Positions 1 through 64,000 of a DNA stretch of 64,000 bases are shown piece by piece. Within the stretch, counting starts at the first letter, position 1; each line of letters starts with the position of its first letter. Position numbers and translations under genes: made by a program. The stretch covers positions 24,395-88,394 of the forward strand of contig JAHFHC010000002.1 of assembly GCA_023247085.1 (NCBI GenBank). Reading direction: 5' to 3'. The notes under the pieces were generated by a model. That model did no database searches. It was not told where the DNA came from and was given only the letters and a program-made list of their open reading frames with translations. This DNA is from Candidatus Micrarchaeota archaeon. Its GTDB lineage: Archaea > Micrarchaeota > Micrarchaeia > Norongarragalinales > UBA8480.

Positions 1-539
1 CTCGGTTTTTCTTCTTCTTTTTCTTCAAACAACAAAGATGGCGCGCCGTACAATCCAGTTAACAAAATTAGCAAACCGTTATTCAAATTTTTACTAAGTA
101 TGATTATTCCAGCTGCACCTGAGAGCATAACGATTAGAATTGCGTATTTGTTTTTTTGAGTTGATAGGAACCACAACAACACGCCAGCTACAGCAACTGG
201 CGCTACATCTCTAATAATTGGGTAAATCGGTGGAGCGATAATTGAAAATATTGGGAATAGTGCTAATGCAACTAGCATTCCAGCAACGCAGTTGAACAGA
301 ATCAATTCTAGGTTTGTGATGCGCTTGAAGCTATTAATGGCAATTGCAATATCTGCGCCTGTTAGCCCGCGTGTTGCTGCTAGTAATTCTAAAGGAAGCC
401 TTGCGAACACAAGGGATACAATGAAAAACGAGCTATTTGTATAATTGAATTTAGTTAGTATTTCAATAATTGTATTTACATGTACAAATGGAATTAGCCC
501 GCTTAAACCAAGTGCGCTTCCAATTATTATGTCACTCAA
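1..539 (-). CDS. Hypothetical multi-pass integral membrane protein. It runs off the window start, so the C-terminus is missing.
   Basis: Minus-strand frame open to position 1. Translation IIIGSALGLSGLIPFVHVN...VAGVLLWFLST...GAAGIIILSKNL is rich in TM helices. No in-frame ATG; a TTG near 539 is the likely start. Absent from the ORF track because it is truncated. Confidence 0.35.
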   Translation of the reverse strand, partial: MSDIIIGSALGLSGLIPFVHVNTIIEILTKFNYTNSSFFIVSLVFARLPLELLAATRGLTGADIAIAINSFKRITNLELILFNCVAGMLVALALFPIFSIIAPPIYPIIRDVAPVAVAGVLLWFLSTQKNKYAILIVMLSGAAGIIILSKNLNNGLLILLTGLYGAPSLLFEEKEEEKP

Positions 540-807
540 TTCGTTTAACAAATAAAGTATTTCGTCCTCCTTTTCTTTCAAAATAGCCAGTTACAATAAC
601 TTGTCCCGTGTGTCTCTTTCCGCCGATTACGTTGATACATGTGCTATCGGCTTTATCACATAGCGTGCCATTAGAGATTCTTCCAGTTGTTGTCACTAAG
701 CCCGTTTGGCCGTTTATGTTTTTTAGTGAGACAAAAGGTTGTTTTGCTGGCAAAAAGTAGGTGATTGTTAGCATGGTAATTACAACAAGGAGCAAAACAA
801 GGCGCAT
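532..807 (-). CDS. Small secreted or membrane-anchored Cys-containing protein (hypothetical)
   Basis: 91-aa ORF with an N-terminal hydrophobic signal-like segment (MRLVLLLVVITMLTITYF) and Cys residues (CDKADSTC). No recognisable family. Confidence 0.3.
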   Translation of the reverse strand: MRLVLLLVVITMLTITYFLPAKQPFVSLKNINGQTGLVTTTGRISNGTLCDKADSTCINVIGGKRHTGQVIVTGYFERKGGRNTLFVKRIE

Positions 808-943
808 ATGCAGTTAACCGAAAACTCATTCTACTGAATGTACGCTCTAAAAATAATAGGGTTAAAAAAAGGAACAAACAGAAAAGGTGCCGAATGTTCA
901 TTTTTTGTCTGGAGTTAGTTTATAGGTTTGCCCGCCTGTTTGG

Positions 944-952
944 TTATAAAAA
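944..952 (+). promoter_or_regulatory. TATA box (TTATAAAAA) about 26 nt upstream of the nurA ATG; implies a leaderless transcript
   Basis: AT-rich TTATAAAAA motif at the archaeal TATA distance from the start codon at 974. Confidence 0.35.
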
Positions 953-973
953 ACTACTCGCCGTAATATCTTA

Positions 974-2029
974 ATGCACTGGTCTTCTAATTCAATTGCG
1001 CGCATTTTAACCAGCATAGGTGAGTTGAAAAAACGCTGTTCAGTACAATGCGATAACTTGAAAAAAGATTCGCTAAACGATGTACCGATAGTTACGAATA
1101 TAGAAAAAACCCAGGCAAATAGCACTTTGGCTGCTGTTGATTCTGGTTTTTCAACCAAACAATTTTTGTCAATGGACGTGATGCTTCTACGCAGCGTGTC
1201 AACCATATTTGCTTATGAAAATGGCAAACTGACTTCAACTGATTATTTTCCAAACAGAGTGCCTGGCATCTCAATTCACTATGGCGTGTTTTCCGATCAA
1301 AGTGAGTCCACTTGTTTTAAATCCCTCACTAGGCTAAATGCAGAAATGTCCTGTGCAGTACAAACTGTAAATGTTTTCAAGCCCTCAATGATTTTAATAG
1401 ACGGTAGCTTGCTTCCGTTGCCAAGCGATAAACCGCCAGAAAACACTTCACTATCTCTACTTTATAGTGAAACAATTGCCCTTTATTCAAATTTGTTTAA
1501 AGTGTGTGCGGAAAATAACTGCGAGTTGGTTGGCGTTTGTAAAGATTCGCGCAGCCAACGGTTATGCAATTTGCTTTCAGAGAACAACAAAGTAGATTTC
1601 CCAATTCCAAATGATGAATTTGTAACTGATTTGCTTCTAGACTCCTTTCAACGTACGTTATGTTTTCCTCACTCGAATGTAAATTCATTGGATAATAGTG
1701 GTGCAGTGGCAGATGTGCATTGGAGTAAATTAGTGAATTGTTTTTATATGAAAGCAGGTGATTCACTGCCATTCAGAGTAGAGTTCCTTTTACCAAATAC
1801 AAATAATGAAAAAGAAAATGATGGAAAAGAAAATTTAGAAAAAGCTGCTTCGCTTATTGCTTCTTCGCTTGCATCATTTTGCTCTCCGCAGTTTGGCTAC
1901 CCGTCTATACTTATAGAAGTTGACATGCGTGCCTCGCTTAAACCCGGAGAAATTTCCACGTTATTCGCTTCGCTTGAACACCAAGCAAACGCATTAATAT
2001 TACGTTCAAATTCAAGACCATTTAGATGA
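974..2029 (+). CDS. nurA: NurA 5'-3' nuclease
   Basis: 351 aa. NurA-like motifs AAVDSGFS and ILIDGSLLP (catalytic Asp motifs). Sits immediately upstream of a HerA-like ATPase. Confidence 0.6.
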   Translation: MHWSSNSIARILTSIGELKKRCSVQCDNLKKDSLNDVPIVTNIEKTQANSTLAAVDSGFSTKQFLSMDVMLLRSVSTIFAYENGKLTSTDYFPNRVPGISIHYGVFSDQSESTCFKSLTRLNAEMSCAVQTVNVFKPSMILIDGSLLPLPSDKPPENTSLSLLYSETIALYSNLFKVCAENNCELVGVCKDSRSQRLCNLLSENNKVDFPIPNDEFVTDLLLDSFQRTLCFPHSNVNSLDNSGAVADVHWSKLVNCFYMKAGDSLPFRVEFLLPNTNNEKENDGKENLEKAASLIASSLASFCSPQFGYPSILIEVDMRASLKPGEISTLFASLEHQANALILRSNSRPFR

Positions 2030-2050
2030 AGGAGTTGCTAAACATTCATT

Positions 2051-3565
2051 ATGCTAGGAACAATAATTTCAAATGAAGAAACGCCCTCTACAAAGGAGTT
2101 TTGCTTTGTGCTTGGACCAGAACGCGTTGTGTCAATTGGCCAGCTAATTAAAGTGCGCTTGTCCCATTCGGCACAATCGGAAAACAACAAAGCTGGTGAA
2201 ATAGTAGCGATTGTAAAGCGAATCACGCGCCAAAACAGGTACTATGAATTTGCCGAGTCAATCTCTCAATATTCAAAAGAAGCCAAGAGCTTTGAAACAA
2301 GCTTTCCAGCAAGAGACTGGGAATATACAACTATCTTTTGTACTATACTTGGCAATTATGTTGAGGGTAATTTAACTCGCTGTGGGTTTCCGCCATCTCC
2401 AGGCGACGCAGTTTTCGATGTTGAACCTGAAGTAACAAAAAAAGTACTTGGAATAACCGACAATGGACTCCTTCTAGGCCACTTGCTTGCAAGTGATTTG
2501 CAGTGCACTGTTGACATTTCGCGTTTACTGCAAAAGCATTTAGCCGTGCTAGGAATGAGCGGGTCTGGCAAAAGCCATTTGGTTAATGTGATAATTGAAG
2601 AGTTGCTTAAACGTGACCCAAATACTGGCAGACTAGCGGTAATTGTGCTTGACCCTCATGGAGACTACGCTGGGTTTTCCCACCCTGCTTCACCTTTTCG
2701 CGAATCAACAATTGTTGTAAAAGGCGATGCAATTCAAATTTCAGCAGCTCATCTATCCGCTTCACTCTTGTCTGAACTAGTCCCTTCGCTAACCGCAGCT
2801 GCAAGAAGAGAATATAGCAAATTATTTGCAAAAGTAAAAGAAGCTTGTGCAAATGAAGGAAAGCCTATTACGCTAGACGAATTGATAACTGCTAGTTATG
2901 AATCAACTAAAACAAACTTGTCAGATGTACTTGATGAAGTTAGCCAATTGAAACTATTTGGCGCATTTGACTCGCCTGGAGTTAACATAGTAAAGCCGGG
3001 CAAACTAGTTGTATTTGACTTATCTAACCTAAACAATCGCGCTAAACAAGTAGTAGCGTGGTTCTTTGGCAGAAAACTATTCAACCAACGCCGTCAAGGC
3101 AATACCCCTCCTTTTGTACTTGTAGTTGAAGAAGCACATTTATTTGCCCGCGAAAAAGCAAAAAGCGAAAACTCAATTTCTAAACCAGTAATCGAGTCAA
3201 TTGCACGCGAAGGACGCAAATTTGGAGCTTGCTTATGCCTAGTTTCACAAAGACCAGTGCAATTAAGCACAACTGCCTTATCGCAGTGCAATAGCTTCAT
3301 AGTAATGCGCGTTACTAATCCGTACGATTTACAACACATTGGCGAAAGCTGTGAAGGAATTGACAAAAATAGCTTAGATGCAATTACAACTCTTCGTCCA
3401 GGCGAAGGTATAGTTATAGGCGAAGCAACTAACTTTCCCACGTTTGTCAAAATCCGGCCAAAATCCACACTCGGCGCATCCAGCGTAAAGTTAGAGGATC
3501 TTGCCAAAGAATTTGAGTCAAAAACAGTTGAACTTAAACCAAGTGACGTGGACGCATTTCTATGA
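2051..3565 (+). CDS. herA: HerA hexameric DNA helicase/translocase
   Basis: 504 aa. Walker A (LGMSGSGKSHLV) and Walker B (VLVVEEAHLF). The size and the NurA neighbour are typical of the archaeal HerA-NurA end-resection module. Confidence 0.75.
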   Translation: MLGTIISNEETPSTKEFCFVLGPERVVSIGQLIKVRLSHSAQSENNKAGEIVAIVKRITRQNRYYEFAESISQYSKEAKSFETSFPARDWEYTTIFCTILGNYVEGNLTRCGFPPSPGDAVFDVEPEVTKKVLGITDNGLLLGHLLASDLQCTVDISRLLQKHLAVLGMSGSGKSHLVNVIIEELLKRDPNTGRLAVIVLDPHGDYAGFSHPASPFRESTIVVKGDAIQISAAHLSASLLSELVPSLTAAARREYSKLFAKVKEACANEGKPITLDELITASYESTKTNLSDVLDEVSQLKLFGAFDSPGVNIVKPGKLVVFDLSNLNNRAKQVVAWFFGRKLFNQRRQGNTPPFVLVVEEAHLFAREKAKSENSISKPVIESIAREGRKFGACLCLVSQRPVQLSTTALSQCNSFIVMRVTNPYDLQHIGESCEGIDKNSLDAITTLRPGEGIVIGEATNFPTFVKIRPKSTLGASSVKLEDLAKEFESKTVELKPSDVDAFL

Positions 3566-3927
3566 CTGAATTCAAAACCCAAAACCAGTTAAATTCACGC
3601 GAATCAAAAAAAGAAATAAGCGCACCAAACAGCAATGACTTGTCATTCGAACAATTCCAAACCCCTACAGAAGTAATCATAATTGCCTATTTACCAAGCA
3701 TTGTAAAAGAAGAAGTTAAACTAGAAGGAAACAGTGAGTCAATCACGCTGAAAATAGTCGGCCCATCTGACTCACGGCAACTAGCTAGAATGGGCTACTA
3801 CAGTCACGAAGTCACCCGCCTCTACGGATTCTCTAAAACCTTCCACTTCACAACGCCAGTTGACCAAACAAGAACAAAAGCAACGTTCAAACACAACGTA
3901 ATGGAAATAAGAATACCAAAAAAGTGA
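3562..3927 (+). CDS. Hsp20/alpha-crystallin-domain small protein
   Basis: 121 aa. The C-terminal pattern ...RLYGFSKTFHFTTPVDQTRTKATFKHNVMEIRIPKK matches the Hsp20 ACD consensus (ER.YG.F.R.F.LP..VD...A.F.NGVLEI.IPK). Its start overlaps the herA stop (ATGA). Confidence 0.45.
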   Translation: MTEFKTQNQLNSRESKKEISAPNSNDLSFEQFQTPTEVIIIAYLPSIVKEEVKLEGNSESITLKIVGPSDSRQLARMGYYSHEVTRLYGFSKTFHFTTPVDQTRTKATFKHNVMEIRIPKK

Positions 3928-3949
3928 AAACAAAAAAGAAGCAACAAAC

Positions 3950-4759
3950 TTATAATTTGGCTCTGTATCTTCCGGGGACAACGTGTTTTAGAAACGTTTG
4001 TTGTGCTTTTGCTAGTGCAGTTTGGTATTTAGTTTTTGGAATCAAGTGCACGTTGCCCTTTCGGTCAACAATTAGAAACGGGTGCGTCTCACGCGCATGC
4101 GCCACGCTGATTGTGTTTCGCCAATCTAAAAATGCAGTCTTTCCCTTTTTAATAATCCTCCCAGTTGCTTCTCGAACTGCAGGTGAACCAGCTTTATACT
4201 GGGCAGCCATAGCGCTCGCTGAAGGTAAAGTCGCTAATGCAGCTCCCAATGGCATACCTTTTTCAATTGATTTAAAAGCAAATGGACCAAATGTTCCACC
4301 TATAATCGCAGCCACTGGCATTGAAACCGCAACCTCAAATGGCAACATGCCGGTTATTCGCTTTTGCCTTGCAGCTAGTAATTCGTTTACTTTTTGCTTT
4401 ACTTCTGAATGTAAATCTTCGTGTTTTATTACTAAACGCTTTGCTTCAAGCGGCGCGCTAAGCACTAAGTTAACTGCATACATTAAATGGTCAAACGCTG
4501 CGTCACCCGAAACGCCCTTGGCAATTTCATTCGCTAGAGTTAAATGTGGCTTCATTCGCTCAGCAGTTGTTTGTTTTAACAAATCACCGAGAGCCTTTAA
4601 TTTCTTATCAGTGATTTTGCCTTCATTGCGTGCAGTGTGAAGCGCAACTTGTAAATCTTTATGAAGCCAGCCATATCGTGGCATTCCAATTGCTTTCAAA
4701 TGAGCTTCAGCAGCAGCTCTTTGCGTTTCTCGATTAACTTTCCCTTCATTTACAGTCAT
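3950..4759 (-). CDS. Hypothetical protein. Its N-terminal motif A-I-G-M-PRYGWL resembles the KK-I-PRYGFL N-domain of the paralog pair at 24342-26749.
   Basis: 269-aa ORF of uniform coding quality. Central Gly/Ala-rich hydrophobic segment (MPVAAIIGGTFGPFAF). No family recognised. Confidence 0.45.
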   Translation of the reverse strand: MTVNEGKVNRETQRAAAEAHLKAIGMPRYGWLHKDLQVALHTARNEGKITDKKLKALGDLLKQTTAERMKPHLTLANEIAKGVSGDAAFDHLMYAVNLVLSAPLEAKRLVIKHEDLHSEVKQKVNELLAARQKRITGMLPFEVAVSMPVAAIIGGTFGPFAFKSIEKGMPLGAALATLPSASAMAAQYKAGSPAVREATGRIIKKGKTAFLDWRNTISVAHARETHPFLIVDRKGNVHLIPKTKYQTALAKAQQTFLKHVVPGRYRAKL

Positions 4760-4878
4760 AAAAACAATTAACTCAACAACTCTTTTATAGCTGACGGTGC
4801 TTCGCTAAATAACAAAATAAAAAAGAAGAAGGAAAAGAAAAAATTTAAAAAAAATAAAAAATGAAGAGAAGTTTATGT

Positions 4879-5253
4879 TTAACTTGCGTGTTTTTCAGCA
4901 AGTGTGCCAACAACTGGCATTAACACTTTTTCTCCTTTGTATGCCTTGTAGCCAACGTATAATGAATATACCCACATTGCTAACCACAATAATGGAACTA
5001 CCGCTAGCCACATTAATGCGCCTAAGAATGAGAGTGCGCCAAATACTAATCCAAGCACCATAACCACTACCCAAGATAATACCCAGTATAGTACCGCTTG
5101 TAAACCGTGAAATTTAGCTGTTAAATCTTCTTTTTGAGTTAGAAACACAAACAATCCTACTATTGGAATTGGATAAGATAACGCCGAGAGCAGCGCATTG
5201 TCTGACTTTGTTGCCATTTTTTTATTACCACCTTTTGAACCTTTCTTTGCCAT
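4879..5253 (-). CDS. Small membrane protein, DUF4870-like
   Basis: 124 aa, basic N-terminus followed by 3-4 TM helices. SALSYPIPIVGLFVFL...KFHGLQAVLYW resembles the DUF4870 signature. Confidence 0.45.
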   Translation of the reverse strand: MAKKGSKGGNKKMATKSDNALLSALSYPIPIVGLFVFLTQKEDLTAKFHGLQAVLYWVLSWVVVMVLGLVFGALSFLGALMWLAVVPLLWLAMWVYSLYVGYKAYKGEKVLMPVVGTLAEKHAS

Positions 5254-5350
5254 TTATTACACCTATTTATTTACCTCTACAGAGGCTAGACAATATCACT
5301 CGTACAGCATATATAAAACCCAGACATGCTGAGGAACTATAAAATACGCC

Positions 5351-5665
5351 TTAGCTTTTTTCTGGCGGTTGCATGTTTGCGTTTAACACTTTGCGGTGTT
5401 CTTCAGAATAAATCTTTACAATTTTGAATTTGCCAATAGTTTTTTCTTCTAAGGGCAGTATCGTAAGTTCTGTAACTTGCGCTTCTCCGCGATAATCCCA
5501 AGTTCCTTTTTGATTATGCGCCAAAAATACTCGTCCAGGCGGTAAACGGTACAATCTTCGCCCATCTTTTTTAAACCAATATTCTTTGTTGATAATAAGC
5601 TCTTTTGGAAAACCTTGTTCAGTTGTAATCTGTAACGTGTCGTTTATGATTAATGGGCTGCCCAT
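5351..5665 (-). CDS. hypothetical protein
   Basis: 104-aa ORF with no recognisable motifs. Confidence 0.3.
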   Translation of the reverse strand: MGSPLIINDTLQITTEQGFPKELIINKEYWFKKDGRRLYRLPPGRVFLAHNQKGTWDYRGEAQVTELTILPLEEKTIGKFKIVKIYSEEHRKVLNANMQPPEKS

Positions 5666-5751
5666 ACAACACTTAAATAGTTTTAGATTTTTAAAGCGTT
5701 TCTTTTTCGCTGTATGCTTGACGTGTTCTTAGGTTTTAACGCAGTGCAAGC

Positions 5752-6447
5752 TTAGCTAGTTCGTTTTATTGTGATTTCGTCTTGTGGCGTTTCTAGTTTT
5801 AGATTTTCTATTATTTTTTCAGCCACTATTGACGGTTGCATGTATTTGTCGAAATCAGTTGGTATCTCTTCGTCGAAGAAATTAGTATGCATTCCGCCTG
5901 GAAAAACCGCTATTACTTTTATGTTGAATGGGGCGGTTTCTTGTCTGATGGACTGTGTAAAGCCCACAAGTGCAAATTTACTAGCAGAGTACGCCGCAAG
6001 GTTTGCTCTTCCAGTAAGGGCGGCGGTTGACAATATATTTATCACAGCACCACTTTTTTGCTTTTTCATATGTTTTAGTGCCGTTCGTGTACCGTTCATA
6101 GTTCCAAAGACATTAGTTTCAAACATGTCTCTTACTCGGCTCATGTCGTTTTCTTCTATTACTCGGTGAGGTATGCGGACGCCTGCGTTGTTGATCCAGA
6201 TATCGACTACTCCGAATTTTTTAACTGCTAAATCGCCGAGTGCTTCAACGTCTTTTTTATTTGCTACATTCGTTTTAAGCGCAACTGCGCCAGTAGCTTC
6301 GGCTATTTGTTTTAGTCCGGATTCATTTCTTGAACCAATAACGAGTTTGGCTCCTTCTTTGGCAAATAGTTTTGAAAGCTCAGCTCCCAGTCCTTTACTT
6401 GCGCCAGTAATTACAACTACTTTTCCATTAAGTTCCATTTGGATCAA
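5752..6447 (-). CDS. Short-chain dehydrogenase/reductase (SDR) family oxidoreductase
   Basis: 231 aa. N-terminal TGASKGLG Rossmann motif, NNAG, and the catalytic YSASK (YxxxK) motif. Confidence 0.85.
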   Translation of the reverse strand: MIQMELNGKVVVITGASKGLGAELSKLFAKEGAKLVIGSRNESGLKQIAEATGAVALKTNVANKKDVEALGDLAVKKFGVVDIWINNAGVRIPHRVIEENDMSRVRDMFETNVFGTMNGTRTALKHMKKQKSGAVINILSTAALTGRANLAAYSASKFALVGFTQSIRQETAPFNIKVIAVFPGGMHTNFFDEEIPTDFDKYMQPSIVAEKIIENLKLETPQDEITIKRTS

Positions 6448-6477
6448 TTTGCTTTAGTGTTTTCTTTTGTGGCTAAC

Positions 6478-6707
6478 GGGGCTACGGGGATTTTCACGAA
6501 ACCCTTTTCTTTTTCGCGAAAAAGAAAAGTCTTTCAACCCCAAAGAAAAAGGCGTTTGCCTCTTCTTTTGGGAGTGAAGGACCTTTTCTTTCGAAGAAAA
6601 GGGCTTTCATTTGAACCCCGATCCTTAGCTGTCTACACTCATCTTGCAGTCGTGTGACCGCGGATGTTCCGCAAGCTAATGTTCTATCCAGGTTATACTA
6701 TAGCCCC
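6478..6707. repeat. Palindromic structured element, copy 1 (terminal inverted repeat GGGGCTA...TAGCCCC; internal CTTTTCTTT/AAAGAAAAG hairpins)
   Basis: Several perfect or near-perfect hairpins, e.g. cttttctttttcgcgaaaaagaaaag and ccttttctttcgaagaaaagg. The termini are reverse complements of each other. Homologous in inverted orientation to 58036-58244 (shared gaaacccttttcttt...aaagaaaag.ctttca). Confidence 0.5.
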
Positions 6708-6884
6708 AAGAAGATTCTTGTTAGTTTTACGTTGTTTTTAGTGTGCTGGCCGCGTGGCGCGTTATTTATTGTGATTGGAAATGTATAAAAGCTTCTTTTG
6801 TCCCTACTTCTCTGCTTTTATCTAGTGCTTTATGAGTGCTTTTTATAAAAGCAATTGATAAATTAGAGGTTTGAAAATTAATTT

Positions 6885-7040
6885 ATGACTATTTGCATGA
6901 CTTGTGGACGCGAAACAGACAAATACGCGGTTTTAAACTGCCCAAATAAAGAATGCCAAGCTAAAATTATTCGCTGTGCTCCTTGCAGGGCTAATGAAAA
7001 TAAGTACGTTTGTGCATCTTGTGCCTTTTCAGGTCCATGA
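6885..7040 (+). CDS. Small zinc-ribbon protein (51 aa, four CxxC-type pairs)
   Basis: Translation MTICMTCGRETDKYAVLNCPNKECQAKIIRCAPCRANENKYVCASCAFSGP. TATA-like TTTATAAAA at about 6843-6851 and GAGGT upstream. The stop overlaps the ribL start (ATGA). Below the ORF-track size cutoff. Confidence 0.45.
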   Translation: MTICMTCGRETDKYAVLNCPNKECQAKIIRCAPCRANENKYVCASCAFSGP

Positions 7041-7465
7041 GCGAACCAAGACTCGTAATGGTATTTGGCACATTTGATTTCCTACACTTGGGGCACGTTT
7101 ATACTTTTCAACAAGCTAAAGCGCTAGGCGACAAGCTCGTTGTAGTGATAAGTCGGGATTCCAGCGTTGAGAAAATAAAAGGCAAATCTCCTTTTTTCTC
7201 TCAAATGGAACGCAAGCAACTAGTTGAATCACTAAAAACAGTAGACGAAGCAGTAATCGGTGATGAAGCGGATTTTTTTGTGCCAGTGCGCGCCTATAAG
7301 CCAGATGTAATTGCGCTTGGCTACGACCAACAAGTAATGTCCGAAACCGACATCCGGCAAAAACTCAATGCAATCGGCCTAACAAAAACCGAAATCGTCA
7401 GGCTAAAGCCATTTCAACACGATAAACACAAGAGTTCAAGTTTAAAAAAATTCTACGGAGTTTGA
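7037..7465 (+). CDS. ribL: FAD synthetase / FMN adenylyltransferase (archaeal RibL, cytidylyltransferase family)
   Basis: MVFGTFDFLHLGHVYTFQQAKALGDKLVVVISRD carries the (H/T)xGH nucleotidyltransferase motif. About 143 aa, typical of archaeal RibL. Start reassigned to the ATG at 7037, inside the longer ORF-track call. Confidence 0.7.
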   Translation: MSEPRLVMVFGTFDFLHLGHVYTFQQAKALGDKLVVVISRDSSVEKIKGKSPFFSQMERKQLVESLKTVDEAVIGDEADFFVPVRAYKPDVIALGYDQQVMSETDIRQKLNAIGLTKTEIVRLKPFQHDKHKSSSLKKFYGV

Positions 7466-7719
7466 TAACTAAAATGGGAAAAGTACTAACTTTATTGAGA
7501 GTCTCAAGCGAAGAAGGCCAAAATTTAAACGAGTTACTTGAAAAACTAAAACAAGTAAGTGGCTATAACACTGGCAAAATCGAAGACTACGTTTTTGGTT
7601 CCAAAATAATCAAAATCTCCTACGTGTGCGAAGATAAAGACGCCGTTGACTTCGAATCAGTTGTAAGCCAAGTACCCGGTGTAGGCGAAGTAAACGTAGA
7701 AGAAGTTGGGCTAATCTGA
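7462..7719 (+). CDS. Translation elongation factor aEF-1 beta
   Basis: About 85 aa. The pattern MGKVLTLLRV...KIISYVCEDKDAVDFESVV...VEEVGLI fits the aEF-1beta family in length and layout. Confidence 0.65.
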   Translation: MITKMGKVLTLLRVSSEEGQNLNELLEKLKQVSGYNTGKIEDYVFGSKIIKISYVCEDKDAVDFESVVSQVPGVGEVNVEEVGLI

Positions 7720-8115
7720 AGATTGCGAGAAGTCTATCTTTTTGAGATTTGGGACGCGGTCAAACGCGTTGTCTGTGCTTATTATTGCGTCGAACTTTTT
7801 AGCATGAATTGCGTGAATTGCATCGGTCGGCGAAAGTGAATACGCTTCTGCTAAAGACACTGCCTCGATTAATGTTTCAGGTTCAAGCGAAATTACTTCA
7901 TCTACTATTTCTTCTACATATCTTACTGCTTCCAGCGTCTTTTCTTTTAAGTTATTGCGATTGAGATAATGCCAGATCTCCAATAACGTTGCAGTTGAGG
8001 TAAAGAACTCGTGTTTACCTGTATTATCTTTGAGGAACTTCTGCGCGCTCAGCTTTAAGTGATCCTTATCTTTGAATCCAGCTAGGAAAATATCAGTGTC
8101 CAAATAAAATTTCAT
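7711..8115 (-). CDS. vapC: PIN-domain toxin (VapC-like)
   Basis: 134 aa. MKFYLDTDIF acidic PIN motif, with further conserved Asp residues (SPTDAIH, TDNAF). Overlaps the upstream AbrB-like gene by 4 nt. Confidence 0.65.
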   Translation of the reverse strand: MKFYLDTDIFLAGFKDKDHLKLSAQKFLKDNTGKHEFFTSTATLLEIWHYLNRNNLKEKTLEAVRYVEEIVDEVISLEPETLIEAVSLAEAYSLSPTDAIHAIHAKKFDAIISTDNAFDRVPNLKKIDFSQSSD

Positions 8116-8372
8116 ATATTGTCCACAAATTCTTTTCTAGCTTCTTCTTTCATTTGGCGCAGTGTCTTCTTATCTGATCCAGGAACGACTATTGAAAATA
8201 AGCCCTTTATCGGGTCTACATTCCTATGCACCGGTTTAAGCGTTATTTTGTTACCCTGTGCCTCTATTAGCACTTCTGTATTCGCCCCGATTCCCACTTC
8301 GTCCCTAACTTTTCTTTCTAGTTGCAGTCTTCCCTTTTCATCAATATTCCCAAAAACGTACATTAATCCCAC
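8112..8372 (-). CDS. vapB: AbrB/SpoVT-family antitoxin (VapB-like)
   Basis: 86 aa. EKGRLQLERKVRDEVGI is a swapped-hairpin AbrB-type DNA-binding motif. Translationally coupled to the PIN gene. Confidence 0.6.
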   Translation of the reverse strand: MGLMYVFGNIDEKGRLQLERKVRDEVGIGANTEVLIEAQGNKITLKPVHRNVDPIKGLFSIVVPGSDKKTLRQMKEEARKEFVDNI

Positions 8373-8527
8373 CTTTCAGTTATTTTCCCACTTTTTATTA
8401 GAAATCCCACTATTTAAAAGCTTTCCCGCTGGCGGAAGGTTGTGGTGCTTTTTCGCTTGGTTTAAGCCCCAAGTATATGCCCCGAGCTTCGCAACCTTTA
8501 AGCGGTTTTCTTCTCCTTATTTTTTAA

Positions 8528-11152
8528 ATGATTACTCGCTTGCGGTTGGTGAACTGGAAGAGCCACGAAAACACCGAGCTCCGCTTTTCCCCTGGAACTA
8601 ACTTGCTAATCGGCTCAATGGGTTCAGGCAAAACGAGTTGTCTTGACGCCATTTGCTTTGCTTTTTTTGGATCCTTTCCCTCCCTCAAAAGCAGACAAGT
8701 TTCCTTACTAGAAGTAGTAATGTCCAGGCCAACCAAAAAGCCAAACGCATTAGTTGAAGTTGAATTCACTGCAAACAACAAAACGTACTTAGTTACGCGT
8801 CTAGTTAATCCAAAAGGAACAGAAGCGTTTCTACGCTGTGAAGGGGCATTAATGGAAGGGCCACAGCCAATTCGAACAACTGAAGCTGTTTCTCGCATTT
8901 TGAAAGTAGACTATGATGTGTTTACTCGTGTGATTTACGGCGAACAAAATAAACTAGACTATTTTTTAACTTTGCAAAGAGGCCAACGCAAAATACAAAT
9001 AGATGAATTACTTGGTATTTCATTGTTTGAAACCGTGCGTCAAAATTGCACTTCGATGATTTCAAAACTAAAAGTTGAAAAAACTAGTTTAGAAAACTTT
9101 CTCAACAGCGTAAACGCACCAGCACTTGAAACTGAAATAACCACATTGCGTTCATCGCTTTCAATTGCAATTAACAACAAAAACGAGCTAGAGAAAAACC
9201 TATTCCTGCTAACAAATGAATTTGAACTAGTTAAAAAGAACCTCGAGTCACTAGAAGAATTGAAAAAAATAAACGAAGAACTCAAAACCCAGCTTGTAAC
9301 TGCTAATGCAGAGGCAAATTCACTTCACACTAGCGCCGTTTCAGTTATGCCTGCTTCACTTGCCTCACTTACACGTGAACAATGCACTTCGCTTCTAGAG
9401 CAATGCGCCCGTGCTTTACAAGAGCGGTTTGACTTAGAACGCCAAATTACTGAATTATCTTCTTCTGCCCAACGTTTTGAAGGCGAAGCCAAAGCCCTGC
9501 TAAACGTAATCGAACAGTTTCCACCAGAAAAACTAAAAGCAGAAATAACTGATTTGTCACGCATATCTGCAGAGTTTCAACTAGCATTACAAGAGTTCAT
9601 TGAACTAGGCAAAAAAGAAAGCGCGATATCCGTACAGTTGAAAAACTTTGAATCTGAAATCAAACAAATTGAAATCAGTTTGCTAAAGTCACGCCAGCTT
9701 TTATTACCCGTTGAAGAAATTAAAAAGAGCTTCGCTTCACTTGAACAACTTGAAGAAAAAATAAGCCAATGCCGTCAAGGGGTTACCCAGTTTGAACGCT
9801 TAGTTGCAACAAAACTAGAAGTTGCAGCTACACTAGAAAAGTCGCTTTTCTTACTTCAACGCGAATACGCTTCTTGCCCAACTTGCGACCAATCAATTAC
9901 AAGCGAAAAAAAAGAGTCGCTAATTCACCAAAAGACAAACGCACTGCAAAATGAAAAAGCAGAATACGCAATTGCAGTTGAAAAATTAGGGTTATTCCAA
10001 CGCGAGTCAAATAAGTTTGATTCAATGCGCGCAAAGTGGGTTGAATCCATTCCAATTGAAGCTAAAATAGCAGAATTACAAGCACGAAGCAATGCGGTTC
10101 AAACCGACTTAACAAATTCACACCAAGAGCTTGAAGCCCTTCGTGCGCTTTCTGCTGTAAGCAAAGCGCGTGTTGATGCATTGCGCATAAAAGCAGATAA
10201 GCTCGAGTCAACCAAACAAAATTTAACTCAGTCTGAAAAAAGTTTAGAAAAACTTGAAGGCGTTAGAAAAGAAATAGCGATTTTTGGAAATGAAATGGCG
10301 AAAAAGCAACTTGCTCTTAGCTCATTTGAAGATAAACGAAAACTAGAGTTAAAGCTTGAAGAAACTCGATCGGCATTAAAAGCATTTGAATTATTTGAAA
10401 AAACCGAATTACTTCATAAAAAGTCAAAAGAATTATCCGCTAAATTGTCTAATTTACAGTTTCAAGAAGGTGAACTCATCACGCTACGCGCTACACATTC
10501 TAGCTTGTTTTCAAAACTCGAATCAATCCGCACGTCACTTGGCCACATTTCAACTGAAGTGAAAGAAAAAACTGAGTTAGTTGCAAAATTAGACGCACAA
10601 TACAGCAAATTAGTGCAAATAAAAAAGAACTGCAGCGAATTAGACAATGGCATACACAATTCTACAATTTTTCAAAATAGTTTATTGGAGACACAAGCTG
10701 AATTACGCGGTGAGCTTATAAGCGCCGTTAATGAAGCAATGCACGAAGTGTGGCAAAACGTCTACCCGTATAAAGATTATTCGTCGTGTAGAGTGTTACC
10801 AACTGAAGATGATTATGCACTTGAAGTGCTTTCTATGGACGGCTGGAAGCCAATTGAACAATGCAGTGGAGGAGAAAAAACTTGTGCTGCTCTTTCATTG
10901 CGTGTTTCACTTGCTATGATACTTGTGCCTAACTTATCGTGGCTAGTTTTAGATGAGCCAACACATAACCTAGACGCGCAAGGCGTTAATTTACTAGCAA
11001 GGGCTTTGCATGATTCTCTACCAACAATAGTAAGACAAACATTTGTAGTAACCCACGACGAAGCACTAAAAGAAGGCGCAAGCGGCGCAGTACACTTCTT
11101 CAACAGAAACAAAGACTTAGGAGAAGCAACGTTGGTTGAAACACTAGCTTAA
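8528..11152 (+). CDS. rad50: Rad50 ATPase (SMC-like DNA double-strand-break repair)
   Basis: 874 aa. N-terminal Walker A (GSMGSGKTS), long coiled coil with a central zinc-hook CPTC, and C-terminal signature/Walker B (LVLDEPTHNLD). Confidence 0.8.
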   Translation: MITRLRLVNWKSHENTELRFSPGTNLLIGSMGSGKTSCLDAICFAFFGSFPSLKSRQVSLLEVVMSRPTKKPNALVEVEFTANNKTYLVTRLVNPKGTEAFLRCEGALMEGPQPIRTTEAVSRILKVDYDVFTRVIYGEQNKLDYFLTLQRGQRKIQIDELLGISLFETVRQNCTSMISKLKVEKTSLENFLNSVNAPALETEITTLRSSLSIAINNKNELEKNLFLLTNEFELVKKNLESLEELKKINEELKTQLVTANAEANSLHTSAVSVMPASLASLTREQCTSLLEQCARALQERFDLERQITELSSSAQRFEGEAKALLNVIEQFPPEKLKAEITDLSRISAEFQLALQEFIELGKKESAISVQLKNFESEIKQIEISLLKSRQLLLPVEEIKKSFASLEQLEEKISQCRQGVTQFERLVATKLEVAATLEKSLFLLQREYASCPTCDQSITSEKKESLIHQKTNALQNEKAEYAIAVEKLGLFQRESNKFDSMRAKWVESIPIEAKIAELQARSNAVQTDLTNSHQELEALRALSAVSKARVDALRIKADKLESTKQNLTQSEKSLEKLEGVRKEIAIFGNEMAKKQLALSSFEDKRKLELKLEETRSALKAFELFEKTELLHKKSKELSAKLSNLQFQEGELITLRATHSSLFSKLESIRTSLGHISTEVKEKTELVAKLDAQYSKLVQIKKNCSELDNGIHNSTIFQNSLLETQAELRGELISAVNEAMHEVWQNVYPYKDYSSCRVLPTEDDYALEVLSMDGWKPIEQCSGGEKTCAALSLRVSLAMILVPNLSWLVLDEPTHNLDAQGVNLLARALHDSLPTIVRQTFVVTHDEALKEGASGAVHFFNRNKDLGEATLVETLA

Positions 11153-11472
11153 GCTCTTGCCTTGATTTTTACCGTTTGTTTTTCAGCAGCACTTTCTCCA
11201 AGCAGTAACTCAAGTTCAATTAATTTTTTCACAACTGGGGTGGCTTCTTCCAATTTGTATAGTTTTGTTTTGCCGAACCGACGTGTTTCTTTCACTATGC
11301 CGAGCTTTTCTATTTTCTTCCAGTTGTTGAACAACGTCACTCGACCAATTCCGCTTCCCTCTGCAATTTGCTGTTTTGAATAATCAAACAGCCTATTCTC
11401 CAATAAAAAATCTACAATTAAGATAACCGGCGTCCTGCCAAAATGTTCCACAAGCACAGATTCATCTTTCAT
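11149..11472 (-). CDS. Winged-helix DNA-binding protein, putative transcriptional regulator
   Basis: 107 aa. IAEGSGIGRVTLFNNWKKIEKLGIV fits a wHTH recognition helix and wing. Confidence 0.4.
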   Translation of the reverse strand: MKDESVLVEHFGRTPVILIVDFLLENRLFDYSKQQIAEGSGIGRVTLFNNWKKIEKLGIVKETRRFGKTKLYKLEEATPVVKKLIELELLLGESAAEKQTVKIKARA

Positions 11473-11596
11473 ATTTGTTCAACGTTTACTAAAATGAACG
11501 TTCAACATATATTAGCTTTGTGGTTCGCGCCGCGTTTGCCTTTTTGTCAATTTTTTTGGCAGGTAAGTTGTTAAATCCTGCTAAATAAATTCCAAA

Positions 11597-11869
11597 ATGT
11601 GTTTTGACCTCAACTTGATAAAAGCGGATATTTTGCACAAGCTGTTCCGTAAGCGAAAGTGGGGTGCGTCGCACACTTCAGTTGACAATCTTCACAAGAG
11701 TTGTCCTTCTCACTTGAAAGGCGAATACAAAGAAGTGGCGCAGCAGCTCATTAGAGAAGGTTTCATTTTATCCAAGCCAACTGGATACGGGCAAGAAGTG
11801 TCACTTAACCCGTTAAAACGCGAAGAAATAATTGCAATCATACGAATTTTTTTTGAAGATTCACTTTAA
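11597..11869 (+). CDS. hypothetical protein (weak call)
   Basis: 90-aa ORF in an otherwise intergenic gap; no motifs. Confidence 0.2.
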   Translation: MCFDLNLIKADILHKLFRKRKWGASHTSVDNLHKSCPSHLKGEYKEVAQQLIREGFILSKPTGYGQEVSLNPLKREEIIAIIRIFFEDSL

Positions 11870-11922
11870 GCTCATGAAAATGTAGCTCTAGTATTTTCGG
11901 CCGTTTTGAAGTGGTTGATTTA

Positions 11923-12777
11923 TCATCTCTTATAACTTGCCGATGGGTTTTGCCAGTAGTCCTTAGTTCTAATTTTATAAAAGCGGCTTAGATCAACTTT
12001 AGTATCGGAACTGCGTTCTAGTATAAGAAAGTAATTTCCGTCAATTGTTGTTTTACCCCTTCCAAGAGCTAGCCTTATTTCTTTAGGCCACCCTATTACC
12101 GTACGCGCTCTCTTTTTTCTAAATTTAATTCCGTTTCTTTCAAGATAATCTTTTACGTGTCTCTCGTGTTTTCCAAGAAAATAGCCTGGCACATGGAGAA
12201 TGGCTTTGCCACCTCTTGCAAGACCATTTGCAATTACTTCCAACGCTTTTGCCTTATCAATTACATAACGCATTGTTTGAAATGCAAAAATTAAGTCTTG
12301 ATCTCTTAACTCAAGCCCTTCAATAATACCAGTTCTTACTTTCACCGTGGGAACGTTTCCCATAATCATTCCAGCTAATGATCCGAAAGTATTTTGTGGT
12401 TGTAGAACGACTGGACCATCCACATCATGTTTTCCAGCGGCGTGGTCAGCTGCACTTTGCGTTAAAGTAATACCATCTAGATTTGCGATTCCGCCTTTAA
12501 AAATTCCCAAAGTTCTTAGCGCGTATCCCCTGCCGCACCCAACTTCAAATACGTTGACTTTTCCCTTCTTACGTTCATACGCTGCATCTACTTCTTTTCT
12601 CAAGTCCATTCCTTTTGGCGGCTGCAAAACAATACTCCTCGTCATATTCCAAGGAGTCTTGCTTTCTTCAATATCTATGTAACTCCTGAGCTTTGCAGCT
12701 ATTTCTCTATGTTCAACAGACTCCGGCTCAACGTGGGGAAAAGCTTTCCTTATCCACTTATGTTCAATCGGCTCCAT
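11923..12777 (-). CDS. Class I SAM-dependent methyltransferase
   Basis: 284 aa. Motif I VFEVGCGRGYAL (GxGxG) with a downstream acidic motif. Confidence 0.6.
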   Translation of the reverse strand: MEPIEHKWIRKAFPHVEPESVEHREIAAKLRSYIDIEESKTPWNMTRSIVLQPPKGMDLRKEVDAAYERKKGKVNVFEVGCGRGYALRTLGIFKGGIANLDGITLTQSAADHAAGKHDVDGPVVLQPQNTFGSLAGMIMGNVPTVKVRTGIIEGLELRDQDLIFAFQTMRYVIDKAKALEVIANGLARGGKAILHVPGYFLGKHERHVKDYLERNGIKFRKKRARTVIGWPKEIRLALGRGKTTIDGNYFLILERSSDTKVDLSRFYKIRTKDYWQNPSASYKR

Positions 12778-12780
12778 TTT

Positions 12781-13314
12781 TTACTTTAGCCTCATGTAAA
12801 CATGGCTCCAGTATTTTCCACGCACTTTTGACCAATTCGGCAGAGTAGCTACATTTTGAAATCCAACTTTTTCGTACAACGCTCGTGCTGGTTTGTTTCC
12901 CGAGAATACAGTTAAGTAAATTATCCTTGGGTGAAGCTTCCTTTTTGCTAATTTAATTAGCTCAACAAGTAGCTTCTTGCCCAGACCTTTTCCACGATAT
13001 TGCCTAGCAATTGAAATTCCGACCATTGCATTGACCCGATCAACGCCCCGTTGCCTAATTGCATCACAAACGCCAATTATTTCTTTGCCTCTCCAAGCAA
13101 CTAGCTTAACCATTTCCCCCTTTAGTATTTTTTCGCGTTTGCCCTTTAGCCACACTTCCTCTTCCTTCATTGAAGGCACCTTATCAACGAGAATAAATGG
13201 TTGCGGTTTCTCTTTAACTATTTTTTCAAAGAAGTCACGAAACTGCTTTGCAGTGGCTTTGCTATCAAGTTCCCTTATCTCAACTTCTTCACCGTTCTTC
13301 AAAACGAACTTCAT
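12781..13314 (-). CDS. GNAT-family N-acetyltransferase
   Basis: 177 aa. Acetyl-CoA binding motif A RQYRGKGLGKKLLVELIKLA. Confidence 0.7.
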   Translation of the reverse strand: MKFVLKNGEEVEIRELDSKATAKQFRDFFEKIVKEKPQPFILVDKVPSMKEEEVWLKGKREKILKGEMVKLVAWRGKEIIGVCDAIRQRGVDRVNAMVGISIARQYRGKGLGKKLLVELIKLAKRKLHPRIIYLTVFSGNKPARALYEKVGFQNVATLPNWSKVRGKYWSHVYMRLK

Positions 13315-14766
13315 CTAGTATTGCCTCGCTATGTAAACTTGTGCGCCTGTTTTACCACAAACGCAGCATTTTCCGCTCACTTTTTTTTCTCCAACTAGTT
13401 CGCCGCGTACTTTGCCGCCTTTTGTAAATGCTTGTAATTCCTGGCTGCATTTCACGCCTTCTTTTTCAGTGGAACAAATGAACGTCTTTGCATAGCACTT
13501 TGCGTCAAGTGCTTTTCCAACTTCTTCTTTTGTCTTTGCTGTTTTCACTTTATCTTCGAGGTCATCTTGTGCTTTTTTCAGTAAATCTTTATCTAGCTTC
13601 GCGCCTGTTTCTTTTACATTGCCAGCCATTTCGCTGAATTTGCAAGTGGTTTTATCTCGGTTATCTCTTCTGACAATCGTTGCTGTTTTTTCTTTTGCTT
13701 CCCTTGCGCCAATTTCAATGCGTAATGGAACCCCTTTGAGTTCCCAGAAATTGTACTTGTAGCCCGGAGTTTTTGTTGAATCGTCAACTTTACACTCTAC
13801 TCCATTTGCTTCAAGCTCTTCTTTTATTTCCATGCAGTATTTTTCAATGTTCTTCTCTTCGCCTGTCTTTGGAATTGGTATGATTATTGTTTGTAGCGGA
13901 GCAAGTGCGAATGGAAATACTAATCCCTTGTTGTCGCCGTGCGTTGCAATTAGGGCTGCCATCATTCTCCATATTCCTGGCCCAAAGCAAGTCGAGTGTG
14001 GCGAGTGTTCTTTTCCATTTTCGTCATTGTACTTAACGTTGAACGCCTTTGTGAAATTAGCACCAAGGTAATGCGTAGTTGCAAATTGGAGTGTTTTTCC
14101 ATCTGGTAGCATTATGTCAGTTGCATAAGTTTCTACTGCACCTGCAAACTTGTCCCATTGTGGGCGCTTGAAAAAGTAAAATGGTAAACACATAACTTCA
14201 GCGCATTTTTCAAGTATTTTTTTATCTTCTTCAACTTGTGCTCTTGCCTCTTTTTCGTTGGCAAATACGTTGTGAGTTTCAATCCACATGAATTCACAGC
14301 CACGCATAAAGGGGTTAGTTTCGCTTTCATTGCGAAAAACTGTGCATGATTGATAGTACTTTATAGGCAAGTCAGAGTGACTTTTTACCCACAAGTTGTA
14401 CATTTGGTAAAATGCAGTTTCACTTGTTGGCCGAAGCGCTAGCCTTCGAGCCATGTCATGTTCTCCTTGTTTTGTTATCCAGTAAACTTCTGGAGTAAAC
14501 CCTTCAGCGTGTTCTTTTTCAACTTCAAAATTATCTTCAGGGATAACTGTTGGAAAAGAAACTGGCTCGTGCCCATATTTTTCCAATTCAGTTTCAAATA
14601 ACTTATAGAGCTTTTTGAAAACCTTCATTGACCACGGCTTATGTACGACAAAGCCTTGCACGTTATAGCGAATGTCTGCCAAGTCTGCGGCGTAGATAAT
14701 TGTGTTATACCAGCTGGAAAAGTCATTTTCTTTATCTTTGTTAAATTCACGTGAACTCATTTGCAT
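13315..14766 (-). CDS. proS: Prolyl-tRNA synthetase (archaeal/eukaryotic type)
   Basis: 483 aa. Class II motifs (FRNE, YYQSCTVFRNE), anticodon-binding region, and a C-terminal zinc-binding tail ending CCVCGKTGAQVYIARQY. Confidence 0.85.
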   Translation of the reverse strand: MQMSSREFNKDKENDFSSWYNTIIYAADLADIRYNVQGFVVHKPWSMKVFKKLYKLFETELEKYGHEPVSFPTVIPEDNFEVEKEHAEGFTPEVYWITKQGEHDMARRLALRPTSETAFYQMYNLWVKSHSDLPIKYYQSCTVFRNESETNPFMRGCEFMWIETHNVFANEKEARAQVEEDKKILEKCAEVMCLPFYFFKRPQWDKFAGAVETYATDIMLPDGKTLQFATTHYLGANFTKAFNVKYNDENGKEHSPHSTCFGPGIWRMMAALIATHGDNKGLVFPFALAPLQTIIIPIPKTGEEKNIEKYCMEIKEELEANGVECKVDDSTKTPGYKYNFWELKGVPLRIEIGAREAKEKTATIVRRDNRDKTTCKFSEMAGNVKETGAKLDKDLLKKAQDDLEDKVKTAKTKEEVGKALDAKCYAKTFICSTEKEGVKCSQELQAFTKGGKVRGELVGEKKVSGKCCVCGKTGAQVYIARQY

Positions 14767-14831
14767 AGTTTATGCTCGTCCTCCTTTTGTTCTTTTATTT
14801 TACTGTACTTTTCTTGGAAATCTGATACGTT

Positions 14832-16241
14832 TTAAATCCACTCTTCTTTTACCAACAAGTATTTAGCCAGTACATTGAGATTGGTTTTACTTACTTTTTT
14901 CACAAGCGATACCTTAGCGCTTTTAGCAGGTACGATAAAATGCGAAGCAATGCCCGTTTTTTCCATTCTCAATAGCTGCTCAGTTATTTTGATAAGTTCA
15001 ATTTCATGTTGTTCAACGTCTATGCACACTTTTTCTCCGTTTAAGTATGGCCCTCGGCTTATTTTTTTACCTTTCAAAAAGCCCACAACGTTTTCGCTAT
15101 GCCAAGCTGGTGGCCCAACGAGTTGCTTTACTTTCGGTAGCTCACTTGACGTAACTTCAAATAACAATTGCCCAGTTGAATAAGAGTCACAGCTTCCAAA
15201 TAAGTGAAAGCCACTTGCTTCTAGTTGCTTGAAAATGTTTTTTTCAGTTCGCTTAAACTGGGGGAATAAAATGTCGTCAACTACATCTGGTTTTTTTAGT
15301 TCAATTAACAAAAACGTTGTGCCGCGTTTAGAGATTATTTTATTCAATATCTTCGCTTTACTTTGACTTGCTAATTGGCTTTTTTCTTTAAAGAAAGCTT
15401 CGCTTGGTTTTTTTACAAACGCTTTTGCTAACAAAATGAACTTTGCTAAACTCTGTGAAGAAATTGCAGCTGCCGCGTTTCTATTGCGGTCAATCACATC
15501 GATTAGTATAATTGACGCATCTTTGAAGCGGTGTAGTAGTTCAACTTTGCCTTGCTTTGTTTCAGAATTCCACGTGCCTTCGTAATCAACTATTATTGGA
15601 GGTAGCCAAATTGCTGCTTCGCGTAGTAAGTTCTCTAAGTCGCCGTACTTTAGCATTAGTTGCTCGCACACTAGGCCAGAGAAGCCGCCGATTTCCACTT
15701 CTGCGCCGTAAATTTGGTTTGTTTTTAAGAGTTTTTTCAAAACCCTGACATCGCGACGCTGGCGTTGCGTTAATTTTTTTTGTAAATAATCCATGTGCAA
15801 TGGCGAGCGGTCAACTGCGCTTTTAATTCCAGTGTTAGGTTCAACTTTAAAGCAGGGGATTACTTCAATTTGGAAACCTGCAACGTTTGATTGAAGGTAA
15901 GGGTGTTCAGCATAGTGCGTTTCCCATTTTGTTTTTACTGCTTTTTTTGCTGCATCAAACGTTTTCTTAACAATAACTTCTTCATTCATCTCGCGAGGAA
16001 ATGCCGCAAACAAGTCGATATCTCGATCCCCGCGTAAACCAGTGTCACGCGCTGCGCTGCCTACAAAAGTAACTTCGACTGTTTTTGGCAAGAATTTTTC
16101 TAAATTCGAAATGACTTCGGCTGCGAATTTCTTCTCTTCTTTTAGCTCCGCTGGAGAAGGTGAAACCTCACCAGCTATTTTAGCAAATACGCGCTCCATT
16201 TCCATATAACTAGAAATACTCTGTGGTTGAATAAAAACCAA
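14832..16241 (-). CDS. cca: CCA-adding tRNA nucleotidyltransferase (archaeal class I)
   Basis: 469 aa. Class I polymerase-beta-type motif GSAARDTGLRGDRDIDLF near the N-terminus. Confidence 0.8.
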   Translation of the reverse strand: MVFIQPQSISSYMEMERVFAKIAGEVSPSPAELKEEKKFAAEVISNLEKFLPKTVEVTFVGSAARDTGLRGDRDIDLFAAFPREMNEEVIVKKTFDAAKKAVKTKWETHYAEHPYLQSNVAGFQIEVIPCFKVEPNTGIKSAVDRSPLHMDYLQKKLTQRQRRDVRVLKKLLKTNQIYGAEVEIGGFSGLVCEQLMLKYGDLENLLREAAIWLPPIIVDYEGTWNSETKQGKVELLHRFKDASIILIDVIDRNRNAAAAISSQSLAKFILLAKAFVKKPSEAFFKEKSQLASQSKAKILNKIISKRGTTFLLIELKKPDVVDDILFPQFKRTEKNIFKQLEASGFHLFGSCDSYSTGQLLFEVTSSELPKVKQLVGPPAWHSENVVGFLKGKKISRGPYLNGEKVCIDVEQHEIELIKITEQLLRMEKTGIASHFIVPAKSAKVSLVKKVSKTNLNVLAKYLLVKEEWI

Positions 16242-16285
16242 GGCGATGGGAGCAATCTACTTATATGTTGCGAGATTAATTAAGT

Positions 16286-16780
16286 TTGATTGCTGTGGTT
16301 TTGATTCGCCGTGCTAAAAAGTCAGATAAGCGCCAATTGTTGGGGCTGTCAAGAGAGTTTCACAATTCAACGCGCTTGAATCGCCGCATTGTATCTGCGA
16401 AATTATTTCAATTACTTGCTCGGGATTTCAAACATTATCATAAAGAAAAAATAGCTAAGTACACTAACGCCGACGAAGATAACGCGACTTTTGTAGCTGA
16501 AGAAAACGGAAAGTTGATTGGGTTTATTTATGGCCGAATAGAAGAAGCCCAAAAAAAGAAGTTAAAGCGAATTGGGTACGTTGCAGATTGGTTTGTGCTT
16601 GAAGGATTTAGGCACAAGGGTATCGGAAGGAGATTGTGGGCTCAACTAATAATTTGGTTTAAGTTAAAGAAATGCGATTGCATTGAACTCAAAGTCTATC
16701 CGGACAACGAACCATCAAAGAAAATATACCGAAAGCTAGGCTTAATTGAAAAAGATATTATAATGGGAAAAAAACTCTGA
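16286..16780 (+). CDS. GNAT-family N-acetyltransferase
   Basis: 164 aa. Motif A FRHKGIGRRLWAQLI. Confidence 0.6.
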   Translation: MIAVVLIRRAKKSDKRQLLGLSREFHNSTRLNRRIVSAKLFQLLARDFKHYHKEKIAKYTNADEDNATFVAEENGKLIGFIYGRIEEAQKKKLKRIGYVADWFVLEGFRHKGIGRRLWAQLIIWFKLKKCDCIELKVYPDNEPSKKIYRKLGLIEKDIIMGKKL

Positions 16781-16817
16781 TTGAGCTTTTCTGATTACTT
16801 TACTTTGATTAGGTCTT

Positions 16818-18803
16818 TTACTTTAATTCTATTCTTATTTTTTCAAGCAAGCTTTTCTTTTTGTTTGACGGCGCTAGCGCGTGTTGAAGCACTTGAACTA
16901 TATTCTCAACTGGCACTATTTCAATTGCCTTGAGTTGCTTTGGTGATAGCACGAGGTCTCCATAGTTAGATTTTGGAATTATGATTGTTTTAATTCCCGC
17001 ATTTATCGCTGCCTCTGCTTTTTGCGTTACGCCGCCAATTGGCAGCACTTCTCCTCTTACGCTAAGCGAGCCAGTCATAGCGATGTTTTGCAAAATCGGT
17101 GCTTCTTCCAATGCTGAGATCACTGCAGTTGCAACACTAATGCTTGCACTATCGCCTTCAACTCCCTCGTAAGTTTGCAAGAACTGCACGTGAATATCAT
17201 AAGAAGAAATATCCTTACCAGTGTGCTTTTTGATAATAGCAGAAACGTTTTCAACTGCTTCTTTTGCAATGCTCCCTAGTTTACCCGTTGCAATGATTCT
17301 GCCTTCTTCTTTGCTTGACGATGGCGCAATTTCAGCAACAATTGGCAAAACAATCCCGCTGTCGCCCATTACTGCCAATCCATTTACTTTGCCTATTTGC
17401 TTGCCGTTTATTGTAAATACTTTATAGTCTTTCTTTTGTTCAAGCATTTGGCTAGCTATTTGTTGTTCTAAAGTCTGTGAAAGCTTCTTAGCTAATTCAA
17501 CGTGCGCTAAAGTTGCATATTTCGCTCCTTCTTGTTGCGCGATATCGCCTGCTGCGCGTATAAGCCCGCCTAATTCGCGCAATTTCAATGTTAATTTTCC
17601 TTTTCGTCCACTTCGCTTTCGTGCTTCGTTTATGATTTCCATAACTGCTTCGCGTTCAAAGTGAGGAATTTTGCCGTCTTTTTTCACTTCTTGCGCAATG
17701 AATTTACAAATCTTCATCCTGTTCTCTTTTGTATCTTGAATACTTTCATCCATGTAAACTTCATAGCCATACCCTCGTATGCGTGAACGCAATGCAGGAT
17801 GCATGTACTTGATGTCGCTGTAATTCCCAGCGGCGATTAATACGAAATCACATGGCACAGCTTGTGTTTTTACTAATGCGCCAGAACTCATTTCGCTTTG
17901 GCCAGTGATTGAATATTTCTTTTCTTGCATAGCTGTTAATAGTTCTTGTTGGCTACGCGCTTTGATTGTTGCAACTTCGTCAACAAACAACACTCCTTTG
18001 TTAGCTCTATGTATTGCTCCAGCTTCAATTCGAAGATGCGCCGGCGTGCCCAATCCTCCCGACTGCAAGGGATCGTGCCTGCAGTCCCCAAGTAGTGCTC
18101 CTGCTCGTGCGCCTGTTGCGTCGACGAACGGTGCTTTTTTCTTGTCGTGGTTATCAACAAGGAGTTTCATTTGCTCGTGTTCCATTCCGGGCATTAGCTT
18201 ACCTTTACCTATTTGCGTTGCAAATGTCAACATCGCGGACATTACAAAGAGTCCAATTAGCAACGCTGCGGTGATTATGTCCCCCAAATGCGGGCGAGCG
18301 TAGAATAATAGGAGGAAAGAAACGAGGATGACAACTGCCATTACTATTAGGTTTACATTGCTGCCTGACATGCGTGCTTTCATTCTGTTCGCTTGAAGCA
18401 TTTTTCGGCCTTCGCCGGCTTTTACTACTTTGATAACTGGGGCATTTTCATCTTCAGAATTTTGGTAAACAAGTATATCTTCAAGAGCTTCAACTGGCAG
18501 CAATTCCGCCATTGCTTGAGCTAACATTGACTTGCCAGTTCCAGGTGAGCCAATTAGTAATACGTTGCGTTTTTGGCTAGAAGCTTTTTTGATTATATTC
18601 ACTGCCCTTTCCTGGCCAATGATTTGGTCAATAACCTTATCCGAAACAGGGATATCCGCAGTAGAATCGAACTTGTCAAAGTCAACTGAATCCGTAGCTT
18701 GAGTTTCTTTAGAAACCTTGCGCGCTTTAGACTTCTTAGTATTCACTTCTTTGATATTCGCTTCTTCGGTACCGTCAGTATCTTGATTATTTTCTGTTGC
18801 CAT
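16818..18803 (-). CDS. lonB: Archaeal membrane-bound Lon protease (LonB)
   Basis: AAA+ Walker [10 protein letters not shown]; two TM helices inserted in the ATPase domain ([17 protein letters not shown]...[12 protein letters not shown]); C-terminal Ser-Lys protease domain. Start placed at the MATENNQ Met (18803) rather than the longer ORF-track start, which would overlap rnz. Confidence 0.8.
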
Positions 18804-18846
18804 ATTGTATATAGCTTTATCAATTTCCTTGTTTAATATTCTTAAC

Positions 18847-19743
18847 ATGATTCGAATAATTGCACTTGGAACAAGCGGGAGCATGCCAACTCCAAAATCT
18901 CCCCCTAGTTGCTTTGCGGTGAAATGGGGCGGCGTTTACTTATTTGACTGCTGCGAAGGCGGGCAACGTCAAATGATGAAGTACAACGTAAGTTTCGCTG
19001 GAATTGACGCCATCTTTCTATCTCACTTACATGCCGATCATTTTGTTGGCATATTTGGCTTATTACACTCAATGAATTTCACTGGCCGTACAAATGCACT
19101 GAAGTTATTCGGACCACGTGGCACAAAAAAACTCTTTTCCTCTATTTTTGCATTGAAAGAATTCACAATGCGATTTCCAATTGAAATACTTGAAGTTGAA
19201 GCATCCAAAAAACCTTTTTTCCAAACTGATTTATTTTCCGTCAAAGCGTTCGACGTAAAGCACAACGCTCCACATTCTCTTGGCTATGTTTTACAAGGGC
19301 TACCTTATCGCCGGTTTGACATGGAAAAATGTAAAAAAGTTGGCGTGCAAGGAAAGGATTTTTCGATATTGCAAGAAAAAGGTGAAGTTATGGCGAACGG
19401 CAAAAAAGTCAAGTATGCAGATGTAACTTACGTACAAGATGGGAAAAAAATCGTTTACACCGGCGACACTGCGCCGTGTAGTTCAATTGCAACAAATGCC
19501 AAAAATGCAGATTTACTTATACACGATGCATGCTTCTTAGAAAAACATAAGGCACACGCCAAACAAAAACTACACTCGACGTGTCTAGATGCTGGGAAAA
19601 ATGCGAAAAAAGCCAAAGTGAAAAAATTACTACTCACGCACTTTTCAAACCGTTACGATGACCAAACCGAATTACTTAAAGAATCCAAAACCGTTTTCGA
19701 AAACAGCGAATTAGCCCAACCCGGATTAGAGATTATGATTTAA
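18847..19743 (+). CDS. rnz: Ribonuclease Z (tRNA 3'-processing endonuclease), MBL fold
   Basis: [16 protein letters not shown] (HxHxDH) metallo-beta-lactamase motif; N-terminus [11 protein letters not shown] typical of RNase Z. Start placed at the internal Met of the listed ORF. Confidence 0.7.
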
Positions 19744-19818
19744 GTATAATCCCTCCTCGCGACAAAGTTTAAGTTCGCCTTTTACCTATAACTCTTCGCT
19801 AATTGGCGATGATTTGAT

Positions 19819-20547
19819 ATGATTCAATGGATTTGTTTTGACTGGGGAGACACGCTAGCGGATATACGTGGAACTTACGAAGAGATGGAACGTGACCATG
19901 GGGTTTACAACACTTTACAGCACTTCGGAATTAAAGTTCAATTAGATGAATTTGATTTAGCATACGCTGAAGTTTCCAAACGCTTTTCAGTTGCACTACG
20001 CGGCAATACTAAGCGTTGGCAAAAAGGCTTCTTCTTCCTTGAGCTTTGTAATCGACTTAACTTTCCAATTACAGAGGAAGAGTCCAGTCGAATGGGTGAT
20101 TATTATAACCAACAATTTATTTCGAAGTTGAAACTGTTGCCCGGCGCTGCTGAGCTAGTTGAATCCCTTGCTAAAAATAATGCAATTCGCCTTGCGCTTA
20201 TTTCAAATGCAAATGGCGAACGTGTACGCAAACAACTTGAGTTCTTCAAGCTAAACACTTATTTCTCAATTGTATTGATTTCAGATGAACTTGGCTACGA
20301 AAAGTCAAGCGTTGAACCATTCAATATATTCTTGCAACTCGCCAAGCAAATGAATCCCGATACAATTCCGAGCCAATGTGTCATGATTGGCGATCGAGCA
20401 GATGAAGATGGCTACGCTAAAAACGCAGGTATGAAAACAATCATAGTAAAGCGGACTCACCGTGCTACATCTAAAGATGATGTTGCTCCAGATTACGTTG
20501 TTGACGATTTATATGATTTGAAAAAACTACTAGTGACCTTGTTATAA
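19819..20547 (+). CDS. HAD-superfamily hydrolase
   Basis: 242 aa. Motif I FDWGDTL (DxxxT); motif III/IV MIGDRADED. Confidence 0.6.
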   Translation: MIQWICFDWGDTLADIRGTYEEMERDHGVYNTLQHFGIKVQLDEFDLAYAEVSKRFSVALRGNTKRWQKGFFFLELCNRLNFPITEEESSRMGDYYNQQFISKLKLLPGAAELVESLAKNNAIRLALISNANGERVRKQLEFFKLNTYFSIVLISDELGYEKSSVEPFNIFLQLAKQMNPDTIPSQCVMIGDRADEDGYAKNAGMKTIIVKRTHRATSKDDVAPDYVVDDLYDLKKLLVTLL

Positions 20548-20600
20548 GGGTTTTAAAACGAAGTTTTCCTATTAATTTTTACTTTTAAGAGGTTATTGTT

Positions 20601-21143
20601 ATGAATAAACAAGAGTTAATCACAACTACGGTAGTATTCCTAATTATTTTTGGCCTAGCATTTAGCTTCACATCTTGGCTCAAAATTCAAAACACAACGC
20701 TGTACGATTTCAAAATAGTTTCCCAAACACCTGCAGTTGATACTCTAAGTCAAATATTTCACCAAAACCGTTCACTTATACTGCGTGAAGAGTTAACAGC
20801 TAAACCATCTAGACAAAATAGCGCCATTGCGTCAATGGCAGCTGAACTCGTTTATGCTTCAACTGCAATGCACGTTCCAGTGTACGTATACGCTACTGTA
20901 AATGGAGTTCCTGTAAATGAAACTTGTAATCTCAACAATTCAAATTGCGGCGCGCCTGACATAATTGTTCGGCCTGAAGCGTCTTCAAACCCATGCAATT
21001 GTATTATACTAAACACTAACAAAACAATGGAAATAAGTGGGTCAATTGATTTCATGCTTCAAAGTGCTGCAAATATACGAAAAGTAGTGTACTTAGCCGC
21101 GTCTCCACTTGAAACACAAGCGCCGGTGAACAAAAGTGAATAA
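20601..21143 (+). CDS. hypothetical membrane-anchored/secreted protein
   Basis: 180 aa. N-terminal TM or signal anchor VVFLIIFGLAFSF. Cys cluster CNLNNSNCG...NPCNC. N-x-T/S sequons. Confidence 0.35.
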   Translation: MNKQELITTTVVFLIIFGLAFSFTSWLKIQNTTLYDFKIVSQTPAVDTLSQIFHQNRSLILREELTAKPSRQNSAIASMAAELVYASTAMHVPVYVYATVNGVPVNETCNLNNSNCGAPDIIVRPEASSNPCNCIILNTNKTMEISGSIDFMLQSAANIRKVVYLAASPLETQAPVNKSE

Positions 21144-22629
21144 ATTGGATAAATCAAATTTATTAGACAAATTAACGCAGAATTTTCAAAGGTTAGACGA
21201 GGTAGCTGAATCAATTGGCGTACCCGCTTCTACATTAGCGAGCATGGTATCTCAACTTGAAGAAGAAAAATCAGTTGAGCTAAAGCGCGAAGAGCGAACA
21301 ATTGTACAACTTACCCCAGAAGGGCAAAATGCATTGAAGGAATTACCAGAAAGAAAATTAGTTTCATCTCTTGTAAACGAAGAAGAAGTTGGAAAATTAC
21401 TTGAACGAACGGGATTACAACCAGTTGCATTGCAGTGGGCAAAGAAAAACAACTGGGTAATGTTGCTTAATGCTGGCGGCAAGACGCTTGTTAAAAAATT
21501 ACCTGAAGCTGGAACAAAAAGCAACCACGAAATTCTTCTTGCTAAATTTTATCATGATCCAATTGTTAAAACAACTGAAGAATTGCGTTGCGCAAAAGAA
21601 TTGCGTGACCGTAAATTAGTAAAGTTACTTGAACAAAAAGTCCTGTTCGTAAAACTAACGGGTACGGGCAAAGTTAGTTCTGCTAAAGCACACCGAAGTA
21701 ATGTAGAATTGATTAGTCAAGTTACGCCGCAAATAGTGAAGTTCGGCACAAACGCGAAGTTGCGTGAATACGACGTGCAAGCAGAAGTGGCAGCAGTTTA
21801 CCCTGGCAAAAAACATCCTTTGCAAATCATGGCTGACCGAATGAGAGACGTACTGGTGGGCATGGGCTTTGAAGAGATGGATGGACCAATTGTTGAAAGC
21901 AGTTTTTGGAATTTTGACGTGCTGTTTATGCCTCAAAATCACCCGAACCGCGACTTAATGGACACGTTTTTCCTCAAGCAGCCAAGCCAAGCAAAAGTTG
22001 AACCTAAATTAGCGGATATTGTAAAACAAGTTCATATTAACGGCTGGAAAACTGGCTCAAAGGGATGCGCTTCACAATGGAGTATCAACGAAGCAGCAAA
22101 ACCAATTCTACGCACACATACAACTTCAACCACTTATCGTTACTTGAACAAAATCGGAACCGGAGAAATAAAATCGCCCGCGCGCTTCTTTTCAATTGCA
22201 AAAGTTTTCCGTAATGAAGCAATTGACCGAACGCATTTACCCGAATTCCACCAAATCGAAGGATTCGTTGCAGCAGATGGCCAAAACCTACGTACTCTAA
22301 TGGGAGTGTTTACTGACTTCTACAAAGAACTCGGCATTTCAAAAATCCGCTTCAAGCCAGTTTTTAACCCATACACTGAGCCTTCAATGGAAATATTCGG
22401 CTACCATGAAGTATTGTCAAAGTGGGTTGAAATTGGAAACTCCGGCATATTTCGTCCAGAGACACTTGCTCCATTTGGAATAAAACAAAACGTATTAGGC
22501 TGGGGCTTAGCGCTTGAACGCGCAGCAATGATTCTATTTGGCGTGGATGACATAAGAAAAGTGGTTGGCGCATCAACAGATTTACAATGGATTCGCGATT
22601 TTCCAGAACTCCCAGAGGTATTGAGATAA
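21136..22629 (+). CDS. pheS: Phenylalanyl-tRNA synthetase alpha subunit (archaeal)
   Basis: 497 aa. Class II motifs FRNEAIDRTHLPEFHQIEG and GWGLALERAAM. Archaeal-length N-terminal extension. Confidence 0.85.
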   Translation: MNKLDKSNLLDKLTQNFQRLDEVAESIGVPASTLASMVSQLEEEKSVELKREERTIVQLTPEGQNALKELPERKLVSSLVNEEEVGKLLERTGLQPVALQWAKKNNWVMLLNAGGKTLVKKLPEAGTKSNHEILLAKFYHDPIVKTTEELRCAKELRDRKLVKLLEQKVLFVKLTGTGKVSSAKAHRSNVELISQVTPQIVKFGTNAKLREYDVQAEVAAVYPGKKHPLQIMADRMRDVLVGMGFEEMDGPIVESSFWNFDVLFMPQNHPNRDLMDTFFLKQPSQAKVEPKLADIVKQVHINGWKTGSKGCASQWSINEAAKPILRTHTTSTTYRYLNKIGTGEIKSPARFFSIAKVFRNEAIDRTHLPEFHQIEGFVAADGQNLRTLMGVFTDFYKELGISKIRFKPVFNPYTEPSMEIFGYHEVLSKWVEIGNSGIFRPETLAPFGIKQNVLGWGLALERAAMILFGVDDIRKVVGASTDLQWIRDFPELPEVLR

Positions 22630-22631
22630 AA

Positions 22632-24293
22632 ATGGTAGTAGTGTCTTTTCCAACAAATCAACTCAAAAAGAAACTAAAACTCAGTGGCGACTTTCAAAAA
22701 ACGCTTTCTGAAACACTATTTAAAATTGGAATGGAACTCGAGTCAATAAATGACGACGAAACCATAATTGACATAGCTGGAGCAGGTAACCGCATTGATG
22801 CAGTTTCACTAGAAGGCCTTGTCAGGATAGTAAATGCATACGTTGGAAACTACGATTTTTATTTTCCAAAAATCACAAAAGGCAAAAACACAATTAATGT
22901 AGACAAAAGCGTAGCCGACATAAGGCCTTACATGGGTAACTTTATTGTGCGCGATATAAACATCGACGATGAGTTACTGACTCGCATAATCAATTACCAA
23001 GAAAAAATTGCCTCTACATTTGGTCGAAACAGAAAAGTAATCGGAATGGGTTTATTCAAATTAACTGAACTAAAGTTTCCACTCCAGTATATTGCCCTTC
23101 CTGCAAAACAAATTAAATTTGCCCCCCTTGGCTTTGAACAAGAAATGACTGGCGATGAGATCCTAAAAAAGCACGATAAAGGCGCCAAATACGGCGACTT
23201 ATTCGCCGGGAAAGATAAGTTACCCATATTGCGCGACGCAAACGGCAAAATCTTAACGATGCCAGGAATAACAAACAGTAATGATCTAGGCCGAGTTGAA
23301 CCAGGAAAACAAGACTTATTCATAGAAGCAACTGGCTCAAATCCAACGATGTTAATTCAATTATTAACCGCATGCGCGCTTGACTTCATTGAACTTGGTG
23401 GCAAAATAGAAAGCTGTACTGTAAATTATAATGGCAAAAAAGTAGAATTTCCGCAATTCACTTTTGATAAATACGTGCTTTCAATAAGTGAAATTGAATC
23501 AAAATTGGGCTTATCCCTCTCGTCACAACAAGCAGTTAAACTACTAAAACAAATGATGTTGCCAGCAACTGCAAAAGGCAACTCCGTTTTAGTCGATGTG
23601 CCTCGCTTTCGCTCTGACGTTGTACATAAAGTAGACGTAATAGAAGATGTTGGCAGAGCTTACGGCTTTGACAATTTTTCTCCCCTTGCTCCAACTCAGT
23701 ATAACTTCGGCAAAAAACACGGCAAGACGATTTTATTTGATTCAATTATAAGTTCATTTGTAGGACTGGGCTTCCAACAAGTTGTCTCCTTGATTTTAAC
23801 CGCTAAAAGTGAAGCAACTACAAAAGCAAATGTTGCGGACAATGGAAAATTTGTCGAATTACACTCAAGCCGGGCACTTGGATTAGATTCATGCCGTCAA
23901 TCTCTTTTACCGGGTTTACTTGCAATAGTAGCAAGTAACAAGGGATATTCTTACCCGCAAAAAATATTCGAAGTTGGAGAATGTCTTGAACTTGACAAAA
24001 ATAATGAAACCGGTGCATCAACCACTTGGAAAACATCTGGGGTTATAGCTGGTGCAAACCTTGGCTTTGCAGATGCAAAAGCAACAATAGAAGCACTTGG
24101 CAGGTGCCTTGATGATTACAAACTAAAAATAGAGCCAATGGAAGACAAGCGATTCATAACGGGCAGGTGCGCAAAAGTAACTGGAAAAACCTTCAGCGGC
24201 TTATTCGGAGAACTTGACCTTCAATTACTCCGCAACCACGGCATAGAAATGCCTTGCACTGCAATGGAAATAGAGCTGAAGCAAAAGAAATAA
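22632..24293 (+). CDS. pheT: Phenylalanyl-tRNA synthetase beta subunit (archaeal)
   Basis: About 553 aa, immediately after pheS. B3/4 and B5-like regions. Start placed at the ATG right after the pheS stop. Confidence 0.75.
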   Translation: MVVVSFPTNQLKKKLKLSGDFQKTLSETLFKIGMELESINDDETIIDIAGAGNRIDAVSLEGLVRIVNAYVGNYDFYFPKITKGKNTINVDKSVADIRPYMGNFIVRDINIDDELLTRIINYQEKIASTFGRNRKVIGMGLFKLTELKFPLQYIALPAKQIKFAPLGFEQEMTGDEILKKHDKGAKYGDLFAGKDKLPILRDANGKILTMPGITNSNDLGRVEPGKQDLFIEATGSNPTMLIQLLTACALDFIELGGKIESCTVNYNGKKVEFPQFTFDKYVLSISEIESKLGLSLSSQQAVKLLKQMMLPATAKGNSVLVDVPRFRSDVVHKVDVIEDVGRAYGFDNFSPLAPTQYNFGKKHGKTILFDSIISSFVGLGFQQVVSLILTAKSEATTKANVADNGKFVELHSSRALGLDSCRQSLLPGLLAIVASNKGYSYPQKIFEVGECLELDKNNETGASTTWKTSGVIAGANLGFADAKATIEALGRCLDDYKLKIEPMEDKRFITGRCAKVTGKTFSGLFGELDLQLLRNHGIEMPCTAMEIELKQKK

Positions 24294-24341
24294 AGTGACA
24301 AACTGCGGAACTTCGTTAACTTTTTTGAAAATCGGATTATC

Positions 24342-25604
24342 TTATTGTGGCGTAGGTGAAGGGCTTTCAAGTTTAGGATGCCACTCTTCCAAAGCGCGTT
24401 TTAAGTCGGCATTATAAGCCTTTCCAGCAAGTAAAATTAATTTGCGTGCCGCAGCTAAATCCGCCCCCTCTAGCCTTCTACCCATAGAAATTGCTTTTGC
24501 ATAATGACGAGCAGCTATTTCAGGATTCCCTGATTTTAATTGCGTGCGTGCGTCTACAATTGCATTTTTCGCTTCCCTTGCCAATCCTTCTTCAGTAGCT
24601 TCGATTTCAATTGGTTTGCTTCCTTTTTTTTCATGTTCTGTTTCAACATTGGCAGTGCCAATGGGACTTGCAGGAGTAATGCCAGCTGCGGCTCCACTTG
24701 TGCTGTTTGGCTCAATAGTGTAGTTAGTCATAATAGCCGCTATTTTATTTTTTTTTACATATGCCCCTAGTTTCTCTTCCCAGTTTTTGCCAGGCATTTT
24801 TACTAATTCAAACAACGGTACGTGTACCGGTCTATTAGAAGTTGTGTCAAGTTTTGCCTCTCCGGTTGTTTCTGGAGTATCACTAACTTCATATTCATCT
24901 TTTGGTGGTTTAGGTTCTACAAATGGGTGAATTGGTACCACTTCTCTTTTACCAAAGTTTCTTAATTCAACTTTAGTAGGTTTAGGCAATTGATTCATGG
25001 CAAATGGTACGCCGAAAGCTAAGAGGCCGCCTAAAGTTAAGGCACCTAATGCATGTCTCACTAGTCCCGGTTTACCTCTCTTTTTTGGTAACAACGCAGA
25101 GGCCGCTCTTAATGCAACTGCTTCTTCTTTTTGCGTTCTAGGTCGCTGCTTCGGCTTTGAAATTTTAGTGGTATCAGGCGCTGGTTTTGACTCTTTTCGA
25201 GTTGGTTTAGGTGCTGTAGGTACTGAAGGTGTTGGCTTTGTTTTCTCTTTGACTGCAACTACTGCGGCTTGCTTCAAAAAGTGGCTCAATGTAGGTGCTT
25301 CAAAATGAGTTTTTAAACTACGTAAAGCTTCTTTAGCATCGGTTCCACTTGTGATTTTTCTTTCATGGTGTCTAATAAGTTCTCCTGTTCTACTCAAAAA
25401 TGCTTCAGTTTTTTTTGCAGTGGTTGCTTCTTTATGCAAACGCGCCATGTGGCTGCCGAGTTCCATTAATCTACTTGCAAACTTAGAATCAGTTTTTGCT
25501 CGTTTTGCAAATTCAGTAAATAGGTGACCTTTACTTGTTTGTAAAAAACCGTAGCGTGGAATTTTCTTTTCCTCGTAAAATCGCTTTGCATCTTCTCTTC
25601 TCAT
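24342..25604 (-). CDS. Single-pass membrane protein, paralog A (conserved N-domain, Pro/Thr-rich linker, TPR-like C-terminus)
   Basis: 420 aa. N-terminus FYEEKKIPRYGFLQTSKGHLFTEFAKR...; one TM helix (ALGALTLGGLLAFGVPFAM); conserved VPLFELVKMPGKNWEEKLGAY; C-terminal helical repeats (AARHYAKAISMGRRLEGADL...). Confidence 0.6.
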   Translation of the reverse strand: MRREDAKRFYEEKKIPRYGFLQTSKGHLFTEFAKRAKTDSKFASRLMELGSHMARLHKEATTAKKTEAFLSRTGELIRHHERKITSGTDAKEALRSLKTHFEAPTLSHFLKQAAVVAVKEKTKPTPSVPTAPKPTRKESKPAPDTTKISKPKQRPRTQKEEAVALRAASALLPKKRGKPGLVRHALGALTLGGLLAFGVPFAMNQLPKPTKVELRNFGKREVVPIHPFVEPKPPKDEYEVSDTPETTGEAKLDTTSNRPVHVPLFELVKMPGKNWEEKLGAYVKKNKIAAIMTNYTIEPNSTSGAAAGITPASPIGTANVETEHEKKGSKPIEIEATEEGLAREAKNAIVDARTQLKSGNPEIAARHYAKAISMGRRLEGADLAAARKLILLAGKAYNADLKRALEEWHPKLESPSPTPQ

Positions 25605-25618
25605 TTTTTATCTAGTAC

Positions 25619-26749
25619 CTATTTTGTTTTTTTAAGTTTTTGTTTTGTTTCTTCAACTTTAGCCGCTGGTTTTTGTAGCAAACGATGCCAGTCTTGCATA
25701 GCATGTTGAATGCTATAGCTTGAATTTGGCTCAGCGATGTTCATCAACGCGTGTGCATGCTCTAAGTCGCTTCCGGTTAATTCTCTACCAAAATAAATTG
25801 CGCGCGTGTAATGTAACGCCGCCATATCGTAGTTTCCTTTATCCCACTGACTGCGTGCTTTGTTTATTGCCATTTCTGCTCGTTCGGTTAATGCTTTTTC
25901 AGTTGGGTCTATATCTGGATTTGTAGTTTCTTTTGGCACATATTTCGTTGACACATCAGTTGTGCCGCTTGCGCTTGCAGTGGTGGGCACTGGTTTGTTT
26001 AAGTCGGCTGTGTTATTTGGAGTTGCAGTTGTGAGCACTACCTCGCTTGGTTCAATTGGTTCCTGCGAATAATCCAATATTGAAGCTTTTACGCCGTTTT
26101 TGCTTGAATACGCTGCGAGTTTATCCGCCCATGTCTTGCCGGGCATTTTTACTATTTTAAACAACGGTACCTCTATTTGTGGCGTGTAAATTGTTGATTC
26201 AATTTGAGGAGGTCTAATTAATTGATTTTCAGGAGTTTTCATTGCTTGGTGCATACCAAATAGTCCACCTGCAATTGCGCTGGCAGTTATTGCTAAGGCG
26301 CCGAATGCGCGCACTAGCCGTTTTGGTTTATTTCTCTGTTGTGGTAAAGCTGCGGTTGGTGTGGCTTTTTCTTGTTTGGCTGGTGTGATTGTTGCAATTG
26401 CTGTTTGTTTTAAGAATTCATTTAATGTGGGTGCTTTAAAGTGTCTATTTAGGCGTCGTAATGCATCTTTAGCATTCGTTCCTTTTGTCATTGTGGTTTC
26501 GTGGTGTTTTACGAGTTCAATTACTTTTTGTTTAAAGAAGTCGGTTTTGTCTGTAGTAGTTGCTTCTTTGTGTAGGCGTGCTATGTGGGCGCCTAGTGCT
26601 GTTAAATCTTTTGAGAATTGTGGGTCAGTCTTTCCTTGTCTTGCAAATTCAGTAAATAGGTGACCTTTACTTGTTTGTAGAAGGCCGTAACGTGGAATTT
26701 TCTTTTCCTCGTAAAACTGCTTTGCTTCGTTTACTTTCATTTTTCTCAA
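25619..26749 (-). CDS. Single-pass membrane protein, paralog B (same architecture as 24342-25604)
   Basis: 376 aa. N-terminus FYEEKKIPRYGLLQTSKGHLFTEFARQ; TM (AFGALAITASAIAGGLFGM); VPLFKIVKMPGKTWADKLAAY; TPR-like C-terminus. The 5' coding DNA is nearly identical to that of paralog A. Confidence 0.6.
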   Translation of the reverse strand: MRKMKVNEAKQFYEEKKIPRYGLLQTSKGHLFTEFARQGKTDPQFSKDLTALGAHIARLHKEATTTDKTDFFKQKVIELVKHHETTMTKGTNAKDALRRLNRHFKAPTLNEFLKQTAIATITPAKQEKATPTAALPQQRNKPKRLVRAFGALAITASAIAGGLFGMHQAMKTPENQLIRPPQIESTIYTPQIEVPLFKIVKMPGKTWADKLAAYSSKNGVKASILDYSQEPIEPSEVVLTTATPNNTADLNKPVPTTASASGTTDVSTKYVPKETTNPDIDPTEKALTERAEMAINKARSQWDKGNYDMAALHYTRAIYFGRELTGSDLEHAHALMNIAEPNSSYSIQHAMQDWHRLLQKPAAKVEETKQKLKKTK

Positions 26750-26755
26750 TAATGT

Positions 26756-28351
26756 TTATACTGTTTCAATTATAATTCCTTCGATTTCAACAACTGGAAA
26801 CTGCTTAGTTTGTTCAAGCGCAAACCCTATTTTGTCTTTACTCGTGCCATATAGCGTATATAGTTTTTGTCCTTTTTTCACTTTGTCGCCAGTTTTCACA
26901 TGTATAATCATTCCAACTGTCTTGTTAGCTGGACAGCCTAATATGCGGCAAACGCGCGAAATCGATTTACTGTCAACATGTTGTACTTTGCCGTCTGTTT
27001 CAGCAACCACGTCACTTGTAATTTTAGAAATTTTAATATCTTTTTCAGTTATATCCGGGTCGCCACCTTGAGCGGCTACAATCTCTTTAAACTTCTGGTA
27101 AACTTTTCCACTGCGCATCTGGTGCAACGCAATCCGGTAACCTTCTTCTTGAGTTGTGCCACGCACCATTCTTAAAACCCTTCCAGCCATAAGGCAAGTT
27201 TTTTCGCAAAGTAACCCGTCGCCGCCTTTTAATACTTTTAGAACTTCTTGCGCTTCTAACCCGGGTCCAATGGCCATGCTGATTGGTTCACTCCCGTCAG
27301 TTATAAGCACTTCAACTTTCATACCTAGTTTTGCACCAAGCGATTGAAAATCTTGAGCTAATTCGCGCGCTTTGTCAACATCAAGTATCTTCGTCCCCCG
27401 GCCAATTGGAATATCAAGCAAAACGTGCGTTGCCCCTTCGCTTTTCTTCTTTGCTAAAATACTTGCTAACAAAAGTGACTTTGGATCCAAACGAAGCGGG
27501 TTACGGATTTTAATCAACTTGTCATCTGCAACAGCCATGTTGACTGCGCCGCCCCACACTAAGCAACCATTAGTCTTCTTCACTACTTTTTTAATGTCTT
27601 GAATAGAAAGCGAAACCGGACAAAACACTTCCATTGTATCTGCTGTTCCAGACGCACTTGAAATCGCCCTAGTGCACGTTTTTGGAATCGTTATGCCGAG
27701 CGAAGCAAGAAGCGGCACAAGCAAAATGCTCACGCGGTCGCCAGCAACTCCTCCAATTGAATGCTCGCTAACGATTATTTTGCCTTTTTCAAACTCAAGC
27801 TTATCTCCAGTTTCATAAATTGCCTTTGTCAAAGCAGTTGTCTCTTCAGTGTCCATCTCATTAGTGTAAACTCCGGTGATAAACGCGGCTAATTCGGCAT
27901 TTGAAAGCTTTTCATCCATTAAATCGCGAATAATAGCGCTGATTTCTTCTTTTGTCAAAGTCTGACCATCGAGTTTGTTTCTAATATAATCGAGACTTTT
28001 TGGCCGTTGAGTTGACTGAATAACCACTTTTTCTCCAGTCTTTACGCCAAGCGCCTGCCCTACTTCTGCCATTAATTCTATTTCGCCAGGCTTAACATAA
28101 TACTTTGAATAATTTACAATTGCAACAATCTCCTTGTTGCGATACTTAACTTTAACTCGGTCTAATAAACTCAAATCAAGCTGTTTTGCCTCCTCTTCAC
28201 TTAACACAACTTCGTTTTGGCCTGCTTCAATATCCAAAACCTTTGCAGTGAGATTCATTGTTTCAAAATTTCCCATGTGTATCATGCCTTTTTCGAACCC
28301 TTGTTGAGGGGTATTGACTTGAGTGTTTTTCTTTGTCTTCAACATAACCAT
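26756..28351 (-). CDS. deoA: AMP phosphorylase / thymidine phosphorylase family (DeoA-type with N-terminal extension)
   Basis: 531 aa. Glycosyltransferase family 3 core (SEHSIGGVAGDRVS, GRGTKILD). The roughly 90-aa N-terminal extension is typical of archaeal AMP phosphorylases. The true start may be an internal Met. Confidence 0.7.
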   Translation of the reverse strand: MVMLKTKKNTQVNTPQQGFEKGMIHMGNFETMNLTAKVLDIEAGQNEVVLSEEEAKQLDLSLLDRVKVKYRNKEIVAIVNYSKYYVKPGEIELMAEVGQALGVKTGEKVVIQSTQRPKSLDYIRNKLDGQTLTKEEISAIIRDLMDEKLSNAELAAFITGVYTNEMDTEETTALTKAIYETGDKLEFEKGKIIVSEHSIGGVAGDRVSILLVPLLASLGITIPKTCTRAISSASGTADTMEVFCPVSLSIQDIKKVVKKTNGCLVWGGAVNMAVADDKLIKIRNPLRLDPKSLLLASILAKKKSEGATHVLLDIPIGRGTKILDVDKARELAQDFQSLGAKLGMKVEVLITDGSEPISMAIGPGLEAQEVLKVLKGGDGLLCEKTCLMAGRVLRMVRGTTQEEGYRIALHQMRSGKVYQKFKEIVAAQGGDPDITEKDIKISKITSDVVAETDGKVQHVDSKSISRVCRILGCPANKTVGMIIHVKTGDKVKKGQKLYTLYGTSKDKIGFALEQTKQFPVVEIEGIIIETV

Positions 28352-28383
28352 TAATAATCTACCGTTAACTCAATACTATCTAG

Positions 28384-28393
28384 AAATTTATTT
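28384..28393 (+). promoter_or_regulatory. TATA-like box (AAATTTATTT) about 24 nt upstream of the ftsZ ATG
   Basis: AT-rich box at the canonical archaeal distance; implies a leaderless ftsZ mRNA. Confidence 0.3.
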
Positions 28394-28412
28394 GTTCCCA
28401 TCGGAGATTTTT

Positions 28413-29507
28413 ATGGATAAACAATACGAAGAACTGCTCGCAAATAGAAACTACGTAATAGAAGAACCAGGCAAAGCGCTGTCAGAAGACGAAAAAGAAA
28501 TCCTTGCCGTACTAGAAGCCAGCCAGCCAAAAATTTACATTGTAGGCACTGGAGGCAGCGGCTGTAACACAGTAAACCGCATGGCTCAAATCGGAATCAA
28601 AGGCGCATACACTGTTGCCATGAATACCGACGCGCAACACTTACTTCGAATAAAAGCCGACAAACGCCTCTTGCTAGGCAAAAAGAAAACAAAAGGCCTT
28701 GGCGCAGGAAGCAACCCCGCAATTGGAGAAGCAGCTGCACAAGAATCACAAGAAGAAATAAAACAAATCCTAGCAAATGCAGATTTAGTATTCATAACCG
28801 GAGGGATGGGTGGAGGAACTGGAACTGGTTCAGCTCATGTAATTTCCAAAATAGCAAAAGACATAGGTGCAATTGCAATTGGGGTTGTCACGCTCCCATT
28901 TTATTCTGAAGGGCCACGCAGAATGCAAAACGCAGCAGACGGCTTAGGAAAACTACAACGCAACGCCGACACTGTAATTTCAATTCCGAACGACAAATTA
29001 CTTCAATTTGTTCCAGATCTGCCACTTAATGCCGCATTCAAAGTAGCGGATAGCATTTTAGTAAATTCAGTTAAAGGAATAACTGAATTAATCACTAAAC
29101 CAGGTTTAGTGAACCTAGACTTTGCAGATATGCGCACAATCCTCGAACACGGCGGAGACGCTGTAATTGGACTTGGAGAAGTGAACAACGACGAGACAAA
29201 AGACCGTTTGTTAATCGCAGCTGAAAAAGCGCTAACCTCTCCATTACTTGATATTGACGTTCGAACCGCAGACCGCGCATTAGTGAACATCACTGGAGGG
29301 TCAAGCATGACTCTAGGCGAAGCAGAAGCAGCTGTTAATGCAATTGCTTCCAAAGTTTCCAAAGACGCTCACATAATTTGGGGCGCAACAATTGACGACA
29401 CAATGGAAAAAGGCGGAGTACGCATTTTAGCTGTACTCGCTGGAATAAAACACAAAAGTGAACCAAGCCAACAAACAGAGGCAAATATAGACCTCGATTT
29501 CGTGTGA
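28413..29507 (+). CDS. ftsZ: Cell division GTPase FtsZ
   Basis: Tubulin signature GGGTGTGSAH; NTDAQHL, IYIVGTGGSGCNTVNRM. Start placed at MDKQYEELL, internal to the longer ORF-track call. Confidence 0.9.
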   Translation: MDKQYEELLANRNYVIEEPGKALSEDEKEILAVLEASQPKIYIVGTGGSGCNTVNRMAQIGIKGAYTVAMNTDAQHLLRIKADKRLLLGKKKTKGLGAGSNPAIGEAAAQESQEEIKQILANADLVFITGGMGGGTGTGSAHVISKIAKDIGAIAIGVVTLPFYSEGPRRMQNAADGLGKLQRNADTVISIPNDKLLQFVPDLPLNAAFKVADSILVNSVKGITELITKPGLVNLDFADMRTILEHGGDAVIGLGEVNNDETKDRLLIAAEKALTSPLLDIDVRTADRALVNITGGSSMTLGEAEAAVNAIASKVSKDAHIIWGATIDDTMEKGGVRILAVLAGIKHKSEPSQQTEANIDLDFV

Positions 29508-29517
29508 TAAAACTACA

Positions 29518-29694
29518 ATGAGTATATTACAACCTGCATTTGACTTCGTTGAACAAAGCAAACGCGTAGTCAACGTAACTCACAAGCCAAAAGACGAAGA
29601 ATTCAGGCAAATGACGCTCATCACTGGCCTCGGACTAGCCGTAATCGGAATAATTGGATTCATAATTTCCATGGTGGCGCATTTCCTAAGATAA
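29518..29694 (+). CDS. secE: Preprotein translocase subunit SecE (Sec61 gamma)
   Basis: 58 aa: MSILQPAFDFVEQSKRVVNVTHKPKDEEFRQMTLITGLGLAVIGIIGFIISMVAHFLR, with a single C-terminal TM. Sits in the conserved position before spt5/rpl11. Below the ORF-track cutoff. Confidence 0.7.
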   Translation: MSILQPAFDFVEQSKRVVNVTHKPKDEEFRQMTLITGLGLAVIGIIGFIISMVAHFLR

Positions 29695-29758
29695 ACGCCA
29701 GTACATTTTTTTATATTTTTTCTACCAAAAACCAAAATTGCAAAAACGTGAAATACAA

Positions 29759-30187
29759 ATGTTATACACCTATCGAGTAACCGCCGGACAAGAAACCATT
29801 GTTTCAGACTTACTACAGAAAAAAATTGAAAAAACCGGTGCACCAATAAAAGCAATAATAGTTGCGCCACGCTTGCGCGGCTACGTACTAGTAGAAGCAC
29901 CAGATGACATAAGCGCCAAGTCAATAATTGCAAATGTCCCACACATTAAAGGCGCATTGCACAAAGCAATGGTAATAGGCGACATCGCAGAATTACTTGA
30001 AAGCAAACCACAAGAAATCATACTTAACAAAGGCGATTTAGTTGAAATCATAGCAGGTGCATTCAAAGGCGAAAAAGCCAAAGTAGTACGCCTCGACCAA
30101 GAAGACGCAACAGTTGAACTAATCGAAGTAGCTGTACCAATTCCAGTAACCATCAAAGTAAACACTTTGAAACTAATGCCAAAATAA
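29759..30187 (+). CDS. spt5: Transcription elongation factor Spt5 (NusG)
   Basis: NGN domain (MLYTYRVTAGQE...) and C-terminal KOW motif (GDLVEIIAGAFKGEKAKVVRLD). TTATATTTT TATA box about 45 nt upstream. Confidence 0.8.
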   Translation: MLYTYRVTAGQETIVSDLLQKKIEKTGAPIKAIIVAPRLRGYVLVEAPDDISAKSIIANVPHIKGALHKAMVIGDIAELLESKPQEIILNKGDLVEIIAGAFKGEKAKVVRLDQEDATVELIEVAVPIPVTIKVNTLKLMPK

Positions 30188-30307
30188 ACTCAACTACGTT
30201 TTAGGTATTTTTGGCCCTCCTGCGAAATCATTATTAATTGTCCATTTCCTACTTACCTAGCTTCTGAGTCTAAAAAAATACGCTTTTAATCTGGAGATGA
30301 AATTTAC

Positions 30308-30805
30308 ATGACTAACAAAATGACCATACCTGCAATGGTAGAAGCAGGCAAAGCAAGCATGGGCCCACCGTTAGGACCTGCGCTCGGCCCTTCTGGAGTA
30401 AACCCCGGTCAAGTGATTGCAGCAATCAACGAAAAAACAAAAGCATTCGCTGGAATGACTGTACCAATCAAAGTTGTTATTGACAAAGATTCCAAAACAT
30501 TTGAAATCGAAGTAGGCACACCCCCAACTTCAAGCTTGATAAAAGGCGAACTCGGCTTAAAAGAGCCAGTTAAAGAAGAAGCTGGAGTAAAAGGCAAAAA
30601 AACAATCGGAAACCTCTCTTTTGACCAAGTGGTTAAAGTTGCACGAATGAAACGCGATTCAACACTTGCAAAAACACTCAAAGCAGGAGCAATGGAAGTA
30701 ATGGGTACGTGCGTTTCACTTGGAGTAACCGTAGAAGGCAAAAAACCACAAGAAGTCCAAGCAGAAGTAAAAGAAGGCAAATGGGATAAACCACTAAAAG
30801 AATAA
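30308..30805 (+). CDS. rpl11: 50S ribosomal protein L11 (uL11)
   Basis: N-terminus MVEAGKASMGPPLGPALGPSGVNPGQV is diagnostic of uL11. Confidence 0.9.
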   Translation: MTNKMTIPAMVEAGKASMGPPLGPALGPSGVNPGQVIAAINEKTKAFAGMTVPIKVVIDKDSKTFEIEVGTPPTSSLIKGELGLKEPVKEEAGVKGKKTIGNLSFDQVVKVARMKRDSTLAKTLKAGAMEVMGTCVSLGVTVEGKKPQEVQAEVKEGKWDKPLKE

Positions 30806-30851
30806 GCTGTGCTTTATTCACAACGCGCTGTGTGTTTATTTTTCGTTTTTT

Positions 30852-32159
30852 TTAAACTTTTTCAACTCCGCCGCCCCAAATTGCTGGTGGCACGTGCGGT
30901 TGCTTTATCACTAGCCGTTTAACAATATGCCTAATGGCTTTGCGTGCGGTTTCTGCTTCTTCATGATGAACTGCTACAAATAGTTTTTTATCTTCTTCAG
31001 GCGTTTCGGGCAAGTAAGTTCTTTCAACTACTTTGCCGCCATCCACAACGCGATACTTTATTTTCTTTTCAAACGAACTAGTTACGTCAACGTAAAATCT
31101 ATGTTCTTTTAACCCAGATCTACGCAATGCCCTTATAATTTTCAAGCGCATTAATGCAAGTTGTGCAGGATTTCTAACTCGGGATTTCAATTGTGTGAAA
31201 TTCGCTGCAAAAACCGGAACATAACTGCTGTGCACGTTGTGTTGTTTGAACAGTGGTTCGGCTTCAGGGATATCGCTTTCGCGTAATTTTTTTTCTGCGA
31301 CATGTTCAATTTCATGTGTTAAATCTCTAACTGTGACGACTTTTTGGTCAATTGCTTTTTGCAAAGCTCTACGTAACAAGTGGCGTGTTAGCATCAAAAA
31401 CGGTTGGCCGTAGAGTTCAGACCAAAATAAGTTTCGATAATCCGAAAATTTGCGAACCGCAGCTTCACCTTCTCTTGTAACACATAATTTTCCTTTATGT
31501 AGCCGCAAATTTTCGATGACTTCTTCAACGTTTCTACCAACGCCAGCTTGTACGTGGGAATACGCGCCGATTTTAAAAGCGTCGCGCTGAAGGTAATCCA
31601 TTCTATCGGCATATTCTGTAATTATTTCGCCCAACCCTTTGCCGCGCATTAATCCAAGCACTTTTTCAAAGTCGAGCCCATGTTTTTTAAGTAAAGCTGG
31701 AACTCCGTTTTCCCTGAGTTTTTTCTCACCAAGTTGCTCGTGATCCATTCCAGTCGATTTCTTTACAATTGGTTCAGAACCATGTGAAAACGCCGAGTGC
31801 CCAACGTCGTGAAGTAAAGCAGCTACGCGCAATTGTTGAATTTGCTTTTGAGATAAGCGTAGCCTTTGCCCTATTCTTCCAGCTAAGTGCATTGCGCCTA
31901 TTGCATGCTGAAGCCGATCATGCGAAGCACTAGTATAATACCCTGACAAATCAGCTTCCATTTGATGTACAAATTGCAATCTAGCCACGCTTGGCACGCC
32001 TAATAGCGATTGCTCTACTTTTGTAAGTGTTATCGAGCCATGAATGGCATCATGAAGCGTGTTATCTTCATCGTCAATTAACTCGTGGCCAATTACAGCT
32101 AAGCCTTCTCTTCGCCATAAATCATTTGGCTCTTTTTTTCTGCGCTTGTTTTCAGCCAT
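30852..32159 (-). CDS. HD-domain phosphohydrolase (dGTPase/dNTP triphosphohydrolase-like)
   Basis: 435 aa. HD motif AALLHDVGHSAFSHGSE, with an upstream His (MHLAGRIGQRL). Confidence 0.6.
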   Translation of the reverse strand: MAENKRRKKEPNDLWRREGLAVIGHELIDDEDNTLHDAIHGSITLTKVEQSLLGVPSVARLQFVHQMEADLSGYYTSASHDRLQHAIGAMHLAGRIGQRLRLSQKQIQQLRVAALLHDVGHSAFSHGSEPIVKKSTGMDHEQLGEKKLRENGVPALLKKHGLDFEKVLGLMRGKGLGEIITEYADRMDYLQRDAFKIGAYSHVQAGVGRNVEEVIENLRLHKGKLCVTREGEAAVRKFSDYRNLFWSELYGQPFLMLTRHLLRRALQKAIDQKVVTVRDLTHEIEHVAEKKLRESDIPEAEPLFKQHNVHSSYVPVFAANFTQLKSRVRNPAQLALMRLKIIRALRRSGLKEHRFYVDVTSSFEKKIKYRVVDGGKVVERTYLPETPEEDKKLFVAVHHEEAETARKAIRHIVKRLVIKQPHVPPAIWGGGVEKV

Positions 32160-32300
32160 GTAGATAGCTACGGCGAAAGCGTTTTAAAGCCGTTCACTTC
32201 TTTTTAATGTTAACTGAGTTGCTTCGCCCGAAGTGACTTTTCTAACAATCGACTATTTTGCTTCGGTGAAATAGAAGGGTTTCAAAAAAGCGTAATTTAT

Positions 32301-32933
32301 ATGGACAAAGGTAAATTGTCAAAAGCTATTCAAACTGCTCTAGAAAAAGGCAAAGGTAAATGTAAGTTTGCCCAAAGCGTAGAAATCGCGGTTAATTTTC
32401 ACGATATTGACTTCAACAAGCCAGAAAATCGTCTTAACTTAGACGTTGTACTTCCTTATGTTCCAAAACAACAAAAAATCGCAATTTTTGCAGACGGCCA
32501 ACTAGCACTTGACGCTAGGACAACGTGCGATAAAACCATTTCGCCAGCTGAAATTGAACAGTACACAAAAGACAAAAAATTACAAAAAGAACTACTTCAA
32601 TACTCGCTAATTTCGTCAACTGCGTTAATGCCTGTTGTTGGAAAAGCACTTGGTCAATTACTAGGTGCACGTGGAAAACTACCGCGGCCAGTTATGCCTG
32701 GAACCAGCTTAAAGGATTTAGTTGACCGAGTAAAGCGCAGCATTTCAGTTAAAACAAAAGGCAAATACTTACCAACTGTACATGCGCTAATTGGAACCGA
32801 GTCAATGTCCAGTGACCAACTACTTGAAAACTTACAAACTATACTTGAAGCAATTGAAAAGAAAATCCCCGAACACCAAATCTCTTCAATATTTATAAAA
32901 ACCACAATGGGGCCAGCTGTAAAGGTGGCTTAG
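32301..32933 (+). CDS. rpl1: 50S ribosomal protein L1 (uL1)
   Basis: 210 aa, conserved position after L11. uL1-like motifs (LPRPVMPGT, KFIKTTMGPAV). Confidence 0.85.
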   Translation: MDKGKLSKAIQTALEKGKGKCKFAQSVEIAVNFHDIDFNKPENRLNLDVVLPYVPKQQKIAIFADGQLALDARTTCDKTISPAEIEQYTKDKKLQKELLQYSLISSTALMPVVGKALGQLLGARGKLPRPVMPGTSLKDLVDRVKRSISVKTKGKYLPTVHALIGTESMSSDQLLENLQTILEAIEKKIPEHQISSIFIKTTMGPAVKVA

Positions 32934-32938
32934 TAAAC

Positions 32939-33766
32939 ATGATTTCCAAACCACAAAAACTTGAAACTGTAAAAAACGTTGGGAAAAAACTCTCCCAGTA
33001 CAAAGTAGTAGCAGTAGCAAGCATCAGTGGGTTAAAATCAAGACAATTTAACGCGATTAAAAAGAAACTCCGCGGCCAAGCAGAACTCATAGTAGCACGA
33101 AAAACACTACTGCAAAAAGCAATTGATAACAGCAAGCCAGAAGTCAAGGGACTAGAAGCACACATGACTGGCGCTGAAATACTAGTTTTATCCAATCTCG
33201 ATGCGTTTAAGTTATACAAATTATTCAAACAAAACAAAACTAAAACAGCTGCTAAAGCAGGTGCAATTGCACCAGCTGACATAGTTATCCCGGCAGGTGA
33301 AACTAACCTTGCGCCGGGTCCAGTGCTCACTGAATTAAAACAAGCGAAACTAGACGCAAAAATCCAAGGGCCAAAAATCGTAATTACAAAAGATGCAGTT
33401 GTAGCAAAAGCGGGTCAGCCAATTTCGCCACAAGTAGCATCAGTACTATCCAAGCTAGGTATTGAGCCACTAGAAGTTGGAATTGAGCTCCAAGCTGCCT
33501 TTGAAGAAGGTACAATTTACCCGGGTGCAATTCTAAACGTTGACGACGAACAAATCCTAGCACAAATCGTGAGTTGCCACCAAAAGGCGGTTAACCTTGC
33601 TGTTAATGCAGAGATCTTCAACAGTGTTTCAATGGAATTATTGTTAATGAAAGCTTCCCGCGAGTCTAAAGCAATCAGTGGGCTCTTCAAGCCAAATGTT
33701 GGTGAAGAACAAAAAGCAGTTCAAACTGAAACTCCAGCAGAAGCACAATCTCCGCCAGTAGCATAG
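32939..33766 (+). CDS. rpl10: 50S ribosomal protein L10 (uL10/P0)
   Basis: 275 aa, conserved position in the L11-L1-L10-L12 cluster. Confidence 0.8.
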
Positions 33767-33867
33767 CGCAGTCGGAATTCTTAATTTTTCTTTTAATTTT
33801 CAAAAAAATAACAACAAACAAAAAAGAGCTTGTAAAACAATCAAAAATAATAAACGGTGAATCAAAA

Positions 33868-34164
33868 ATGGAATATACTTACGCAGCAATGTTGCTTCAC
33901 GCAACTAAACAACCAATCAATGCAGAAAACTTGAAAAAAGTGCTAACCGCAGCAGGCGCAACAGCGGATGAGCTAAAGATCAAGGCACTTGTAACTGCAT
34001 TAGAGGGAGTTAATATTGAAGAAGCAATTGCAAAAGCAGCAGTAGTTGCCGCTCCAGCAGCAGGCGCAGCGCCCGCAGCAGCAAAAGCTGAAGTGAAAGA
34101 CGAAAAAACTGAAGAAAAGAAGGAAGAAGAAGCCGCAGCCGGACTAGCAAGCCTATTCGGCTAA
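33868..34164 (+). CDS. rpl12: 50S ribosomal protein L12 (P1/aL12 stalk protein)
   Basis: 98 aa. Ala/Pro-rich hinge, acidic tail [17 protein letters not shown]. Confidence 0.9.
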
Positions 34165-34168
34165 AAAG

Positions 34169-34230
34169 CCTTTTTTCTTTCCTTTTATTTTCTTTTTTTA
34201 TTTTAATTTTTTTTATTGATTTTTTTCTAT
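34169..34230 (+). terminator. Oligo-T rich tract downstream of rpl12 (putative archaeal intrinsic termination region)
   Basis: Runs of T5-T8 immediately after the rpl12 stop. Confidence 0.3.
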
Positions 34231-34346
34231 TTATTTTTCTTTTAATTCAGTAGCCTTGGCACTAGCGATACATAAAATAAAACTAAAAAAAGAAGTCGAA
34301 CCCGTCCGGTTGTTTTGGGGGCTCGAGTGGGTAAGAAGTGCAAAAT

Positions 34347-34763
34347 TTATCCAGCTGGTTTGGTTTCTGGAGCTGGCATTAGCTTAGCACGTGGCACGTT
34401 AATAGGTGCGCTTACGTTAATTCCAAATGCAAGTAGAGTTCCAATTGCTGAACAAGTGTAAGTCATTGCAGTTAGCAAGTCGCTAGCCATGTTCTCTGGA
34501 AGTTGGCCGGTTTTCTCCCACTGTTCTTTTGCGTTTTTAGCGTCTTTTTCGCTTTCTTCAAATACAATCTCGCCTTCAATTACCATCTTAGCAACATCTG
34601 GCTTGTATGTGACTTCATAAGTATAAGTTACTAACAGCTTAGTTTTATCGAATTTTAATGAGCCGACTCGAATGTTAACTACGGACCCACTGTGAGCCAT
34701 GTCTTTCATTCGTTCTGCGCTGATTTTTTTTACTGTTCCGCCGGTAATCATTTGAAACAACAC
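34347..34763 (-). CDS. hypothetical protein
   Basis: 138-aa ORF; no motifs recognised. Confidence 0.3.
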   Translation of the reverse strand: MLFQMITGGTVKKISAERMKDMAHSGSVVNIRVGSLKFDKTKLLVTYTYEVTYKPDVAKMVIEGEIVFEESEKDAKNAKEQWEKTGQLPENMASDLLTAMTYTCSAIGTLLAFGINVSAPINVPRAKLMPAPETKPAG

Positions 34764-34857
34764 CTCTAGTTAATACGTCTAAATAGTACTATTGCCGATA
34801 AAGGGCTATTAGTATACAATTATAGAAATTAAACTGCTTTTAAAACCGCCGGTTTTT

Positions 34858-35547
34858 TCAAAAGTCAAGCGTTTGGCCAATTTGAAGCACTTTAACTTCA
34901 GCGCGGCCGTTGCCTTGGCTCCGTTTGGCAAAATCGTGTGAATCAACCATTATTTTTTCAAATGTGTTAAAGTGCATTGGCACAACGAACCTAGCTTTAA
35001 TACGTTTAATCGCACTAAGCGCCCCATATATGTCCATTGTGTAAGTGCCGCCAATTGGAATCAAAGCAACGTCTACGTTGATTTGACCCATTTCAAAAAA
35101 GTCATATGTGTCTCCAGCAAAGTAGACACTCTTACCGTTTTTTTCAACAATATATCCAACTGGGTTAATGCTCTGCGGGTGGCGCGCTGGAGTAACTGAA
35201 ACATTAAGCCCATGAAGCGTAAATTCATCTCCAGTTTGCACTGCCATTTTTTGCCTGGGCGAAACATCAGTTAACAATGCGAGAGTTTGATCTGGAGCAA
35301 CAACAGTTGCAAATGTCTTTTGACTAATGCGCGTAACATCATAAGGGTCACAGTGGTCAAAATGCTCGTGGCTGATCATAATAGCATCTGCTTTTCTAAT
35401 AGAGTCAACGTTCTGTATCCCCGGACTTACAAGCCGTTGCATTTGCCTGGGCTTTTGGTCAAACCAAGGGTCAAAGTAGATGATGCTTCCGCCAAGGTTA
35501 ACTTCAAAACTCGCGTGCCCGAGCCAAGTGACGCTTGCCATAAACAA
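34858..35547 (-). CDS. Metallo-beta-lactamase-fold hydrolase
   Basis: 229 aa. ISHEHFDHCD (HxHxDH) motif. Confidence 0.7.
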   Translation of the reverse strand: MFMASVTWLGHASFEVNLGGSIIYFDPWFDQKPRQMQRLVSPGIQNVDSIRKADAIMISHEHFDHCDPYDVTRISQKTFATVVAPDQTLALLTDVSPRQKMAVQTGDEFTLHGLNVSVTPARHPQSINPVGYIVEKNGKSVYFAGDTYDFFEMGQINVDVALIPIGGTYTMDIYGALSAIKRIKARFVVPMHFNTFEKIMVDSHDFAKRSQGNGRAEVKVLQIGQTLDF

Positions 35548-35712
35548 AACAAGGGGGGCAAATACTATTAAAACCTACTTGACTCAACGATATGTGGCAT
35601 AGTCAGTGAAGCATAACTTCCGGAATTCATATTGTGCTCCATTTTTGCGCCTATCCTATTATCCTATTAAAAACTCAAAATACTTAAAATATAAAATTGG
35701 TGAAATTTACAA

Positions 35713-36870
35713 ATGTTAGATAGACAACCAGTAGACAATTCAAGCAGCGAAACAACAACCCAACCAATTGACAAGTCGAATAACAAGCCAAATATTCCAA
35801 TTGCCTTCATAGCTTTCTTAATTATTGCAATAGCGTTCATTTTGTTCAATGTTTACAGCTTTTTAACGCCAGTGAGTCCAATCGCAGGCGCAACAAATGC
35901 GGTTGTTGCAAAACCAATTTTACTTAGCGCCCAGAATTGCGTTAACTGCTTTCCACTTGACCAAGCTGCAACTCAAATCTTTCAAAACTTCGACCGCGTT
36001 TCTTACGCAGATAGCCACGGAAAAGATTTAGTTACTAAGTATTCGATTGCTAAACTTCCAGCGTTAATAATTTTCGACCCTTTAGCTCAATCTAATCCGC
36101 AATTAGCACAATTACTTGTCAAAAAAGGTGACGCGTTTGTCTTGGAAGCACCATCGGCTCCTTTTTACGACATTGCCTCTCAGTCAATAAAAGGAATCGT
36201 AACGCTAACTTCAATCACACCACTTAACTGCAGTAAGTGTACGGCTCCTTCGAATCTTGCTGACGAGTTTAAACAAAACAAAGTCAGCCTCGTATCTCAG
36301 TCGTTCATTGAGGGAAGCGAAAAAGCAAATGAGTTAATAGCTAAATACAATCTGTCTTTCTTACCTGCATTTATTTTAACGCATGATTTGCTTGAATACC
36401 CGACATTTAAACGATCATGGAACACAATGGGTTCAATTGAGCCAGATGGGACACTAGTTATGCGCCTTCCACTTCCGCCGTACAAAAACATCTCAACACA
36501 AAACATCGAAGGACTCGTAAGTGTAACTTACTTAAGCGACACAAGTTGTACGGCATGTTACAATGTTTCTGTTCACCGGGCTGTTTTGAAAGGATTAAAT
36601 GTACATATAGAAAACGAGACTTTTGTTGACGTGAGCTCACCTGAAGGCACCGCGATTTTAGCTAAGTATAATGTAACTGCTGTACCAACTATATTGTTAT
36701 CAAAAGAAGCGAACGTCTACTTTTCCATTAAACAAGTGTGGGCAACAGTTGGCTCAACAGAATCAGATGGCGTTTTTGTATTTCGTAATTTAGCTAAAAC
36801 TCCTGGCTTAGTTTATAAGAATTTGACTACTGGCCAGATTTTAAATTCAACTTCGCCAAGTGCAACTTAA
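35713..36870 (+). CDS. Membrane-anchored protein with three tandem thioredoxin/glutaredoxin-like CxxC modules
   Basis: N-terminal TM (IAFIAFLIIAIAFILF), then three repeats each with CxxC (CVNC, CSKC, CTAC) followed by a ...KY(S/N)(I/L/V)...(L/V)P(A/T)... motif reminiscent of thioredoxin-fold proteins. Confidence 0.45.
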   Translation: MLDRQPVDNSSSETTTQPIDKSNNKPNIPIAFIAFLIIAIAFILFNVYSFLTPVSPIAGATNAVVAKPILLSAQNCVNCFPLDQAATQIFQNFDRVSYADSHGKDLVTKYSIAKLPALIIFDPLAQSNPQLAQLLVKKGDAFVLEAPSAPFYDIASQSIKGIVTLTSITPLNCSKCTAPSNLADEFKQNKVSLVSQSFIEGSEKANELIAKYNLSFLPAFILTHDLLEYPTFKRSWNTMGSIEPDGTLVMRLPLPPYKNISTQNIEGLVSVTYLSDTSCTACYNVSVHRAVLKGLNVHIENETFVDVSSPEGTAILAKYNVTAVPTILLSKEANVYFSIKQVWATVGSTESDGVFVFRNLAKTPGLVYKNLTTGQILNSTSPSAT

Positions 36871-37471
36871 CGTATTCAATTGCGTTTTCTCTTCGAGAAT
36901 CAACTTCGAGCATTGGACAAAGTTGCTTGTAATGCTTTAGCAATGGCTTAGTTTTTTCTTCGTATATAGCTATTCGCCTAGCTATAGTTGTAGCTTCGTC
37001 TTCTTTTCTGTGAACTAATTCGCCCCCGCACACGTCACATGTTCCTGTTTTACGCGGTGGAGAGTACTTCGTGTTAAAAATAGCGTGACACTTTGAACAA
37101 ATAACGCGATTAATAATCCGATCAACAATAGTTGGTTCATCTGCAAACAAGTTTATAACTAAGTCAATTTTCTTATTGCGTTTTGCCAGTAAATCTTCCA
37201 AATCCCCCGCTTGTTTCAAGTTACGAGGATACCCGTCTAATATGACGTCGTCGTTTATTTCCTTTGCAACTAAGGCTAGAGTCTCTTCATCACTCATTAG
37301 TTTACCTGCATCTAAGTCTTCTTTAATTTTTTTTCCAAGTGGAGTGCCAGCTGCAATTTCGCGCCTAAACAAGTCACCAGTAGAAATTTGCCTAGCTACT
37401 TTTTGAGTTTGTAACGCTTGTGCTAACGTGCCCTTTCCCGAACCAGGCGCACCAAGCAAAACCAAAATCAT
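36827..37471 (-). CDS. adk: Adenylate kinase (long, bacterial-type with zinc-binding LID)
   Basis: P-loop LLGAPGSGKGTLAQ; the LID contains CSKC...CDVCGG. The 3' end overlaps the convergent upstream gene by about 44 nt. Confidence 0.85.
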   Translation of the reverse strand: MILVLLGAPGSGKGTLAQALQTQKVARQISTGDLFRREIAAGTPLGKKIKEDLDAGKLMSDEETLALVAKEINDDVILDGYPRNLKQAGDLEDLLAKRNKKIDLVINLFADEPTIVDRIINRVICSKCHAIFNTKYSPPRKTGTCDVCGGELVHRKEDEATTIARRIAIYEEKTKPLLKHYKQLCPMLEVDSRRENAIEYVKLHLAKLNLKSGQ

Positions 37472-37506
37472 TTGTAAACCCTACACCTTTTTATTAACGA
37501 AAAAGC

Positions 37507-37659
37507 GGGCTCGGTGGGATTCGAACCCACGACCCTCTGGTTTCTTCCCTCTAGAGAATAGAGTTAAAAGCCAGATGCTCTAGCCATTTCAGGAACAAAG
37601 AAAAACACGGTTGCGATAATCGCTATCATGCTTCTTTATTCTAGCTGAGCTACAAGCCC
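37507..37659 (-). tRNA. tRNA-Lys (anticodon UUU) with two introns (D-loop and anticodon-loop)
   Basis: Reverse complement reads GGGCTTG-TA-GCTCAGC[approx 57 nt insert]TGGCTAGAGC-A-TCTGG-CTTTTA[approx 23 nt insert]A-CCAGA-GGGTC-GTGGG-TTCGAAT-CCCAC-CGAGCCC. The 7-bp acceptor has one G-U pair, the T-loop is GTTCGAAT-like, and the anticodon loop CTTTTAA gives UUU. CCA is not encoded. Confidence 0.6.
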
Positions 37660-37683
37660 ACGTTAGTTTTTCGGACTGAATCA

Positions 37684-37693
37684 AAATATAAAC
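37684..37693 (-). promoter_or_regulatory. TATA box (TTTATATTT on the minus strand) about 30 nt upstream of the tRNA-Lys 5' end
   Basis: AT-rich box at the canonical archaeal promoter distance from the mature tRNA 5' end at 37659. Confidence 0.4.
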
Positions 37694-37806
37694 TTGCACT
37701 TCGCCCACTCATACTTAATAATCTTGGCGAAATGTAAGGCTATAACAAAGCAGCATTAATTCGGGTGCTTAACTGCTTTGTTTTCTGCTTTGTTATATAA
37801 ACCTGC

Positions 37807-38211
37807 GTGGTTTTGTATTTGGGTAATATGCCAATTGCAGTTGTGTTAGATACGAATTTCCTCTTATTGCCTTTTCAGCGTAAGCTAGATCTAGAAGGGG
37901 AAGTTGAACGATTATTAGAAACCCCGCACTTCTACGTGGTACTTGGCCAGTGCCTTGACGAATTACGCGAAATGGGGTCAAAACAACGCAAATTCTCTCC
38001 AGCCAGCAGAGCAGCTTTAGCCTTAATAGCAAATAAAAAATTTGTAGTTGAACGCGGCTTTCCGGGTCCGCCAGACGATGCAATCCTAAAATATTGCATT
38101 GCAAAAAATGCAATTATGTGCACTGCGGACGCTGCATTGCGCGCCAAGGCTAAAAAAGCGCGAGTTAAGACGATTTATTTACGAGGCAAAAGCCATTTAG
38201 CACTAGCTTAG
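37807..38211 (+). CDS. PIN-domain protein, Fcf1-like (COG1412-type) RNase
   Basis: AVVLDTNFLLLPFQ PIN motif with a second acidic cluster (CTADAAL). Sits in the position commonly conserved next to rpoE/spt4 in archaea. Start may be the internal MPIAVV. Confidence 0.5.
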   Translation: MVLYLGNMPIAVVLDTNFLLLPFQRKLDLEGEVERLLETPHFYVVLGQCLDELREMGSKQRKFSPASRAALALIANKKFVVERGFPGPPDDAILKYCIAKNAIMCTADAALRAKAKKARVKTIYLRGKSHLALA

Positions 38212-38251
38212 CGTTTTTAAAAGATAACTCTATTATGTTTAAGGCGTTGTT

Positions 38252-38539
38252 ATGCCTCTATCAAAGTCACACGAAAATCACTTAGTTGTATTGGAAGCTG
38301 CCGGGGTTCCAAATCATGAGTTATTTAGACCTTATCCAAGAGTAACTGCTGCTTTACACGCATCAGTAACCGTTGATAGCGCTGCGCCTATTGCTGGCTT
38401 TGCTCATCAAATTGGCAGAAGAATAGGTGATATGCCTACAGCAAAACGCGATAAGTTATTAGCTTCAATTGAACGCCGTGCGCTTATACGTCGCAAAGAT
38501 ACAACTCTTTACGATTTATTAGAGAAAGTTAGCGCTTAG
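38252..38539 (+). CDS. hypothetical protein
   Basis: 95-aa ORF between the PIN gene and rpo7; no motifs. Confidence 0.3.
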   Translation: MPLSKSHENHLVVLEAAGVPNHELFRPYPRVTAALHASVTVDSAAPIAGFAHQIGRRIGDMPTAKRDKLLASIERRALIRRKDTTLYDLLEKVSA

Positions 38540-38624
38540 TCATTTTATTTGGTTTTTTATGTATCAAAGCGTTTTTTAATAAGGACTCTCCTATTTTTTT
38601 ACTTATTTTAAGAGGTTTACATGT

Positions 38625-39140
38625 ATGTATCGATTAGTAACTTTCAAAGAAGTAGTTAGAATCCCGCCAAACCATTTTGGAAAAAAAGTGTCAAAAGGCG
38701 CCCTAGATTTGCTTAGAGAGCAATACGAGCGAACAGTTTCCAAACAACATGGCATTGTAATTAGCTTGCACGATGCAAGAATAAAGTCAACTGGCAAAGT
38801 GATTCACGGCGATGGAGCTGTATTTTGCGACGTTGAATTTGATGCATTAGTTTTTACTCCAGTTGCAAACGAAGTTGTTGAAGGTCGGGTATCTGAAATA
38901 GTCGAATTTGGTGCATTTGTGCGGCTTGGACCAATCGATGGCTTAGTGCACGTTTCACAAATAGCAAACGATTACTTTTCATACGATAAAAGAGTAGATG
39001 CCCTCGTTGGCAAAAATTCAAAGAAATCCCTTAAAAAAGGAGAATTAGTTCGCGGTAAAATTGCAACAATCAGTTTGAAAGACACGATTCCCAACAGTAA
39101 AATCGCTTTGACGATGCGCACTGAAGGGCTAAATAAGTGA
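38625..39140 (+). CDS. rpo7: DNA-directed RNA polymerase subunit E' (Rpo7)
   Basis: 171 aa. N-terminal RNP-like domain followed by an S1 domain (GRVSEIVEFGAFVRLGPIDGLVHVSQI). Followed by spt4/rpoE''. Confidence 0.75.
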   Translation: MYRLVTFKEVVRIPPNHFGKKVSKGALDLLREQYERTVSKQHGIVISLHDARIKSTGKVIHGDGAVFCDVEFDALVFTPVANEVVEGRVSEIVEFGAFVRLGPIDGLVHVSQIANDYFSYDKRVDALVGKNSKKSLKKGELVRGKIATISLKDTIPNSKIALTMRTEGLNK

Positions 39141-39147
39141 TGTAGAA

Positions 39148-39336
39148 ATGATGGAAAAAGCATGTAAACAATGTAGGCTAATAGTCGAAGGACCAATTTG
39201 TCCACTGTGTAGTTCAGGTGATCACTTAACCAAAACTTGGGAGGGTCACATTTTCATCGTGAATCCAGAAGGTTCAGAAGTAGCAACTGCGATTGGCGCC
39301 AAAACACCAGGCAGATACGCGCTTAAAATAAAATAA
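39148..39336 (+). CDS. spt4: Spt4 / RNA polymerase subunit E''
   Basis: 62 aa. Zinc ribbon CKQC...CPLC. Conserved position after rpo7. Confidence 0.7.
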   Translation: MMEKACKQCRLIVEGPICPLCSSGDHLTKTWEGHIFIVNPEGSEVATAIGAKTPGRYALKIK

Positions 39337-39376
39337 ATAGAAATAATACAAATACTAAAAAATTTAAAAGAAGTGA

Positions 39377-39685
39377 GTGTCGAAAATCATGAAATTAAAA
39401 ATCCTTTCAAAGAAAAACAACGTGTTGTTCAACCGAACTGAAGTAACTGCCTCGGCAACTGAATTTGAGTCAACCCCTTCGCGCAAAGAATTGCTTGGAG
39501 CTATGGCAACTGAATTAAAGTGTGAGGCAGGTGCATTAGTTCTAGAGCAGATTCACCAGCCGTTTGGCTCTAAAAGCGTTGCAATAAATGCAAAAGTATA
39601 TGATTCTCCAGATGCAGCTGCAAAAGCTGAACCAAAGTTTAAGTTTGAACGCGGTCAAGCAAAAGTACAGCCTAAACCGAGTTAG
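39377..39685 (+). CDS. rps24e: 30S ribosomal protein S24e
   Basis: MKLKILSKKNNVLFNRTEVTASATEFESTPSRKEL matches S24e. Confidence 0.8.
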   Translation: MSKIMKLKILSKKNNVLFNRTEVTASATEFESTPSRKELLGAMATELKCEAGALVLEQIHQPFGSKSVAINAKVYDSPDAAAKAEPKFKFERGQAKVQPKPS

Positions 39686-39718
39686 AGTAAAAAGGTAAAT
39701 TGAGGTAAATTGAAAATT

Positions 39719-39856
39719 ATGGCAAAAGACGCTAAGAAAAAACCAAAAGCATATGTTGTCGGCAAAAACTGTCCAAAATGCGGGCCAGGCAACAAACTAG
39801 CTGGTCATAAAGATCGATTTGGCTGCGGCAAATGCGGTTACTACGAACGCAAATAG
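39719..39856 (+). CDS. rps27ae: 30S ribosomal protein S27ae (zinc ribbon)
   Basis: 45 aa: [45 protein letters not shown] (C4 ribbon). Conserved S24e-S27ae-Kae1 order. Below the ORF-track cutoff. Confidence 0.7.
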
Positions 39857-39939
39857 GATTACAATTCGCTATGGGGTTTATAGTGTTATAAACTCGCCGT
39901 GGCTTTGCTAAATAAACCCGAATAGTTTCTATTAATTAC

Positions 39940-40476
39940 ATGGCCGTACTTGAAGCGCTGCTTTTTTACTTTTTACTCATAGTTGCCACGCTGTTAATTG
40001 CCAAGAGAAAAACTTGGATTCAAACACTAAATTACTTAGGGCTACAAACAAAGAAACCGAACGTAATGCAAATAATGCGCAATGCGGCGATTCTAGTATT
40101 CATCATATTCATCAGCCTTACCGTTCTTTCAATTATATTATCGCTTGTGATTGTGGATGACTCGCAAAAAGTGTCTGCTATAATTTCAACTCTTTCTTTG
40201 CCAGCGATTTTAGTTGCAGTAACAATCGGTCCATTTGCAGAAGAATTATTCTTCAGGGGATGGTTACAAAAAAATATTGGCGTAGTTCTCTCAGCACTTA
40301 TTTTTGCAGGCCTTCACTTTTCATTTGGTTCAATTGCAGAAATATTTGGTGCACTTGTAGCCGGTTTAGTAATTGGCTATTGGGTAAAATACCGGGATTC
40401 AAACCTCTGGCCAGCTATAATAGCCCACGCGGTTTACAATGCAATTAGCATTTTGCTAGTACTGGTGATAAAATGA
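39940..40476 (+). CDS. CPBP-family intramembrane metalloprotease (CAAX protease/Abi-like)
   Basis: 178 aa, multi-TM. Motif 1 EELFFRGW, motif 2 FxxxH (GLHFSFGS), motif 3 HAVYNA. Confidence 0.7.
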   Translation: MAVLEALLFYFLLIVATLLIAKRKTWIQTLNYLGLQTKKPNVMQIMRNAAILVFIIFISLTVLSIILSLVIVDDSQKVSAIISTLSLPAILVAVTIGPFAEELFFRGWLQKNIGVVLSALIFAGLHFSFGSIAEIFGALVAGLVIGYWVKYRDSNLWPAIIAHAVYNAISILLVLVIK

Positions 40477-41531
40477 TTGTACTAGGAATTGAAAGCACAG
40501 CGCATACCTTTTCAGTTGCAATTGTACAGAAAAGCAAGGGACTCAGCAAAACAAGCAAAGCCACAAAGCGCGCTAAAACTAAACGCCAATTGAGTTCGAT
40601 CGAGGTTCTTGCCAATGCTTCAGATAAATACGCATCTACTCTTGAAGGTTACATTCCGCGCAAATTAGCTGATCATCATGCCGAAGCATTTCCAAAACTA
40701 TTGCAACAAGCTCTATCTGATTCAAGCATTTCTTTAAGCGAAATAGATGCAATTGCGTTTTCTCAAGGAAGTGGAATTGGGCACTGTCTTCACGTTGGAT
40801 ACGTGGCTGCAAAAACACTTTCCACTATGCTAAAAATACCGCTTGTGCCAGTTAGCCACAGCATCGGCCACATTGAAATCGGGCGAGAATTCAACTGCGA
40901 AACCAATGACCCGCTCGTAGTTTACGTATCTGGAGGAAACACGCAAATTCTCGGCCTTGATAAAAAAAATTCGAAGTATCATGTATACGGTGAAACAAGT
41001 GACATTGGAATTGGCAATTTCCTCGACGTACTTGGAAGAAAATTGGAGCTAAAGCCATCAGATGCAGTTGGAGTTGTGAATGCAGCGCAACTAGCGAGTA
41101 AATATATTGAAATGCCTTACACGATTCGCGGAATGAACCTAGCTTTTTCAGGTCTCTTAACGTACATTGAAAAAAAACTTATTCCACAAATCGAAACAAA
41201 AAAATTTACAAAAGAAGAAATTGCGTTTTCAAGCCAAGAAACTGCCTTTGCAATGTTATGCGAAGCGGTTGAACGCGCCTTGTGCCACACCAACAAAAAA
41301 GAAATCCTCTTATGTGGTGGAAATGCCCGCAACGCACGCTTGCAAGAAATGCTAAAAGAAATTTGCAGAGAACACAACGTCCACTTCGCTTGCACTTCTT
41401 TTGAATACTCCGGCGACCAAGCTGCAATGATTGGCTTAACTGGAATAAAAATGCTTGAATCAAAATGCCTTCCAAAATATGAGGCTCCAGTGCAGCGTTT
41501 GCGTACTGATTTAACACACGTTTGTTGGTGA
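40473..41531 (+). CDS. kae1: tRNA N6-adenosine threonylcarbamoyltransferase Kae1 (TsaD family)
   Basis: 352 aa. MIVLGIESTAHTFSVAIV N-terminus, metal-binding HSIGHIE, GGNARNARL. ASKHA fold. Confidence 0.85.
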   Translation: MIVLGIESTAHTFSVAIVQKSKGLSKTSKATKRAKTKRQLSSIEVLANASDKYASTLEGYIPRKLADHHAEAFPKLLQQALSDSSISLSEIDAIAFSQGSGIGHCLHVGYVAAKTLSTMLKIPLVPVSHSIGHIEIGREFNCETNDPLVVYVSGGNTQILGLDKKNSKYHVYGETSDIGIGNFLDVLGRKLELKPSDAVGVVNAAQLASKYIEMPYTIRGMNLAFSGLLTYIEKKLIPQIETKKFTKEEIAFSSQETAFAMLCEAVERALCHTNKKEILLCGGNARNARLQEMLKEICREHNVHFACTSFEYSGDQAAMIGLTGIKMLESKCLPKYEAPVQRLRTDLTHVCW

Positions 41532-41675
41532 ATTATTGACCTCAATTTGTCGGTGCTTAGCTGGGAACCTTTTTATTTCTTTTTTTCCCATTCTTATTTA
41601 CCCAAAGAAGCAAAATCGTAATTTAGACAACTAGCGTTTAAGTTTTAGAAGACGCGGTGTAGGTGAAAAAAACGT

Positions 41676-42323
41676 ATGAAAACTAAGCTCTATCAGTTTA
41701 TTTTAAAAGAACGCGAAAAAACAGCGAAAGTACTTGAAAACCTTGCCAATCTCTTGCGAAATGGCGGGGTAGCAGTTATCCCAACTGAAACCTGTTATTC
41801 ACTTGCAATAGATGCTACAAACGACGAAGCCGCACAGAAATTAAACGCCTTAGGTGTAAAACCCGGTTTAACCAATCCAATAATTGTAAGTGACTTGCGT
41901 ATGGCTAACGAATACACTTTGATAAATCCCTTAGCTGAAAAAATATCGCATTCATTTATGCCTGGTCCAGTTACATTGGTTGTTGACTTACTTCCAGAAA
42001 CTAAACTCTCCAAAAACGTGTTCACAGATGGAGCATCCTTTAGAATTTCAAGCAACGTGTTTACACGCGCACTTGCAAGTGAATTAGAAAAACCTATAAC
42101 CGTGTCTATATTGAGTGATTCGCCACCAATTTACAAATTTAAAGACCTCTACGATACGTTCAACACGAAACTAGACGCGATCGTAAGTTCAGGAGACTTG
42201 CCACAAGTAATGCCATCGACTGTAGTAGACGTCAGGTCACCTGTTCCACACCTGGTGCGCCAAGGGCCAGTTCCATTCGACGAAATAATGAACTTAGTTG
42301 CTAAAACCACTGTAGAAGCCTAA
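41676..42323 (+). CDS. L-threonylcarbamoyladenylate synthase (Sua5/YrdC domain only)
   Basis: 215 aa. GGVAVIPTETCYSLAIDATNDEAAQKLNALG is a YrdC-fold signature. Confidence 0.7.
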   Translation: MKTKLYQFILKEREKTAKVLENLANLLRNGGVAVIPTETCYSLAIDATNDEAAQKLNALGVKPGLTNPIIVSDLRMANEYTLINPLAEKISHSFMPGPVTLVVDLLPETKLSKNVFTDGASFRISSNVFTRALASELEKPITVSILSDSPPIYKFKDLYDTFNTKLDAIVSSGDLPQVMPSTVVDVRSPVPHLVRQGPVPFDEIMNLVAKTTVEA

Positions 42324-42401
42324 AAGCACTTCGACACTATTATGATCCGCAATGCTAAAGACATATTCTTATGTATGTGTGGCGTGTAGATAACTCTAGT
42401 T

Positions 42402-43019
42402 ATGCACAAAACACCGAACAACCAAGGCGCAGAAGCCGTTGTAACTAACTGCATTTACTTTAACACTCCAGCCATATCGAAGCGCAGGCTTCCAAAACGC
42501 TATCGCGTGCATTCCCTTGACTCAAAACTACGTTTAGAACGTACTAAAATCGAAGCAAGGATAATGCACCGCGCAAAAGCAACTGGGACAAATTGCCCGC
42601 TTGTATTATCAGTTGACCTTGAACGATGCGAATTAATCGAAACGCGATTAAACGGAGTTAAACTAGTTGACTACCTACAAGATAAAAAAAATCAAAAAAA
42701 TGCCAAACGCATTTTAGCAGATGCCGGCACTCAACTTGCAAAACTTCACCTTGCAAACATAAGCCACGGGGATTCAACTACTTCAAATTTCATGACTGAC
42801 GGCAAAAGTGTTTTCATATTTGATTTTGGCTTATCGCAATTCAATGCAACTGACGAAGAACGCGCCATTGACTTACTCTTATTTTTTAAGTCCGTATCTG
42901 AACTTCAATTCAAGTATTTCATCAAAGGATACGCGGCACAATACGGTGAAAAACAAACCAAGCAATTAATATCAAAGATTCGTGAAATAGAGTCAAGAGC
43001 AAGATACGTGGAGCGTTAA
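42402..43019 (+). CDS. bud32: Bud32 protein kinase (KEOPS subunit, RIO-like atypical kinase)
   Basis: About 205 aa. The RTKIEARIMHRAKATG region is typical of Bud32. Short kinase lacking an activation-loop extension. Adjacent to kae1/sua5. Confidence 0.65.
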   Translation: MHKTPNNQGAEAVVTNCIYFNTPAISKRRLPKRYRVHSLDSKLRLERTKIEARIMHRAKATGTNCPLVLSVDLERCELIETRLNGVKLVDYLQDKKNQKNAKRILADAGTQLAKLHLANISHGDSTTSNFMTDGKSVFIFDFGLSQFNATDEERAIDLLLFFKSVSELQFKYFIKGYAAQYGEKQTKQLISKIREIESRARYVER

Positions 43020-43027
43020 ACACTTCA

Positions 43028-43903
43028 ATGGAATGGTATTTTTTTGCAATAGCCTCTGCAATTGTAACTGCAATTATAGGCGTAACTGAAAAAAAGATTT
43101 TACAACACGAGCATTCGCTTACTTTTTCAGTTACACATGCGCTAATAGCTTTAGTTATTTCACTCCCCTTTTTTATCTACTTTGATTTTTCAACCATTAC
43201 GCCGCAACTCATAATTGCAATATACTTTGCTATGCTTTTAGCTGCAGCTGCGTTTTGGCTTACTGCAAAAGGAGTCAAACATTTAGAACTATCTGTTTCC
43301 AGCCCGCTGACTCTACTTAACTTCATTTTCTTGCCTTTTCTAGCTTTTCTATTCGTAGGAGAACGCTTATCTTTCAAACAAATAGCAGGCGTTTGCCTCA
43401 TACTGTTGGGAGTACTAGCACTAGAGCTAATTGTTCACCGCGGCAAGTTCTTTCCTCACATTAAAACAAAAGGAAAAGAACAATATTTTCTATTTATGCT
43501 AATTGCAGGCTTATTCTATGCAGTTACCGCAATTCTTGATAAGCATCTACTTGCCGCAGTGAATCCATTTACTTATTTATTGCTTGCGCATTTCTTCATT
43601 GCCCTTAATAGCTTATTGTTTTTCGCGTTTTTCGACAAGGAATTCAAGCGAGATTTGAAAAAAATCTTTTCGCAAGACTTAAAAACCACGATTTTTGTAG
43701 CCTTCTTATCCATTATACAAAGGTTAACTTTTGCATTTGCAGCTTCAGCGGCTTACATAAGCATAGCAGTTGCAATTAAGCGCCTTAGCATACTATTCTC
43801 CGCGCTATTAGCTGGCAAACTATTTCACGAAAAAAACATAGTTGAAAAACTAGCGGTTTCAATACTAATGCTAATCGGCGCATTATTACTAGTGTGGCCG
43901 TAG
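43028..43903 (+). CDS. EamA/DMT-family transporter
   Basis: 291 aa with about 10 predicted TM helices in two repeated halves. Confidence 0.6.
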   Translation: MEWYFFAIASAIVTAIIGVTEKKILQHEHSLTFSVTHALIALVISLPFFIYFDFSTITPQLIIAIYFAMLLAAAAFWLTAKGVKHLELSVSSPLTLLNFIFLPFLAFLFVGERLSFKQIAGVCLILLGVLALELIVHRGKFFPHIKTKGKEQYFLFMLIAGLFYAVTAILDKHLLAAVNPFTYLLLAHFFIALNSLLFFAFFDKEFKRDLKKIFSQDLKTTIFVAFLSIIQRLTFAFAASAAYISIAVAIKRLSILFSALLAGKLFHEKNIVEKLAVSILMLIGALLLVWP

Positions 43904-43995
43904 AACTGTTCAAAAACCGCGCTAGCGCTAAAGTTGTTTTTAGAAAAAATTGAAAAAAGGAAGAAAACTCAAAAGAGTAGGGAGTTGGAAAATTC

Positions 43996-44070
43996 CTAAA
44001 GTTCTCCGACTCTTCGTTTCTGCTTGCGCTTCATGCGCTTGCGGCGTTTCTTTACCCATTTCCAGCGCAT
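43996..44070 (-). CDS. rpl41e: 50S ribosomal protein L41e (24 aa, extremely basic)
   Basis: Minus-strand micro-[27 protein letters not shown]. It resembles the L41e consensus [21 protein letters not shown]... Below the ORF-track cutoff. Confidence 0.5.
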
Positions 44071-44178
44071 TCTGCCAGATTTCTTCCATTTTCGCGGTCT
44101 AGAACCCATAAAGTATTGAACCCATTAATTTGAACTAAATTTGCTTAAAACTGAGTGTATTTATTGTGCTGCCAAAGT

Positions 44179-44628
44179 TTATAAGTTGAATTCCTTGGCT
44201 ATTTTCTTCATTGTCTGTACTTGGTTTGAGAATTTAAACAACTTCACTGCTTGCTTCCACGTGACCCACTTAAAAGCGTCATGTTCTTGAACGGGGTTAT
44301 GCTTAAGTGAAACGCGACGCGTTTTACTCTTGACAAGCCAGCCAGTGAAACGCGCGTGCGTGTAACTGTGCTTTTTCTCGTATACTTTTCCAAACTTGAA
44401 CTTTACAACTACTTTGCTTTTGCGAATAACGCTATAGTCTTTTTTTCGAAGGCCAACTTCTTCCCACAATTCTTCAGCTAACGCTTCACGTTCCGTGTGT
44501 CCATCCAAGCCGCCTTTTGGCAACTCCCAACCACGCCAATTAAGTACGCGATGTAATACTAAAACATCCCCTTTCTTATCAAGCACAACTGCGAAGATTC
44601 CACGACGAGTTTTAGATTTTTTTACCAT
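44179..44628 (-). CDS. NUDIX hydrolase
   Basis: 149 aa. Nudix box GGLDGHTEREALAEELWEEVGL. Confidence 0.75.
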   Translation of the reverse strand: MVKKSKTRRGIFAVVLDKKGDVLVLHRVLNWRGWELPKGGLDGHTEREALAEELWEEVGLRKKDYSVIRKSKVVVKFKFGKVYEKKHSYTHARFTGWLVKSKTRRVSLKHNPVQEHDAFKWVTWKQAVKLFKFSNQVQTMKKIAKEFNL

Positions 44629-44861
44629 GAAATACGTAACGATAAATTTTTATTGTTTTGTTCAATTAATTATAGTATATGTCAAAAGTCAACACTTTAA
44701 ATTTGTTGCTAAGTTGCTCTACTTTTGACTTTGCTAATTTTTGGCATTTTTCATCCTAGCATCAGTTAGTTGAAACTTTGTCTGGTTGTTTGCTATGGAA
44801 TTAATTTGTTTAGGTGTACTTTTCTTGCTTTTTCTAGTTGTATGTGGGAAGGAGGTGAAGG

Positions 44862-45518
44862 TTGGTGGCAGTTAAATGCGTGATTTTTGACAATGATGAT
44901 ACGCTCTACTATGCGCCAGGCATAGGGAAAGAGGCAGTTGGTTACATGGTTGAATTTGCTGCAAGTGCTTTAAATATCTCAGTTGAAGACGCGGCGCTTG
45001 AACGTGTTAAAATAAAGCGAAAATATGGCGTTGACTCTACTCCCTTTGCTTTTAACCAAAAGTATGGAATTGATTTTGATGAAATGATAAATTTTGCATA
45101 TTCGCAAATTGAGCTAAAAAAATACGGGATTAGTAAAAATGATAGTTTAATCAAAACGTTGTCTGCATTAAAGGTTCCAAAATTTATATTAACAAATAAC
45201 ACTGCGGAATTCGCTTCACTAATATTGTCTGAATTGGGTGTTGCTAATTTATTTAAGCGCATTTTTGGCTGCCGTGAAGTAGATTTTAAACTTAAACCCG
45301 CGCCTGAAGCATATTTGCGTGTACTTAATTTTGCAAATGTAAATGCAAGTGAAGCGGTTATGGTAGACGATCGAGTTGATTTTCTCTTAGGCGCTGCTCA
45401 GTTGAGGATGCGCACTATATTATTCTCCCGCGACATGAGCTTTCATCCGCTTTGTGGCGTTGATTTTGTGATTCGAGATTTAAAAGAATTGCCGAAGTTA
45501 CTAAGTGAATTGAAATGA
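44862..45518 (+). CDS. HAD-superfamily hydrolase (nucleotidase-like)
   Basis: Motif I VIFDNDDTL, motif IV MVDDRVDFLLGA. Likely TTG/GTG start. Overlaps the next gene by 4 nt. Confidence 0.65.
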   Translation: MVAVKCVIFDNDDTLYYAPGIGKEAVGYMVEFAASALNISVEDAALERVKIKRKYGVDSTPFAFNQKYGIDFDEMINFAYSQIELKKYGISKNDSLIKTLSALKVPKFILTNNTAEFASLILSELGVANLFKRIFGCREVDFKLKPAPEAYLRVLNFANVNASEAVMVDDRVDFLLGAAQLRMRTILFSRDMSFHPLCGVDFVIRDLKELPKLLSELK

Positions 45519-46432
45519 AACGTAAATTAGTGATAATTGATACTGATCCAGGTCACGATGACGCTCTTGCTTTGATGCTTGCATTGCGAAGTAAAAAATT
45601 GCGAGTACTTGCGGTTACTACGGTAGCTGGAAATTCCACCATTCAAAATACGACTCGAAATGCCCGGTTTGTGCTTAAGTTGCTTGACGCGCAAAATATT
45701 CCAATTTATTCGGGCGCTTCAAAACCACTTTGTCGTAAATTAGTGAAGGCAGTTGTACATGGAAAGAATGGTTTATCTGGTTTAAAGTTTAAACAAAAAA
45801 GTAATTTAACCAATAACGCTGCCGAAAAGATAATCTCAATTGTTCAACAAAATGCTGGCGTGACTATAATTACTTTGGGTCCATTGACCAACTTAGCTCA
45901 AGCTATTTTGAAAAAGCCAAGTGTCATGTTGAAAGTGAAGAAATTTGTTATTATGGGTGGTGCGATTAAAGTTCCTGGAAATAAAAGTAGAGTGGCTGAG
46001 TTTAACTTTTTTGTTGATCCAGAGGCCGCGGATATAGTGTTTAAATTTCCAGTTGCAAAGATGCTCATTCCACTCGATGCAGGTAATCCTATTTTCCTAA
46101 AAAACTCGGATTTTCGTAAGATAAGGGGGTCACTGAAAAAACCAATATTGCAGCTTATGAATTCGTATATGGGAAATCTCTATAACTACATAAAGGTAAA
46201 ACGTGCGCTTATATATGACGCATTAGCGGTATATTCACTAATAAAGCCCAGCGCTTGTAGAAAAAAGCGATATAATATTGTAATAGAAACAAAAGGAGAA
46301 GCTACGCGTGGCATGTCAGTTACCGAGCTGAGGCAGTTCAAAAAAACGCTACCAAATGCAACTGTAGTTGAAAAAATTTCAGCAAACGCTTTTAAGCAGG
46401 CGTTTATAAATTCTCTTTCAAAAAGGGGATAA
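45515..46432 (+). CDS. Inosine-uridine preferring nucleoside hydrolase
   Basis: N-terminal fingerprint VIIDTDPGHDDALAL (DxDxxxDD). Confidence 0.85.
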   Translation: MKRKLVIIDTDPGHDDALALMLALRSKKLRVLAVTTVAGNSTIQNTTRNARFVLKLLDAQNIPIYSGASKPLCRKLVKAVVHGKNGLSGLKFKQKSNLTNNAAEKIISIVQQNAGVTIITLGPLTNLAQAILKKPSVMLKVKKFVIMGGAIKVPGNKSRVAEFNFFVDPEAADIVFKFPVAKMLIPLDAGNPIFLKNSDFRKIRGSLKKPILQLMNSYMGNLYNYIKVKRALIYDALAVYSLIKPSACRKKRYNIVIETKGEATRGMSVTELRQFKKTLPNATVVEKISANAFKQAFINSLSKRG

Positions 46433-46435
46433 CCA

Positions 46436-47209
46436 ATGCGTTTGAATTTACATCCATATTCAATTGAAGTTATTGAAAAACCCGGAAGTTTACCCCCTAG
46501 GCGTAGAGAAGTGCTTCTTCGCTCTGTTGTTCGAATAGCACAAGATGCATTTGGAAAAACAACTCGCGAAACCATGGAACGTCGTGTTTTACCGGCAGAT
46601 GAGATTTTGGTAGTAAGGAAGGGGCGTAGGATAATCGGCTACTCTTTAAATAGATATTTTAATTTGCCTACTGGAAGAATGCTTTACCTTTCTGGATCTG
46701 CAGTTGAAAAGCAACATGAAGGAAAAGGGCTTTACGGTGCATTGCGACCACTATCCATTCTATTAGCCTGTAGGGACAATCGTTTTTCACATATTGCGAC
46801 TAGAACCCAAAATCCAATAATATATGCTTCCCTTGCAAAACTTGGTCTTCATCCTATAGAAGGACGAAAAGTGCCAAAAGAAATAAGTACGGCTGCAATA
46901 CACTTAGCAGCTGAAATCAGTCCGGGCAAGGCGTTTGATTCTGCTTCTCTAGTTATAAAACAGGCATTTAGGGGATCAGCAAGTGTAGCTTCTCCAAAGC
47001 ATCACGATGAAAGATTCAATACCTTTGTTTCAACAAGAATAAATGAAGCGCAAGGCGACGCGTTGTTACAAGTGGGAATGCTGGACAGACGGAAAGCCCG
47101 AGTACTTTTCCTAACTGCAGCTGATAAAATAAGCAAAAAAACAGCTATAGACGCACAAAAATTAGTTGAGCGACTCACTGTTGTTGGTAAAAGTGCGTTT
47201 GATTCATAA
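46436..47209 (+). CDS. GNAT-fold acyltransferase-like protein (divergent)
   Basis: 257 aa. VVRKGRRIIGYSLNRYFNLPTGRMLYLSGSAVEKQHEGKGLYGAL...TRTQNP is a motif A/B-like arrangement. Confidence 0.4.
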   Translation: MRLNLHPYSIEVIEKPGSLPPRRREVLLRSVVRIAQDAFGKTTRETMERRVLPADEILVVRKGRRIIGYSLNRYFNLPTGRMLYLSGSAVEKQHEGKGLYGALRPLSILLACRDNRFSHIATRTQNPIIYASLAKLGLHPIEGRKVPKEISTAAIHLAAEISPGKAFDSASLVIKQAFRGSASVASPKHHDERFNTFVSTRINEAQGDALLQVGMLDRRKARVLFLTAADKISKKTAIDAQKLVERLTVVGKSAFDS

Positions 47210-47398
47210 ATGGCCTGCGAAGATATTCAGCGCCACACTATTCCGATAAATGCGTTTTTCGTGATTAGAAAAAAAGTAATTGCTTTTTTGAGCAATAAAT
47301 ATTTAAACTTGCCAACTGGCCTGTTATTCTACCTCGCAGGAACAAGTGTACATGCTGATTACGGGCGCGTTGGACTTTATAGTTTGCTGTCAGGTTAA
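47210..47398 (+). pseudogene. Truncated duplicate of the N-terminal core of 46436-47209
   Basis: 62-aa ORF. NKYLNLPTGLLFYLAGTSVHADYGRVGLYSLL parallels NRYFNLPTGRMLYLSGSAVEKQHEGKGLYGAL of the upstream gene and ends prematurely. Confidence 0.4.
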
Positions 47399-47493
47399 CC
47401 TCGAAAATTGAGGTGGCTTGTTGATGGTTGGTTTAATGGATCTTAGGAAAGCAGAGCAAGCTTTTCTCGCCGCTGCAGGGAAAGTAAGCTCAA

Positions 47494-48576
47494 TTGCCGC
47501 TGGCAAAATCGTTGAACAATTGCGACACTTGTGAAATAAAGGTATTTAATTGCGAGTTTGCTATTATTTCCAATATGCAAGAAGAGTCAATTACGCACAA
47601 GCGAGGAACTAGGCTTCACATTACTGAGCTTGATCCGGAAGATCCAAATTTTGAACACCACGTTGCTGATTCATGGAGAAACATAAAGGCTAGTTATCAG
47701 GAGTATCCCTATGTTGAAGTGGGAGATCCAGTGCATGTTAGGCGAGAAATAGCCGCTGGTCGGCTGAGGACTTTTCTAGTGCGTGAAGATAACCGAGTGG
47801 TTGGAACCGCAGCAATGGTTTCAAATGGTCCAGTCTGGGAATTCGGAAGATTGGCAGTTGACCCGAGCCACCGTGGAAAGGCTTACGGTCAAGCGCTTGT
47901 CTGGCACAGATTATCTGCGGCTGCAGGTGACCCGGTTTATACTACTGCACGCGCAGCTGAACCAGCCACTACGCATAATATCTTCAAGGCGTTTGCAACT
48001 ACGAAGGGCGGAGTGCATATCCTCGGCGTTGCGCCATATGCTTTGGTTAATCACAAACAAGAGTTTTTAATCGAGATGGGCGGAAATCTTGGAAAAGCAT
48101 CTGACTTCCAGCACCCGCGCTTTACCCCTGCAGAATGGGCTTTTCTCGGGCCATTTTTAAAAGGGCGGAGAACGGCATCATTTACTCACGTAAGGCCAAG
48201 CAATGTTAAAATTGGCGACATTGTAAAAGTTTCAGAGCACAGTAAATACGGCGTAGCTGAACCAATTGGAAACAAAGCAATTCGGGATGTAATAACCGCT
48301 GCACGGCGCAACTCGCTTGTAAACTTCTTAATGCTTCGCGTTCCGCTTAGAGACGAGCATTTGCCACTACGTGAAGCTTTGGTGCGTAATGGCTTTATTC
48401 CATCAGCAATTGGACCCAAGGGAAACTATATTATCTATGGCTTAGTCACGAAACCGAAACGCAAGGTAAAGCTAGGTGAAGTTAACCTACCAAGCAGCTT
48501 CGACGAGCCGCACGTTGCGCCAGTTAAAGATGCAATTATGAAAATAGTTGAAGCTTACCACGAGCAGCTAGCGTAA
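47494..48576 (+). CDS. Tandem GNAT-fold acyltransferase-like protein
   Basis: 360 aa (start possibly at the internal MQEES). VREDNRVVGTAAMVSNGPVWEFGRLAVDPSHRGKAYGQAL matches the acetyl-CoA binding motif A. A second GNAT-like half lies in the C-terminus. GC content is noticeably higher than in surrounding genes. Confidence 0.45.
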   Translation: MPLAKSLNNCDTCEIKVFNCEFAIISNMQEESITHKRGTRLHITELDPEDPNFEHHVADSWRNIKASYQEYPYVEVGDPVHVRREIAAGRLRTFLVREDNRVVGTAAMVSNGPVWEFGRLAVDPSHRGKAYGQALVWHRLSAAAGDPVYTTARAAEPATTHNIFKAFATTKGGVHILGVAPYALVNHKQEFLIEMGGNLGKASDFQHPRFTPAEWAFLGPFLKGRRTASFTHVRPSNVKIGDIVKVSEHSKYGVAEPIGNKAIRDVITAARRNSLVNFLMLRVPLRDEHLPLREALVRNGFIPSAIGPKGNYIIYGLVTKPKRKVKLGEVNLPSSFDEPHVAPVKDAIMKIVEAYHEQLA

Positions 48577-48585
48577 CTCGTGCTT

Positions 48586-49683
48586 TCAAATCTTTTTGCA
48601 CAGTTCAGTGTAGAACTGCTCAACTTGTCTCAATTGTTCTAGTTGCATTTTTTCGTCTGGAATGTGTAGTTTCATGTTACCTGCCCCTACGTTTATAGTT
48701 GGAATGCCTGCTTTTGAATAGTATCGCGCGTCGCTTGCGCCGAGCTTGTGCAAGTAGCCCGATATTGGTGTGCCGGTTACTTTTTCCAGCGTTGCCTGCG
48801 CGGTTTTGATAAATTCAGATTTTTCATCGCTAATCCAACCAGGCTCATTTTTTTGTATGTTTAATTTAACACTTTCTGGCAGTAGCTGCGTCAATTTTGC
48901 AGTGAATTTTTCTATTTTGATATCCGCAGGAAGCCTGAAGTCAATTGTTGCCTTGCATTGAAATGGAACTACGTTTTCAGCTGTTCCGCCTGAAATCAAC
49001 GTAGTGTTCATAGTTGGATGTGAAAAAACATATTCGTGATCGTGCGATTTCAGTTTAAACTCTTTTTCAAGCGCAACCAGCGCCGTTGCCATTGTATGCG
49101 CTGCATTTTTTGTATCTTGTGGGTAAGCCGCGTGCCCCCCTTTTCCCTCTGCAGTTAGTTCAATTTGCAACCGCGCCTTGTGTCCAGTTGCTAATTGCAT
49201 TGCAGTCGGCTCGCCGATAACTGCATAGTTTGCAGTTATTCCTTTTGCAATGGTTGCGCCTGTACCATTGTGGCCGCCAACTTCCTCGTCACCAACCGCG
49301 ATTAGTATAATCTCACTGCTTAGGTTTTGTTTTGAAATTGCAATTGCCGTGTTAATCATGGCGGCTAAATTACAAGTCATGTCACATGCACCCAAGCCCC
49401 ATAGTTCCCCTTTTTTCACAACTGGGTCAAACGGGTCAACAGTCCACTGATCAGATGGGGGTACGGTGTCATAGTGACCGTTTAGAATTATCTTTCGACT
49501 ATTTTCTTTTCGGCCTTTAGTTGAGCCTATTACGCTTACAACTCCATTGCTAGAAATTAGTTCAACGTGTAAATCGTTTTTTTCCAAGTAGGTTTTAATT
49601 AAGTCAACTGCCGCACTCTTATCTGCGCTACCTTCATACTTGTGTAGTTTAATTAATTCGCTTGAAAGTTCAATTGTTTTCAT
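48586..49683 (-). CDS. M20-family metallopeptidase/deacylase (ArgE/DapE-like)
   Basis: 365 aa. LNGHYDTVPP, GDEEVGG, GGHAAYPQ motifs. Confidence 0.8.
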   Translation of the reverse strand: MKTIELSSELIKLHKYEGSADKSAAVDLIKTYLEKNDLHVELISSNGVVSVIGSTKGRKENSRKIILNGHYDTVPPSDQWTVDPFDPVVKKGELWGLGACDMTCNLAAMINTAIAISKQNLSSEIILIAVGDEEVGGHNGTGATIAKGITANYAVIGEPTAMQLATGHKARLQIELTAEGKGGHAAYPQDTKNAAHTMATALVALEKEFKLKSHDHEYVFSHPTMNTTLISGGTAENVVPFQCKATIDFRLPADIKIEKFTAKLTQLLPESVKLNIQKNEPGWISDEKSEFIKTAQATLEKVTGTPISGYLHKLGASDARYYSKAGIPTINVGAGNMKLHIPDEKMQLEQLRQVEQFYTELCKKI

Positions 49684-49685
49684 TA

Positions 49686-50252
49686 TTACAACCGTCTTGC
49701 AAAATACTTGCGTTGAGTAATAGTGCTGCTAGCTACGCGCCCAGATCCACTGTGCTCAAATAACATTTTATACCCCATGCTCCTGGCTAGCTTTTCTCTT
49801 GCAGGATGAATTGTGCGCAGTGCAACCGAATCGTAACCTAACTTTTTACCGTATTCGTGCCTTGCCTCTGCAAGTTTTCGACCAATTCCTCTATTTTCAT
49901 GGTCAGGGTGAACTGCTACAAAGTCAAGGTAGTAAGTTTTTCCAAATGGCTTGAATGCAGCTTGGTGTTCTTTTGGCAAGTGCTCTCTTCCCCATTCGCG
50001 CATAAACTCACTAAATGCATGACTTCCACCAACGCCAATCACTTGGCCATTTTCCATAGCTATGAATATTTTCCCGTGTCGTTTTTTGTTATTCTCTCGA
50101 AAAACATTTTCAACAACACTTTCAATTGTCCACGGGTCATTATACATAGAACCGGGTCCGAAACGCTTTACAAATATTGCAGCCGCTTGGCTAGTTAATT
50201 TTCTATTTCGTAAATTCAATGCCTTTACTTCCATTTTCATCAACTTTTCCAC
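49686..50252 (-). CDS. GNAT-family N-acetyltransferase
   Basis: 188 aa. VAVHPDHENRGIGRKLAEA motif A. 3-nt spacing to the downstream M20 gene (operon). Confidence 0.7.
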   Translation of the reverse strand: MEKLMKMEVKALNLRNRKLTSQAAAIFVKRFGPGSMYNDPWTIESVVENVFRENNKKRHGKIFIAMENGQVIGVGGSHAFSEFMREWGREHLPKEHQAAFKPFGKTYYLDFVAVHPDHENRGIGRKLAEARHEYGKKLGYDSVALRTIHPAREKLARSMGYKMLFEHSGSGRVASSTITQRKYFARRL

Positions 50253-50470
50253 AGGGTAAATTCTTTTGCCTTGTTATATTTTTAACTTTTTAACGAAACG
50301 TTTTTATTTAACCCTTTGGACAAATAGTAGGTCATGAAAGTTAACGCTATTGTGGAAATGCTAGTAGCATATACCCTTAGCTTAAGCGCTTTCATTACAA
50401 CCTTCTGGCATATGCTTTTGGGCATTCGAGCCGGGATTTTGAGATAAACTCTTTATAACTTTCTCAAAAG

Positions 50471-51520
50471 GTGCCTGCTATGAATGCTTTAATTATACCT
50501 ACTACTTGCAAGTTGAATTGCGCTGCTAGCGTAGAAAATGCAAAAATTACGTTTGCAGCTTCGCGTGCGGTTTCTTCCCTTAAAGGTATGCAATTGGAAT
50601 CCATAGATAGTTTTGAAGCTGGGCAGTTAGTTGCAGTTAAGGTTGTTAGAAATAACAGCGGAAAACTTATTCGACTAAACGATTTAAGCACTTATGCTCC
50701 CATTGCTGGCGATGTTTTAGTTTGTCTAATTGGTGCAAATGGCTCGTTTAAAATTGAAGTTATAACTGTGCCAACTGCTGTCAATGAATGGGTGGTGGTT
50801 AATCGTGGCGGTTTAGTTGGCCAACCCATGTTTGATGTCGGTGAGTCGAGTTTAGTTGTCAGTTACCTTGGAAACCTTGTCAAAGACAATATGCCGGTTA
50901 AATTAACTGACAAATTGCCTGCAGAATACAAGTTTTATAAGCCAATAATTGCAGTGGTGGGCACTGACACTAATACTGGCAAGACGGTTACGACCGCTAA
51001 AGTGATCAGCGAGCTCAAGCAAATGGGGTTATCTGTAGGTGCTTGCAAATTAACGGGCATATGTGGAGACGATATATTATCTTACAAAGATGCTGGCGCA
51101 GATGAACTCGTTGATTTTACTGATGCGGGTTTACCTTCTACAATTTGTACTGAAGAAACTGCAGTTAATGCCGCATTAAAATGCATATCTAGTTTACAAA
51201 ACAACGACGTTATAGTTGCGGAATTTGGATCTACGTTGATTGGCGGTCACCCTGTGTTATCGATATTGAAAGCTTTTAATTTAAGTAATTTGAAAGTAGT
51301 TGTTTGTTGTTCGGACGTACCTGGAGCAATAGGTGCAATGTTTTTGCTTGCAAGTGGAGCAAATGGCTTGAGGCCTTCACTATTTTCAGGGCTAGTTGCA
51401 AATAGCGAGCTAGCTTGTGCTAAGGTGTTAGAAACTACTGGCGTGCCATGTGCTTCTGCTGCTAAATTCCTTTTGCGTACAATGATTTTTCAAGGTGTTA
51501 CAAATGTTGAATTGTGTTGA
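50471..51520 (+). CDS. DUF1611-like protein: N-terminal CoA-binding-like domain plus BioD/MinD-like P-loop domain
   Basis: 349 aa. P-loop IIAVVGTDTNTGKTVTTAKV resembles the BioD GTDTxVGKT motif. Confidence 0.45.
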   Translation: MPAMNALIIPTTCKLNCAASVENAKITFAASRAVSSLKGMQLESIDSFEAGQLVAVKVVRNNSGKLIRLNDLSTYAPIAGDVLVCLIGANGSFKIEVITVPTAVNEWVVVNRGGLVGQPMFDVGESSLVVSYLGNLVKDNMPVKLTDKLPAEYKFYKPIIAVVGTDTNTGKTVTTAKVISELKQMGLSVGACKLTGICGDDILSYKDAGADELVDFTDAGLPSTICTEETAVNAALKCISSLQNNDVIVAEFGSTLIGGHPVLSILKAFNLSNLKVVVCCSDVPGAIGAMFLLASGANGLRPSLFSGLVANSELACAKVLETTGVPCASAAKFLLRTMIFQGVTNVELC

Positions 51521-52592
51521 ACTTGCTAAGCAACTGGCAGCTATTCCTAGTTTTCAAGGTAATCGTGAGGTTTCTTTGTTTTTGAAAAATTACTTGGAAA
51601 AAGAAGGTATTTCTGTTCAAGTTATTGAAAAAAATAATGTACTGAATGTAGTTGCGCGTACTGGAAAGCGGGACGGCAGATCCCTATTGTTAAACGGTCA
51701 CACTGATACTGTTCCACCTCAACTTGGTTCGCAAATGCCAGTAAGTACAATTCGAGATGGAAAGCTCTTTGGCTTAGGCACCGTTGACATGAAGGCAGGA
51801 GCAGCTGCAATGACTTGCGCTTTTCTTGAACTAGCTAAAAAAGAAACTGAGCTTAATGGCGAAGTGATTTTAGTCCTTGTTGGAGATGAAGAAAATGGCG
51901 GAGCAAATGGAACAAAAGCAACACTAGAGGTGGGGGTTAAAGCAGATTACGTAGTTATAGGCGAACCAACTAATCTTAAAATTTGCCTTGGACAGAAAAG
52001 CGCATTGCAATTAGAAATAAGCGCTAATGGCAACGCACGCCACGCAAGTCGAATAAGGCCAGATGACAATGCAGTGTCTAAAGTTACAAATGTGCTGTAC
52101 TCATTAGAAAAAGCTTTTCCAGTTCCAGTCGGGCCAGATGACTTCTTGTTCAATAAAACAACTATGAATATAGGTACTGTCTTTGGAGGTACTGCTGCAA
52201 ATGTAGTTCCAGATAAATGTACGGCTACTATTGACTTTAGATTTTCTCCATTGTCTTCCAAAGAAGAGTTAACCAATCAAATTATGACTAATTTAAATGA
52301 AGCCATAACTGTAAAAGAGAGGTTTACTGCGCTTGGCTGGTCACTTGATAAAAACACGCCTTATTGTCGTGCGCTTGTTTCTACAATGAAAAAAGTTGGA
52401 ATCAAAGAAGAATTTGTTTACAAATTTGGTTCAAATGATGCTAGATTCTATAATGCAGAAGGTTGCCAAGTCGTTAATATTGGCCCTGGAAATAATTTAC
52501 TTTCACATACGGGCAAAGAAGAAGTCGAAGTAAATCAAATAGAACAAGCTAAGCAAGTATATTTGAAGCTAGCGCAAGAGTTATTAAAATAA
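51495..52592 (+). CDS. M20-family metallopeptidase/deacylase (paralog of 48586-49683)
   Basis: 365 aa. LNGHTDTVPP, VGDEENGG motifs. Overlaps the upstream gene by 26 nt. Confidence 0.8.
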   Translation: MLQMLNCVELAKQLAAIPSFQGNREVSLFLKNYLEKEGISVQVIEKNNVLNVVARTGKRDGRSLLLNGHTDTVPPQLGSQMPVSTIRDGKLFGLGTVDMKAGAAAMTCAFLELAKKETELNGEVILVLVGDEENGGANGTKATLEVGVKADYVVIGEPTNLKICLGQKSALQLEISANGNARHASRIRPDDNAVSKVTNVLYSLEKAFPVPVGPDDFLFNKTTMNIGTVFGGTAANVVPDKCTATIDFRFSPLSSKEELTNQIMTNLNEAITVKERFTALGWSLDKNTPYCRALVSTMKKVGIKEEFVYKFGSNDARFYNAEGCQVVNIGPGNNLLSHTGKEEVEVNQIEQAKQVYLKLAQELLK

Positions 52593-52608
52593 GTCGAGTA
52601 AGTAAATT

Positions 52609-54240
52609 ATGACATCTGTAAAAGTGCCACGAAGGGGATTTGGAAAAATACAATTACTTTCTGCCGAAGCTATGTTTGGACAAAATGGAATTTGGCACGC
52701 AAAAGATACTGCGGAGCTCTCTGCAGCAATGGCTACTCACAAAGATGCACTACAAGAACTTCATCGCCAGCCACACTTATCTCCTGCGGTTAAAGATAAA
52801 TTAACTGAAGCGCTTCGTTATTCTGCTCACGGGCAAGCGATTCCTCCGCATATTGCATCTCAATTAGTTTCAATGCTTAATAGCGCAGCGTTTAGAACAG
52901 CAGGTAGTTCAACTATGCAGTGGACTGCGTGGACAGCTTCAAGAAACCCCAAAGCGCCCGCAATTTCAGTAAAGAAATCTCCAGTTCCGGTGGTGTCTAC
53001 TTTACCGCAAGCAGATGTTTATGTTCAACTTGGTAATAAGCTTTTTAGAACTTTGAGAAGTACAACTCGCAAAGTTTCTTCTGCAGTTGTTGGCGCAATT
53101 GACGAAGCAAGGCGGCGCCATCCAAAAGCAACTGTAGATGAACTTAGAGAACTAGCCGCAACTGTAGCAAGCGAGGGGGTTTTTGCACCTTCTAGAACAA
53201 AAGCTCTTACAAAAGTCGACTACAAATTTGTAAAAGGGCCAAAAGGCAAAGTCCGAGCTGCGATTATAGATGTTAGTTCTGAATTACTTGGGCTTGGTTT
53301 TTCTGATGATATTTTGAAAAGTTATAAATTGCAATCCGGCTTATCTAAGAGTTTAGCTGGTGCATTTTTACAAATAGATGCACAAGAGCGAAAGAAGCTT
53401 CCAAAGAACGTTGCAATTATGGTGCGTGACAACCAACTTGCTGGCCAGTTTAAGGGAGATATTGAATCGCTTAGAGGGCACCTTGAGGCAATACTTAGGG
53501 AACATCACGGCAAAGCCGGTGGAGATGTTGAAGTAAGTGTAGTGCTTCAACCGAATGTTCAAAAACGTGCAGAAAATATCCCGAGAGCCGCAGCGCATGG
53601 CGTTCCGTTTACTGGTTTAAAAGTACAGCGAGTAGGTGATGGTAAAAGCGTTTCTCCTGAATTAATCATACGCTATGGCCGGTTCCCGTTATCTACTGAG
53701 GCAGATGCTGAGCTTGAAAAACAAGGAGTAAAAGTTTTAGATCATAGTGATTTCGTTATTGCTGCAGATAAAACCGTTAATGGCCGCGTCACTAATTTGC
53801 TTAAGCTAGAGCCGATGAGTGCTTCTACTGTTTTTGTACCGCGCAATGCCGTTTCTCAAAATAGTTTGTTTTCAACTGCTTCTGACAAAGAACTTGATGC
53901 AATATTGGAGCGAGCTAAAGTTGAGAATTGGAGCGGGGTAGTAGTTAAACTTCCAACAAAATTAACACTAGGCAAAACTGGCCAAGAGGCAGTCACTGCA
54001 CATTTCGTTAACCCGCATTCGCCCCTTCAAGTAGATGCATTGAGAAAAGCTATTCGAGATATACGTTTTGATGCAAGTGCTGCACCTGACGCTGAAAAGA
54101 AAAAAGCAAAATTAGCATTCGAGGAATTAGCAGTTTCAAGCCTCCCCGAATTAGGTGGCAGGGGTTTAGAACTAAGAACACTTGCAATGCCTAGATTTAA
54201 AGTGTCAAAAATAACCACAATAGTTGAACCTAATCACTAA
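52609..54240 (+). CDS. Large hypothetical soluble protein (no recognisable motifs)
   Basis: 543-aa ORF, last gene of the 50471-54240 operon. No TM segments or known signatures. Confidence 0.4.
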   Translation: MTSVKVPRRGFGKIQLLSAEAMFGQNGIWHAKDTAELSAAMATHKDALQELHRQPHLSPAVKDKLTEALRYSAHGQAIPPHIASQLVSMLNSAAFRTAGSSTMQWTAWTASRNPKAPAISVKKSPVPVVSTLPQADVYVQLGNKLFRTLRSTTRKVSSAVVGAIDEARRRHPKATVDELRELAATVASEGVFAPSRTKALTKVDYKFVKGPKGKVRAAIIDVSSELLGLGFSDDILKSYKLQSGLSKSLAGAFLQIDAQERKKLPKNVAIMVRDNQLAGQFKGDIESLRGHLEAILREHHGKAGGDVEVSVVLQPNVQKRAENIPRAAAHGVPFTGLKVQRVGDGKSVSPELIIRYGRFPLSTEADAELEKQGVKVLDHSDFVIAADKTVNGRVTNLLKLEPMSASTVFVPRNAVSQNSLFSTASDKELDAILERAKVENWSGVVVKLPTKLTLGKTGQEAVTAHFVNPHSPLQVDALRKAIRDIRFDASAAPDAEKKKAKLAFEELAVSSLPELGGRGLELRTLAMPRFKVSKITTIVEPNH

Positions 54241-56311
54241 GAAACATTTTATGTAGGGTAGTATCATTTGTCGATGTTTTTCCGCTTGTAATGCTCTTAA
54301 TTTCTTGTTTAGATCGCTTTGCGTAATCCTCAACGGTCTTTATTCCTGCGTTGTATAGTTTTCTTCCTCGTACTCTTCCAATTCCGCGTATTGTGCAAAT
54401 GTCAAGTAACTCTTCTTTTATTCCGTGTTTTATGCGTCGGCGTAAACGTTTTGCTTCTTGATAAACACTTGTTTGATTTTCAAGAAATGCAAGTTCGCGC
54501 AATGCGTAGCAAAGCCATTCGGCGTTTCGCTTGCGTGTTAGCAGCATTCCTGGTGGGGTTTCAAAATCTGTAAGCATTTGTTCTTCAGTTGCTTCATTAA
54601 TCCAGCCGTTTAGCACTTTAGCTGTTTTGAATTTGTCTAAAGCTTCGGCATCCCACGCTGGAAAATCTTCTAGCAAGTTATACGCGTCGTCCCACAGTGT
54701 TTTTTCTTCACCTTTTTTTACGTATATAAGTGGACGCATTTCAGTTGCTTCACAAATCGCATAAAGATAGTCAATTGTTTGCCTGGGGATTTGTTTTTTG
54801 ATAAACGAGAGGAACTTCGCGCCTGTCAAAGGGTCTATGTATAATTGTGCTATTCGCCTACCAACAGGCGTAGCTGCCAAACGGCCACTTTTTTCTCGAA
54901 TAAAGTCAAACTCTTTTAACTCTCCACAAATGCGGTCAATAACTCCCGCTAGTTGACCGCGGTCACCGTATTGGAACGCGTAGAATGTAGAGTCAAAGAA
55001 CTTGTGTAATTCCTCTATTGTTGAAACATAGTTTGAAGAAATAAGCGAAAGAGAATGAAAGCGAATAGCAGTTTCATTTGCGAGTTTACTGTACAAGTCC
55101 TCTGGTTTTCCGTAAACGTACTTCTCCCACACTTCCCCAACATCTTTTTTACTGCTTAACATAACTCCGATTCCAACATCGTCGTAATTTGGCCTACCGC
55201 TTCTACCTAACATTTGTTGTACTTCCATTGCAGGTATAAATTCTGAAAAGTTGCCATTAAACCGCTTTAAATCTTTTACAATCACCCATGTAGCCGGATA
55301 ATCAATGCCCATTGCAAGTGTAGTTGTACACACAATTGCCTTAATTGTCTTTTCGTGTTTGAACCCATCTTCAATTAATTGACGTTGTTTTGGTGTAATT
55401 CCAGCATGGTGAAACGCAACTCCATTTGCCATGCACGCAGAAAGCTCTTTGCACTGGGTTGTTGGAGTTGGCAACGCTTTCAAGGCGCGTTTACTCATAT
55501 CCGCCAGTTGCGCTTCGTCCCCCTGCTGCAAAAACTTCTTTGTAATTGCGCCAAGTTCACGCGCAGTTGACTCAGCGCCACGCCTGCTAGCTACAAAAAC
55601 CAGCGCTTGCCCATTTTGTTTAAATCGCAATGCGTTTTCCAACACGTCGTGCAATTGTTTTTTATCACTTACTTGAATGCTTGCTAATGCATTGTCTTTA
55701 AACTGCACTTCTTTTTCACTGCTAACCCCAACAATTAACTTCGTTGGTCTATACTCGCTGTAAAACAACTTTGCATTTAGCCACTCGGCCATTTCACTTG
55801 CATTTGGAATAGTTGCGCTTAACCCAAGCAGCTTTTTTTTAGCAAGATGAAGCTTCGTCATAACGACTTCCAGCGTTGCGCCACGTTGATCATCGCCAAT
55901 CAAGTGGCACTCGTCGAACACAACTGCGTTGATTTCCTCCATAAACTGTGGCGAATGTGTCAAAATTGAATCCAGCTTCTCGGAAGTTAAAATCGCAACA
56001 TTGGCGTCACCGATCTTTTCATCATCGCTATCTAACTCTCCAGTTGAAATCCCGACTTTCAATTCAAAAACAGCCAACTTTTTAGTAAATTCATTATACT
56101 TTTCACTTGCCAATGCACGCAACGGAACAACATACAGCGTCTTCTTACCATGTTCAAAATGATTTAAGATCCATAACAACGACACAAGCGTCTTTCCACT
56201 AGCAGTAGGTGAACTAAGCACAGCTCGGTCACTTTCAAATAAACCCTCTTGCGCTACTTTGTTTTGCATTTCGTTTAGCTTAGAATAGCCAAGCTTTGCC
56301 AAATTTTCCAT
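54230..56311 (-). CDS. hel308: Hel308/Hjm-like Ski2-family DNA helicase
   Basis: SF2 motifs: Ia LYVVPLRALASEK, II VFDECHLIGD (DECH), III LGLSATIPNA. C-terminal HhH GIGRVRGRKLYNAGIKT. Confidence 0.8.
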   Translation of the reverse strand: MENLAKLGYSKLNEMQNKVAQEGLFESDRAVLSSPTASGKTLVSLLWILNHFEHGKKTLYVVPLRALASEKYNEFTKKLAVFELKVGISTGELDSDDEKIGDANVAILTSEKLDSILTHSPQFMEEINAVVFDECHLIGDDQRGATLEVVMTKLHLAKKKLLGLSATIPNASEMAEWLNAKLFYSEYRPTKLIVGVSSEKEVQFKDNALASIQVSDKKQLHDVLENALRFKQNGQALVFVASRRGAESTARELGAITKKFLQQGDEAQLADMSKRALKALPTPTTQCKELSACMANGVAFHHAGITPKQRQLIEDGFKHEKTIKAIVCTTTLAMGIDYPATWVIVKDLKRFNGNFSEFIPAMEVQQMLGRSGRPNYDDVGIGVMLSSKKDVGEVWEKYVYGKPEDLYSKLANETAIRFHSLSLISSNYVSTIEELHKFFDSTFYAFQYGDRGQLAGVIDRICGELKEFDFIREKSGRLAATPVGRRIAQLYIDPLTGAKFLSFIKKQIPRQTIDYLYAICEATEMRPLIYVKKGEEKTLWDDAYNLLEDFPAWDAEALDKFKTAKVLNGWINEATEEQMLTDFETPPGMLLTRKRNAEWLCYALRELAFLENQTSVYQEAKRLRRRIKHGIKEELLDICTIRGIGRVRGRKLYNAGIKTVEDYAKRSKQEIKSITSGKTSTNDTTLHKMFLSD

Positions 56312-56751
56312 TATAATAATTTGTCGCGGTAGAGTTTTAGAAAGTATGGCATTGTAGAAATAACTGGTTCTGGCATTGAATTGAGGTCAAACCAGCCAAA
56401 ATCTTCAAACTTGTGCGGCTCTCCGTTTCTCGCTTTTTCCCTATCGACCAGCACTTTGAAATCCAAAGCAACCCAGTGAGTTTTCTTTCCATTATCCACT
56501 CTGTGCACATCTCTATAGCCTAAAAATTCGTACCCAATTACATCTGTGCAGTATTCTTCTTTAATTTCTTTTTTCAAACAATCCTCTATCTTTTGCCCAA
56601 AATCCAGCGCACCGCCGCCAATGTCCCAGCGTCCATGTTCATCTCTACAATTTTGACTACGCTTAGCCATGATGAATTTGCCTTTACCATCGTGACAAAA
56701 GTAAACAATTGCAACGCCAACATAATCAAAACCTTTTTTTGCTTCGCTCAT
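56311..56751 (-). CDS. NUDIX hydrolase (paralog 1)
   Basis: 146 aa. Nudix box GGGALDFGQKIEDCLKKEIKEEYC. Confidence 0.6.
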   Translation of the reverse strand: MSEAKKGFDYVGVAIVYFCHDGKGKFIMAKRSQNCRDEHGRWDIGGGALDFGQKIEDCLKKEIKEEYCTDVIGYEFLGYRDVHRVDNGKKTHWVALDFKVLVDREKARNGEPHKFEDFGWFDLNSMPEPVISTMPYFLKLYRDKLL

Positions 56752-57178
56752 TTTAACTTATCTCCATATTGTTTGAAAAACTTCGGAAACTGAGAATGAA
56801 TATTCTTTGGCAAATTATCGAGCGTAAACCATTTTATTTCGTTGAACTTATGTGGCTCACCATTAGAAACTGTTTTTGGATCAACTAAACACTTAAAGTA
56901 AAGCGCAATCCAATGTGTTTTCTTTCCCTCATGCTCGCGGTGTACATCGCCATAACCAAGAAATTCATGCTTCAAAACTTCTGTGCAATACTCTTCCTTA
57001 ATTTCTTGTTTTAACCGATCAATAATAGCGTCTCCAAACTCAACTGCACCGCCACCAATATCCCAATTGCCATGTTCATCGCGGCAATTCTTGCTGCGTA
57101 ACCCCATCAAAAAACGGCCATTCCCATCATGGCAAAAGAAAGAACTGTAACGCCTACATGATCAAAACCTTTTTGCAT
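56748..57178 (-). pseudogene. NUDIX hydrolase paralog 2, interrupted by a frameshift at a homopolymer
   Basis: The upstream piece MQKGFDHVGVTVLSFAMMGMAVF (57178..57107) and the downstream piece LMGLRSKNCRDEHGNWDIGGG... (57110..56748) align to consecutive parts of paralog 1. The frames meet at an A6 run (57109-57114). A single-base insertion would restore a full-length protein. Confidence 0.5.
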
Positions 57179-57181
57179 AAG

Positions 57182-58036
57182 TCATTCCTTCTTTCTGTTC
57201 TCAATTAAAATTGCTAATTCTTTTTGTTCTTCACTGCTTAACTCCAATTCAATTGGCTTAATTCCACTTTTGTTGACTCTGCATGGCCAAGTTACAAAAA
57301 TCCCATGTTTTGGTTCATAGTAAGAAACTGTAAGAACTTCGCCTTGCGCTGAAAGCAACGCTTCAACAAGCGTGCATATCTCACTAGCTGTACCATAAGT
57401 CGAAGCATTGTATTCGGATAAGTATGTGCTGAAAAAATTCCGGGTGTCATTGATAATTTTATTTTTGTTACTTACTGGTTCTGAAAAAACTGGAATTCCG
57501 CGTTTGCCATGCTCACCAATGAAAGTAGCATCTATAGTTTTTGAGAAATTCTTTCTGTCATTCGAAATTAAGTACTTTAGTCGGTTAACATCAAGCTGCC
57601 CGCCAAATCCAATAAAATTTCCGCTGTCAAGTCCAGTTAAATTTTGCGCCAGGTGAACAGTTCTATCGCAAGGAGTTGTAATTATTATTATCTTGCAAGA
57701 TTTCTTTGGTTTAATTTTAGAAAAAATATCTACAATTATAGGTTTGTTTAACGTCCACAAGCTACTGCCAGAAGGTGCGCCAAATGCCCCCGCAGTTATT
57801 ACAATTATATCTGCATCATTTGCATTTTCGTATTTTCCAACTTGAATTTTATCCGCATTTTGCGGAAAACTTCCAATTAAGTCAAATTTTAGTCCTTCTG
57901 CTTTAGCTAAATTGCGATCTATTAGTGTCAATGCGTTTGTAGGTAGTTTAATTTGTAGGCAAAATGCGGTTGTACTGCCAACTCTTCCAATTCCAATAAT
58001 TGCAATTTTTGTCATTTCAGTTTTCTCTTTTTTCAT
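57182..58036 (-). CDS. mdh: Malate/L-lactate dehydrogenase family (NAD-dependent)
   Basis: IAIIGIGRVGSTTAF Rossmann motif, IVITAG, IIIITTPCD, IGEHG motifs. Confidence 0.75.
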   Translation of the reverse strand: MKKEKTEMTKIAIIGIGRVGSTTAFCLQIKLPTNALTLIDRNLAKAEGLKFDLIGSFPQNADKIQVGKYENANDADIIVITAGAFGAPSGSSLWTLNKPIIVDIFSKIKPKKSCKIIIITTPCDRTVHLAQNLTGLDSGNFIGFGGQLDVNRLKYLISNDRKNFSKTIDATFIGEHGKRGIPVFSEPVSNKNKIINDTRNFFSTYLSEYNASTYGTASEICTLVEALLSAQGEVLTVSYYEPKHGIFVTWPCRVNKSGIKPIELELSSEEQKELAILIENRKKE

Positions 58037-58244
58037 AAAAGAAAGTAGCCCCGAGCGGATTTTCGTTTCTCACAGGTTTTCTTTTCCGTGAGGCTTTTCT
58101 TTTATCAAAAGAAAAGGTTCTTCGAACCGCTGTCAATGGATTCAGAGTCCACTATCCTTGACCATTGTCTAAAATTCTTTCTTTTACACTGAAAGGCTTT
58201 TCTTTCTTTTAAGAAAGAAAAGGGTTTCCTAGACGACGGGGCTA
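58036..58244. repeat. Palindromic structured element, copy 2 (termini TAGCCCCG...CGGGGCTA; inverted orientation relative to copy 1)
   Basis: Nested hairpins ctcacagg..ccgtgag, cttttcttttatcaaaagaaaag, caatgg..ccattg, cttttctttcttttaagaaagaaaag. Shares gaaacccttttcttt...aaagaaaag.ctttca with the reverse complement of 6478-6707. Confidence 0.5.
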
Positions 58245-58381
58245 TTTAGTATGTTTTTGGCCTGTTCAGTTTTAGAAGCTTTTCTCTATAGGGTTATTTT
58301 CTTTGGTTTAGTTTTTTTGCGATTCTAAAAAGCGAAACCCTTATTAATTTATCAGTTGATATATTTATCAAGTGATTAATT

Positions 58382-58672
58382 ATGCAAAGAATGTTACTGG
58401 AATTTAGCCCGAAGAATCTTGATCGATACCCTAGGCTCGATACTGTGCTTATGGTTGAAAAAGAGTTGTTTAGATATAAAAGCGACAAGACTATTACTGA
58501 AATATGGAAATTGTTGCCGAAAAAAACCATGTGGACTACCTTTGTCACTATTCTTGATTACTTAGAGTATTCTGGCAAAATACATTTAGAAGAAGATAAA
58601 ACCATCACCTGGATTTGGGATCCAGCCGGGGTTGCTTCGCTTAATATGAAAAAGAGGTTATTTATTGGATGA
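58382..58672 (+). CDS. Putative antitoxin-like small protein (unclassified)
   Basis: 96 aa. Overlaps the downstream RelE/YoeB-like gene by 4 nt. Confidence 0.3.
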   Translation: MQRMLLEFSPKNLDRYPRLDTVLMVEKELFRYKSDKTITEIWKLLPKKTMWTTFVTILDYLEYSGKIHLEEDKTITWIWDPAGVASLNMKKRLFIG

Positions 58673-59019
58673 GCGATAATCGCGTTAAACACGTTGCTTT
58701 TGTAGATGAAAAACTTCTCGCTACGTTTTCTGAACTTAAAAGTGGAAAATTTGAAGAAAAGCAACTAGTTTCTTACATTGAACGAGCTATTGATGATTTG
58801 AAGGAAAATCCACTAGTTGGCATAGTTGTTCCAATGAAACTTTGTCCTAGAGAATACATCGCTAAATTTAATGTGAATAACTTGCGAAAATATGATTTAC
58901 CAAATGGCTGGCGACTCGTTTATACTTTGAAAGGAAATCAAGTGGAAATTATTTCAGTTATACTTGAATGGTTTAGCCATAAAGAATACGAAAAACGTTT
59001 TGGTTACAGAGTAAGTTAA
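58669..59019 (+). CDS. RelE/YoeB-family toxin-like protein
   Basis: 116 aa. The C-terminal GWRLVYTLKGNQVEIISVILEWFSHKEY matches the RelE/YoeB pattern (hRLVY.V.D..V.I....YHY). Confidence 0.4.
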   Translation: MSDNRVKHVAFVDEKLLATFSELKSGKFEEKQLVSYIERAIDDLKENPLVGIVVPMKLCPREYIAKFNVNNLRKYDLPNGWRLVYTLKGNQVEIISVILEWFSHKEYEKRFGYRVS

Positions 59020-59044
59020 CTTGAATTCCACTCAGTTAATGCGT

Positions 59045-59566
59045 TTACCAAGGCACTTTTTTTAGTTTCGTTGCATGGGCAATGCGGTTAAACAAAATGT
59101 GCAAAAAGAACGTGGCGACAACCACTAATAGGATATCTGTAAACACTAAGTTTACTTTAGTGTTGTAAACTGGATATGCGACAATAAGTGCGATTATTAC
59201 GAATAGTATTTTATCCATAATTGTAGATTCTTGCCCGCTTTTCATTTTTCTTCTTCTTTTTACAAAGCTTCCAATTAAATCTCCAAGCATTGCGCCTAGT
59301 GACAATAGAAATGCCGTTAATATTTTTTCATTAAGCGAGAGTTGCATGAACAATTGTGGGAAAATGGTTATGATTGCTATGCCGGTTATTGTTCCACTTG
59401 TGACGCCAAATAAGAAGCCTATAATTGTTTTGTTTTCTCCAAATATACGTTGTTTATCTTGAAGCTCTTTGCCTAAGTCAATTGGGGTTCTGCCGTTGAA
59501 TATCACTGGCGTGGCATTTGCTACGTAGGCGGGTAAAATGAACAGTAGTAAATCAATTATTTCCAT
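59045..59566 (-). CDS. carS: CDP-archaeol synthase (CarS, DUF46)
   Basis: 173 aa, about 5 TM. N-terminal LPAYVANATPVIFNGRTPIDLGK resembles the CarS signature. Confidence 0.5.
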   Translation of the reverse strand: MEIIDLLLFILPAYVANATPVIFNGRTPIDLGKELQDKQRIFGENKTIIGFLFGVTSGTITGIAIITIFPQLFMQLSLNEKILTAFLLSLGAMLGDLIGSFVKRRRKMKSGQESTIMDKILFVIIALIVAYPVYNTKVNLVFTDILLVVVATFFLHILFNRIAHATKLKKVPW

Positions 59567-59628
59567 GCTAGGTTTAATATTGTGTCACGTTTTATTAAAA
59601 TCTACTTTTTCGGGAGGTTATGCGATAA

Positions 59629-59789
59629 TGACTACAATTAGTGATGAGATTATAAAAAACTGCAGGGAGTGCTTTTTCCAGCAAGGTTATGGGGTTAAAC
59701 TCATTGACCAAAAAGGAAATATACTAGTTTGTCCGCTTGATTCTAGCCATCGATATGCTATTGACGGTGGTTTGCTTAAAAGAGCTTAA
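59629..59789 (+). CDS. Small Cys/His-containing protein (hypothetical)
   Basis: About 53 aa taken from the internal Met of the listed ORF: MTTISDEIIKNCRECFFQQGYGVKLIDQKGNILVCPLDSSHRY (CxxC...C...H). Confidence 0.25.
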
Positions 59790-59883
59790 TTTGCGTTTTT
59801 ACGCTTTGTTTTTTTAATGCTTTGATTTTTTTTAGTTTTGTTTTCGTTTGTTTGAGTTTTTTGTTTTAGTTTAATGCAAGTTT

Positions 59884-60480
59884 ATGTTGAGTGTAAAAAA
59901 TATGGATTTATTATCATTTGGAAAAAAATCAATTGAGCAAATAATGAAAGATGGGGCAAAAAATGAAGCCCAGCTCAAGCAACTTATAAGCGAGGCTTGC
60001 CAGCGTGGTGCAATGCATGCGAAGTTATTCGTAGATGCCCATGGGCCGGATAAAACGGCAACTGAAGATGTTTTAGTTGACCTCATTAGCCAAGTAACTA
60101 AAGAAAAAGGGGTTCTATACTGTAAAGGCGAAATTGAAAGTTCAATAGAGGCAAATGAACTATACACGGCGTTTTCTGAGATTGAAATAGTGACTGTTAA
60201 TTTCAATACTTTAGTTAACCTTGCGCTACGCTATGCTCCTGCGGGTGTTGAGATATTGGAGCCAGATAAGCTTTCTTTAAGCATGAAGGAGTGTCAGGAT
60301 ATATTGCTTGACGCTAGCCAAAGTTCACAAATGTATTCTAAGTTTATTCTAGAGAATTCAATGAATGAAGCGCAAAAAGTTGACTTCGCTGAAAGGATAA
60401 AACGCAAAGCAGAATATGGCGCAAAATTACGCGGCTCAAAGCAAATAGCAGAAGATGGTTCTCGCACTAAAAATCAATAA
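59884..60480 (+). CDS. hypothetical protein
   Basis: 198-aa ORF; no motifs. Confidence 0.35.
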   Translation: MLSVKNMDLLSFGKKSIEQIMKDGAKNEAQLKQLISEACQRGAMHAKLFVDAHGPDKTATEDVLVDLISQVTKEKGVLYCKGEIESSIEANELYTAFSEIEIVTVNFNTLVNLALRYAPAGVEILEPDKLSLSMKECQDILLDASQSSQMYSKFILENSMNEAQKVDFAERIKRKAEYGAKLRGSKQIAEDGSRTKNQ

Positions 60481-60534
60481 CTTATTTGTTCTTTTCTATT
60501 TTTTCTATTCTTTTGCTAAATGGCTTTTGTACTA

Positions 60535-60858
60535 TTAGCATAGTGGCAAGTGTAAATTCCACAAGCGTTTAAACGACTGGCCGTATAGTTTAGAGTTAGT
60601 GACGAAAACAACGTCTCCTGTTTTAGATAGCCTAAAGTGAGTTACATTTTCGGTTGGTTTAAAGTCGCGCATTTCTTCGATAAGCTTTGCGTATTGTTCG
60701 CGAAGCGAGTTTTTTACTTCTAGACTCTTTTCTCGCCTGCTCAATAGCTTCTCTTGTTTGCTTAACCTATGCTGTTCGTGAATGCCTTTGATAATTGCTT
60801 GAACCCTACACGGCAATTCATCATAACGCATTCGACTATTAGCTGGCGTTTCGACCAT
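60535..60858 (-). CDS. hypothetical protein
   Basis: 107-aa ORF, basic/coiled-coil-like; no motifs. Confidence 0.3.
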   Translation of the reverse strand: MVETPANSRMRYDELPCRVQAIIKGIHEQHRLSKQEKLLSRREKSLEVKNSLREQYAKLIEEMRDFKPTENVTHFRLSKTGDVVFVTNSKLYGQSFKRLWNLHLPLC

Positions 60859-61036
60859 TATAGTGCCCCCTGTGCTTTATAAGAATTTTCTGATTAATAA
60901 AGTAAAATGGCTATGTTTTAGTTAAAATAGAGAAAAAAAAGATTTTTTTTATCGCATTGTACTGCTTATTTGGCTTTTGAACAAATGTTTTGTTTTTGCA
61001 GTAAAGTGCCTTTAGCTGATGTTAGGCGTGCAAAAA

Positions 61037-62698
61037 TCATTTCTTGTACATTTCTTCAACTATTGCGCCAAAAGCGGGCCTTGTTATGAGAATGCCCACT
61101 AGTATTCCGATTATTGTAGCTAGTGCGAATCCGCTTATTTCCACTATTCCGGACAATAATAGCGGCATCATTGCAACTATTGCGACTCCGGCTGTTGTGA
61201 ATATAATACTAAATGCTTTGCCTATTTTTTCGCGTAACCCGTATTCGGTTTCCTCTTCATCTTGTTTTTTCTTTGCAAGTACCTCGTCAGTGATTATCAG
61301 CTGGTCATCTACTCCTGTTCCGATAAGGGAAATGATTCCAGCCATTGCAGCTAAGTCTAAATTGCCAATTCTGCCAAGCACTGCTGTTAAAATCAGGATT
61401 TCAATTGAGTTTATCAACACAATCGGTATGCTTAGTTTGTAATCTTTATAGCGTAAAATAATGAGTAACGCAACAATTGCTATTGCTAATAAAGTTGCAA
61501 TTGCGCTGTACGTTAGGAATTGCCTGCCTAGGGCGGGTTCAATTGCAAATGAGCTGCCTACAAGCGCGCTTACTGGTAGCTTGCCTCCGCTGATAACACT
61601 TTTCAATTGCTTTATTTGTGTTAAAGCATAAGATTCTTGTTCTTTACTAGTTGCGCCAAGCGCTGTTCCTGTAATTGAATAAAATTGTGAAATGCTTCCA
61701 CTTGCTAGCCCTTCTGATAATTGCGGGGCTGAAAGTAAGCCAATAGCGCGCCATTCGCTTATCTCGCCACGTATTGTTAACGGAACGATATCAGCGTCTG
61801 TTTTAACAATTACTTTCTTAGTAGTGCTCGAATTAATTGTGTCAGTTGCCCCATTTGCACCTGCGGCGGCTTCAAATCCCGCGGTTTGTAATGTGGATTG
61901 TATTTTTGAAAGTGTGGATTGACTTACAATAACTGTTGTCTTATTACGTAACACTGCAGAAACCGCTGCTGTGTTGTTGCTAGTGGCGCTTGTGAGTTCA
62001 TCGACAAAAATAAGCGCGATATCATTGCCTTCTTTTTTCAAAGCATCTGTTGCTTGCTTTTGGCTAAGTGCGTTGAGTTCACTTCTTTGTAAAATAATCG
62101 CTGCATTTTCTGGTCGGTCTAGAAACATGTATACTGGGTAACGTGCTTTTCCGCGGCCAGCTTCTGAAAATGCCTCAGCCCCCTGTCGAGTAACTGAAAA
62201 ACTAAGTGACCAGCTTGGCGTACCCAGGCTTGCAGGTGTCCCTTCTCCATTTGGCCCACCAACAGCCACTACGCTTTCTCCACTAACCGCTTGTTTGCCA
62301 TCGATAATCCCCTCGAACCGGCCTTGTTCTTGCAAGATTTTCTTTACATTAGCAATTGCAGATTCATCCGCATTTGGCACTTCTACAAGCACTTCTTTTG
62401 ACCCAACTGGCCGTACAATTGCTTGTGACAAGCCATAACTATTAATGCGGGTTTTAAGCGTCTCTACAATTGAATCCATCGTATTAGCGTCGACATTTTT
62501 CTCCAATGAGACTGGAATGCGTACTCCTCCTATGAATTCAATGCCGAGTTTCGCGTCAAAAGTATACGGGTTAGCGTCAGCAAGAAATAGCGCAAAAAAT
62601 GACAATAGCACAGCTAAAATGAGTATTTGAATTTTGTAATTTTCAAGCAACTTTCTATAATTCATTTTGAATTCAATCTTCCTTTTATTTTTTGTCAT
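61037..62698 (-). CDS. secD: Protein-export membrane protein SecD
   Basis: 553 aa. N-terminal TM, large periplasmic-like domain, C-terminal 5-6 TM bundle with GVDDQLIITDEV-type motifs. Immediately downstream of secF. Confidence 0.7.
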   Translation of the reverse strand: MTKNKRKIEFKMNYRKLLENYKIQILILAVLLSFFALFLADANPYTFDAKLGIEFIGGVRIPVSLEKNVDANTMDSIVETLKTRINSYGLSQAIVRPVGSKEVLVEVPNADESAIANVKKILQEQGRFEGIIDGKQAVSGESVVAVGGPNGEGTPASLGTPSWSLSFSVTRQGAEAFSEAGRGKARYPVYMFLDRPENAAIILQRSELNALSQKQATDALKKEGNDIALIFVDELTSATSNNTAAVSAVLRNKTTVIVSQSTLSKIQSTLQTAGFEAAAGANGATDTINSSTTKKVIVKTDADIVPLTIRGEISEWRAIGLLSAPQLSEGLASGSISQFYSITGTALGATSKEQESYALTQIKQLKSVISGGKLPVSALVGSSFAIEPALGRQFLTYSAIATLLAIAIVALLIILRYKDYKLSIPIVLINSIEILILTAVLGRIGNLDLAAMAGIISLIGTGVDDQLIITDEVLAKKKQDEEETEYGLREKIGKAFSIIFTTAGVAIVAMMPLLLSGIVEISGFALATIIGILVGILITRPAFGAIVEEMYKK

Positions 62699-62718
62699 TT
62701 ATCTTTACTTTTCTTCAC

Positions 62719-63837
62719 TTATGTCATTTGTTTGGATTTCTTCTCAGCGTGATTCAATATCAACACTGCGTTTAAACACCACGTTGCAACAAAGTCAACA
62801 CAACTTCCAATAACCGCAACTATGCCTAATTCAAAGTAAACTGGAATTTGTAAATATAGTCCAGCAAGTGCAAGCACTGTAAATGCGCCTATTGAAGTTA
62901 AGTTCATCAACGCTCCAGTTTTAAATGCGCCAAATGCCCGCTTTGCTGGGGTATCTTCCTTGCGTTTTAACACGCGCATAGTTAACATGACGTCAGTGTC
63001 AAGGGAAAACCCAATTAACATCAATAACCCTGCAATTGACGCTAGAGAAAGCGGAATACCAAATAAACTCATTATGCCAATTGTGATCACGATGTCGTTC
63101 ACTGCCCCGCTTATAACCGCTAAACTTGGAATAAGTGACCTAAACACTATGAAAACAACTATTGCTGACAGTAAAAATGAAAATAATAGAATCTCTTGTG
63201 ACTTAACTAAGAAAAATTTGCTTAATGCTGGCCCAACTTCCCTAAACGAATAGCTCTTAATTGATATTTTACTTGAAATAGCAGAAATTATCGCTTTTCT
63301 ATAATCATCTTGACTAGCTCCAAATTTCTCAACAGCTAACTTAACTGCTACGTGGCCTTCGTTTCCAGCATATTCACTTTCAAGCGCCTTCAGTATATCC
63401 CGGCTAATTGAAACTACTTCTGCGTTCAATTCAGCTTGCTTCTCTAAATATGCCTTCACTTCGCCTGTATTTGTCGCTGTAGTTGCATTAACTTCTAATT
63501 CGCGCAATTGAGTGTCTTTAATTTGTAATGCCTTTACTTTTTCTTCCAAGCCAACGAGTTTTTCATTTGACTCAACTTCAATTTCAACCCCTGTTCCGCC
63601 TGGACTGGCAAAAGTGCGAATACTAGAAATTCGTGCAACTTTCTCAACAGCCGACTTTAGCTCAGCAATATCGACATGGTCATTTGTCTGTACACTGAGC
63701 AACACGCCTCCGCGTAAGTCAACTCCCTGCGGAATCCCTCTTACAAAAATAATTGCAAGTGCAGCTAAAAACAATACAATTGGTATAACCGCAAGCCGCT
63801 TGTAGTTCTTCGACTCATACACATTTGGTAAATCCAT
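62719..63837 (-). CDS. secF: Protein-export membrane protein SecF
   Basis: 372 aa. N-terminal TM, extracytoplasmic domain, C-terminal TM bundle (LIGFSLDTDVMLTMRV). Archaeal secF-secD gene order. Confidence 0.7.
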   Translation of the reverse strand: MDLPNVYESKNYKRLAVIPIVLFLAALAIIFVRGIPQGVDLRGGVLLSVQTNDHVDIAELKSAVEKVARISSIRTFASPGGTGVEIEVESNEKLVGLEEKVKALQIKDTQLRELEVNATTATNTGEVKAYLEKQAELNAEVVSISRDILKALESEYAGNEGHVAVKLAVEKFGASQDDYRKAIISAISSKISIKSYSFREVGPALSKFFLVKSQEILLFSFLLSAIVVFIVFRSLIPSLAVISGAVNDIVITIGIMSLFGIPLSLASIAGLLMLIGFSLDTDVMLTMRVLKRKEDTPAKRAFGAFKTGALMNLTSIGAFTVLALAGLYLQIPVYFELGIVAVIGSCVDFVATWCLNAVLILNHAEKKSKQMT

Positions 63838-64000
63838 AAATCTTTAACCGCTAAAACTTTAGAAAAAGCGCTATAATGCTTGTCCACTAAAAATTGAGCA
63901 CGCTATGTATTTTAACCTTTTTGACTTATCCGGACAGAAAGTATAAAACTCGAACTGTTCCAAAAACCATAGCACTGCAGGGATAGCAAAGTTTGGTCAA

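Follow-up and report, generated by a model that had tools for sequence, protein, structure and literature searches.

Micrarchaeota are tiny archaea with a symbiotic lifestyle. The window analysed here, a 64,000-nt stretch of contig JAHFHC010000002.1 from Candidatus Micrarchaeota archaeon in whose numbering all coordinates are given, carries on its plus strand a small ORF, a P-loop protein, an M20 deacylase (M20b) and a 543-aa protein, and on its minus strand a GNAT acetyltransferase (GNAT188) and a second M20 deacylase (M20a) (Table 1). All ORFs of the initial annotation were recovered at the same positions in an ORF check, with corrections to two spacings. GNAT188 and M20a are both present on the minus strand, with GNAT188 2 nt upstream of M20a (49684-49685) and not 3 nt as first given. 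The overlap between the P-loop and M20b genes exists as well, but the earlier figure of 26 nt presumes the longest ORF; from ATG 51504, the M20b start chosen by the gene callers and shared by all orthologs, the overlap is 17 nt. For the P-loop gene, ATG 50480 is the most likely start, because a 100%-identical protein (P0006) is 346 aa long and this codon is preceded by a TTTATAA box and an SD-like GGTG. The conserved small ORF heading the plus-strand genes was absent from the initial annotation, and no gene caller lists it at the window locus or at the related loci.

Table 1. Genes and other features of the locus, in window coordinates
Feature	Position	Strand	Basis or remark
HAD hydrolase, nucleoside hydrolase, 257-aa unknown protein and GNAT-domain protein (rest of the insertion)	44862-48576	+	Absent from L095; outside the conserved operon
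M20a, ArgE/DapE-type deacylase	48586-49683	-	Peptidase_M20 109 bits (cut-off 24.6), plus M20_dimer; NCBIfam
GNAT acetyltransferase (GNAT188), 184 aa (188 aa from GTG 50252)	49686-50240	-	Acetyltransf_1 47.8 bits (cut-off 20.7)
TATA-like box GTTTTTATTTAA	50300-50311	+	Probable operon promoter (putative function)
Small ORF, 37 aa (MKVNAIVEMLVAYTLSLSAFITTFWHMLLGIRAGILR), hydrophobic, first cistron	50334-50447	+	Equivalent ORFs in related loci
P-loop protein, 346 aa (349 aa from GTG 50471)	50480-51520	+	Walker A GTDTNTGKT; predicted N-acyltransferase-like enzyme
M20b, ArgE/DapE-type M20 metallo-deacylase	51504-52592 (longest ORF 51495-52592)	+	Peptidase_M20 111 bits, M20_dimer
543-aa predicted ATP-grasp amide ligase, eukaryotic glutathione-synthetase/GspS fold	52609-54240	+	AF2 model and Foldseek

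The plus-strand operon and its neighbours

The small ORF, the P-loop gene, M20b and the gene for the 543-aa ligase form one conserved operon. This core occurs in five Micrarchaeota lineages, which are all of those found and make up a small group, and its order and spacing are the same in all five, with protein identities of 46-64%. Consistent with the initial suggestion of an uncharacterised gene set that makes and breaks amide bonds, the set is conserved across the related loci: the order P-loop, M20, 543-aa gene recurs with its spacing in every related locus of sufficient length, and the 543-aa ORF proved to be conserved when this was tested. The P-loop/M20b overlap is kept (17 nt in L002, L003 and L095; 20 nt in L004), and the ligase gene starts 7-20 nt after M20b. 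Next to the core the genes vary: the window has GNAT188, L002 and L095 have NUDIX, and L003 and L004 have other genes. L004 has an FG-GAP protein in place of the helicase beside the core and retains core order and spacing although both flanks differ. The adjoining helicase is also syntenic in relatives, and some of the core conservation may be inherited synteny, since the five lineages are close relatives.

Ahead of the operon, all five lineages share an unchanged GTTTTTAT, with about 28 nt separating it from the ATG of the small ORF. The GTTTTTATTTAA box is probably the operon promoter, because this spacing is as expected for a leaderless archaeal mRNA. ORFs of 35-40 codons occupy the equivalent position in L095, L002, L003, L004, L091 and L096 and have in common an MKA-type start and a (F/I/S)WHM(L/P)(L/N)GI(Q/R)A motif, with synonymous changes between relatives in the motif region. 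The same stretch can also fold into a 10-bp nested hairpin, and such an RNA structure may account for part of its conservation.

The view of the locus as a single compact block does not hold, as GNAT188, GNAT360 (47494-48576), the 257-aa ORF (46436-47209) and the HAD and nucleoside hydrolase genes are missing from all related loci. They lie in a six-gene insertion present in this genome only, which separates NUDIX from the operon when the locus is compared with L095+L001, collinear in other respects; L095 runs Rce1-like, TsaD, Sua5, kinase, EamA, NUDIX and then the operon, without the insertion genes. Of the two upstream genes described as GNAT-like, GNAT360 has the domain in its N-terminal half only, and the 257-aa ORF has no sequence match in Pfam, NCBIfam or the PDB. 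The latter is packed with the HAD and nucleoside hydrolase genes, each overlapping or abutting the next, and not with the acyl enzymes. M20a is a recurrent accessory neighbour that stands beside the operon in one other lineage: an ortholog (65% identical) lies directly downstream of the ligase gene, in convergent orientation, in L002, L089 and L090, and none was found in L003, L004 or L001.

Predicted activities of the encoded enzymes

The 543-aa protein has no match in Pfam or PDB sequence searches, and its relatives number only 20 among 1.84 billion representatives. Its earlier description as lacking detectable motifs is accurate for profile searches but not for the predicted structure, which has a glutathione-synthetase-like ATP-grasp fold. 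The AF2 model, obtained with the 20-sequence alignment, reached a pLDDT of 89.7 and a pTM of 0.89, and Foldseek matched it in the PDB to 8fbz, 2hgs and 1m0w (E 6e-9 to 6e-7, probability 1.0) and further to 3n6x, 3k1t and 2io7. The charged residues D204, D221, K388, K447, E521 and R523 are conserved in the alignment (mean identity 33%). As the model matches eukaryotic-type glutathione synthetase, the protein is, judging by its modelled fold, a previously unrecognised ATP-grasp amide ligase and a new sequence family. The likeness to glutathione synthetase and glutathionylspermidine-synthetase (GspS)-like ligases (2HGS, 1M0W, 2IO7, 3N6X) spans ~400-450 aligned positions and would extend to ATP-driven carboxylate-amine ligation via an acyl phosphate, whereas identity is 10-14%, TM-scores are 0.32-0.44, there is no sequence-level match, and the 543-aa protein is ~70 aa longer.

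M20a and M20b are about 35-37% identical, and both retain the complete H/D/EE/E/H set of metal-site and catalytic residues. M20b scores 205 bits on TIGR01910 (cut-off 217.6); against the [LysW]-lysine hydrolase model it reaches 144 bits, far under the cut-off of 363.

The P-loop protein combines a beta-rich N-terminal domain with a BioD/MobB/DUF1611-like P-loop domain. It had been called DUF1611-like; the GTDTNTGKT motif is present, but the matches to DUF1611, MobB and BioD are all sub-cut-off and cover ~35 residues around Walker A. No Pfam or NCBIfam model matched above cut-off, and there was no match to the N-terminal domain of DUF1611. Weak similarity to the DUF1611 P-loop domain, below the Pfam cut-off, recurs in 22 of 26 family members, and K193, T195, G196, D201, F216-x-D218-A-G220, D246 and E251 are invariant in all 26. 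In the PDB, its sequence matches were limited to BioD (E 3e-5), MobB and SRP GTPases and to the segment made up of Walker A and the K-x-TG strand after it; no sequence search reached DgcN/7XRJ.

Bacterial arg-operon proteins of ~350 aa are related to the P-loop protein at E about 4e-21, with 25-33% identity and 81-90% coverage. They are placed between argG and argC in all 41 informative loci, accompanied by a succinyl-type argF' (N-acylornithine carbamoyltransferase, V or A at position 92) and an M20 deacylase, and those operons hold no other recurring candidate for the acylating step. We infer that the bacterial family fills the gap of the missing N-acylglutamate synthase. By operon context it fits the family of GapMind 2026, in which such a protein (ACG33_RS14135) is independently predicted as an alternative N-succinylglutamate synthase of arg operons, remotely related to DgcN (PDB 7XRJ) by Foldseek similarity. 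What had been termed an ATPase of unknown role can be recast as a member of a family that, in its bacterial branch, is encoded within arginine operons, and is probably something other than a plain ATPase.

The window protein has the two-domain layout and invariant motifs of these homologs. Unlike them, it is encoded outside an arg operon, with an M20 enzyme and an ATP-grasp ligase as partners, and the Micrarchaeota proteins form their own clade, about equidistant from the arg type and a third subfamily of different context. Transfer of substrate from the arg type, whose GapMind function is itself a prediction, is weak because of this separate clade. DgcN (DUF1611), a D-glutamate N-acetyltransferase (Yu et al. 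2023, ISME J 17:537), resembles the proposed enzyme in its P-loop fold, in acylating the amino group of glutamate and in acting upstream of a deacetylase, as well as by the weak DUF1611 similarity. It differs in that the window protein stays under the Pfam cut-off, has no 7XRJ match and is partnered with a ligase, where DgcN has a racemase.

A possible pathway and its alternatives

We tentatively propose, at less than even confidence, that the operon makes a small amino-acid conjugate via an N-acylated intermediate, with putative chemical steps and a putative role for the small ORF. The proposal builds on operon conservation, the predicted ligase fold, the intact M20 sites and the homology that links the P-loop protein with proteins of arg operons, all of which have direct support. 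The P-loop enzyme would use acyl-CoA to succinylate or acetylate glutamate, or an amino acid like it, at the alpha-amino nitrogen, the activity known for DgcN and predicted for the relatives from arg operons. With ATP, the ligase would convert the carboxylate of the N-blocked acid to an acyl phosphate and join it to an amine (amino acid, polyamine or ammonia); the N-block would stop self-cyclisation. M20b would then strip the acyl group and release the product; alternatively, its substrate would be an N-acylated end product undergoing turnover, as happens in NAGGN metabolism.

It is unlikely that the P-loop protein is instead a true NTP-dependent enzyme with no acyl-CoA transferase activity, whether a BioD-like, ATP-dependent ligase forming amide or ureido bonds or an NTPase chaperone of the MobB kind that helps load metal into the adjacent M20. 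The bacterial family occupies exactly the slot of the missing N-acylglutamate synthase, and GapMind 2026 gives Foldseek similarity to the acetyltransferase DgcN. This has to be set against the BioD, MobB and SRP GTPase matches, the invariant Walker A lysine and threonine and acidic Walker-B-like DVIVAE, and a translational overlap with a metalloenzyme gene that suits a partner or chaperone. An ATP-dependent reaction is equally compatible with the protein, because Walker A, the BioD-like lysine and DVIVAE are intact. ATP-dependent N-acylation from the free acid is still consistent with the conjugate pathway.

A second reading, in which the P-loop protein and M20b are the ArgA-like and ArgE-like ends of an N-acyl arginine/ornithine route with its other genes elsewhere, and the ligase and small ORF are unrelated, appears quite unlikely. 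Although the nearest P-loop relatives outside Micrarchaeota are arg-operon proteins, M20b is ArgE/DapE-like and genes for amino-acid biosynthesis (Trp synthase, IGPS, DAHP synthase) lie near the operon in L003, no argB, C, D, F, G, H or R homolog was found in the 64-kb window or any related archaeal locus. Moreover, the ligase gene stays attached to M20b in every lineage, and the Micrarchaeota P-loop clade is distinct from the arg type.

ATP-grasp ligases that act on small gene-encoded peptides include RimK/S6, LysX/LysW and graspetide enzymes. With this precedent, and with a WHMLLGIQA-like motif conserved in the ORF that heads the operon in all five lineages, the 37-aa product might be a substrate or scaffold modified by the ligase, the acyltransferase-like protein and the M20 enzyme in a RiPP or peptide-tagging manner. 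We regard this as distinctly improbable: the peptide is hydrophobic, like a transmembrane helix, and has neither conserved Asp, Glu, Lys, Ser or Thr clusters nor a conserved C-terminus, glutathione-synthetase-type ligases use small-molecule substrates, and the RNA hairpin may explain part of the conservation. The LysW/ArgW carrier pathway likewise brackets alpha-amino protection with an ATP-grasp ligase (LysX) and an M20 hydrolase (LysK). However, M20b falls far below the [LysW]-lysine hydrolase cut-off, no LysZ-, LysY- or LysJ-type gene was found in the window or related loci, the small ORF is without an acidic LysW-like C-terminus, and the ligase is predicted to be of the glutathione-synthetase and not the RimK type.

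A group of housekeeping paralogs brought together by chance or purely by inheritance, with no pathway in common, was the refuting scenario named at the outset. It would suit carriers confined to one narrow Micrarchaeota group, the syntenic helicase and more distant ligase homologs that stand alone, with no P-loop or M20 genes adjoining, but is very improbable given that the overlapping or near-abutting frames, small ORF and promoter box are kept while neighbours on both sides change.

For the conjugate pathway, the NAGGN operon asnO-ngg-PA3461 (PA3459-PA3461; PMC8070244) similarly unites acyltransferase, peptide ligase and metallopeptidase, so that amino-acid N-acylation and peptide-bond formation are encoded together with a peptidase. 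Its enzymes are non-homologous, with a GNAT fusion in place of the P-loop protein and M42 in place of M20, and its AsnO-type amidotransferase is missing from the Micrarchaeota operon. In the proposed conjugate synthesis, M20a and, in this genome, GNAT188 would be accessory enzymes of the same chemistry.

A conserved operon and its neighbourhood

All ORFs listed in the initial annotation were found in the window, and three of them on the plus strand, encoding a 349-aa P-loop protein, an M20 hydrolase (M20b) and a 543-aa protein, form a conserved, uncharacterised operon. Contig look-ups and tblastn searches placed the three genes in identical order and spacing in four related archaeal loci (L002, L003, L004 and L091). 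In a further genome the unit is divided over two contig ends (L095 and L001), and two other loci (L089 and L090) carry part of it. The operon-bearing loci belong to five lineages, the most divergent of which (L004, ~46% identity) differs on both flanks with the unit intact. The genome of L095 and L001 shares its gene order with the window (Rce1-like, TsaD, Sua5, kinase, EamA, NUDIX on the minus strand, operon, helicase on the minus strand). The assignment to Micrarchaeota is based on the NCBI labels of two related proteins (P0004 and P0009) and on helicases of 72-81% identity. The parts of the operon are familiar enzyme kinds, namely an ATP-grasp ligase, an M20 deacylase and a P-loop protein resembling DgcN and the alternative ArgA, and its phylogenetic spread is narrow.

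For the P-loop gene, the ATG at 50480 is the most likely start. The gene overlaps M20b by 17 nt, counted from the conserved ATG at 51504, rather than by 26 nt as first reported; the gap between the GNAT gene and the second M20 gene (M20a) on the minus strand likewise measures 2 nt instead of 3. Downstream, the 3' ends of the ligase gene and the convergent Hel308-type helicase gene overlap by 11 nt (54230-54240), and by 4 nt in L001, so that a terminator would have no space between them. Past the helicase lie two tandem NUDIX paralogs of 146 and 120 aa that overlap by 4 nt (56311-57110).

Coordinates of the operon, its leader region and the adjacent insertion (window positions unless a locus is named)
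Feature	Position	Strand	Remarks
Six-gene insertion between NUDIX and operon	44862-50240		without counterpart in collinear L095 and L001
HAD hydrolase, inosine-uridine nucleoside hydrolase, 257-aa unknown	44862-47209	+	adjacent genes overlap by 4 nt or lie 3 nt apart
257-aa ORF	46436-47209	+	
GNAT360	47494-48576	+	
M20a	48586-49683	-	
GNAT188	49686-50252	-	184 aa if it begins at 50240; 188 aa from GTG 50252
Small ORF, 37 aa	50334-50447	+	unannotated; conserved ATG, from upstream-region alignment
Small ORF counterpart, L095	9853-9966		
Small ORF counterpart, L002	970-1083		
Small ORF counterpart, L003	5589-5711		
Small ORF counterpart, L004	7372-7479		
Potential nested hairpin, 10 bp	50405-50434		CUGGC/AUGCY...GGCAU/GCCRG; within 3' part of small ORF
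Second predicted hairpin	50461-50475		pyrimidine run paired with SD-like GGAGG/GGTG before P-loop ATG
P-loop gene	50480-51520	+	
M20b	51504-52592	+	
543-aa predicted ligase	52609-54240	+	

The operon and the genes upstream of it had originally been read as one compact block. That reading held for the conserved operon; the remainder is a lineage-specific insertion, since six genes (HAD hydrolase, nucleoside hydrolase, 257-aa ORF, GNAT360, M20a and GNAT188) are missing from the collinear L095 and L001 and M20a alone recurs elsewhere, as a 65%-identical ortholog in L002, L089 and L090 that is convergent with and downstream of the ligase gene. GC content in the window is highest, at 0.44, between 48 and 50 kb; this peak falls inside the insertion, which may be acquired DNA. 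Three proteins had been proposed as GNAT acyltransferases: GNAT188 proved to be one (Acetyltransf_1, 47.8 bits), GNAT360 is one in its N-terminal half only (38 bits), and the 257-aa protein had to be dropped from the list, with no match in Pfam, NCBIfam or the PDB. The tight packing of its gene with those for the HAD and nucleoside hydrolases suggests for the 257-aa protein a link with the salvage of nucleotides or nucleosides and not with the acyl enzymes.

Both proposed M20 peptidases were borne out by Pfam and NCBIfam as 365-aa hydrolases of the ArgE/DapE type (Peptidase_M20, 109 bits for M20a and 111 bits for M20b against a cut-off of 24.6). Each has the dimerisation domain and, in a residue alignment, an intact H/D/E/E/H metal site. 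Neither reached the cut-off of any equivalog or subfamily model in NCBIfam (ArgE, DapE, LysK and others), the best being TIGR01910 (199 and 205 bits for the two paralogs versus 217.6).

Alignment of the upstream regions revealed an invariant GTTTTTAT box ahead of the P-loop gene (window 50300) and, ~28 nt past it, a conserved ATG that opens 35-40 codons in all five lineages. This small ORF, listed by no gene caller, is kept at the head of the operon despite an upstream neighbour that varies between lineages. Its peptide has a hydrophobic core and the motif (F/I/S)WHM(L/P)(L/N)GI(Q/R)A, within which synonymous changes are tolerated (CAT/CAC, TTG/TTA, GCC/GCT), and a spacer of 32-38 nt with an SD-like GGAGG or GGTG separates it from the ATG of the P-loop gene. 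The 10-bp hairpin that its 3' part could form persists in four sequences, all changes being wobble-compatible, and four sequences carry no statistical weight. The coding and hairpin readings of the stretch are compatible with each other; Rfam gave nothing credible in the intergenic region.

The 543-aa predicted ligase

The 543-aa protein had initially been described as devoid of detectable motifs. This is correct as far as Pfam and NCBIfam are concerned, which gave no match, but AF2 modelling and Foldseek assigned it a glutathione-synthetase-type fold. The family is very small: among 5.8 billion clustered proteins we found four relatives only (46-62% identity), one of them labelled Candidatus Micrarchaeota, and when 1.84 billion representatives were searched exhaustively with a profile, the family grew to only 20 proteins at E <=0.001. 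A protein search with alignment A2 returned five already known proteins and nothing further. With the five close sequences the AF2 model was unusable (pLDDT 55); the 20-sequence alignment that included the distant relatives gave a model with pLDDT 89.7 and pTM 0.89.

The top PDB matches of this model form one coherent family, comprising human and yeast glutathione synthetase, soybean homoglutathione synthetase, nematode glutathione-synthetase-like effectors, 3n6x, 3k1t and E. coli glutathionylspermidine synthetase (2io7). The matches have E values of 6e-9 to 6e-4, probabilities of 0.99-1.0 and 370-480 aligned columns, at 10-14% identity and TM-scores of 0.3-0.44; the human, yeast, soybean and nematode proteins, 3n6x and 2io7 fall at E 5.8e-9 to 1e-5 with probability 1.0. 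By sequence, none of the 20 members matched Pfam GSH_synth_ATP or GSP_synth at E up to 5, and the family had no match in the PDB. The alignment shows conserved charged residues (D204, D221, K388, K447, E521 and R523) and a PELGGxG loop, as would suit an active ATP-grasp site. The model shows an ATP-grasp fold of the eukaryotic glutathione-synthetase type, and we conclude that the protein represents a new sequence family of such ATP-grasp enzymes with predicted amide ligase activity. A DUF1932 match (E 0.009) was treated as noise, and Foldseek matches to NisB/MibB and glutamate dehydrogenase were set aside for low TM-scores or probability.

Distant ligase homologs at three other loci (L092, L093 and L094) have no P-loop or M20 neighbours. 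At L093, from another archaeon, a 474-aa homolog is encoded in a compact operon (153-2573) between a NUDIX gene and a HAD-hydrolase gene, in the order NUDIX > ligase > HAD hydrolase, and NUDIX and HAD genes adjoin the window block too. The substrate could therefore be linked to nucleotides, or the resemblance could be a coincidence.

The P-loop protein and its relatives in bacterial arginine operons

The P-loop protein carries a GTDTNTGKT motif. Its matches to DUF1611, MobB and BioD are confined to the surroundings of Walker A, and none reaches the cut-off: DUF1611 (PF07755) gave 20.9 bits versus a gathering cut-off of 25, over residues 157-191 only, and BioD (TIGR00347) 22.5 bits versus 83.3, the PDB profile match spanning only ~50 residues. 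Across 26 family members the best DUF1611 E value was 2.6e-6, and the N-terminal domain of DUF1611 found no match in any of them at E up to 0.1. Sequence searches from the family did not reach DgcN (7XRJ) or other DUF1611 structures.

We detected 277 relatives, the majority of them ~350 aa long, without annotation and derived from metagenomes of bacteria. The family falls into a Micrarchaeota clade, an arg-type clade from arginine operons and a type II clade. The window protein is homologous to arg-operon members over its full length (E 3.6e-21 to 1e-17, coverage 81-90%) and has invariant motifs and residues in common with them. In an NJ tree it falls outside the arg-type clade, in a clade of its own (mean distance 0.83 to the arg-type versus 0.47 within it). 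The type II proteins are ~360-420 aa long and carry a GNRYAPDQFEAEVP motif; in the sole type II context examined (L008, Thiosocius teredinicola CP019936.1, 7001-11927), an ABC exporter is followed by three Pfam-less proteins.

A scan of species-representative genomes found the arg-type P-loop gene in at least 510 species-level genomes, mainly of Gemmatimonadota and Acidobacteriota. The census was made by tblastn, which replaced greedy ORF calling because the latter took antisense shadow ORFs in high-GC loci. The P-loop gene was present in all 84 loci, with argC adjoining in 82, and lay between argG and argC in each of the 41 loci with enough flank. The order argG > P-loop > argC > argD > argF' > argB > M20 > argH > argR was recovered in 38-41 of these. 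ArgF' scored 421-441 bits on the N-acetylornithine carbamoyltransferase model (cut-off 288); at the position equivalent to Xanthomonas E92 the 59 detected proteins have Val (56) or Ala (3), which are succinyl-type residues. No GNAT or ArgJ cluster recurred in the arg-type loci.

GapMind 2026 describes a predicted N-succinylglutamate synthase, ACG33_RS14135, that is encoded virtually always within arg operons and in no case together with ArgA (bioRxiv 10.1101/2024.10.14.618325). The argF' beside it mostly has A, P, S or V at position 92, and Foldseek relates the protein remotely to DgcN, a D-glutamate acetyltransferase (7XRJ, E 1.4e-7), according to the same preprint. Matched by this description, the arg-type clade resembles the ACG33_RS14135 family in operon context and argF' type. 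Our census independently supports the predicted function and appears to widen the range of the family to the genomes counted here.

Possible pathways and their meaning

An acyltransferase-like protein and a deacylase whose genes overlap translationally are more likely to bracket a pathway than to run a futile cycle, and the last gene of the operon encodes a predicted ATP-dependent carboxylate-amine ligase. No further pathway genes travel with the three. In the simplest scheme, the enzymes would acylate, ligate and deacylate. Blocking of the amino group is the classical means, known from arginine biosynthesis, to keep an activated glutamyl carboxylate from cyclising. Alternatively, the end product would itself be N-acylated, with M20b as a turnover enzyme; this would parallel the known NAGGN operon of acyltransferase, peptide ligase and metallopeptidase (PMC8070244). 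We put forward the acylate-ligate-deacylate family of schemes as a tentative possibility. One specific form of it, which we regard as unlikely, is an unrecorded route by which archaea would make a gamma-glutamyl-type amide or dipeptide, such as an osmolyte or the precursor of a low-molecular-weight thiol. The DgcN-like acyltransferase would transiently N-succinylate or N-acetylate glutamate, the new ATP-grasp family would replace ArgB-type activation by coupling carboxylate and amine directly, and M20b would unblock the product; within this route, the membrane peptide of 37 aa may act as a tether or a regulator of the complex.

Other readings were weighed against these schemes. It is unlikely that the P-loop enzyme is ATP-dependent rather than acyl-CoA-dependent: its profile matches around Walker A speak for this, and its full-length homology to the arg-operon proteins speaks against it. 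A split function, with the P-loop protein and M20b acting as an ArgA/ArgE pair, would suit that same homology; we consider it improbable, as the window P-loop gene stands outside any arg operon, with no arg genes in the 64-kb window or in any related archaeal locus. A peptide-directed system with the small-ORF product as target would account for the conserved position of the ORF and is quite improbable. The operon differs from the LysW system, in which the carrier has an acidic C-terminus, whereas the small ORF ends in GILR, TLR, MTQ or LAF; LysW is also served by LysZ, LysY and LysJ, and the window and related archaeal loci hold no ArgB-, ArgC- or ArgD-like genes. That the operon is inherited synteny and nothing more is very improbable, its unit being intact where both flanks have changed, even though surrounding gene order is shared in the collinear genome.

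Micrarchaeota, like other DPANN archaea, have very small genomes and are generally regarded as dependent on hosts for most metabolites. A tightly conserved, biosynthetic-looking operon in such reduced, host-dependent genomes suggests that it likely makes a compound these archaea cannot obtain otherwise. With its predicted ligase, the glutathione-synthetase-like ATP-grasp enzymes gain a new and very rare sequence family, and a conserved micro-ORF accompanies it. Until now, the P-loop "alternative ArgA" family was a prediction only and was associated with arginine operons; in a reduced archaeal genome, one of its branches serves outside the synthesis of arginine. This Micrarchaeota branch offers a second, independent context for testing the chemistry of the family.

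Follow-up and report, generated by a model that had tools for sequence, protein, structure and literature searches.

[quoted passage not shown] BHB motifs also join the pieces of the split and tri-split tRNA genes of Nanoarchaeum equitans and Caldivirga maquilingensis, whose breakpoints correspond to intron sites. The tRNA-Trp intron of Euryarchaeota is long and conserved in sequence; it carries a box C/D guide RNA and has its own role once excised.

Multiple-intron tRNA genes and clusters of "transposed" introns have been reported from the Thermoproteales (Sugahara 2008; Fujishima 2010; reviewed in PMC4033280 and PMC4090602), where similar introns are common to different tRNAs (PMC4033280). 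Position 59/60 is a listed non-canonical intron site, and the published BHB definition agrees with the motif described below (PMC4090602). In the DPANN archaea, tRNA genes are often disrupted and tend to be under-predicted (PMC5829648); within this group, Woese- and Pacearchaeota possess an alpha4 EndA with an L3 loop (PMC5829648) and ARMAN-2/Micrarchaeum an epsilon2 EndA (PMC3239211). Ectopic and multiple tRNA introns of short length also occur in eukaryotic hosts, namely Cyanidioschyzon merolae and nucleomorphs (PMC3728597).

The window analyzed here, i.e. the whole stretch of 64 kb of DNA, contains a region next to the malate/lactate dehydrogenase gene (mdh) which an earlier note had described as one of two inverted copies of a palindromic element, either mobile or independently functional. 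In our analysis this region is very probably a functional archaeal tRNA-Gln(CUG) gene whose D-loop (15/16) and T-loop (59/60) are each interrupted by a BHB intron. A tRNA gene split by two protein-spliced introns is an already known kind of gene structure.

The tRNA-Gln(CUG) locus and its splice motifs

The locus and its neighbor are laid out as follows.

58046..58243, minus strand: tRNA-Gln(CUG) gene with introns, 198 nt (in-silico splicing, ARAGORN, intronless homologue, shuffle control)
58229..58243, minus strand: exon 1, with acceptor 5' strand, U8, D-stem 5' strand, A14 and G15
58165..58228, minus strand: intron 1, 64 nt, D-loop, tRNA positions 15/16 (BHB scan)
58121..58164, minus strand: exon 2, with the remainder of the D-arm (G18 G19), anticodon arm with CUG, variable loop, T-stem 5' strand and T-loop 54-59
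58060..58120, minus strand: intron 2, 61 nt, T-loop, tRNA positions 59/60 (BHB scan, fold)
58046..58059, minus strand: exon 3, with U60, T-stem 3' strand, acceptor 3' strand and discriminator A
57182..58015, minus strand: mdh, 30 nt downstream of the tRNA 3' end

Excision of both introns at their BHB sites resulted in a 73-nt cloverleaf that ARAGORN identified as tRNA-Gln(ctg). Its acceptor stem is formed by the termini TAGCCCCG...CGGGGCTA; a sequence check placed tagccccg at 58046-58053 and cggggcta at 58237-58244. The termini of the presumed palindromic element are therefore real, but they are the two strands of an acceptor stem and not the ends of a mobile element. The four inverted repeats listed in the earlier note are all present in the sequence, and the hairpins it described represent internal helices of the two introns. 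One of the repeats, caatgg/ccattg, pairs the end of intron 1 with the anticodon arm and corresponds to no helix of the mature tRNA. CCA is not encoded, and a T-rich tract (CTTTCTTTT) is located 3' of the gene.

BHB-guided two-intron constructs from the real locus gave a tRNA in 37 of 7,778 cases, 26 of these being Gln-CTG, whereas none of the 72,824 control constructs from 30 shuffles did so. The fold of the region is also far more stable than those of shuffled sequences (z = -5.0). A previous parse with three introns, which placed a 13-nt insert into the anticodon stem and took AGAC as the D-stem partner, was replaced after the BHB scan: AGAC belongs to the central helix as its intron half, and the true D-loop and stem are represented by TGGTCAAGGAT.

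The element had been placed downstream of mdh and its start at 58036. It is located upstream of this gene on the same (minus) strand, and 58036 lies 10 nt too early, being the start codon (ATG) of an ORF that had been called too long. The mdh product on record has 277 aa, which places the true start of the gene at the ATG at 58015. Alternatively, the region could be a structured non-coding RNA in its own right or act in cis on mdh as a regulatory leader or terminator, with only incidental likeness to a tRNA. This would fit its position on the mdh strand, 30 nt upstream of the gene, an arrangement kept in the related contig L002, as well as the very stable fold and the lack of an Rfam family match. 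Nevertheless, we consider this reading extremely improbable, since every conserved nucleotide is accounted for by a tRNA, the shuffle control yielded no tRNA at all, intronless tRNA-Gln homologues exist, and the other "copy", which adjoins a gene unrelated to mdh, is a tRNA for another amino acid. An intrinsic terminator or leader of mdh was rejected, as the element lies upstream of mdh and is fully explained as a tRNA gene; the earlier argument against a simple terminator was correct in this respect. Three further loci found via mdh (L238, L240, and L241) do not share the tRNA-mdh neighborhood, and neither of the two tRNA genes found in L238 has a T-loop intron.

The BHB motif of intron 1 comprises the central helix GTCT/AGAC, the bulges AG|G and AA|T, and outer and inner helices of 3 bp each. 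In intron 2 the T-stem acts as outer helix and is followed by the central helix TTCG/CGAA with the bulges AA|G and AA|T; a direct inner helix is missing in this relaxed form. Folds constrained to the BHB lie only 3.7-4.3 kcal/mol above the MFE, which for intron 1 favors a continuous 8-bp helix over the bulged form. Both motifs are classified as relaxed, because intron 2 has no inner helix and intron 1 is unbulged in its MFE structure. Hence, a broad-specificity endonuclease would be needed, and the long, relaxed D-loop and T-loop introns predict such an EndA in the lineage.

Processing presumably follows the archaeal pathway. Transcription would produce a precursor of about 200 nt, in which each pair of exon-intron boundaries could form a 4-bp helix between two 3-nt bulges. 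The archaeal splicing endonuclease EndA would cleave after the second bulge nucleotide on each strand, and RtcB ligase would join the exons to the 73-nt tRNA, the introns probably being circularised. The 3' CCA would then be added by the CCA-adding enzyme, whose gene is located within the window. We infer both the actual splicing of the transcript and the enzymes involved; neither EndA nor RtcB is encoded by any of the window's ORFs with a length of at least 150 aa, and a search for EndA in 50 of its ORFs was likewise negative.

Hidden tRNA genes in the window and relatives of tRNA-Gln

Two further interrupted tRNA genes were identified in the window.

6477..6707, minus strand: tRNA-Arg(GCG) gene with two introns, "copy 1" of the presumed element (ARAGORN after splicing, 74 nt)
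6631-6668, minus strand: tRNA-Arg intron, 38 nt, canonical position 37/38
6491..6609, minus strand: tRNA-Arg intron, 119 nt, position 59/60, with three hairpins
6498-6535 and 6575-6609: hairpin modules of the 59/60 intron, flanking its central hairpin
37506-37659, minus strand: tRNA-Lys(UUU) gene, the third hidden gene (ARAGORN (ttt) after splicing, 75 nt)
37587-37642, minus strand: tRNA-Lys intron 1, 56 nt, D-loop after position 17
37542-37564, minus strand: tRNA-Lys intron 2, 23 nt, position 37/38

The two presumed copies of one element are thus different tRNA genes (Gln and Arg), which share no more than an intron hairpin module and generic tRNA features. Both are encoded on the minus strand; their orientation appeared inverted because the shared block is a near-palindrome. 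After splicing, the Gln, Arg, and Lys cloverleaves all carry U8, A14, G18G19, G53-C61, and a TTCRAAT T-loop. The D-stem of tRNA-Arg contains an A:A mismatch. In the ortholog of tRNA-Arg (L175), 73 of 74 exon positions are identical, while the introns share 74% and 82% identity and retain their hairpins via paired changes. All six introns of the three genes possess a 4-bp central helix, G-U pairs being allowed, and 3-nt bulges that are cut after the second nucleotide; a relaxed case is intron 1 of tRNA-Lys, with an outer helix of 1 bp.

None of the three genes was detected by ARAGORN in the unspliced sequence, and Rfam returned 0 matches in the window at the gathering threshold. A permissive Rfam search resulted only in noise and sub-threshold tRNA fragments of 13 bits, which is expected because the tRNAs are split by long non-canonical introns.

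Judged by its gene content, the host is an archaeon of DPANN-like affiliation. The source sample is groundwater, and Logan run SRR14366766 contains the locus. The window encodes LonB, Hel308, NurA/HerA/Rad50, CDP-archaeol synthase, and the CCA-adding enzyme. The best mdh relatives are found in MAGs of Aenigmarchaeota and Nanoarchaeota, and the nearest relatives of the window's proteins in DPANN MAGs. Genomes were scanned with the 3' end of tRNA-Gln; the matches listed exclude the window's own genome. Among these matches, the intronless tRNA-Gln(CUG) of an Iainarchaeum MAG is identical to the spliced tRNA-Gln in 67 of 73 positions without gaps. Intronless DPANN genes in L055 and L019 reach 64-65/73, likewise ungapped, and that in L115 reaches 65/75. 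The exons are collinear and intron presence is polymorphic: tRNA-Gln is intronless in L008, L055, L115, and L019, and has the 59/60 but not the 15/16 intron in L002. In the latter contig a 46-nt repeat is common to the T-loop intron and upstream intergenic DNA.

Both intron sites recur in other DPANN contigs. Introns at 15/16, ranging from 14 to 149 nt in length, were found in at least 5 other DPANN tRNA-Gln genes, and the central helix at this site covaries (GTCT/AGAC, GTCT/GGAC, GTGT/GCAC). The 59/60 site, with H3 = YGAA and the bulge AAU, is present in L002, L023, L038, L058, L067, L132, L175, and L191; in L023, six clustered tRNAs have 59/60 introns of the same architecture.

The hairpin module and its occurrence in different introns

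The block shared by the Gln and Arg genes, GAAA-NN-CTTTTCTT...AAGAAAAG-NN-TTTC, is a hairpin module that consists of a 4-bp GAAA/TTTC helix, a small internal loop, and a CUUUUCUU/AAGAAAAG stem. In the tRNA-Gln gene the following hairpins were assigned.

58191..58228: module of intron 1, in RNA sense GAAACCCTTTTCTTTCTT AA AAGAAAGAAAAGCCTTTC
58094..58116: module of intron 2, CTTTTCTTTT GAT AAAAGAAAAG
58069..58092, minus strand: second hairpin of intron 2, CTCACGG AAAAGAAAA CCTGTGAG, with a purine-run loop

Four CTTTTCTT..AAGAAAAG hairpins with exact 8+8 matches occur in the 64 kb, compared to 0.00 expected. All four lie inside the two elements flagged previously; in the window, the module is confined to tRNA introns, where it forms the strongest true hairpins of the window. 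The longer block GAAANNCTTTTCT..AGAAAAGNNTTTC was found only at 6498-6535 and 58191-58228 in the 64 kb, and the introns of tRNA-Lys(UUU) lack the module. Related groundwater contigs contain the module in introns at 15/16, 37/38, and 59/60 of tRNA genes for Arg, Ala, Thr, Leu, and Glu. A scan of metagenomes with the module pattern mostly returned unrelated perfect hairpins; DPANN tRNA introns made up about 8 of 110 matches. Readings of the module as K-turn, box C/D, or H/ACA element were not retained, as it has neither the defining boxes nor tandem G·A pairs.

The 59/60 introns of Arg, Ala, and Thr tRNAs align with a mean column identity of 67% and an identical order of three hairpins. The Gln 59/60 intron is 71% identical to the Ala 37/38 intron over its whole length (z = 7.6, scoring above every shuffle). 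Full-length alignment of the Gln 15/16 and Leu 37/38 introns gave 51% identity (z = 5.9), and by eye the first ~42 nt of the Gln intron are about 85% identical to the Leu intron. With its non-low-complexity flanks GAAA..TTTC and its recurrence in orthologous and paralogous introns of further organisms, the module qualifies as a genuine conserved unit. The objection that the similarity might be limited to poly-purine/pyrimidine runs nearly holds for the whole loci, but the module itself is conserved beyond the runs. Part of its apparent homology could nevertheless be convergence, because the similarity partly stems from such low-complexity runs.

Could the inserts simply be short palindromic (MITE- or REP-like) sequences that are never removed, and which turned normal tRNA genes into pseudogenes, with functional copies elsewhere in the genome? 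The modules are indeed near-perfect DNA palindromes, the Gln intron 1 module fits the Arg module slightly better when inverted, and the repeat in L002 connects a T-loop intron with intergenic DNA upstream. However, each insert is located exactly at a site that allows a 4-bp helix with two 3-nt bulges, and its excision restores a perfect tRNA. Moreover, exons are conserved between species (73/74) where introns diverge, the intron sites are retained across DPANN phyla, and the same architecture is found in all three tRNA genes of the window and the six clustered genes of L023. Neither modules in the window's intergenic DNA nor target-site duplications were seen. We consider inactivated genes very unlikely. 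A MITE/REP-like element was rejected on similar grounds: dispersed intergenic copies in the window and target-site duplications are missing, and what looked like a "terminal inverted repeat" (TAGCCCCG/CGGGGCTA) corresponds to the acceptor stem. Of the earlier suggestion of a mobile or independently functional element, the independently functional unit stands and the palindromic mobile element in two inverted copies does not. The shared block is indeed part of a sequence family which evidently spread from locus to locus, but as a module inside BHB introns of tRNA genes.

Recurrence of the module across tRNAs and positions points to intron duplication or transposition as in Thermoproteales, and from it we infer that introns were most likely duplicated or transposed between tRNA genes at the DNA level. 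Spread to the T-loop would be eased because the near-identical T-loop (GTTCRAAU) of all tRNAs supplies half of the BHB. Alternatively, the modules may be non-homologous and have arisen independently. No intron transfer would be required in this case, because any stable hairpin with a pyrimidine and a purine arm serves as an intron scaffold. The stems are of low complexity and their loops differ (CGA, CGCG, GAT, AA); hairpins with purine/pyrimidine runs are also present in DPANN introns that are unrelated (L025, L031, L074), and intron 1 of tRNA-Lys has such a hairpin, yet gave no alignment signal. The many unrelated hairpins retrieved from metagenomes by the search pattern also fit this explanation. 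We nevertheless regard independent origin as unlikely. Beyond the runs, the T-loop introns of Arg, Ala, and Thr tRNAs also agree in their GAAAG/CTTTC flanks, in the TCCTTCAC linker, at the TTGAAAG junction, and in the succession of their three hairpins. In addition, no shuffle equals the score of the Gln 59/60 and Ala 37/38 introns, and the four exact 8+8 matches are not expected by chance in the window.

Beyond duplication or transposition as such, it is conceivable, though doubtful, that the module introns constitute a family of BHB introns that propagates itself within a groundwater lineage of DPANN archaea. Such a family would use the conserved T-loop as a ready-made half splice motif and the D-loop and anticodon loop less often. 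The CUUUUCUU/AAGAAAAG hairpin would be kept for a role after excision, e.g. as a stable circular RNA or protein-binding site, or alternatively as a guard of tRNA genes against integrating elements.

Comparison with known systems

Neither ARAGORN nor Rfam at curated thresholds sees any of the three tRNA genes in the 64 kb. MAG quality metrics based on tRNA counts and inferences of missing tRNAs in DPANN will hence be in error for this lineage. Concern over under-predicted DPANN tRNA genes has been raised before (PMC5829648). With the disrupted genes described in DPANN, the present ones share the superphylum, non-canonical introns with relaxed BHB motifs, and the failure of standard predictors, which results in incomplete tRNA sets. 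The papers on these genes that we located and read contain no mention of this modular intron family or of the lineage.

Split and tri-split tRNAs depend on trans-splicing; in contrast, the exons found here are collinear on one strand within about 200 nt, as for cis-splicing. Like the tRNA-Trp intron of Euryarchaeota, the module introns are long and conserved in sequence, although their function after excision is hypothetical and neither C/D or H/ACA boxes nor a K-turn are visible in the module. Introns in the D-arm and T-arm with BHB-like junctions also characterize Cyanidioschyzon merolae and nucleomorphs, but those introns are short and unrelated to the ones described here.

The closest parallel is provided by the intron clusters of Thermoproteales. 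In both cases tRNA genes have two BHB introns, which occupy canonical as well as non-canonical sites, 59/60 among them; introns resemble each other across isoacceptors and positions, and conserved exons stand next to variable introns. Unlike the Thermoproteales, which are TACK hyperthermophiles, the host is a mesophilic-looking DPANN archaeon with 40% G+C. Its introns are long (56-119 nt, compared to a usual median of 12-25 nt) and are built from the specific CUUUUCUU/AAGAAAAG hairpin module, and a large proportion of tRNAs in the related contigs appears to have an intron at the T-loop site. Judged by sequence, the case thus seems to work like the intron clusters of Thermoproteales without being part of them, its relatives being DPANN. 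That at least 6 tRNA species of related organisms have the same module, at 15/16, 37/38, and 59/60, extends intron transposition beyond the Thermoproteales, and the recently diverged introns provide a set for studying the mechanism of BHB-intron gain.

A two-intron tRNA-Gln gene at the palindromic locus

The locus at 58036-58244, taken in the earlier note for the second copy of a palindromic element, does have the palindromic termini claimed for it, tagccccg (58046-58053) and cggggcta (58237-58244), with several inverted repeats between them. In an inverted-repeat scan, the best true hairpins of the whole window were those of this locus and of the first "copy" (6478-6707), here re-read as tRNA-Gln and tRNA-Arg genes, respectively. 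The CTTTTCTT..AAGAAAAG hairpin was found four times in 64 kb, with 0.00 copies expected from shuffles, and all four lie inside these two loci; a longer block, GAAANNCTTTTCT..AGAAAAGNNTTTC, is confined in the window to 6498-6535 and 58191-58228. Minus-strand RNA folds scored z = -5.0 (tRNA-Gln locus) and -7.1 (tRNA-Arg locus) relative to dinucleotide shuffles. ARAGORN detected no tRNA in the unspliced window, Rfam at gathering thresholds gave no match to it, and, apart from noise, permissive Rfam searches returned nothing but tRNA fragments scoring 13 bits.

On the minus strand, the 5'-end of the tRNA-Gln element (AGCCCCGUCGUCUAG) represents the acceptor stem, U8 and the D-stem, and its 3'-end (UCCGCUCGGGGCUA) the T-stem and the acceptor 3' strand. 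In between are an anticodon arm with CUG (GGACUCUGAAUCC) and the T-arm (AGCGGUUCGAA). Two introns were delimited by a scan for bulge-helix-bulge (BHB) splice motifs, defined by a 4-bp helix, two 3-nt bulges and a cut after the second bulge nucleotide.

Features of the tRNA-Gln locus
58243..58046, minus strand: tRNA-Gln(CUG) gene
58228..58165, minus strand: intron 1, 64 nt, between tRNA positions 15 and 16
58120..58060, minus strand: intron 2, 61 nt, between positions 59 and 60

The intron 1 motif consists of a GUCU/AGAC central helix, bulges AG|G and AA|U, and outer and inner helices of 3 bp each. In intron 2 the T-stem forms the outer helix, followed by a UUCG/CGAA central helix and bulges AA|G and AA|U. 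In-silico excision of both introns leaves 73 nt, and ARAGORN recognises this sequence as a canonical tRNA-Gln(ctg). We have little doubt that the locus is a two-intron tRNA-Gln gene. The earlier view that it is no simple terminator and functions independently holds, but a mobile palindromic element it is not, and the two supposed copies of one such element give different tRNAs, Gln(ctg) and Arg(gcg), when spliced in silico.

At the real locus, 37 of 7,778 BHB-compatible two-intron constructs yielded an ARAGORN tRNA, 26 of them Gln-CTG through near-equivalent cut choices; 30 shuffles of the locus yielded none from 72,824 constructs. Genomes, one per species, were scanned with the tRNA 3'-end AATCCGCTCGGGGCTA, and many archaeal tRNA-Gln genes were listed among the matches. 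Among those listed, the spliced sequence is collinear with intronless orthologs: it is identical without gaps at 67 of 73 positions to a gene of an Iainarchaeum MAG and at 64-65 of 73 to two further DPANN genes, and at 65 of 75 to a third. Among the same listed matches, 15/16 introns in tRNA-Gln genes of Aenigmatarchaeota, Micrarchaeota and unclassified archaeal MAGs range from 14 to 149 nt and have a central helix that covaries with the D-stem (GTCT/AGAC, GTCT/GGAC, GTGT/GCAC), and 59/60 introns with 3'-terminal YGAA plus AAU occur on five contigs (L002, L023, L038, L058, L067). These matches show both sites, 15/16 and 59/60, as recurrent predicted intron positions in DPANN archaea. Given the shuffle control, the intronless homologues and the recurrent intron sites, the structure exceeds what chance produces.

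Host, neighbourhood and further tRNA genes

The window encodes archaeal LonB, Hel308, NurA, HerA, Rad50, CDP-archaeol synthase and an archaeal-type PheRS, as well as ribosomal proteins, Kae1, Sua5 and a CCA-adding enzyme. The best relatives of its malate/lactate dehydrogenase (mdh, 57182-58015, minus strand) come from MAGs and bear the labels Aenigmarchaeota or Nanoarchaeota (58-64% identity). This gene content and these relatives identify the host as a DPANN archaeon. The recorded mdh product has 277 aa, so the gene starts at the ATG at 58015 and the longest-ORF start at 58036 is wrong. This start puts the tRNA-Gln gene upstream of mdh, with 30 nt between its 3'-end and the mdh ATG on the same strand, whereas it had been stated to lie downstream. 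The T-rich/TTTTATGA tract in between could be the tRNA terminator and the TATA box of a leaderless mdh. The same arrangement is found on the syntenic groundwater contig L002, where tRNA-Gln has no 15/16 intron, an intron of ~20 nt near 26/27 and one of ~130 nt at 59/60.

Several tRNA-maturation genes are located within the same 64 kb as the tRNA genes.

tRNA-maturation genes of the window
14832-16241, minus strand: CCA-adding enzyme
18805-19743, plus strand: metallo-beta-lactamase-fold protein, possibly RNase Z
40473-41531, plus strand: Kae1/TsaD
41676-42323, plus strand: Sua5

A CCA-adding enzyme is in keeping with the lack of encoded CCA in the tRNA genes. Neither EndA nor RtcB was found among window ORFs of at least 150 aa.

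In-silico intron removal followed by ARAGORN likewise resolved the tRNA-Arg gene, and a heuristic search for T-arm/acceptor pairs uncovered a third hidden gene, tRNA-Lys, missed by ARAGORN and Rfam.

Further tRNA genes of the window
6707..6477, minus strand: tRNA-Arg(gcg)
6668..6631, minus strand: tRNA-Arg intron at the canonical 37/38 site, 38 nt
6609..6491, minus strand: tRNA-Arg intron at 59/60, 119 nt
37659..37506, minus strand: tRNA-Lys(ttt/UUU)
37587-37642, minus strand: tRNA-Lys D-loop intron after position 17, 56 nt
37542-37564, minus strand: tRNA-Lys intron at the canonical 37/38 site, 23 nt

Thus all three tRNA genes found in the window are on the minus strand and contain two introns each. 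All six introns are BHB-compatible; relaxed motifs include Gln intron 2, where the inner helix is missing, and Lys intron 1, with a 1-bp outer helix. Folding the three precursors under the BHB constraint costs 3.7-4.3 kcal/mol relative to the minimum free energy, which is plausible for a protein-recognised motif.

The tRNA-Arg gene, an SDR gene (5752-6447) and a cytidylyltransferase gene break a NurA-HerA ... Rad50 repair cluster (974-11152). Immediately preceding Rad50 is an ORF (8119-8601) without a Pfam match, possibly a truncated or diverged form of Mre11.

A hairpin module in tRNA introns

The block common to both palindromic loci is real and conserved, but as a hairpin module within tRNA introns rather than as an element of its own. 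It consists of GAAA/UUUC (4 bp), a 2x2 internal loop, CUUUUCUU(U)/(A)AAGAAAAG and a variable loop. Each tRNA-Gln intron contains one module and the tRNA-Arg T-loop intron two, one on either side of a central hairpin; the tRNA-Lys introns contain none. Scanning metagenomes with the module pattern gave 110 matches, most of them unrelated perfect hairpins selected by the pattern's construction, and a handful of clear relatives.

Relatives of the module-bearing introns
L175: tRNA-Arg(GCG) ortholog, exons 73/74 identical, introns 74% and 82% identical, intron hairpins preserved via paired changes
L132: tRNA-Ala(UGC), three-hairpin 59/60 intron as in tRNA-Arg, module in the 37/38 intron
L191: tRNA-Thr(UGU), three-hairpin 59/60 intron
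L128: tRNA-Leu(UAA), 37/38 intron beginning with the module
L023 (genome scan): tRNA-Glu, 59/60 intron consisting of one module

The T-loop introns of Arg, Ala and Thr can be aligned end to end, and in the RNAalifold consensus a long helical body is retained along with the T-stem and the 4-bp central helix. The modules are complementary to one another, which allows for a rod as well as a three-hairpin fold. The Gln 59/60 intron is 71% identical to the Ala 37/38 intron (z = 7.6, a score matched by no shuffle). The Gln 15/16 and Leu 37/38 introns are 51% identical over their full length (z = 5.9) and, by eye, ~85% over the first ~42 nt; tRNA-Lys intron 1 gave no alignment signal with these Gln, Ala and Leu introns. 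This similarity across genes and positions marks the module as a genuine, conserved unit from which the introns of a family are built.

In L023 (archaeon isolate Dive96_bin3.463), a ~2.5-kb cluster (~5400-7840, minus strand) holds six tRNA genes, Gln, Glu and Gly among them. All six have a 59/60 intron, which suggests that T-loop introns are close to universal in this genome; tRNA-Gln has an additional 15/16 intron of ~150 nt.

The metagenome scan also met other elements. A widespread conserved element, TTTTCTTTTGGRAAGGGGG-N3-GGGGGAAAMCCTTTTCTT-loop-AAGAAAAGGKTTTCCCCC, occurred at 33 loci (e.g. L159 4797-4833, L130 6065-6092, L157 5501-5537) on contigs of 43-72% G+C; large contigs carry several copies, and the element matched nothing in Rfam. 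Its 5' flank mirrors the 5' arm of the hairpin, and a triple-helix-like arrangement of this mirror repeat is conceivable. Its likeness to the intron module (TTTCTTTTGGG 5' of the hairpin) slightly exceeds the constraint of the search pattern. Paired TGAGAAAAGCTTTTCTCA palindromes ~17 nt apart, usually 3' of a conserved ctgattttccagatgtc tract, were present at ~25 loci of ~60% G+C (e.g. L131 9044-9088, L152, L153); they look like a duplicated operator site with no relation to tRNA introns. In L185 (3925-4230), close to two ordinary tRNAs, tandem ~200-nt units each contain a tRNA-3'-end-like sequence (reverse complement AAATCCCATTGGGCCCACCA) abutting a module-like hairpin; this could be a tRNA arrangement that is duplicated, permuted or split.

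Predicted processing and probable spread of the introns

Following archaeal tRNA biology (PMC4090602, PMC5829648), a tRNA precursor of ~200 nt would be transcribed and cut within the bulges by a broad-specificity EndA, and RtcB would ligate the exons and circularise the introns. The ends would then be trimmed and CCA added by the enzyme encoded at 14832-16241. The hairpin module may act as scaffold of the intron. Our best guess for the preference for the T-loop is that its GUUCRAAU, nearly identical across tRNAs, would contribute the 5' bulge together with a strand of the central helix. Since nearly all tRNAs share GUUCRAAU, an intron ending in YGAAAA could work at 59/60 of any tRNA gene.

The module was probably copied among tRNA genes and positions by duplication or transposition rather than having arisen by convergence. 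Compared with the Arg module, the module of Gln intron 1 gives a slightly better match when inverted. In L002, a 46-nt GCATTTG/CAAATGC-rich repeat (2672-2717 and 2980-3025, 78% identical) is present in the T-loop intron of tRNA-Gln and in an intergenic copy ~140 nt upstream of the gene; the upstream region at 2584-2806 is bounded by a 25-nt inverted repeat. The repeat is possible evidence of intron material moving at the DNA level, and together with the inverted match it weakly favours such a process.

In the open-access literature searched, we found neither this modular intron family nor a DPANN lineage with near-universal T-loop introns described. In DPANN archaea, tRNA gene disruption has been described as raised and under-predicted (PMC5829648). 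Earlier work has described BHB introns outside the canonical site, with 59/60 among the positions, as well as genes with several introns and intron sequences common among tRNAs (PMC4090602, PMC4033280). The probable copying of the module between tRNA genes and positions follows the same pattern as intron transposition in Thermoproteales (PMC4033280, PMC4090602).
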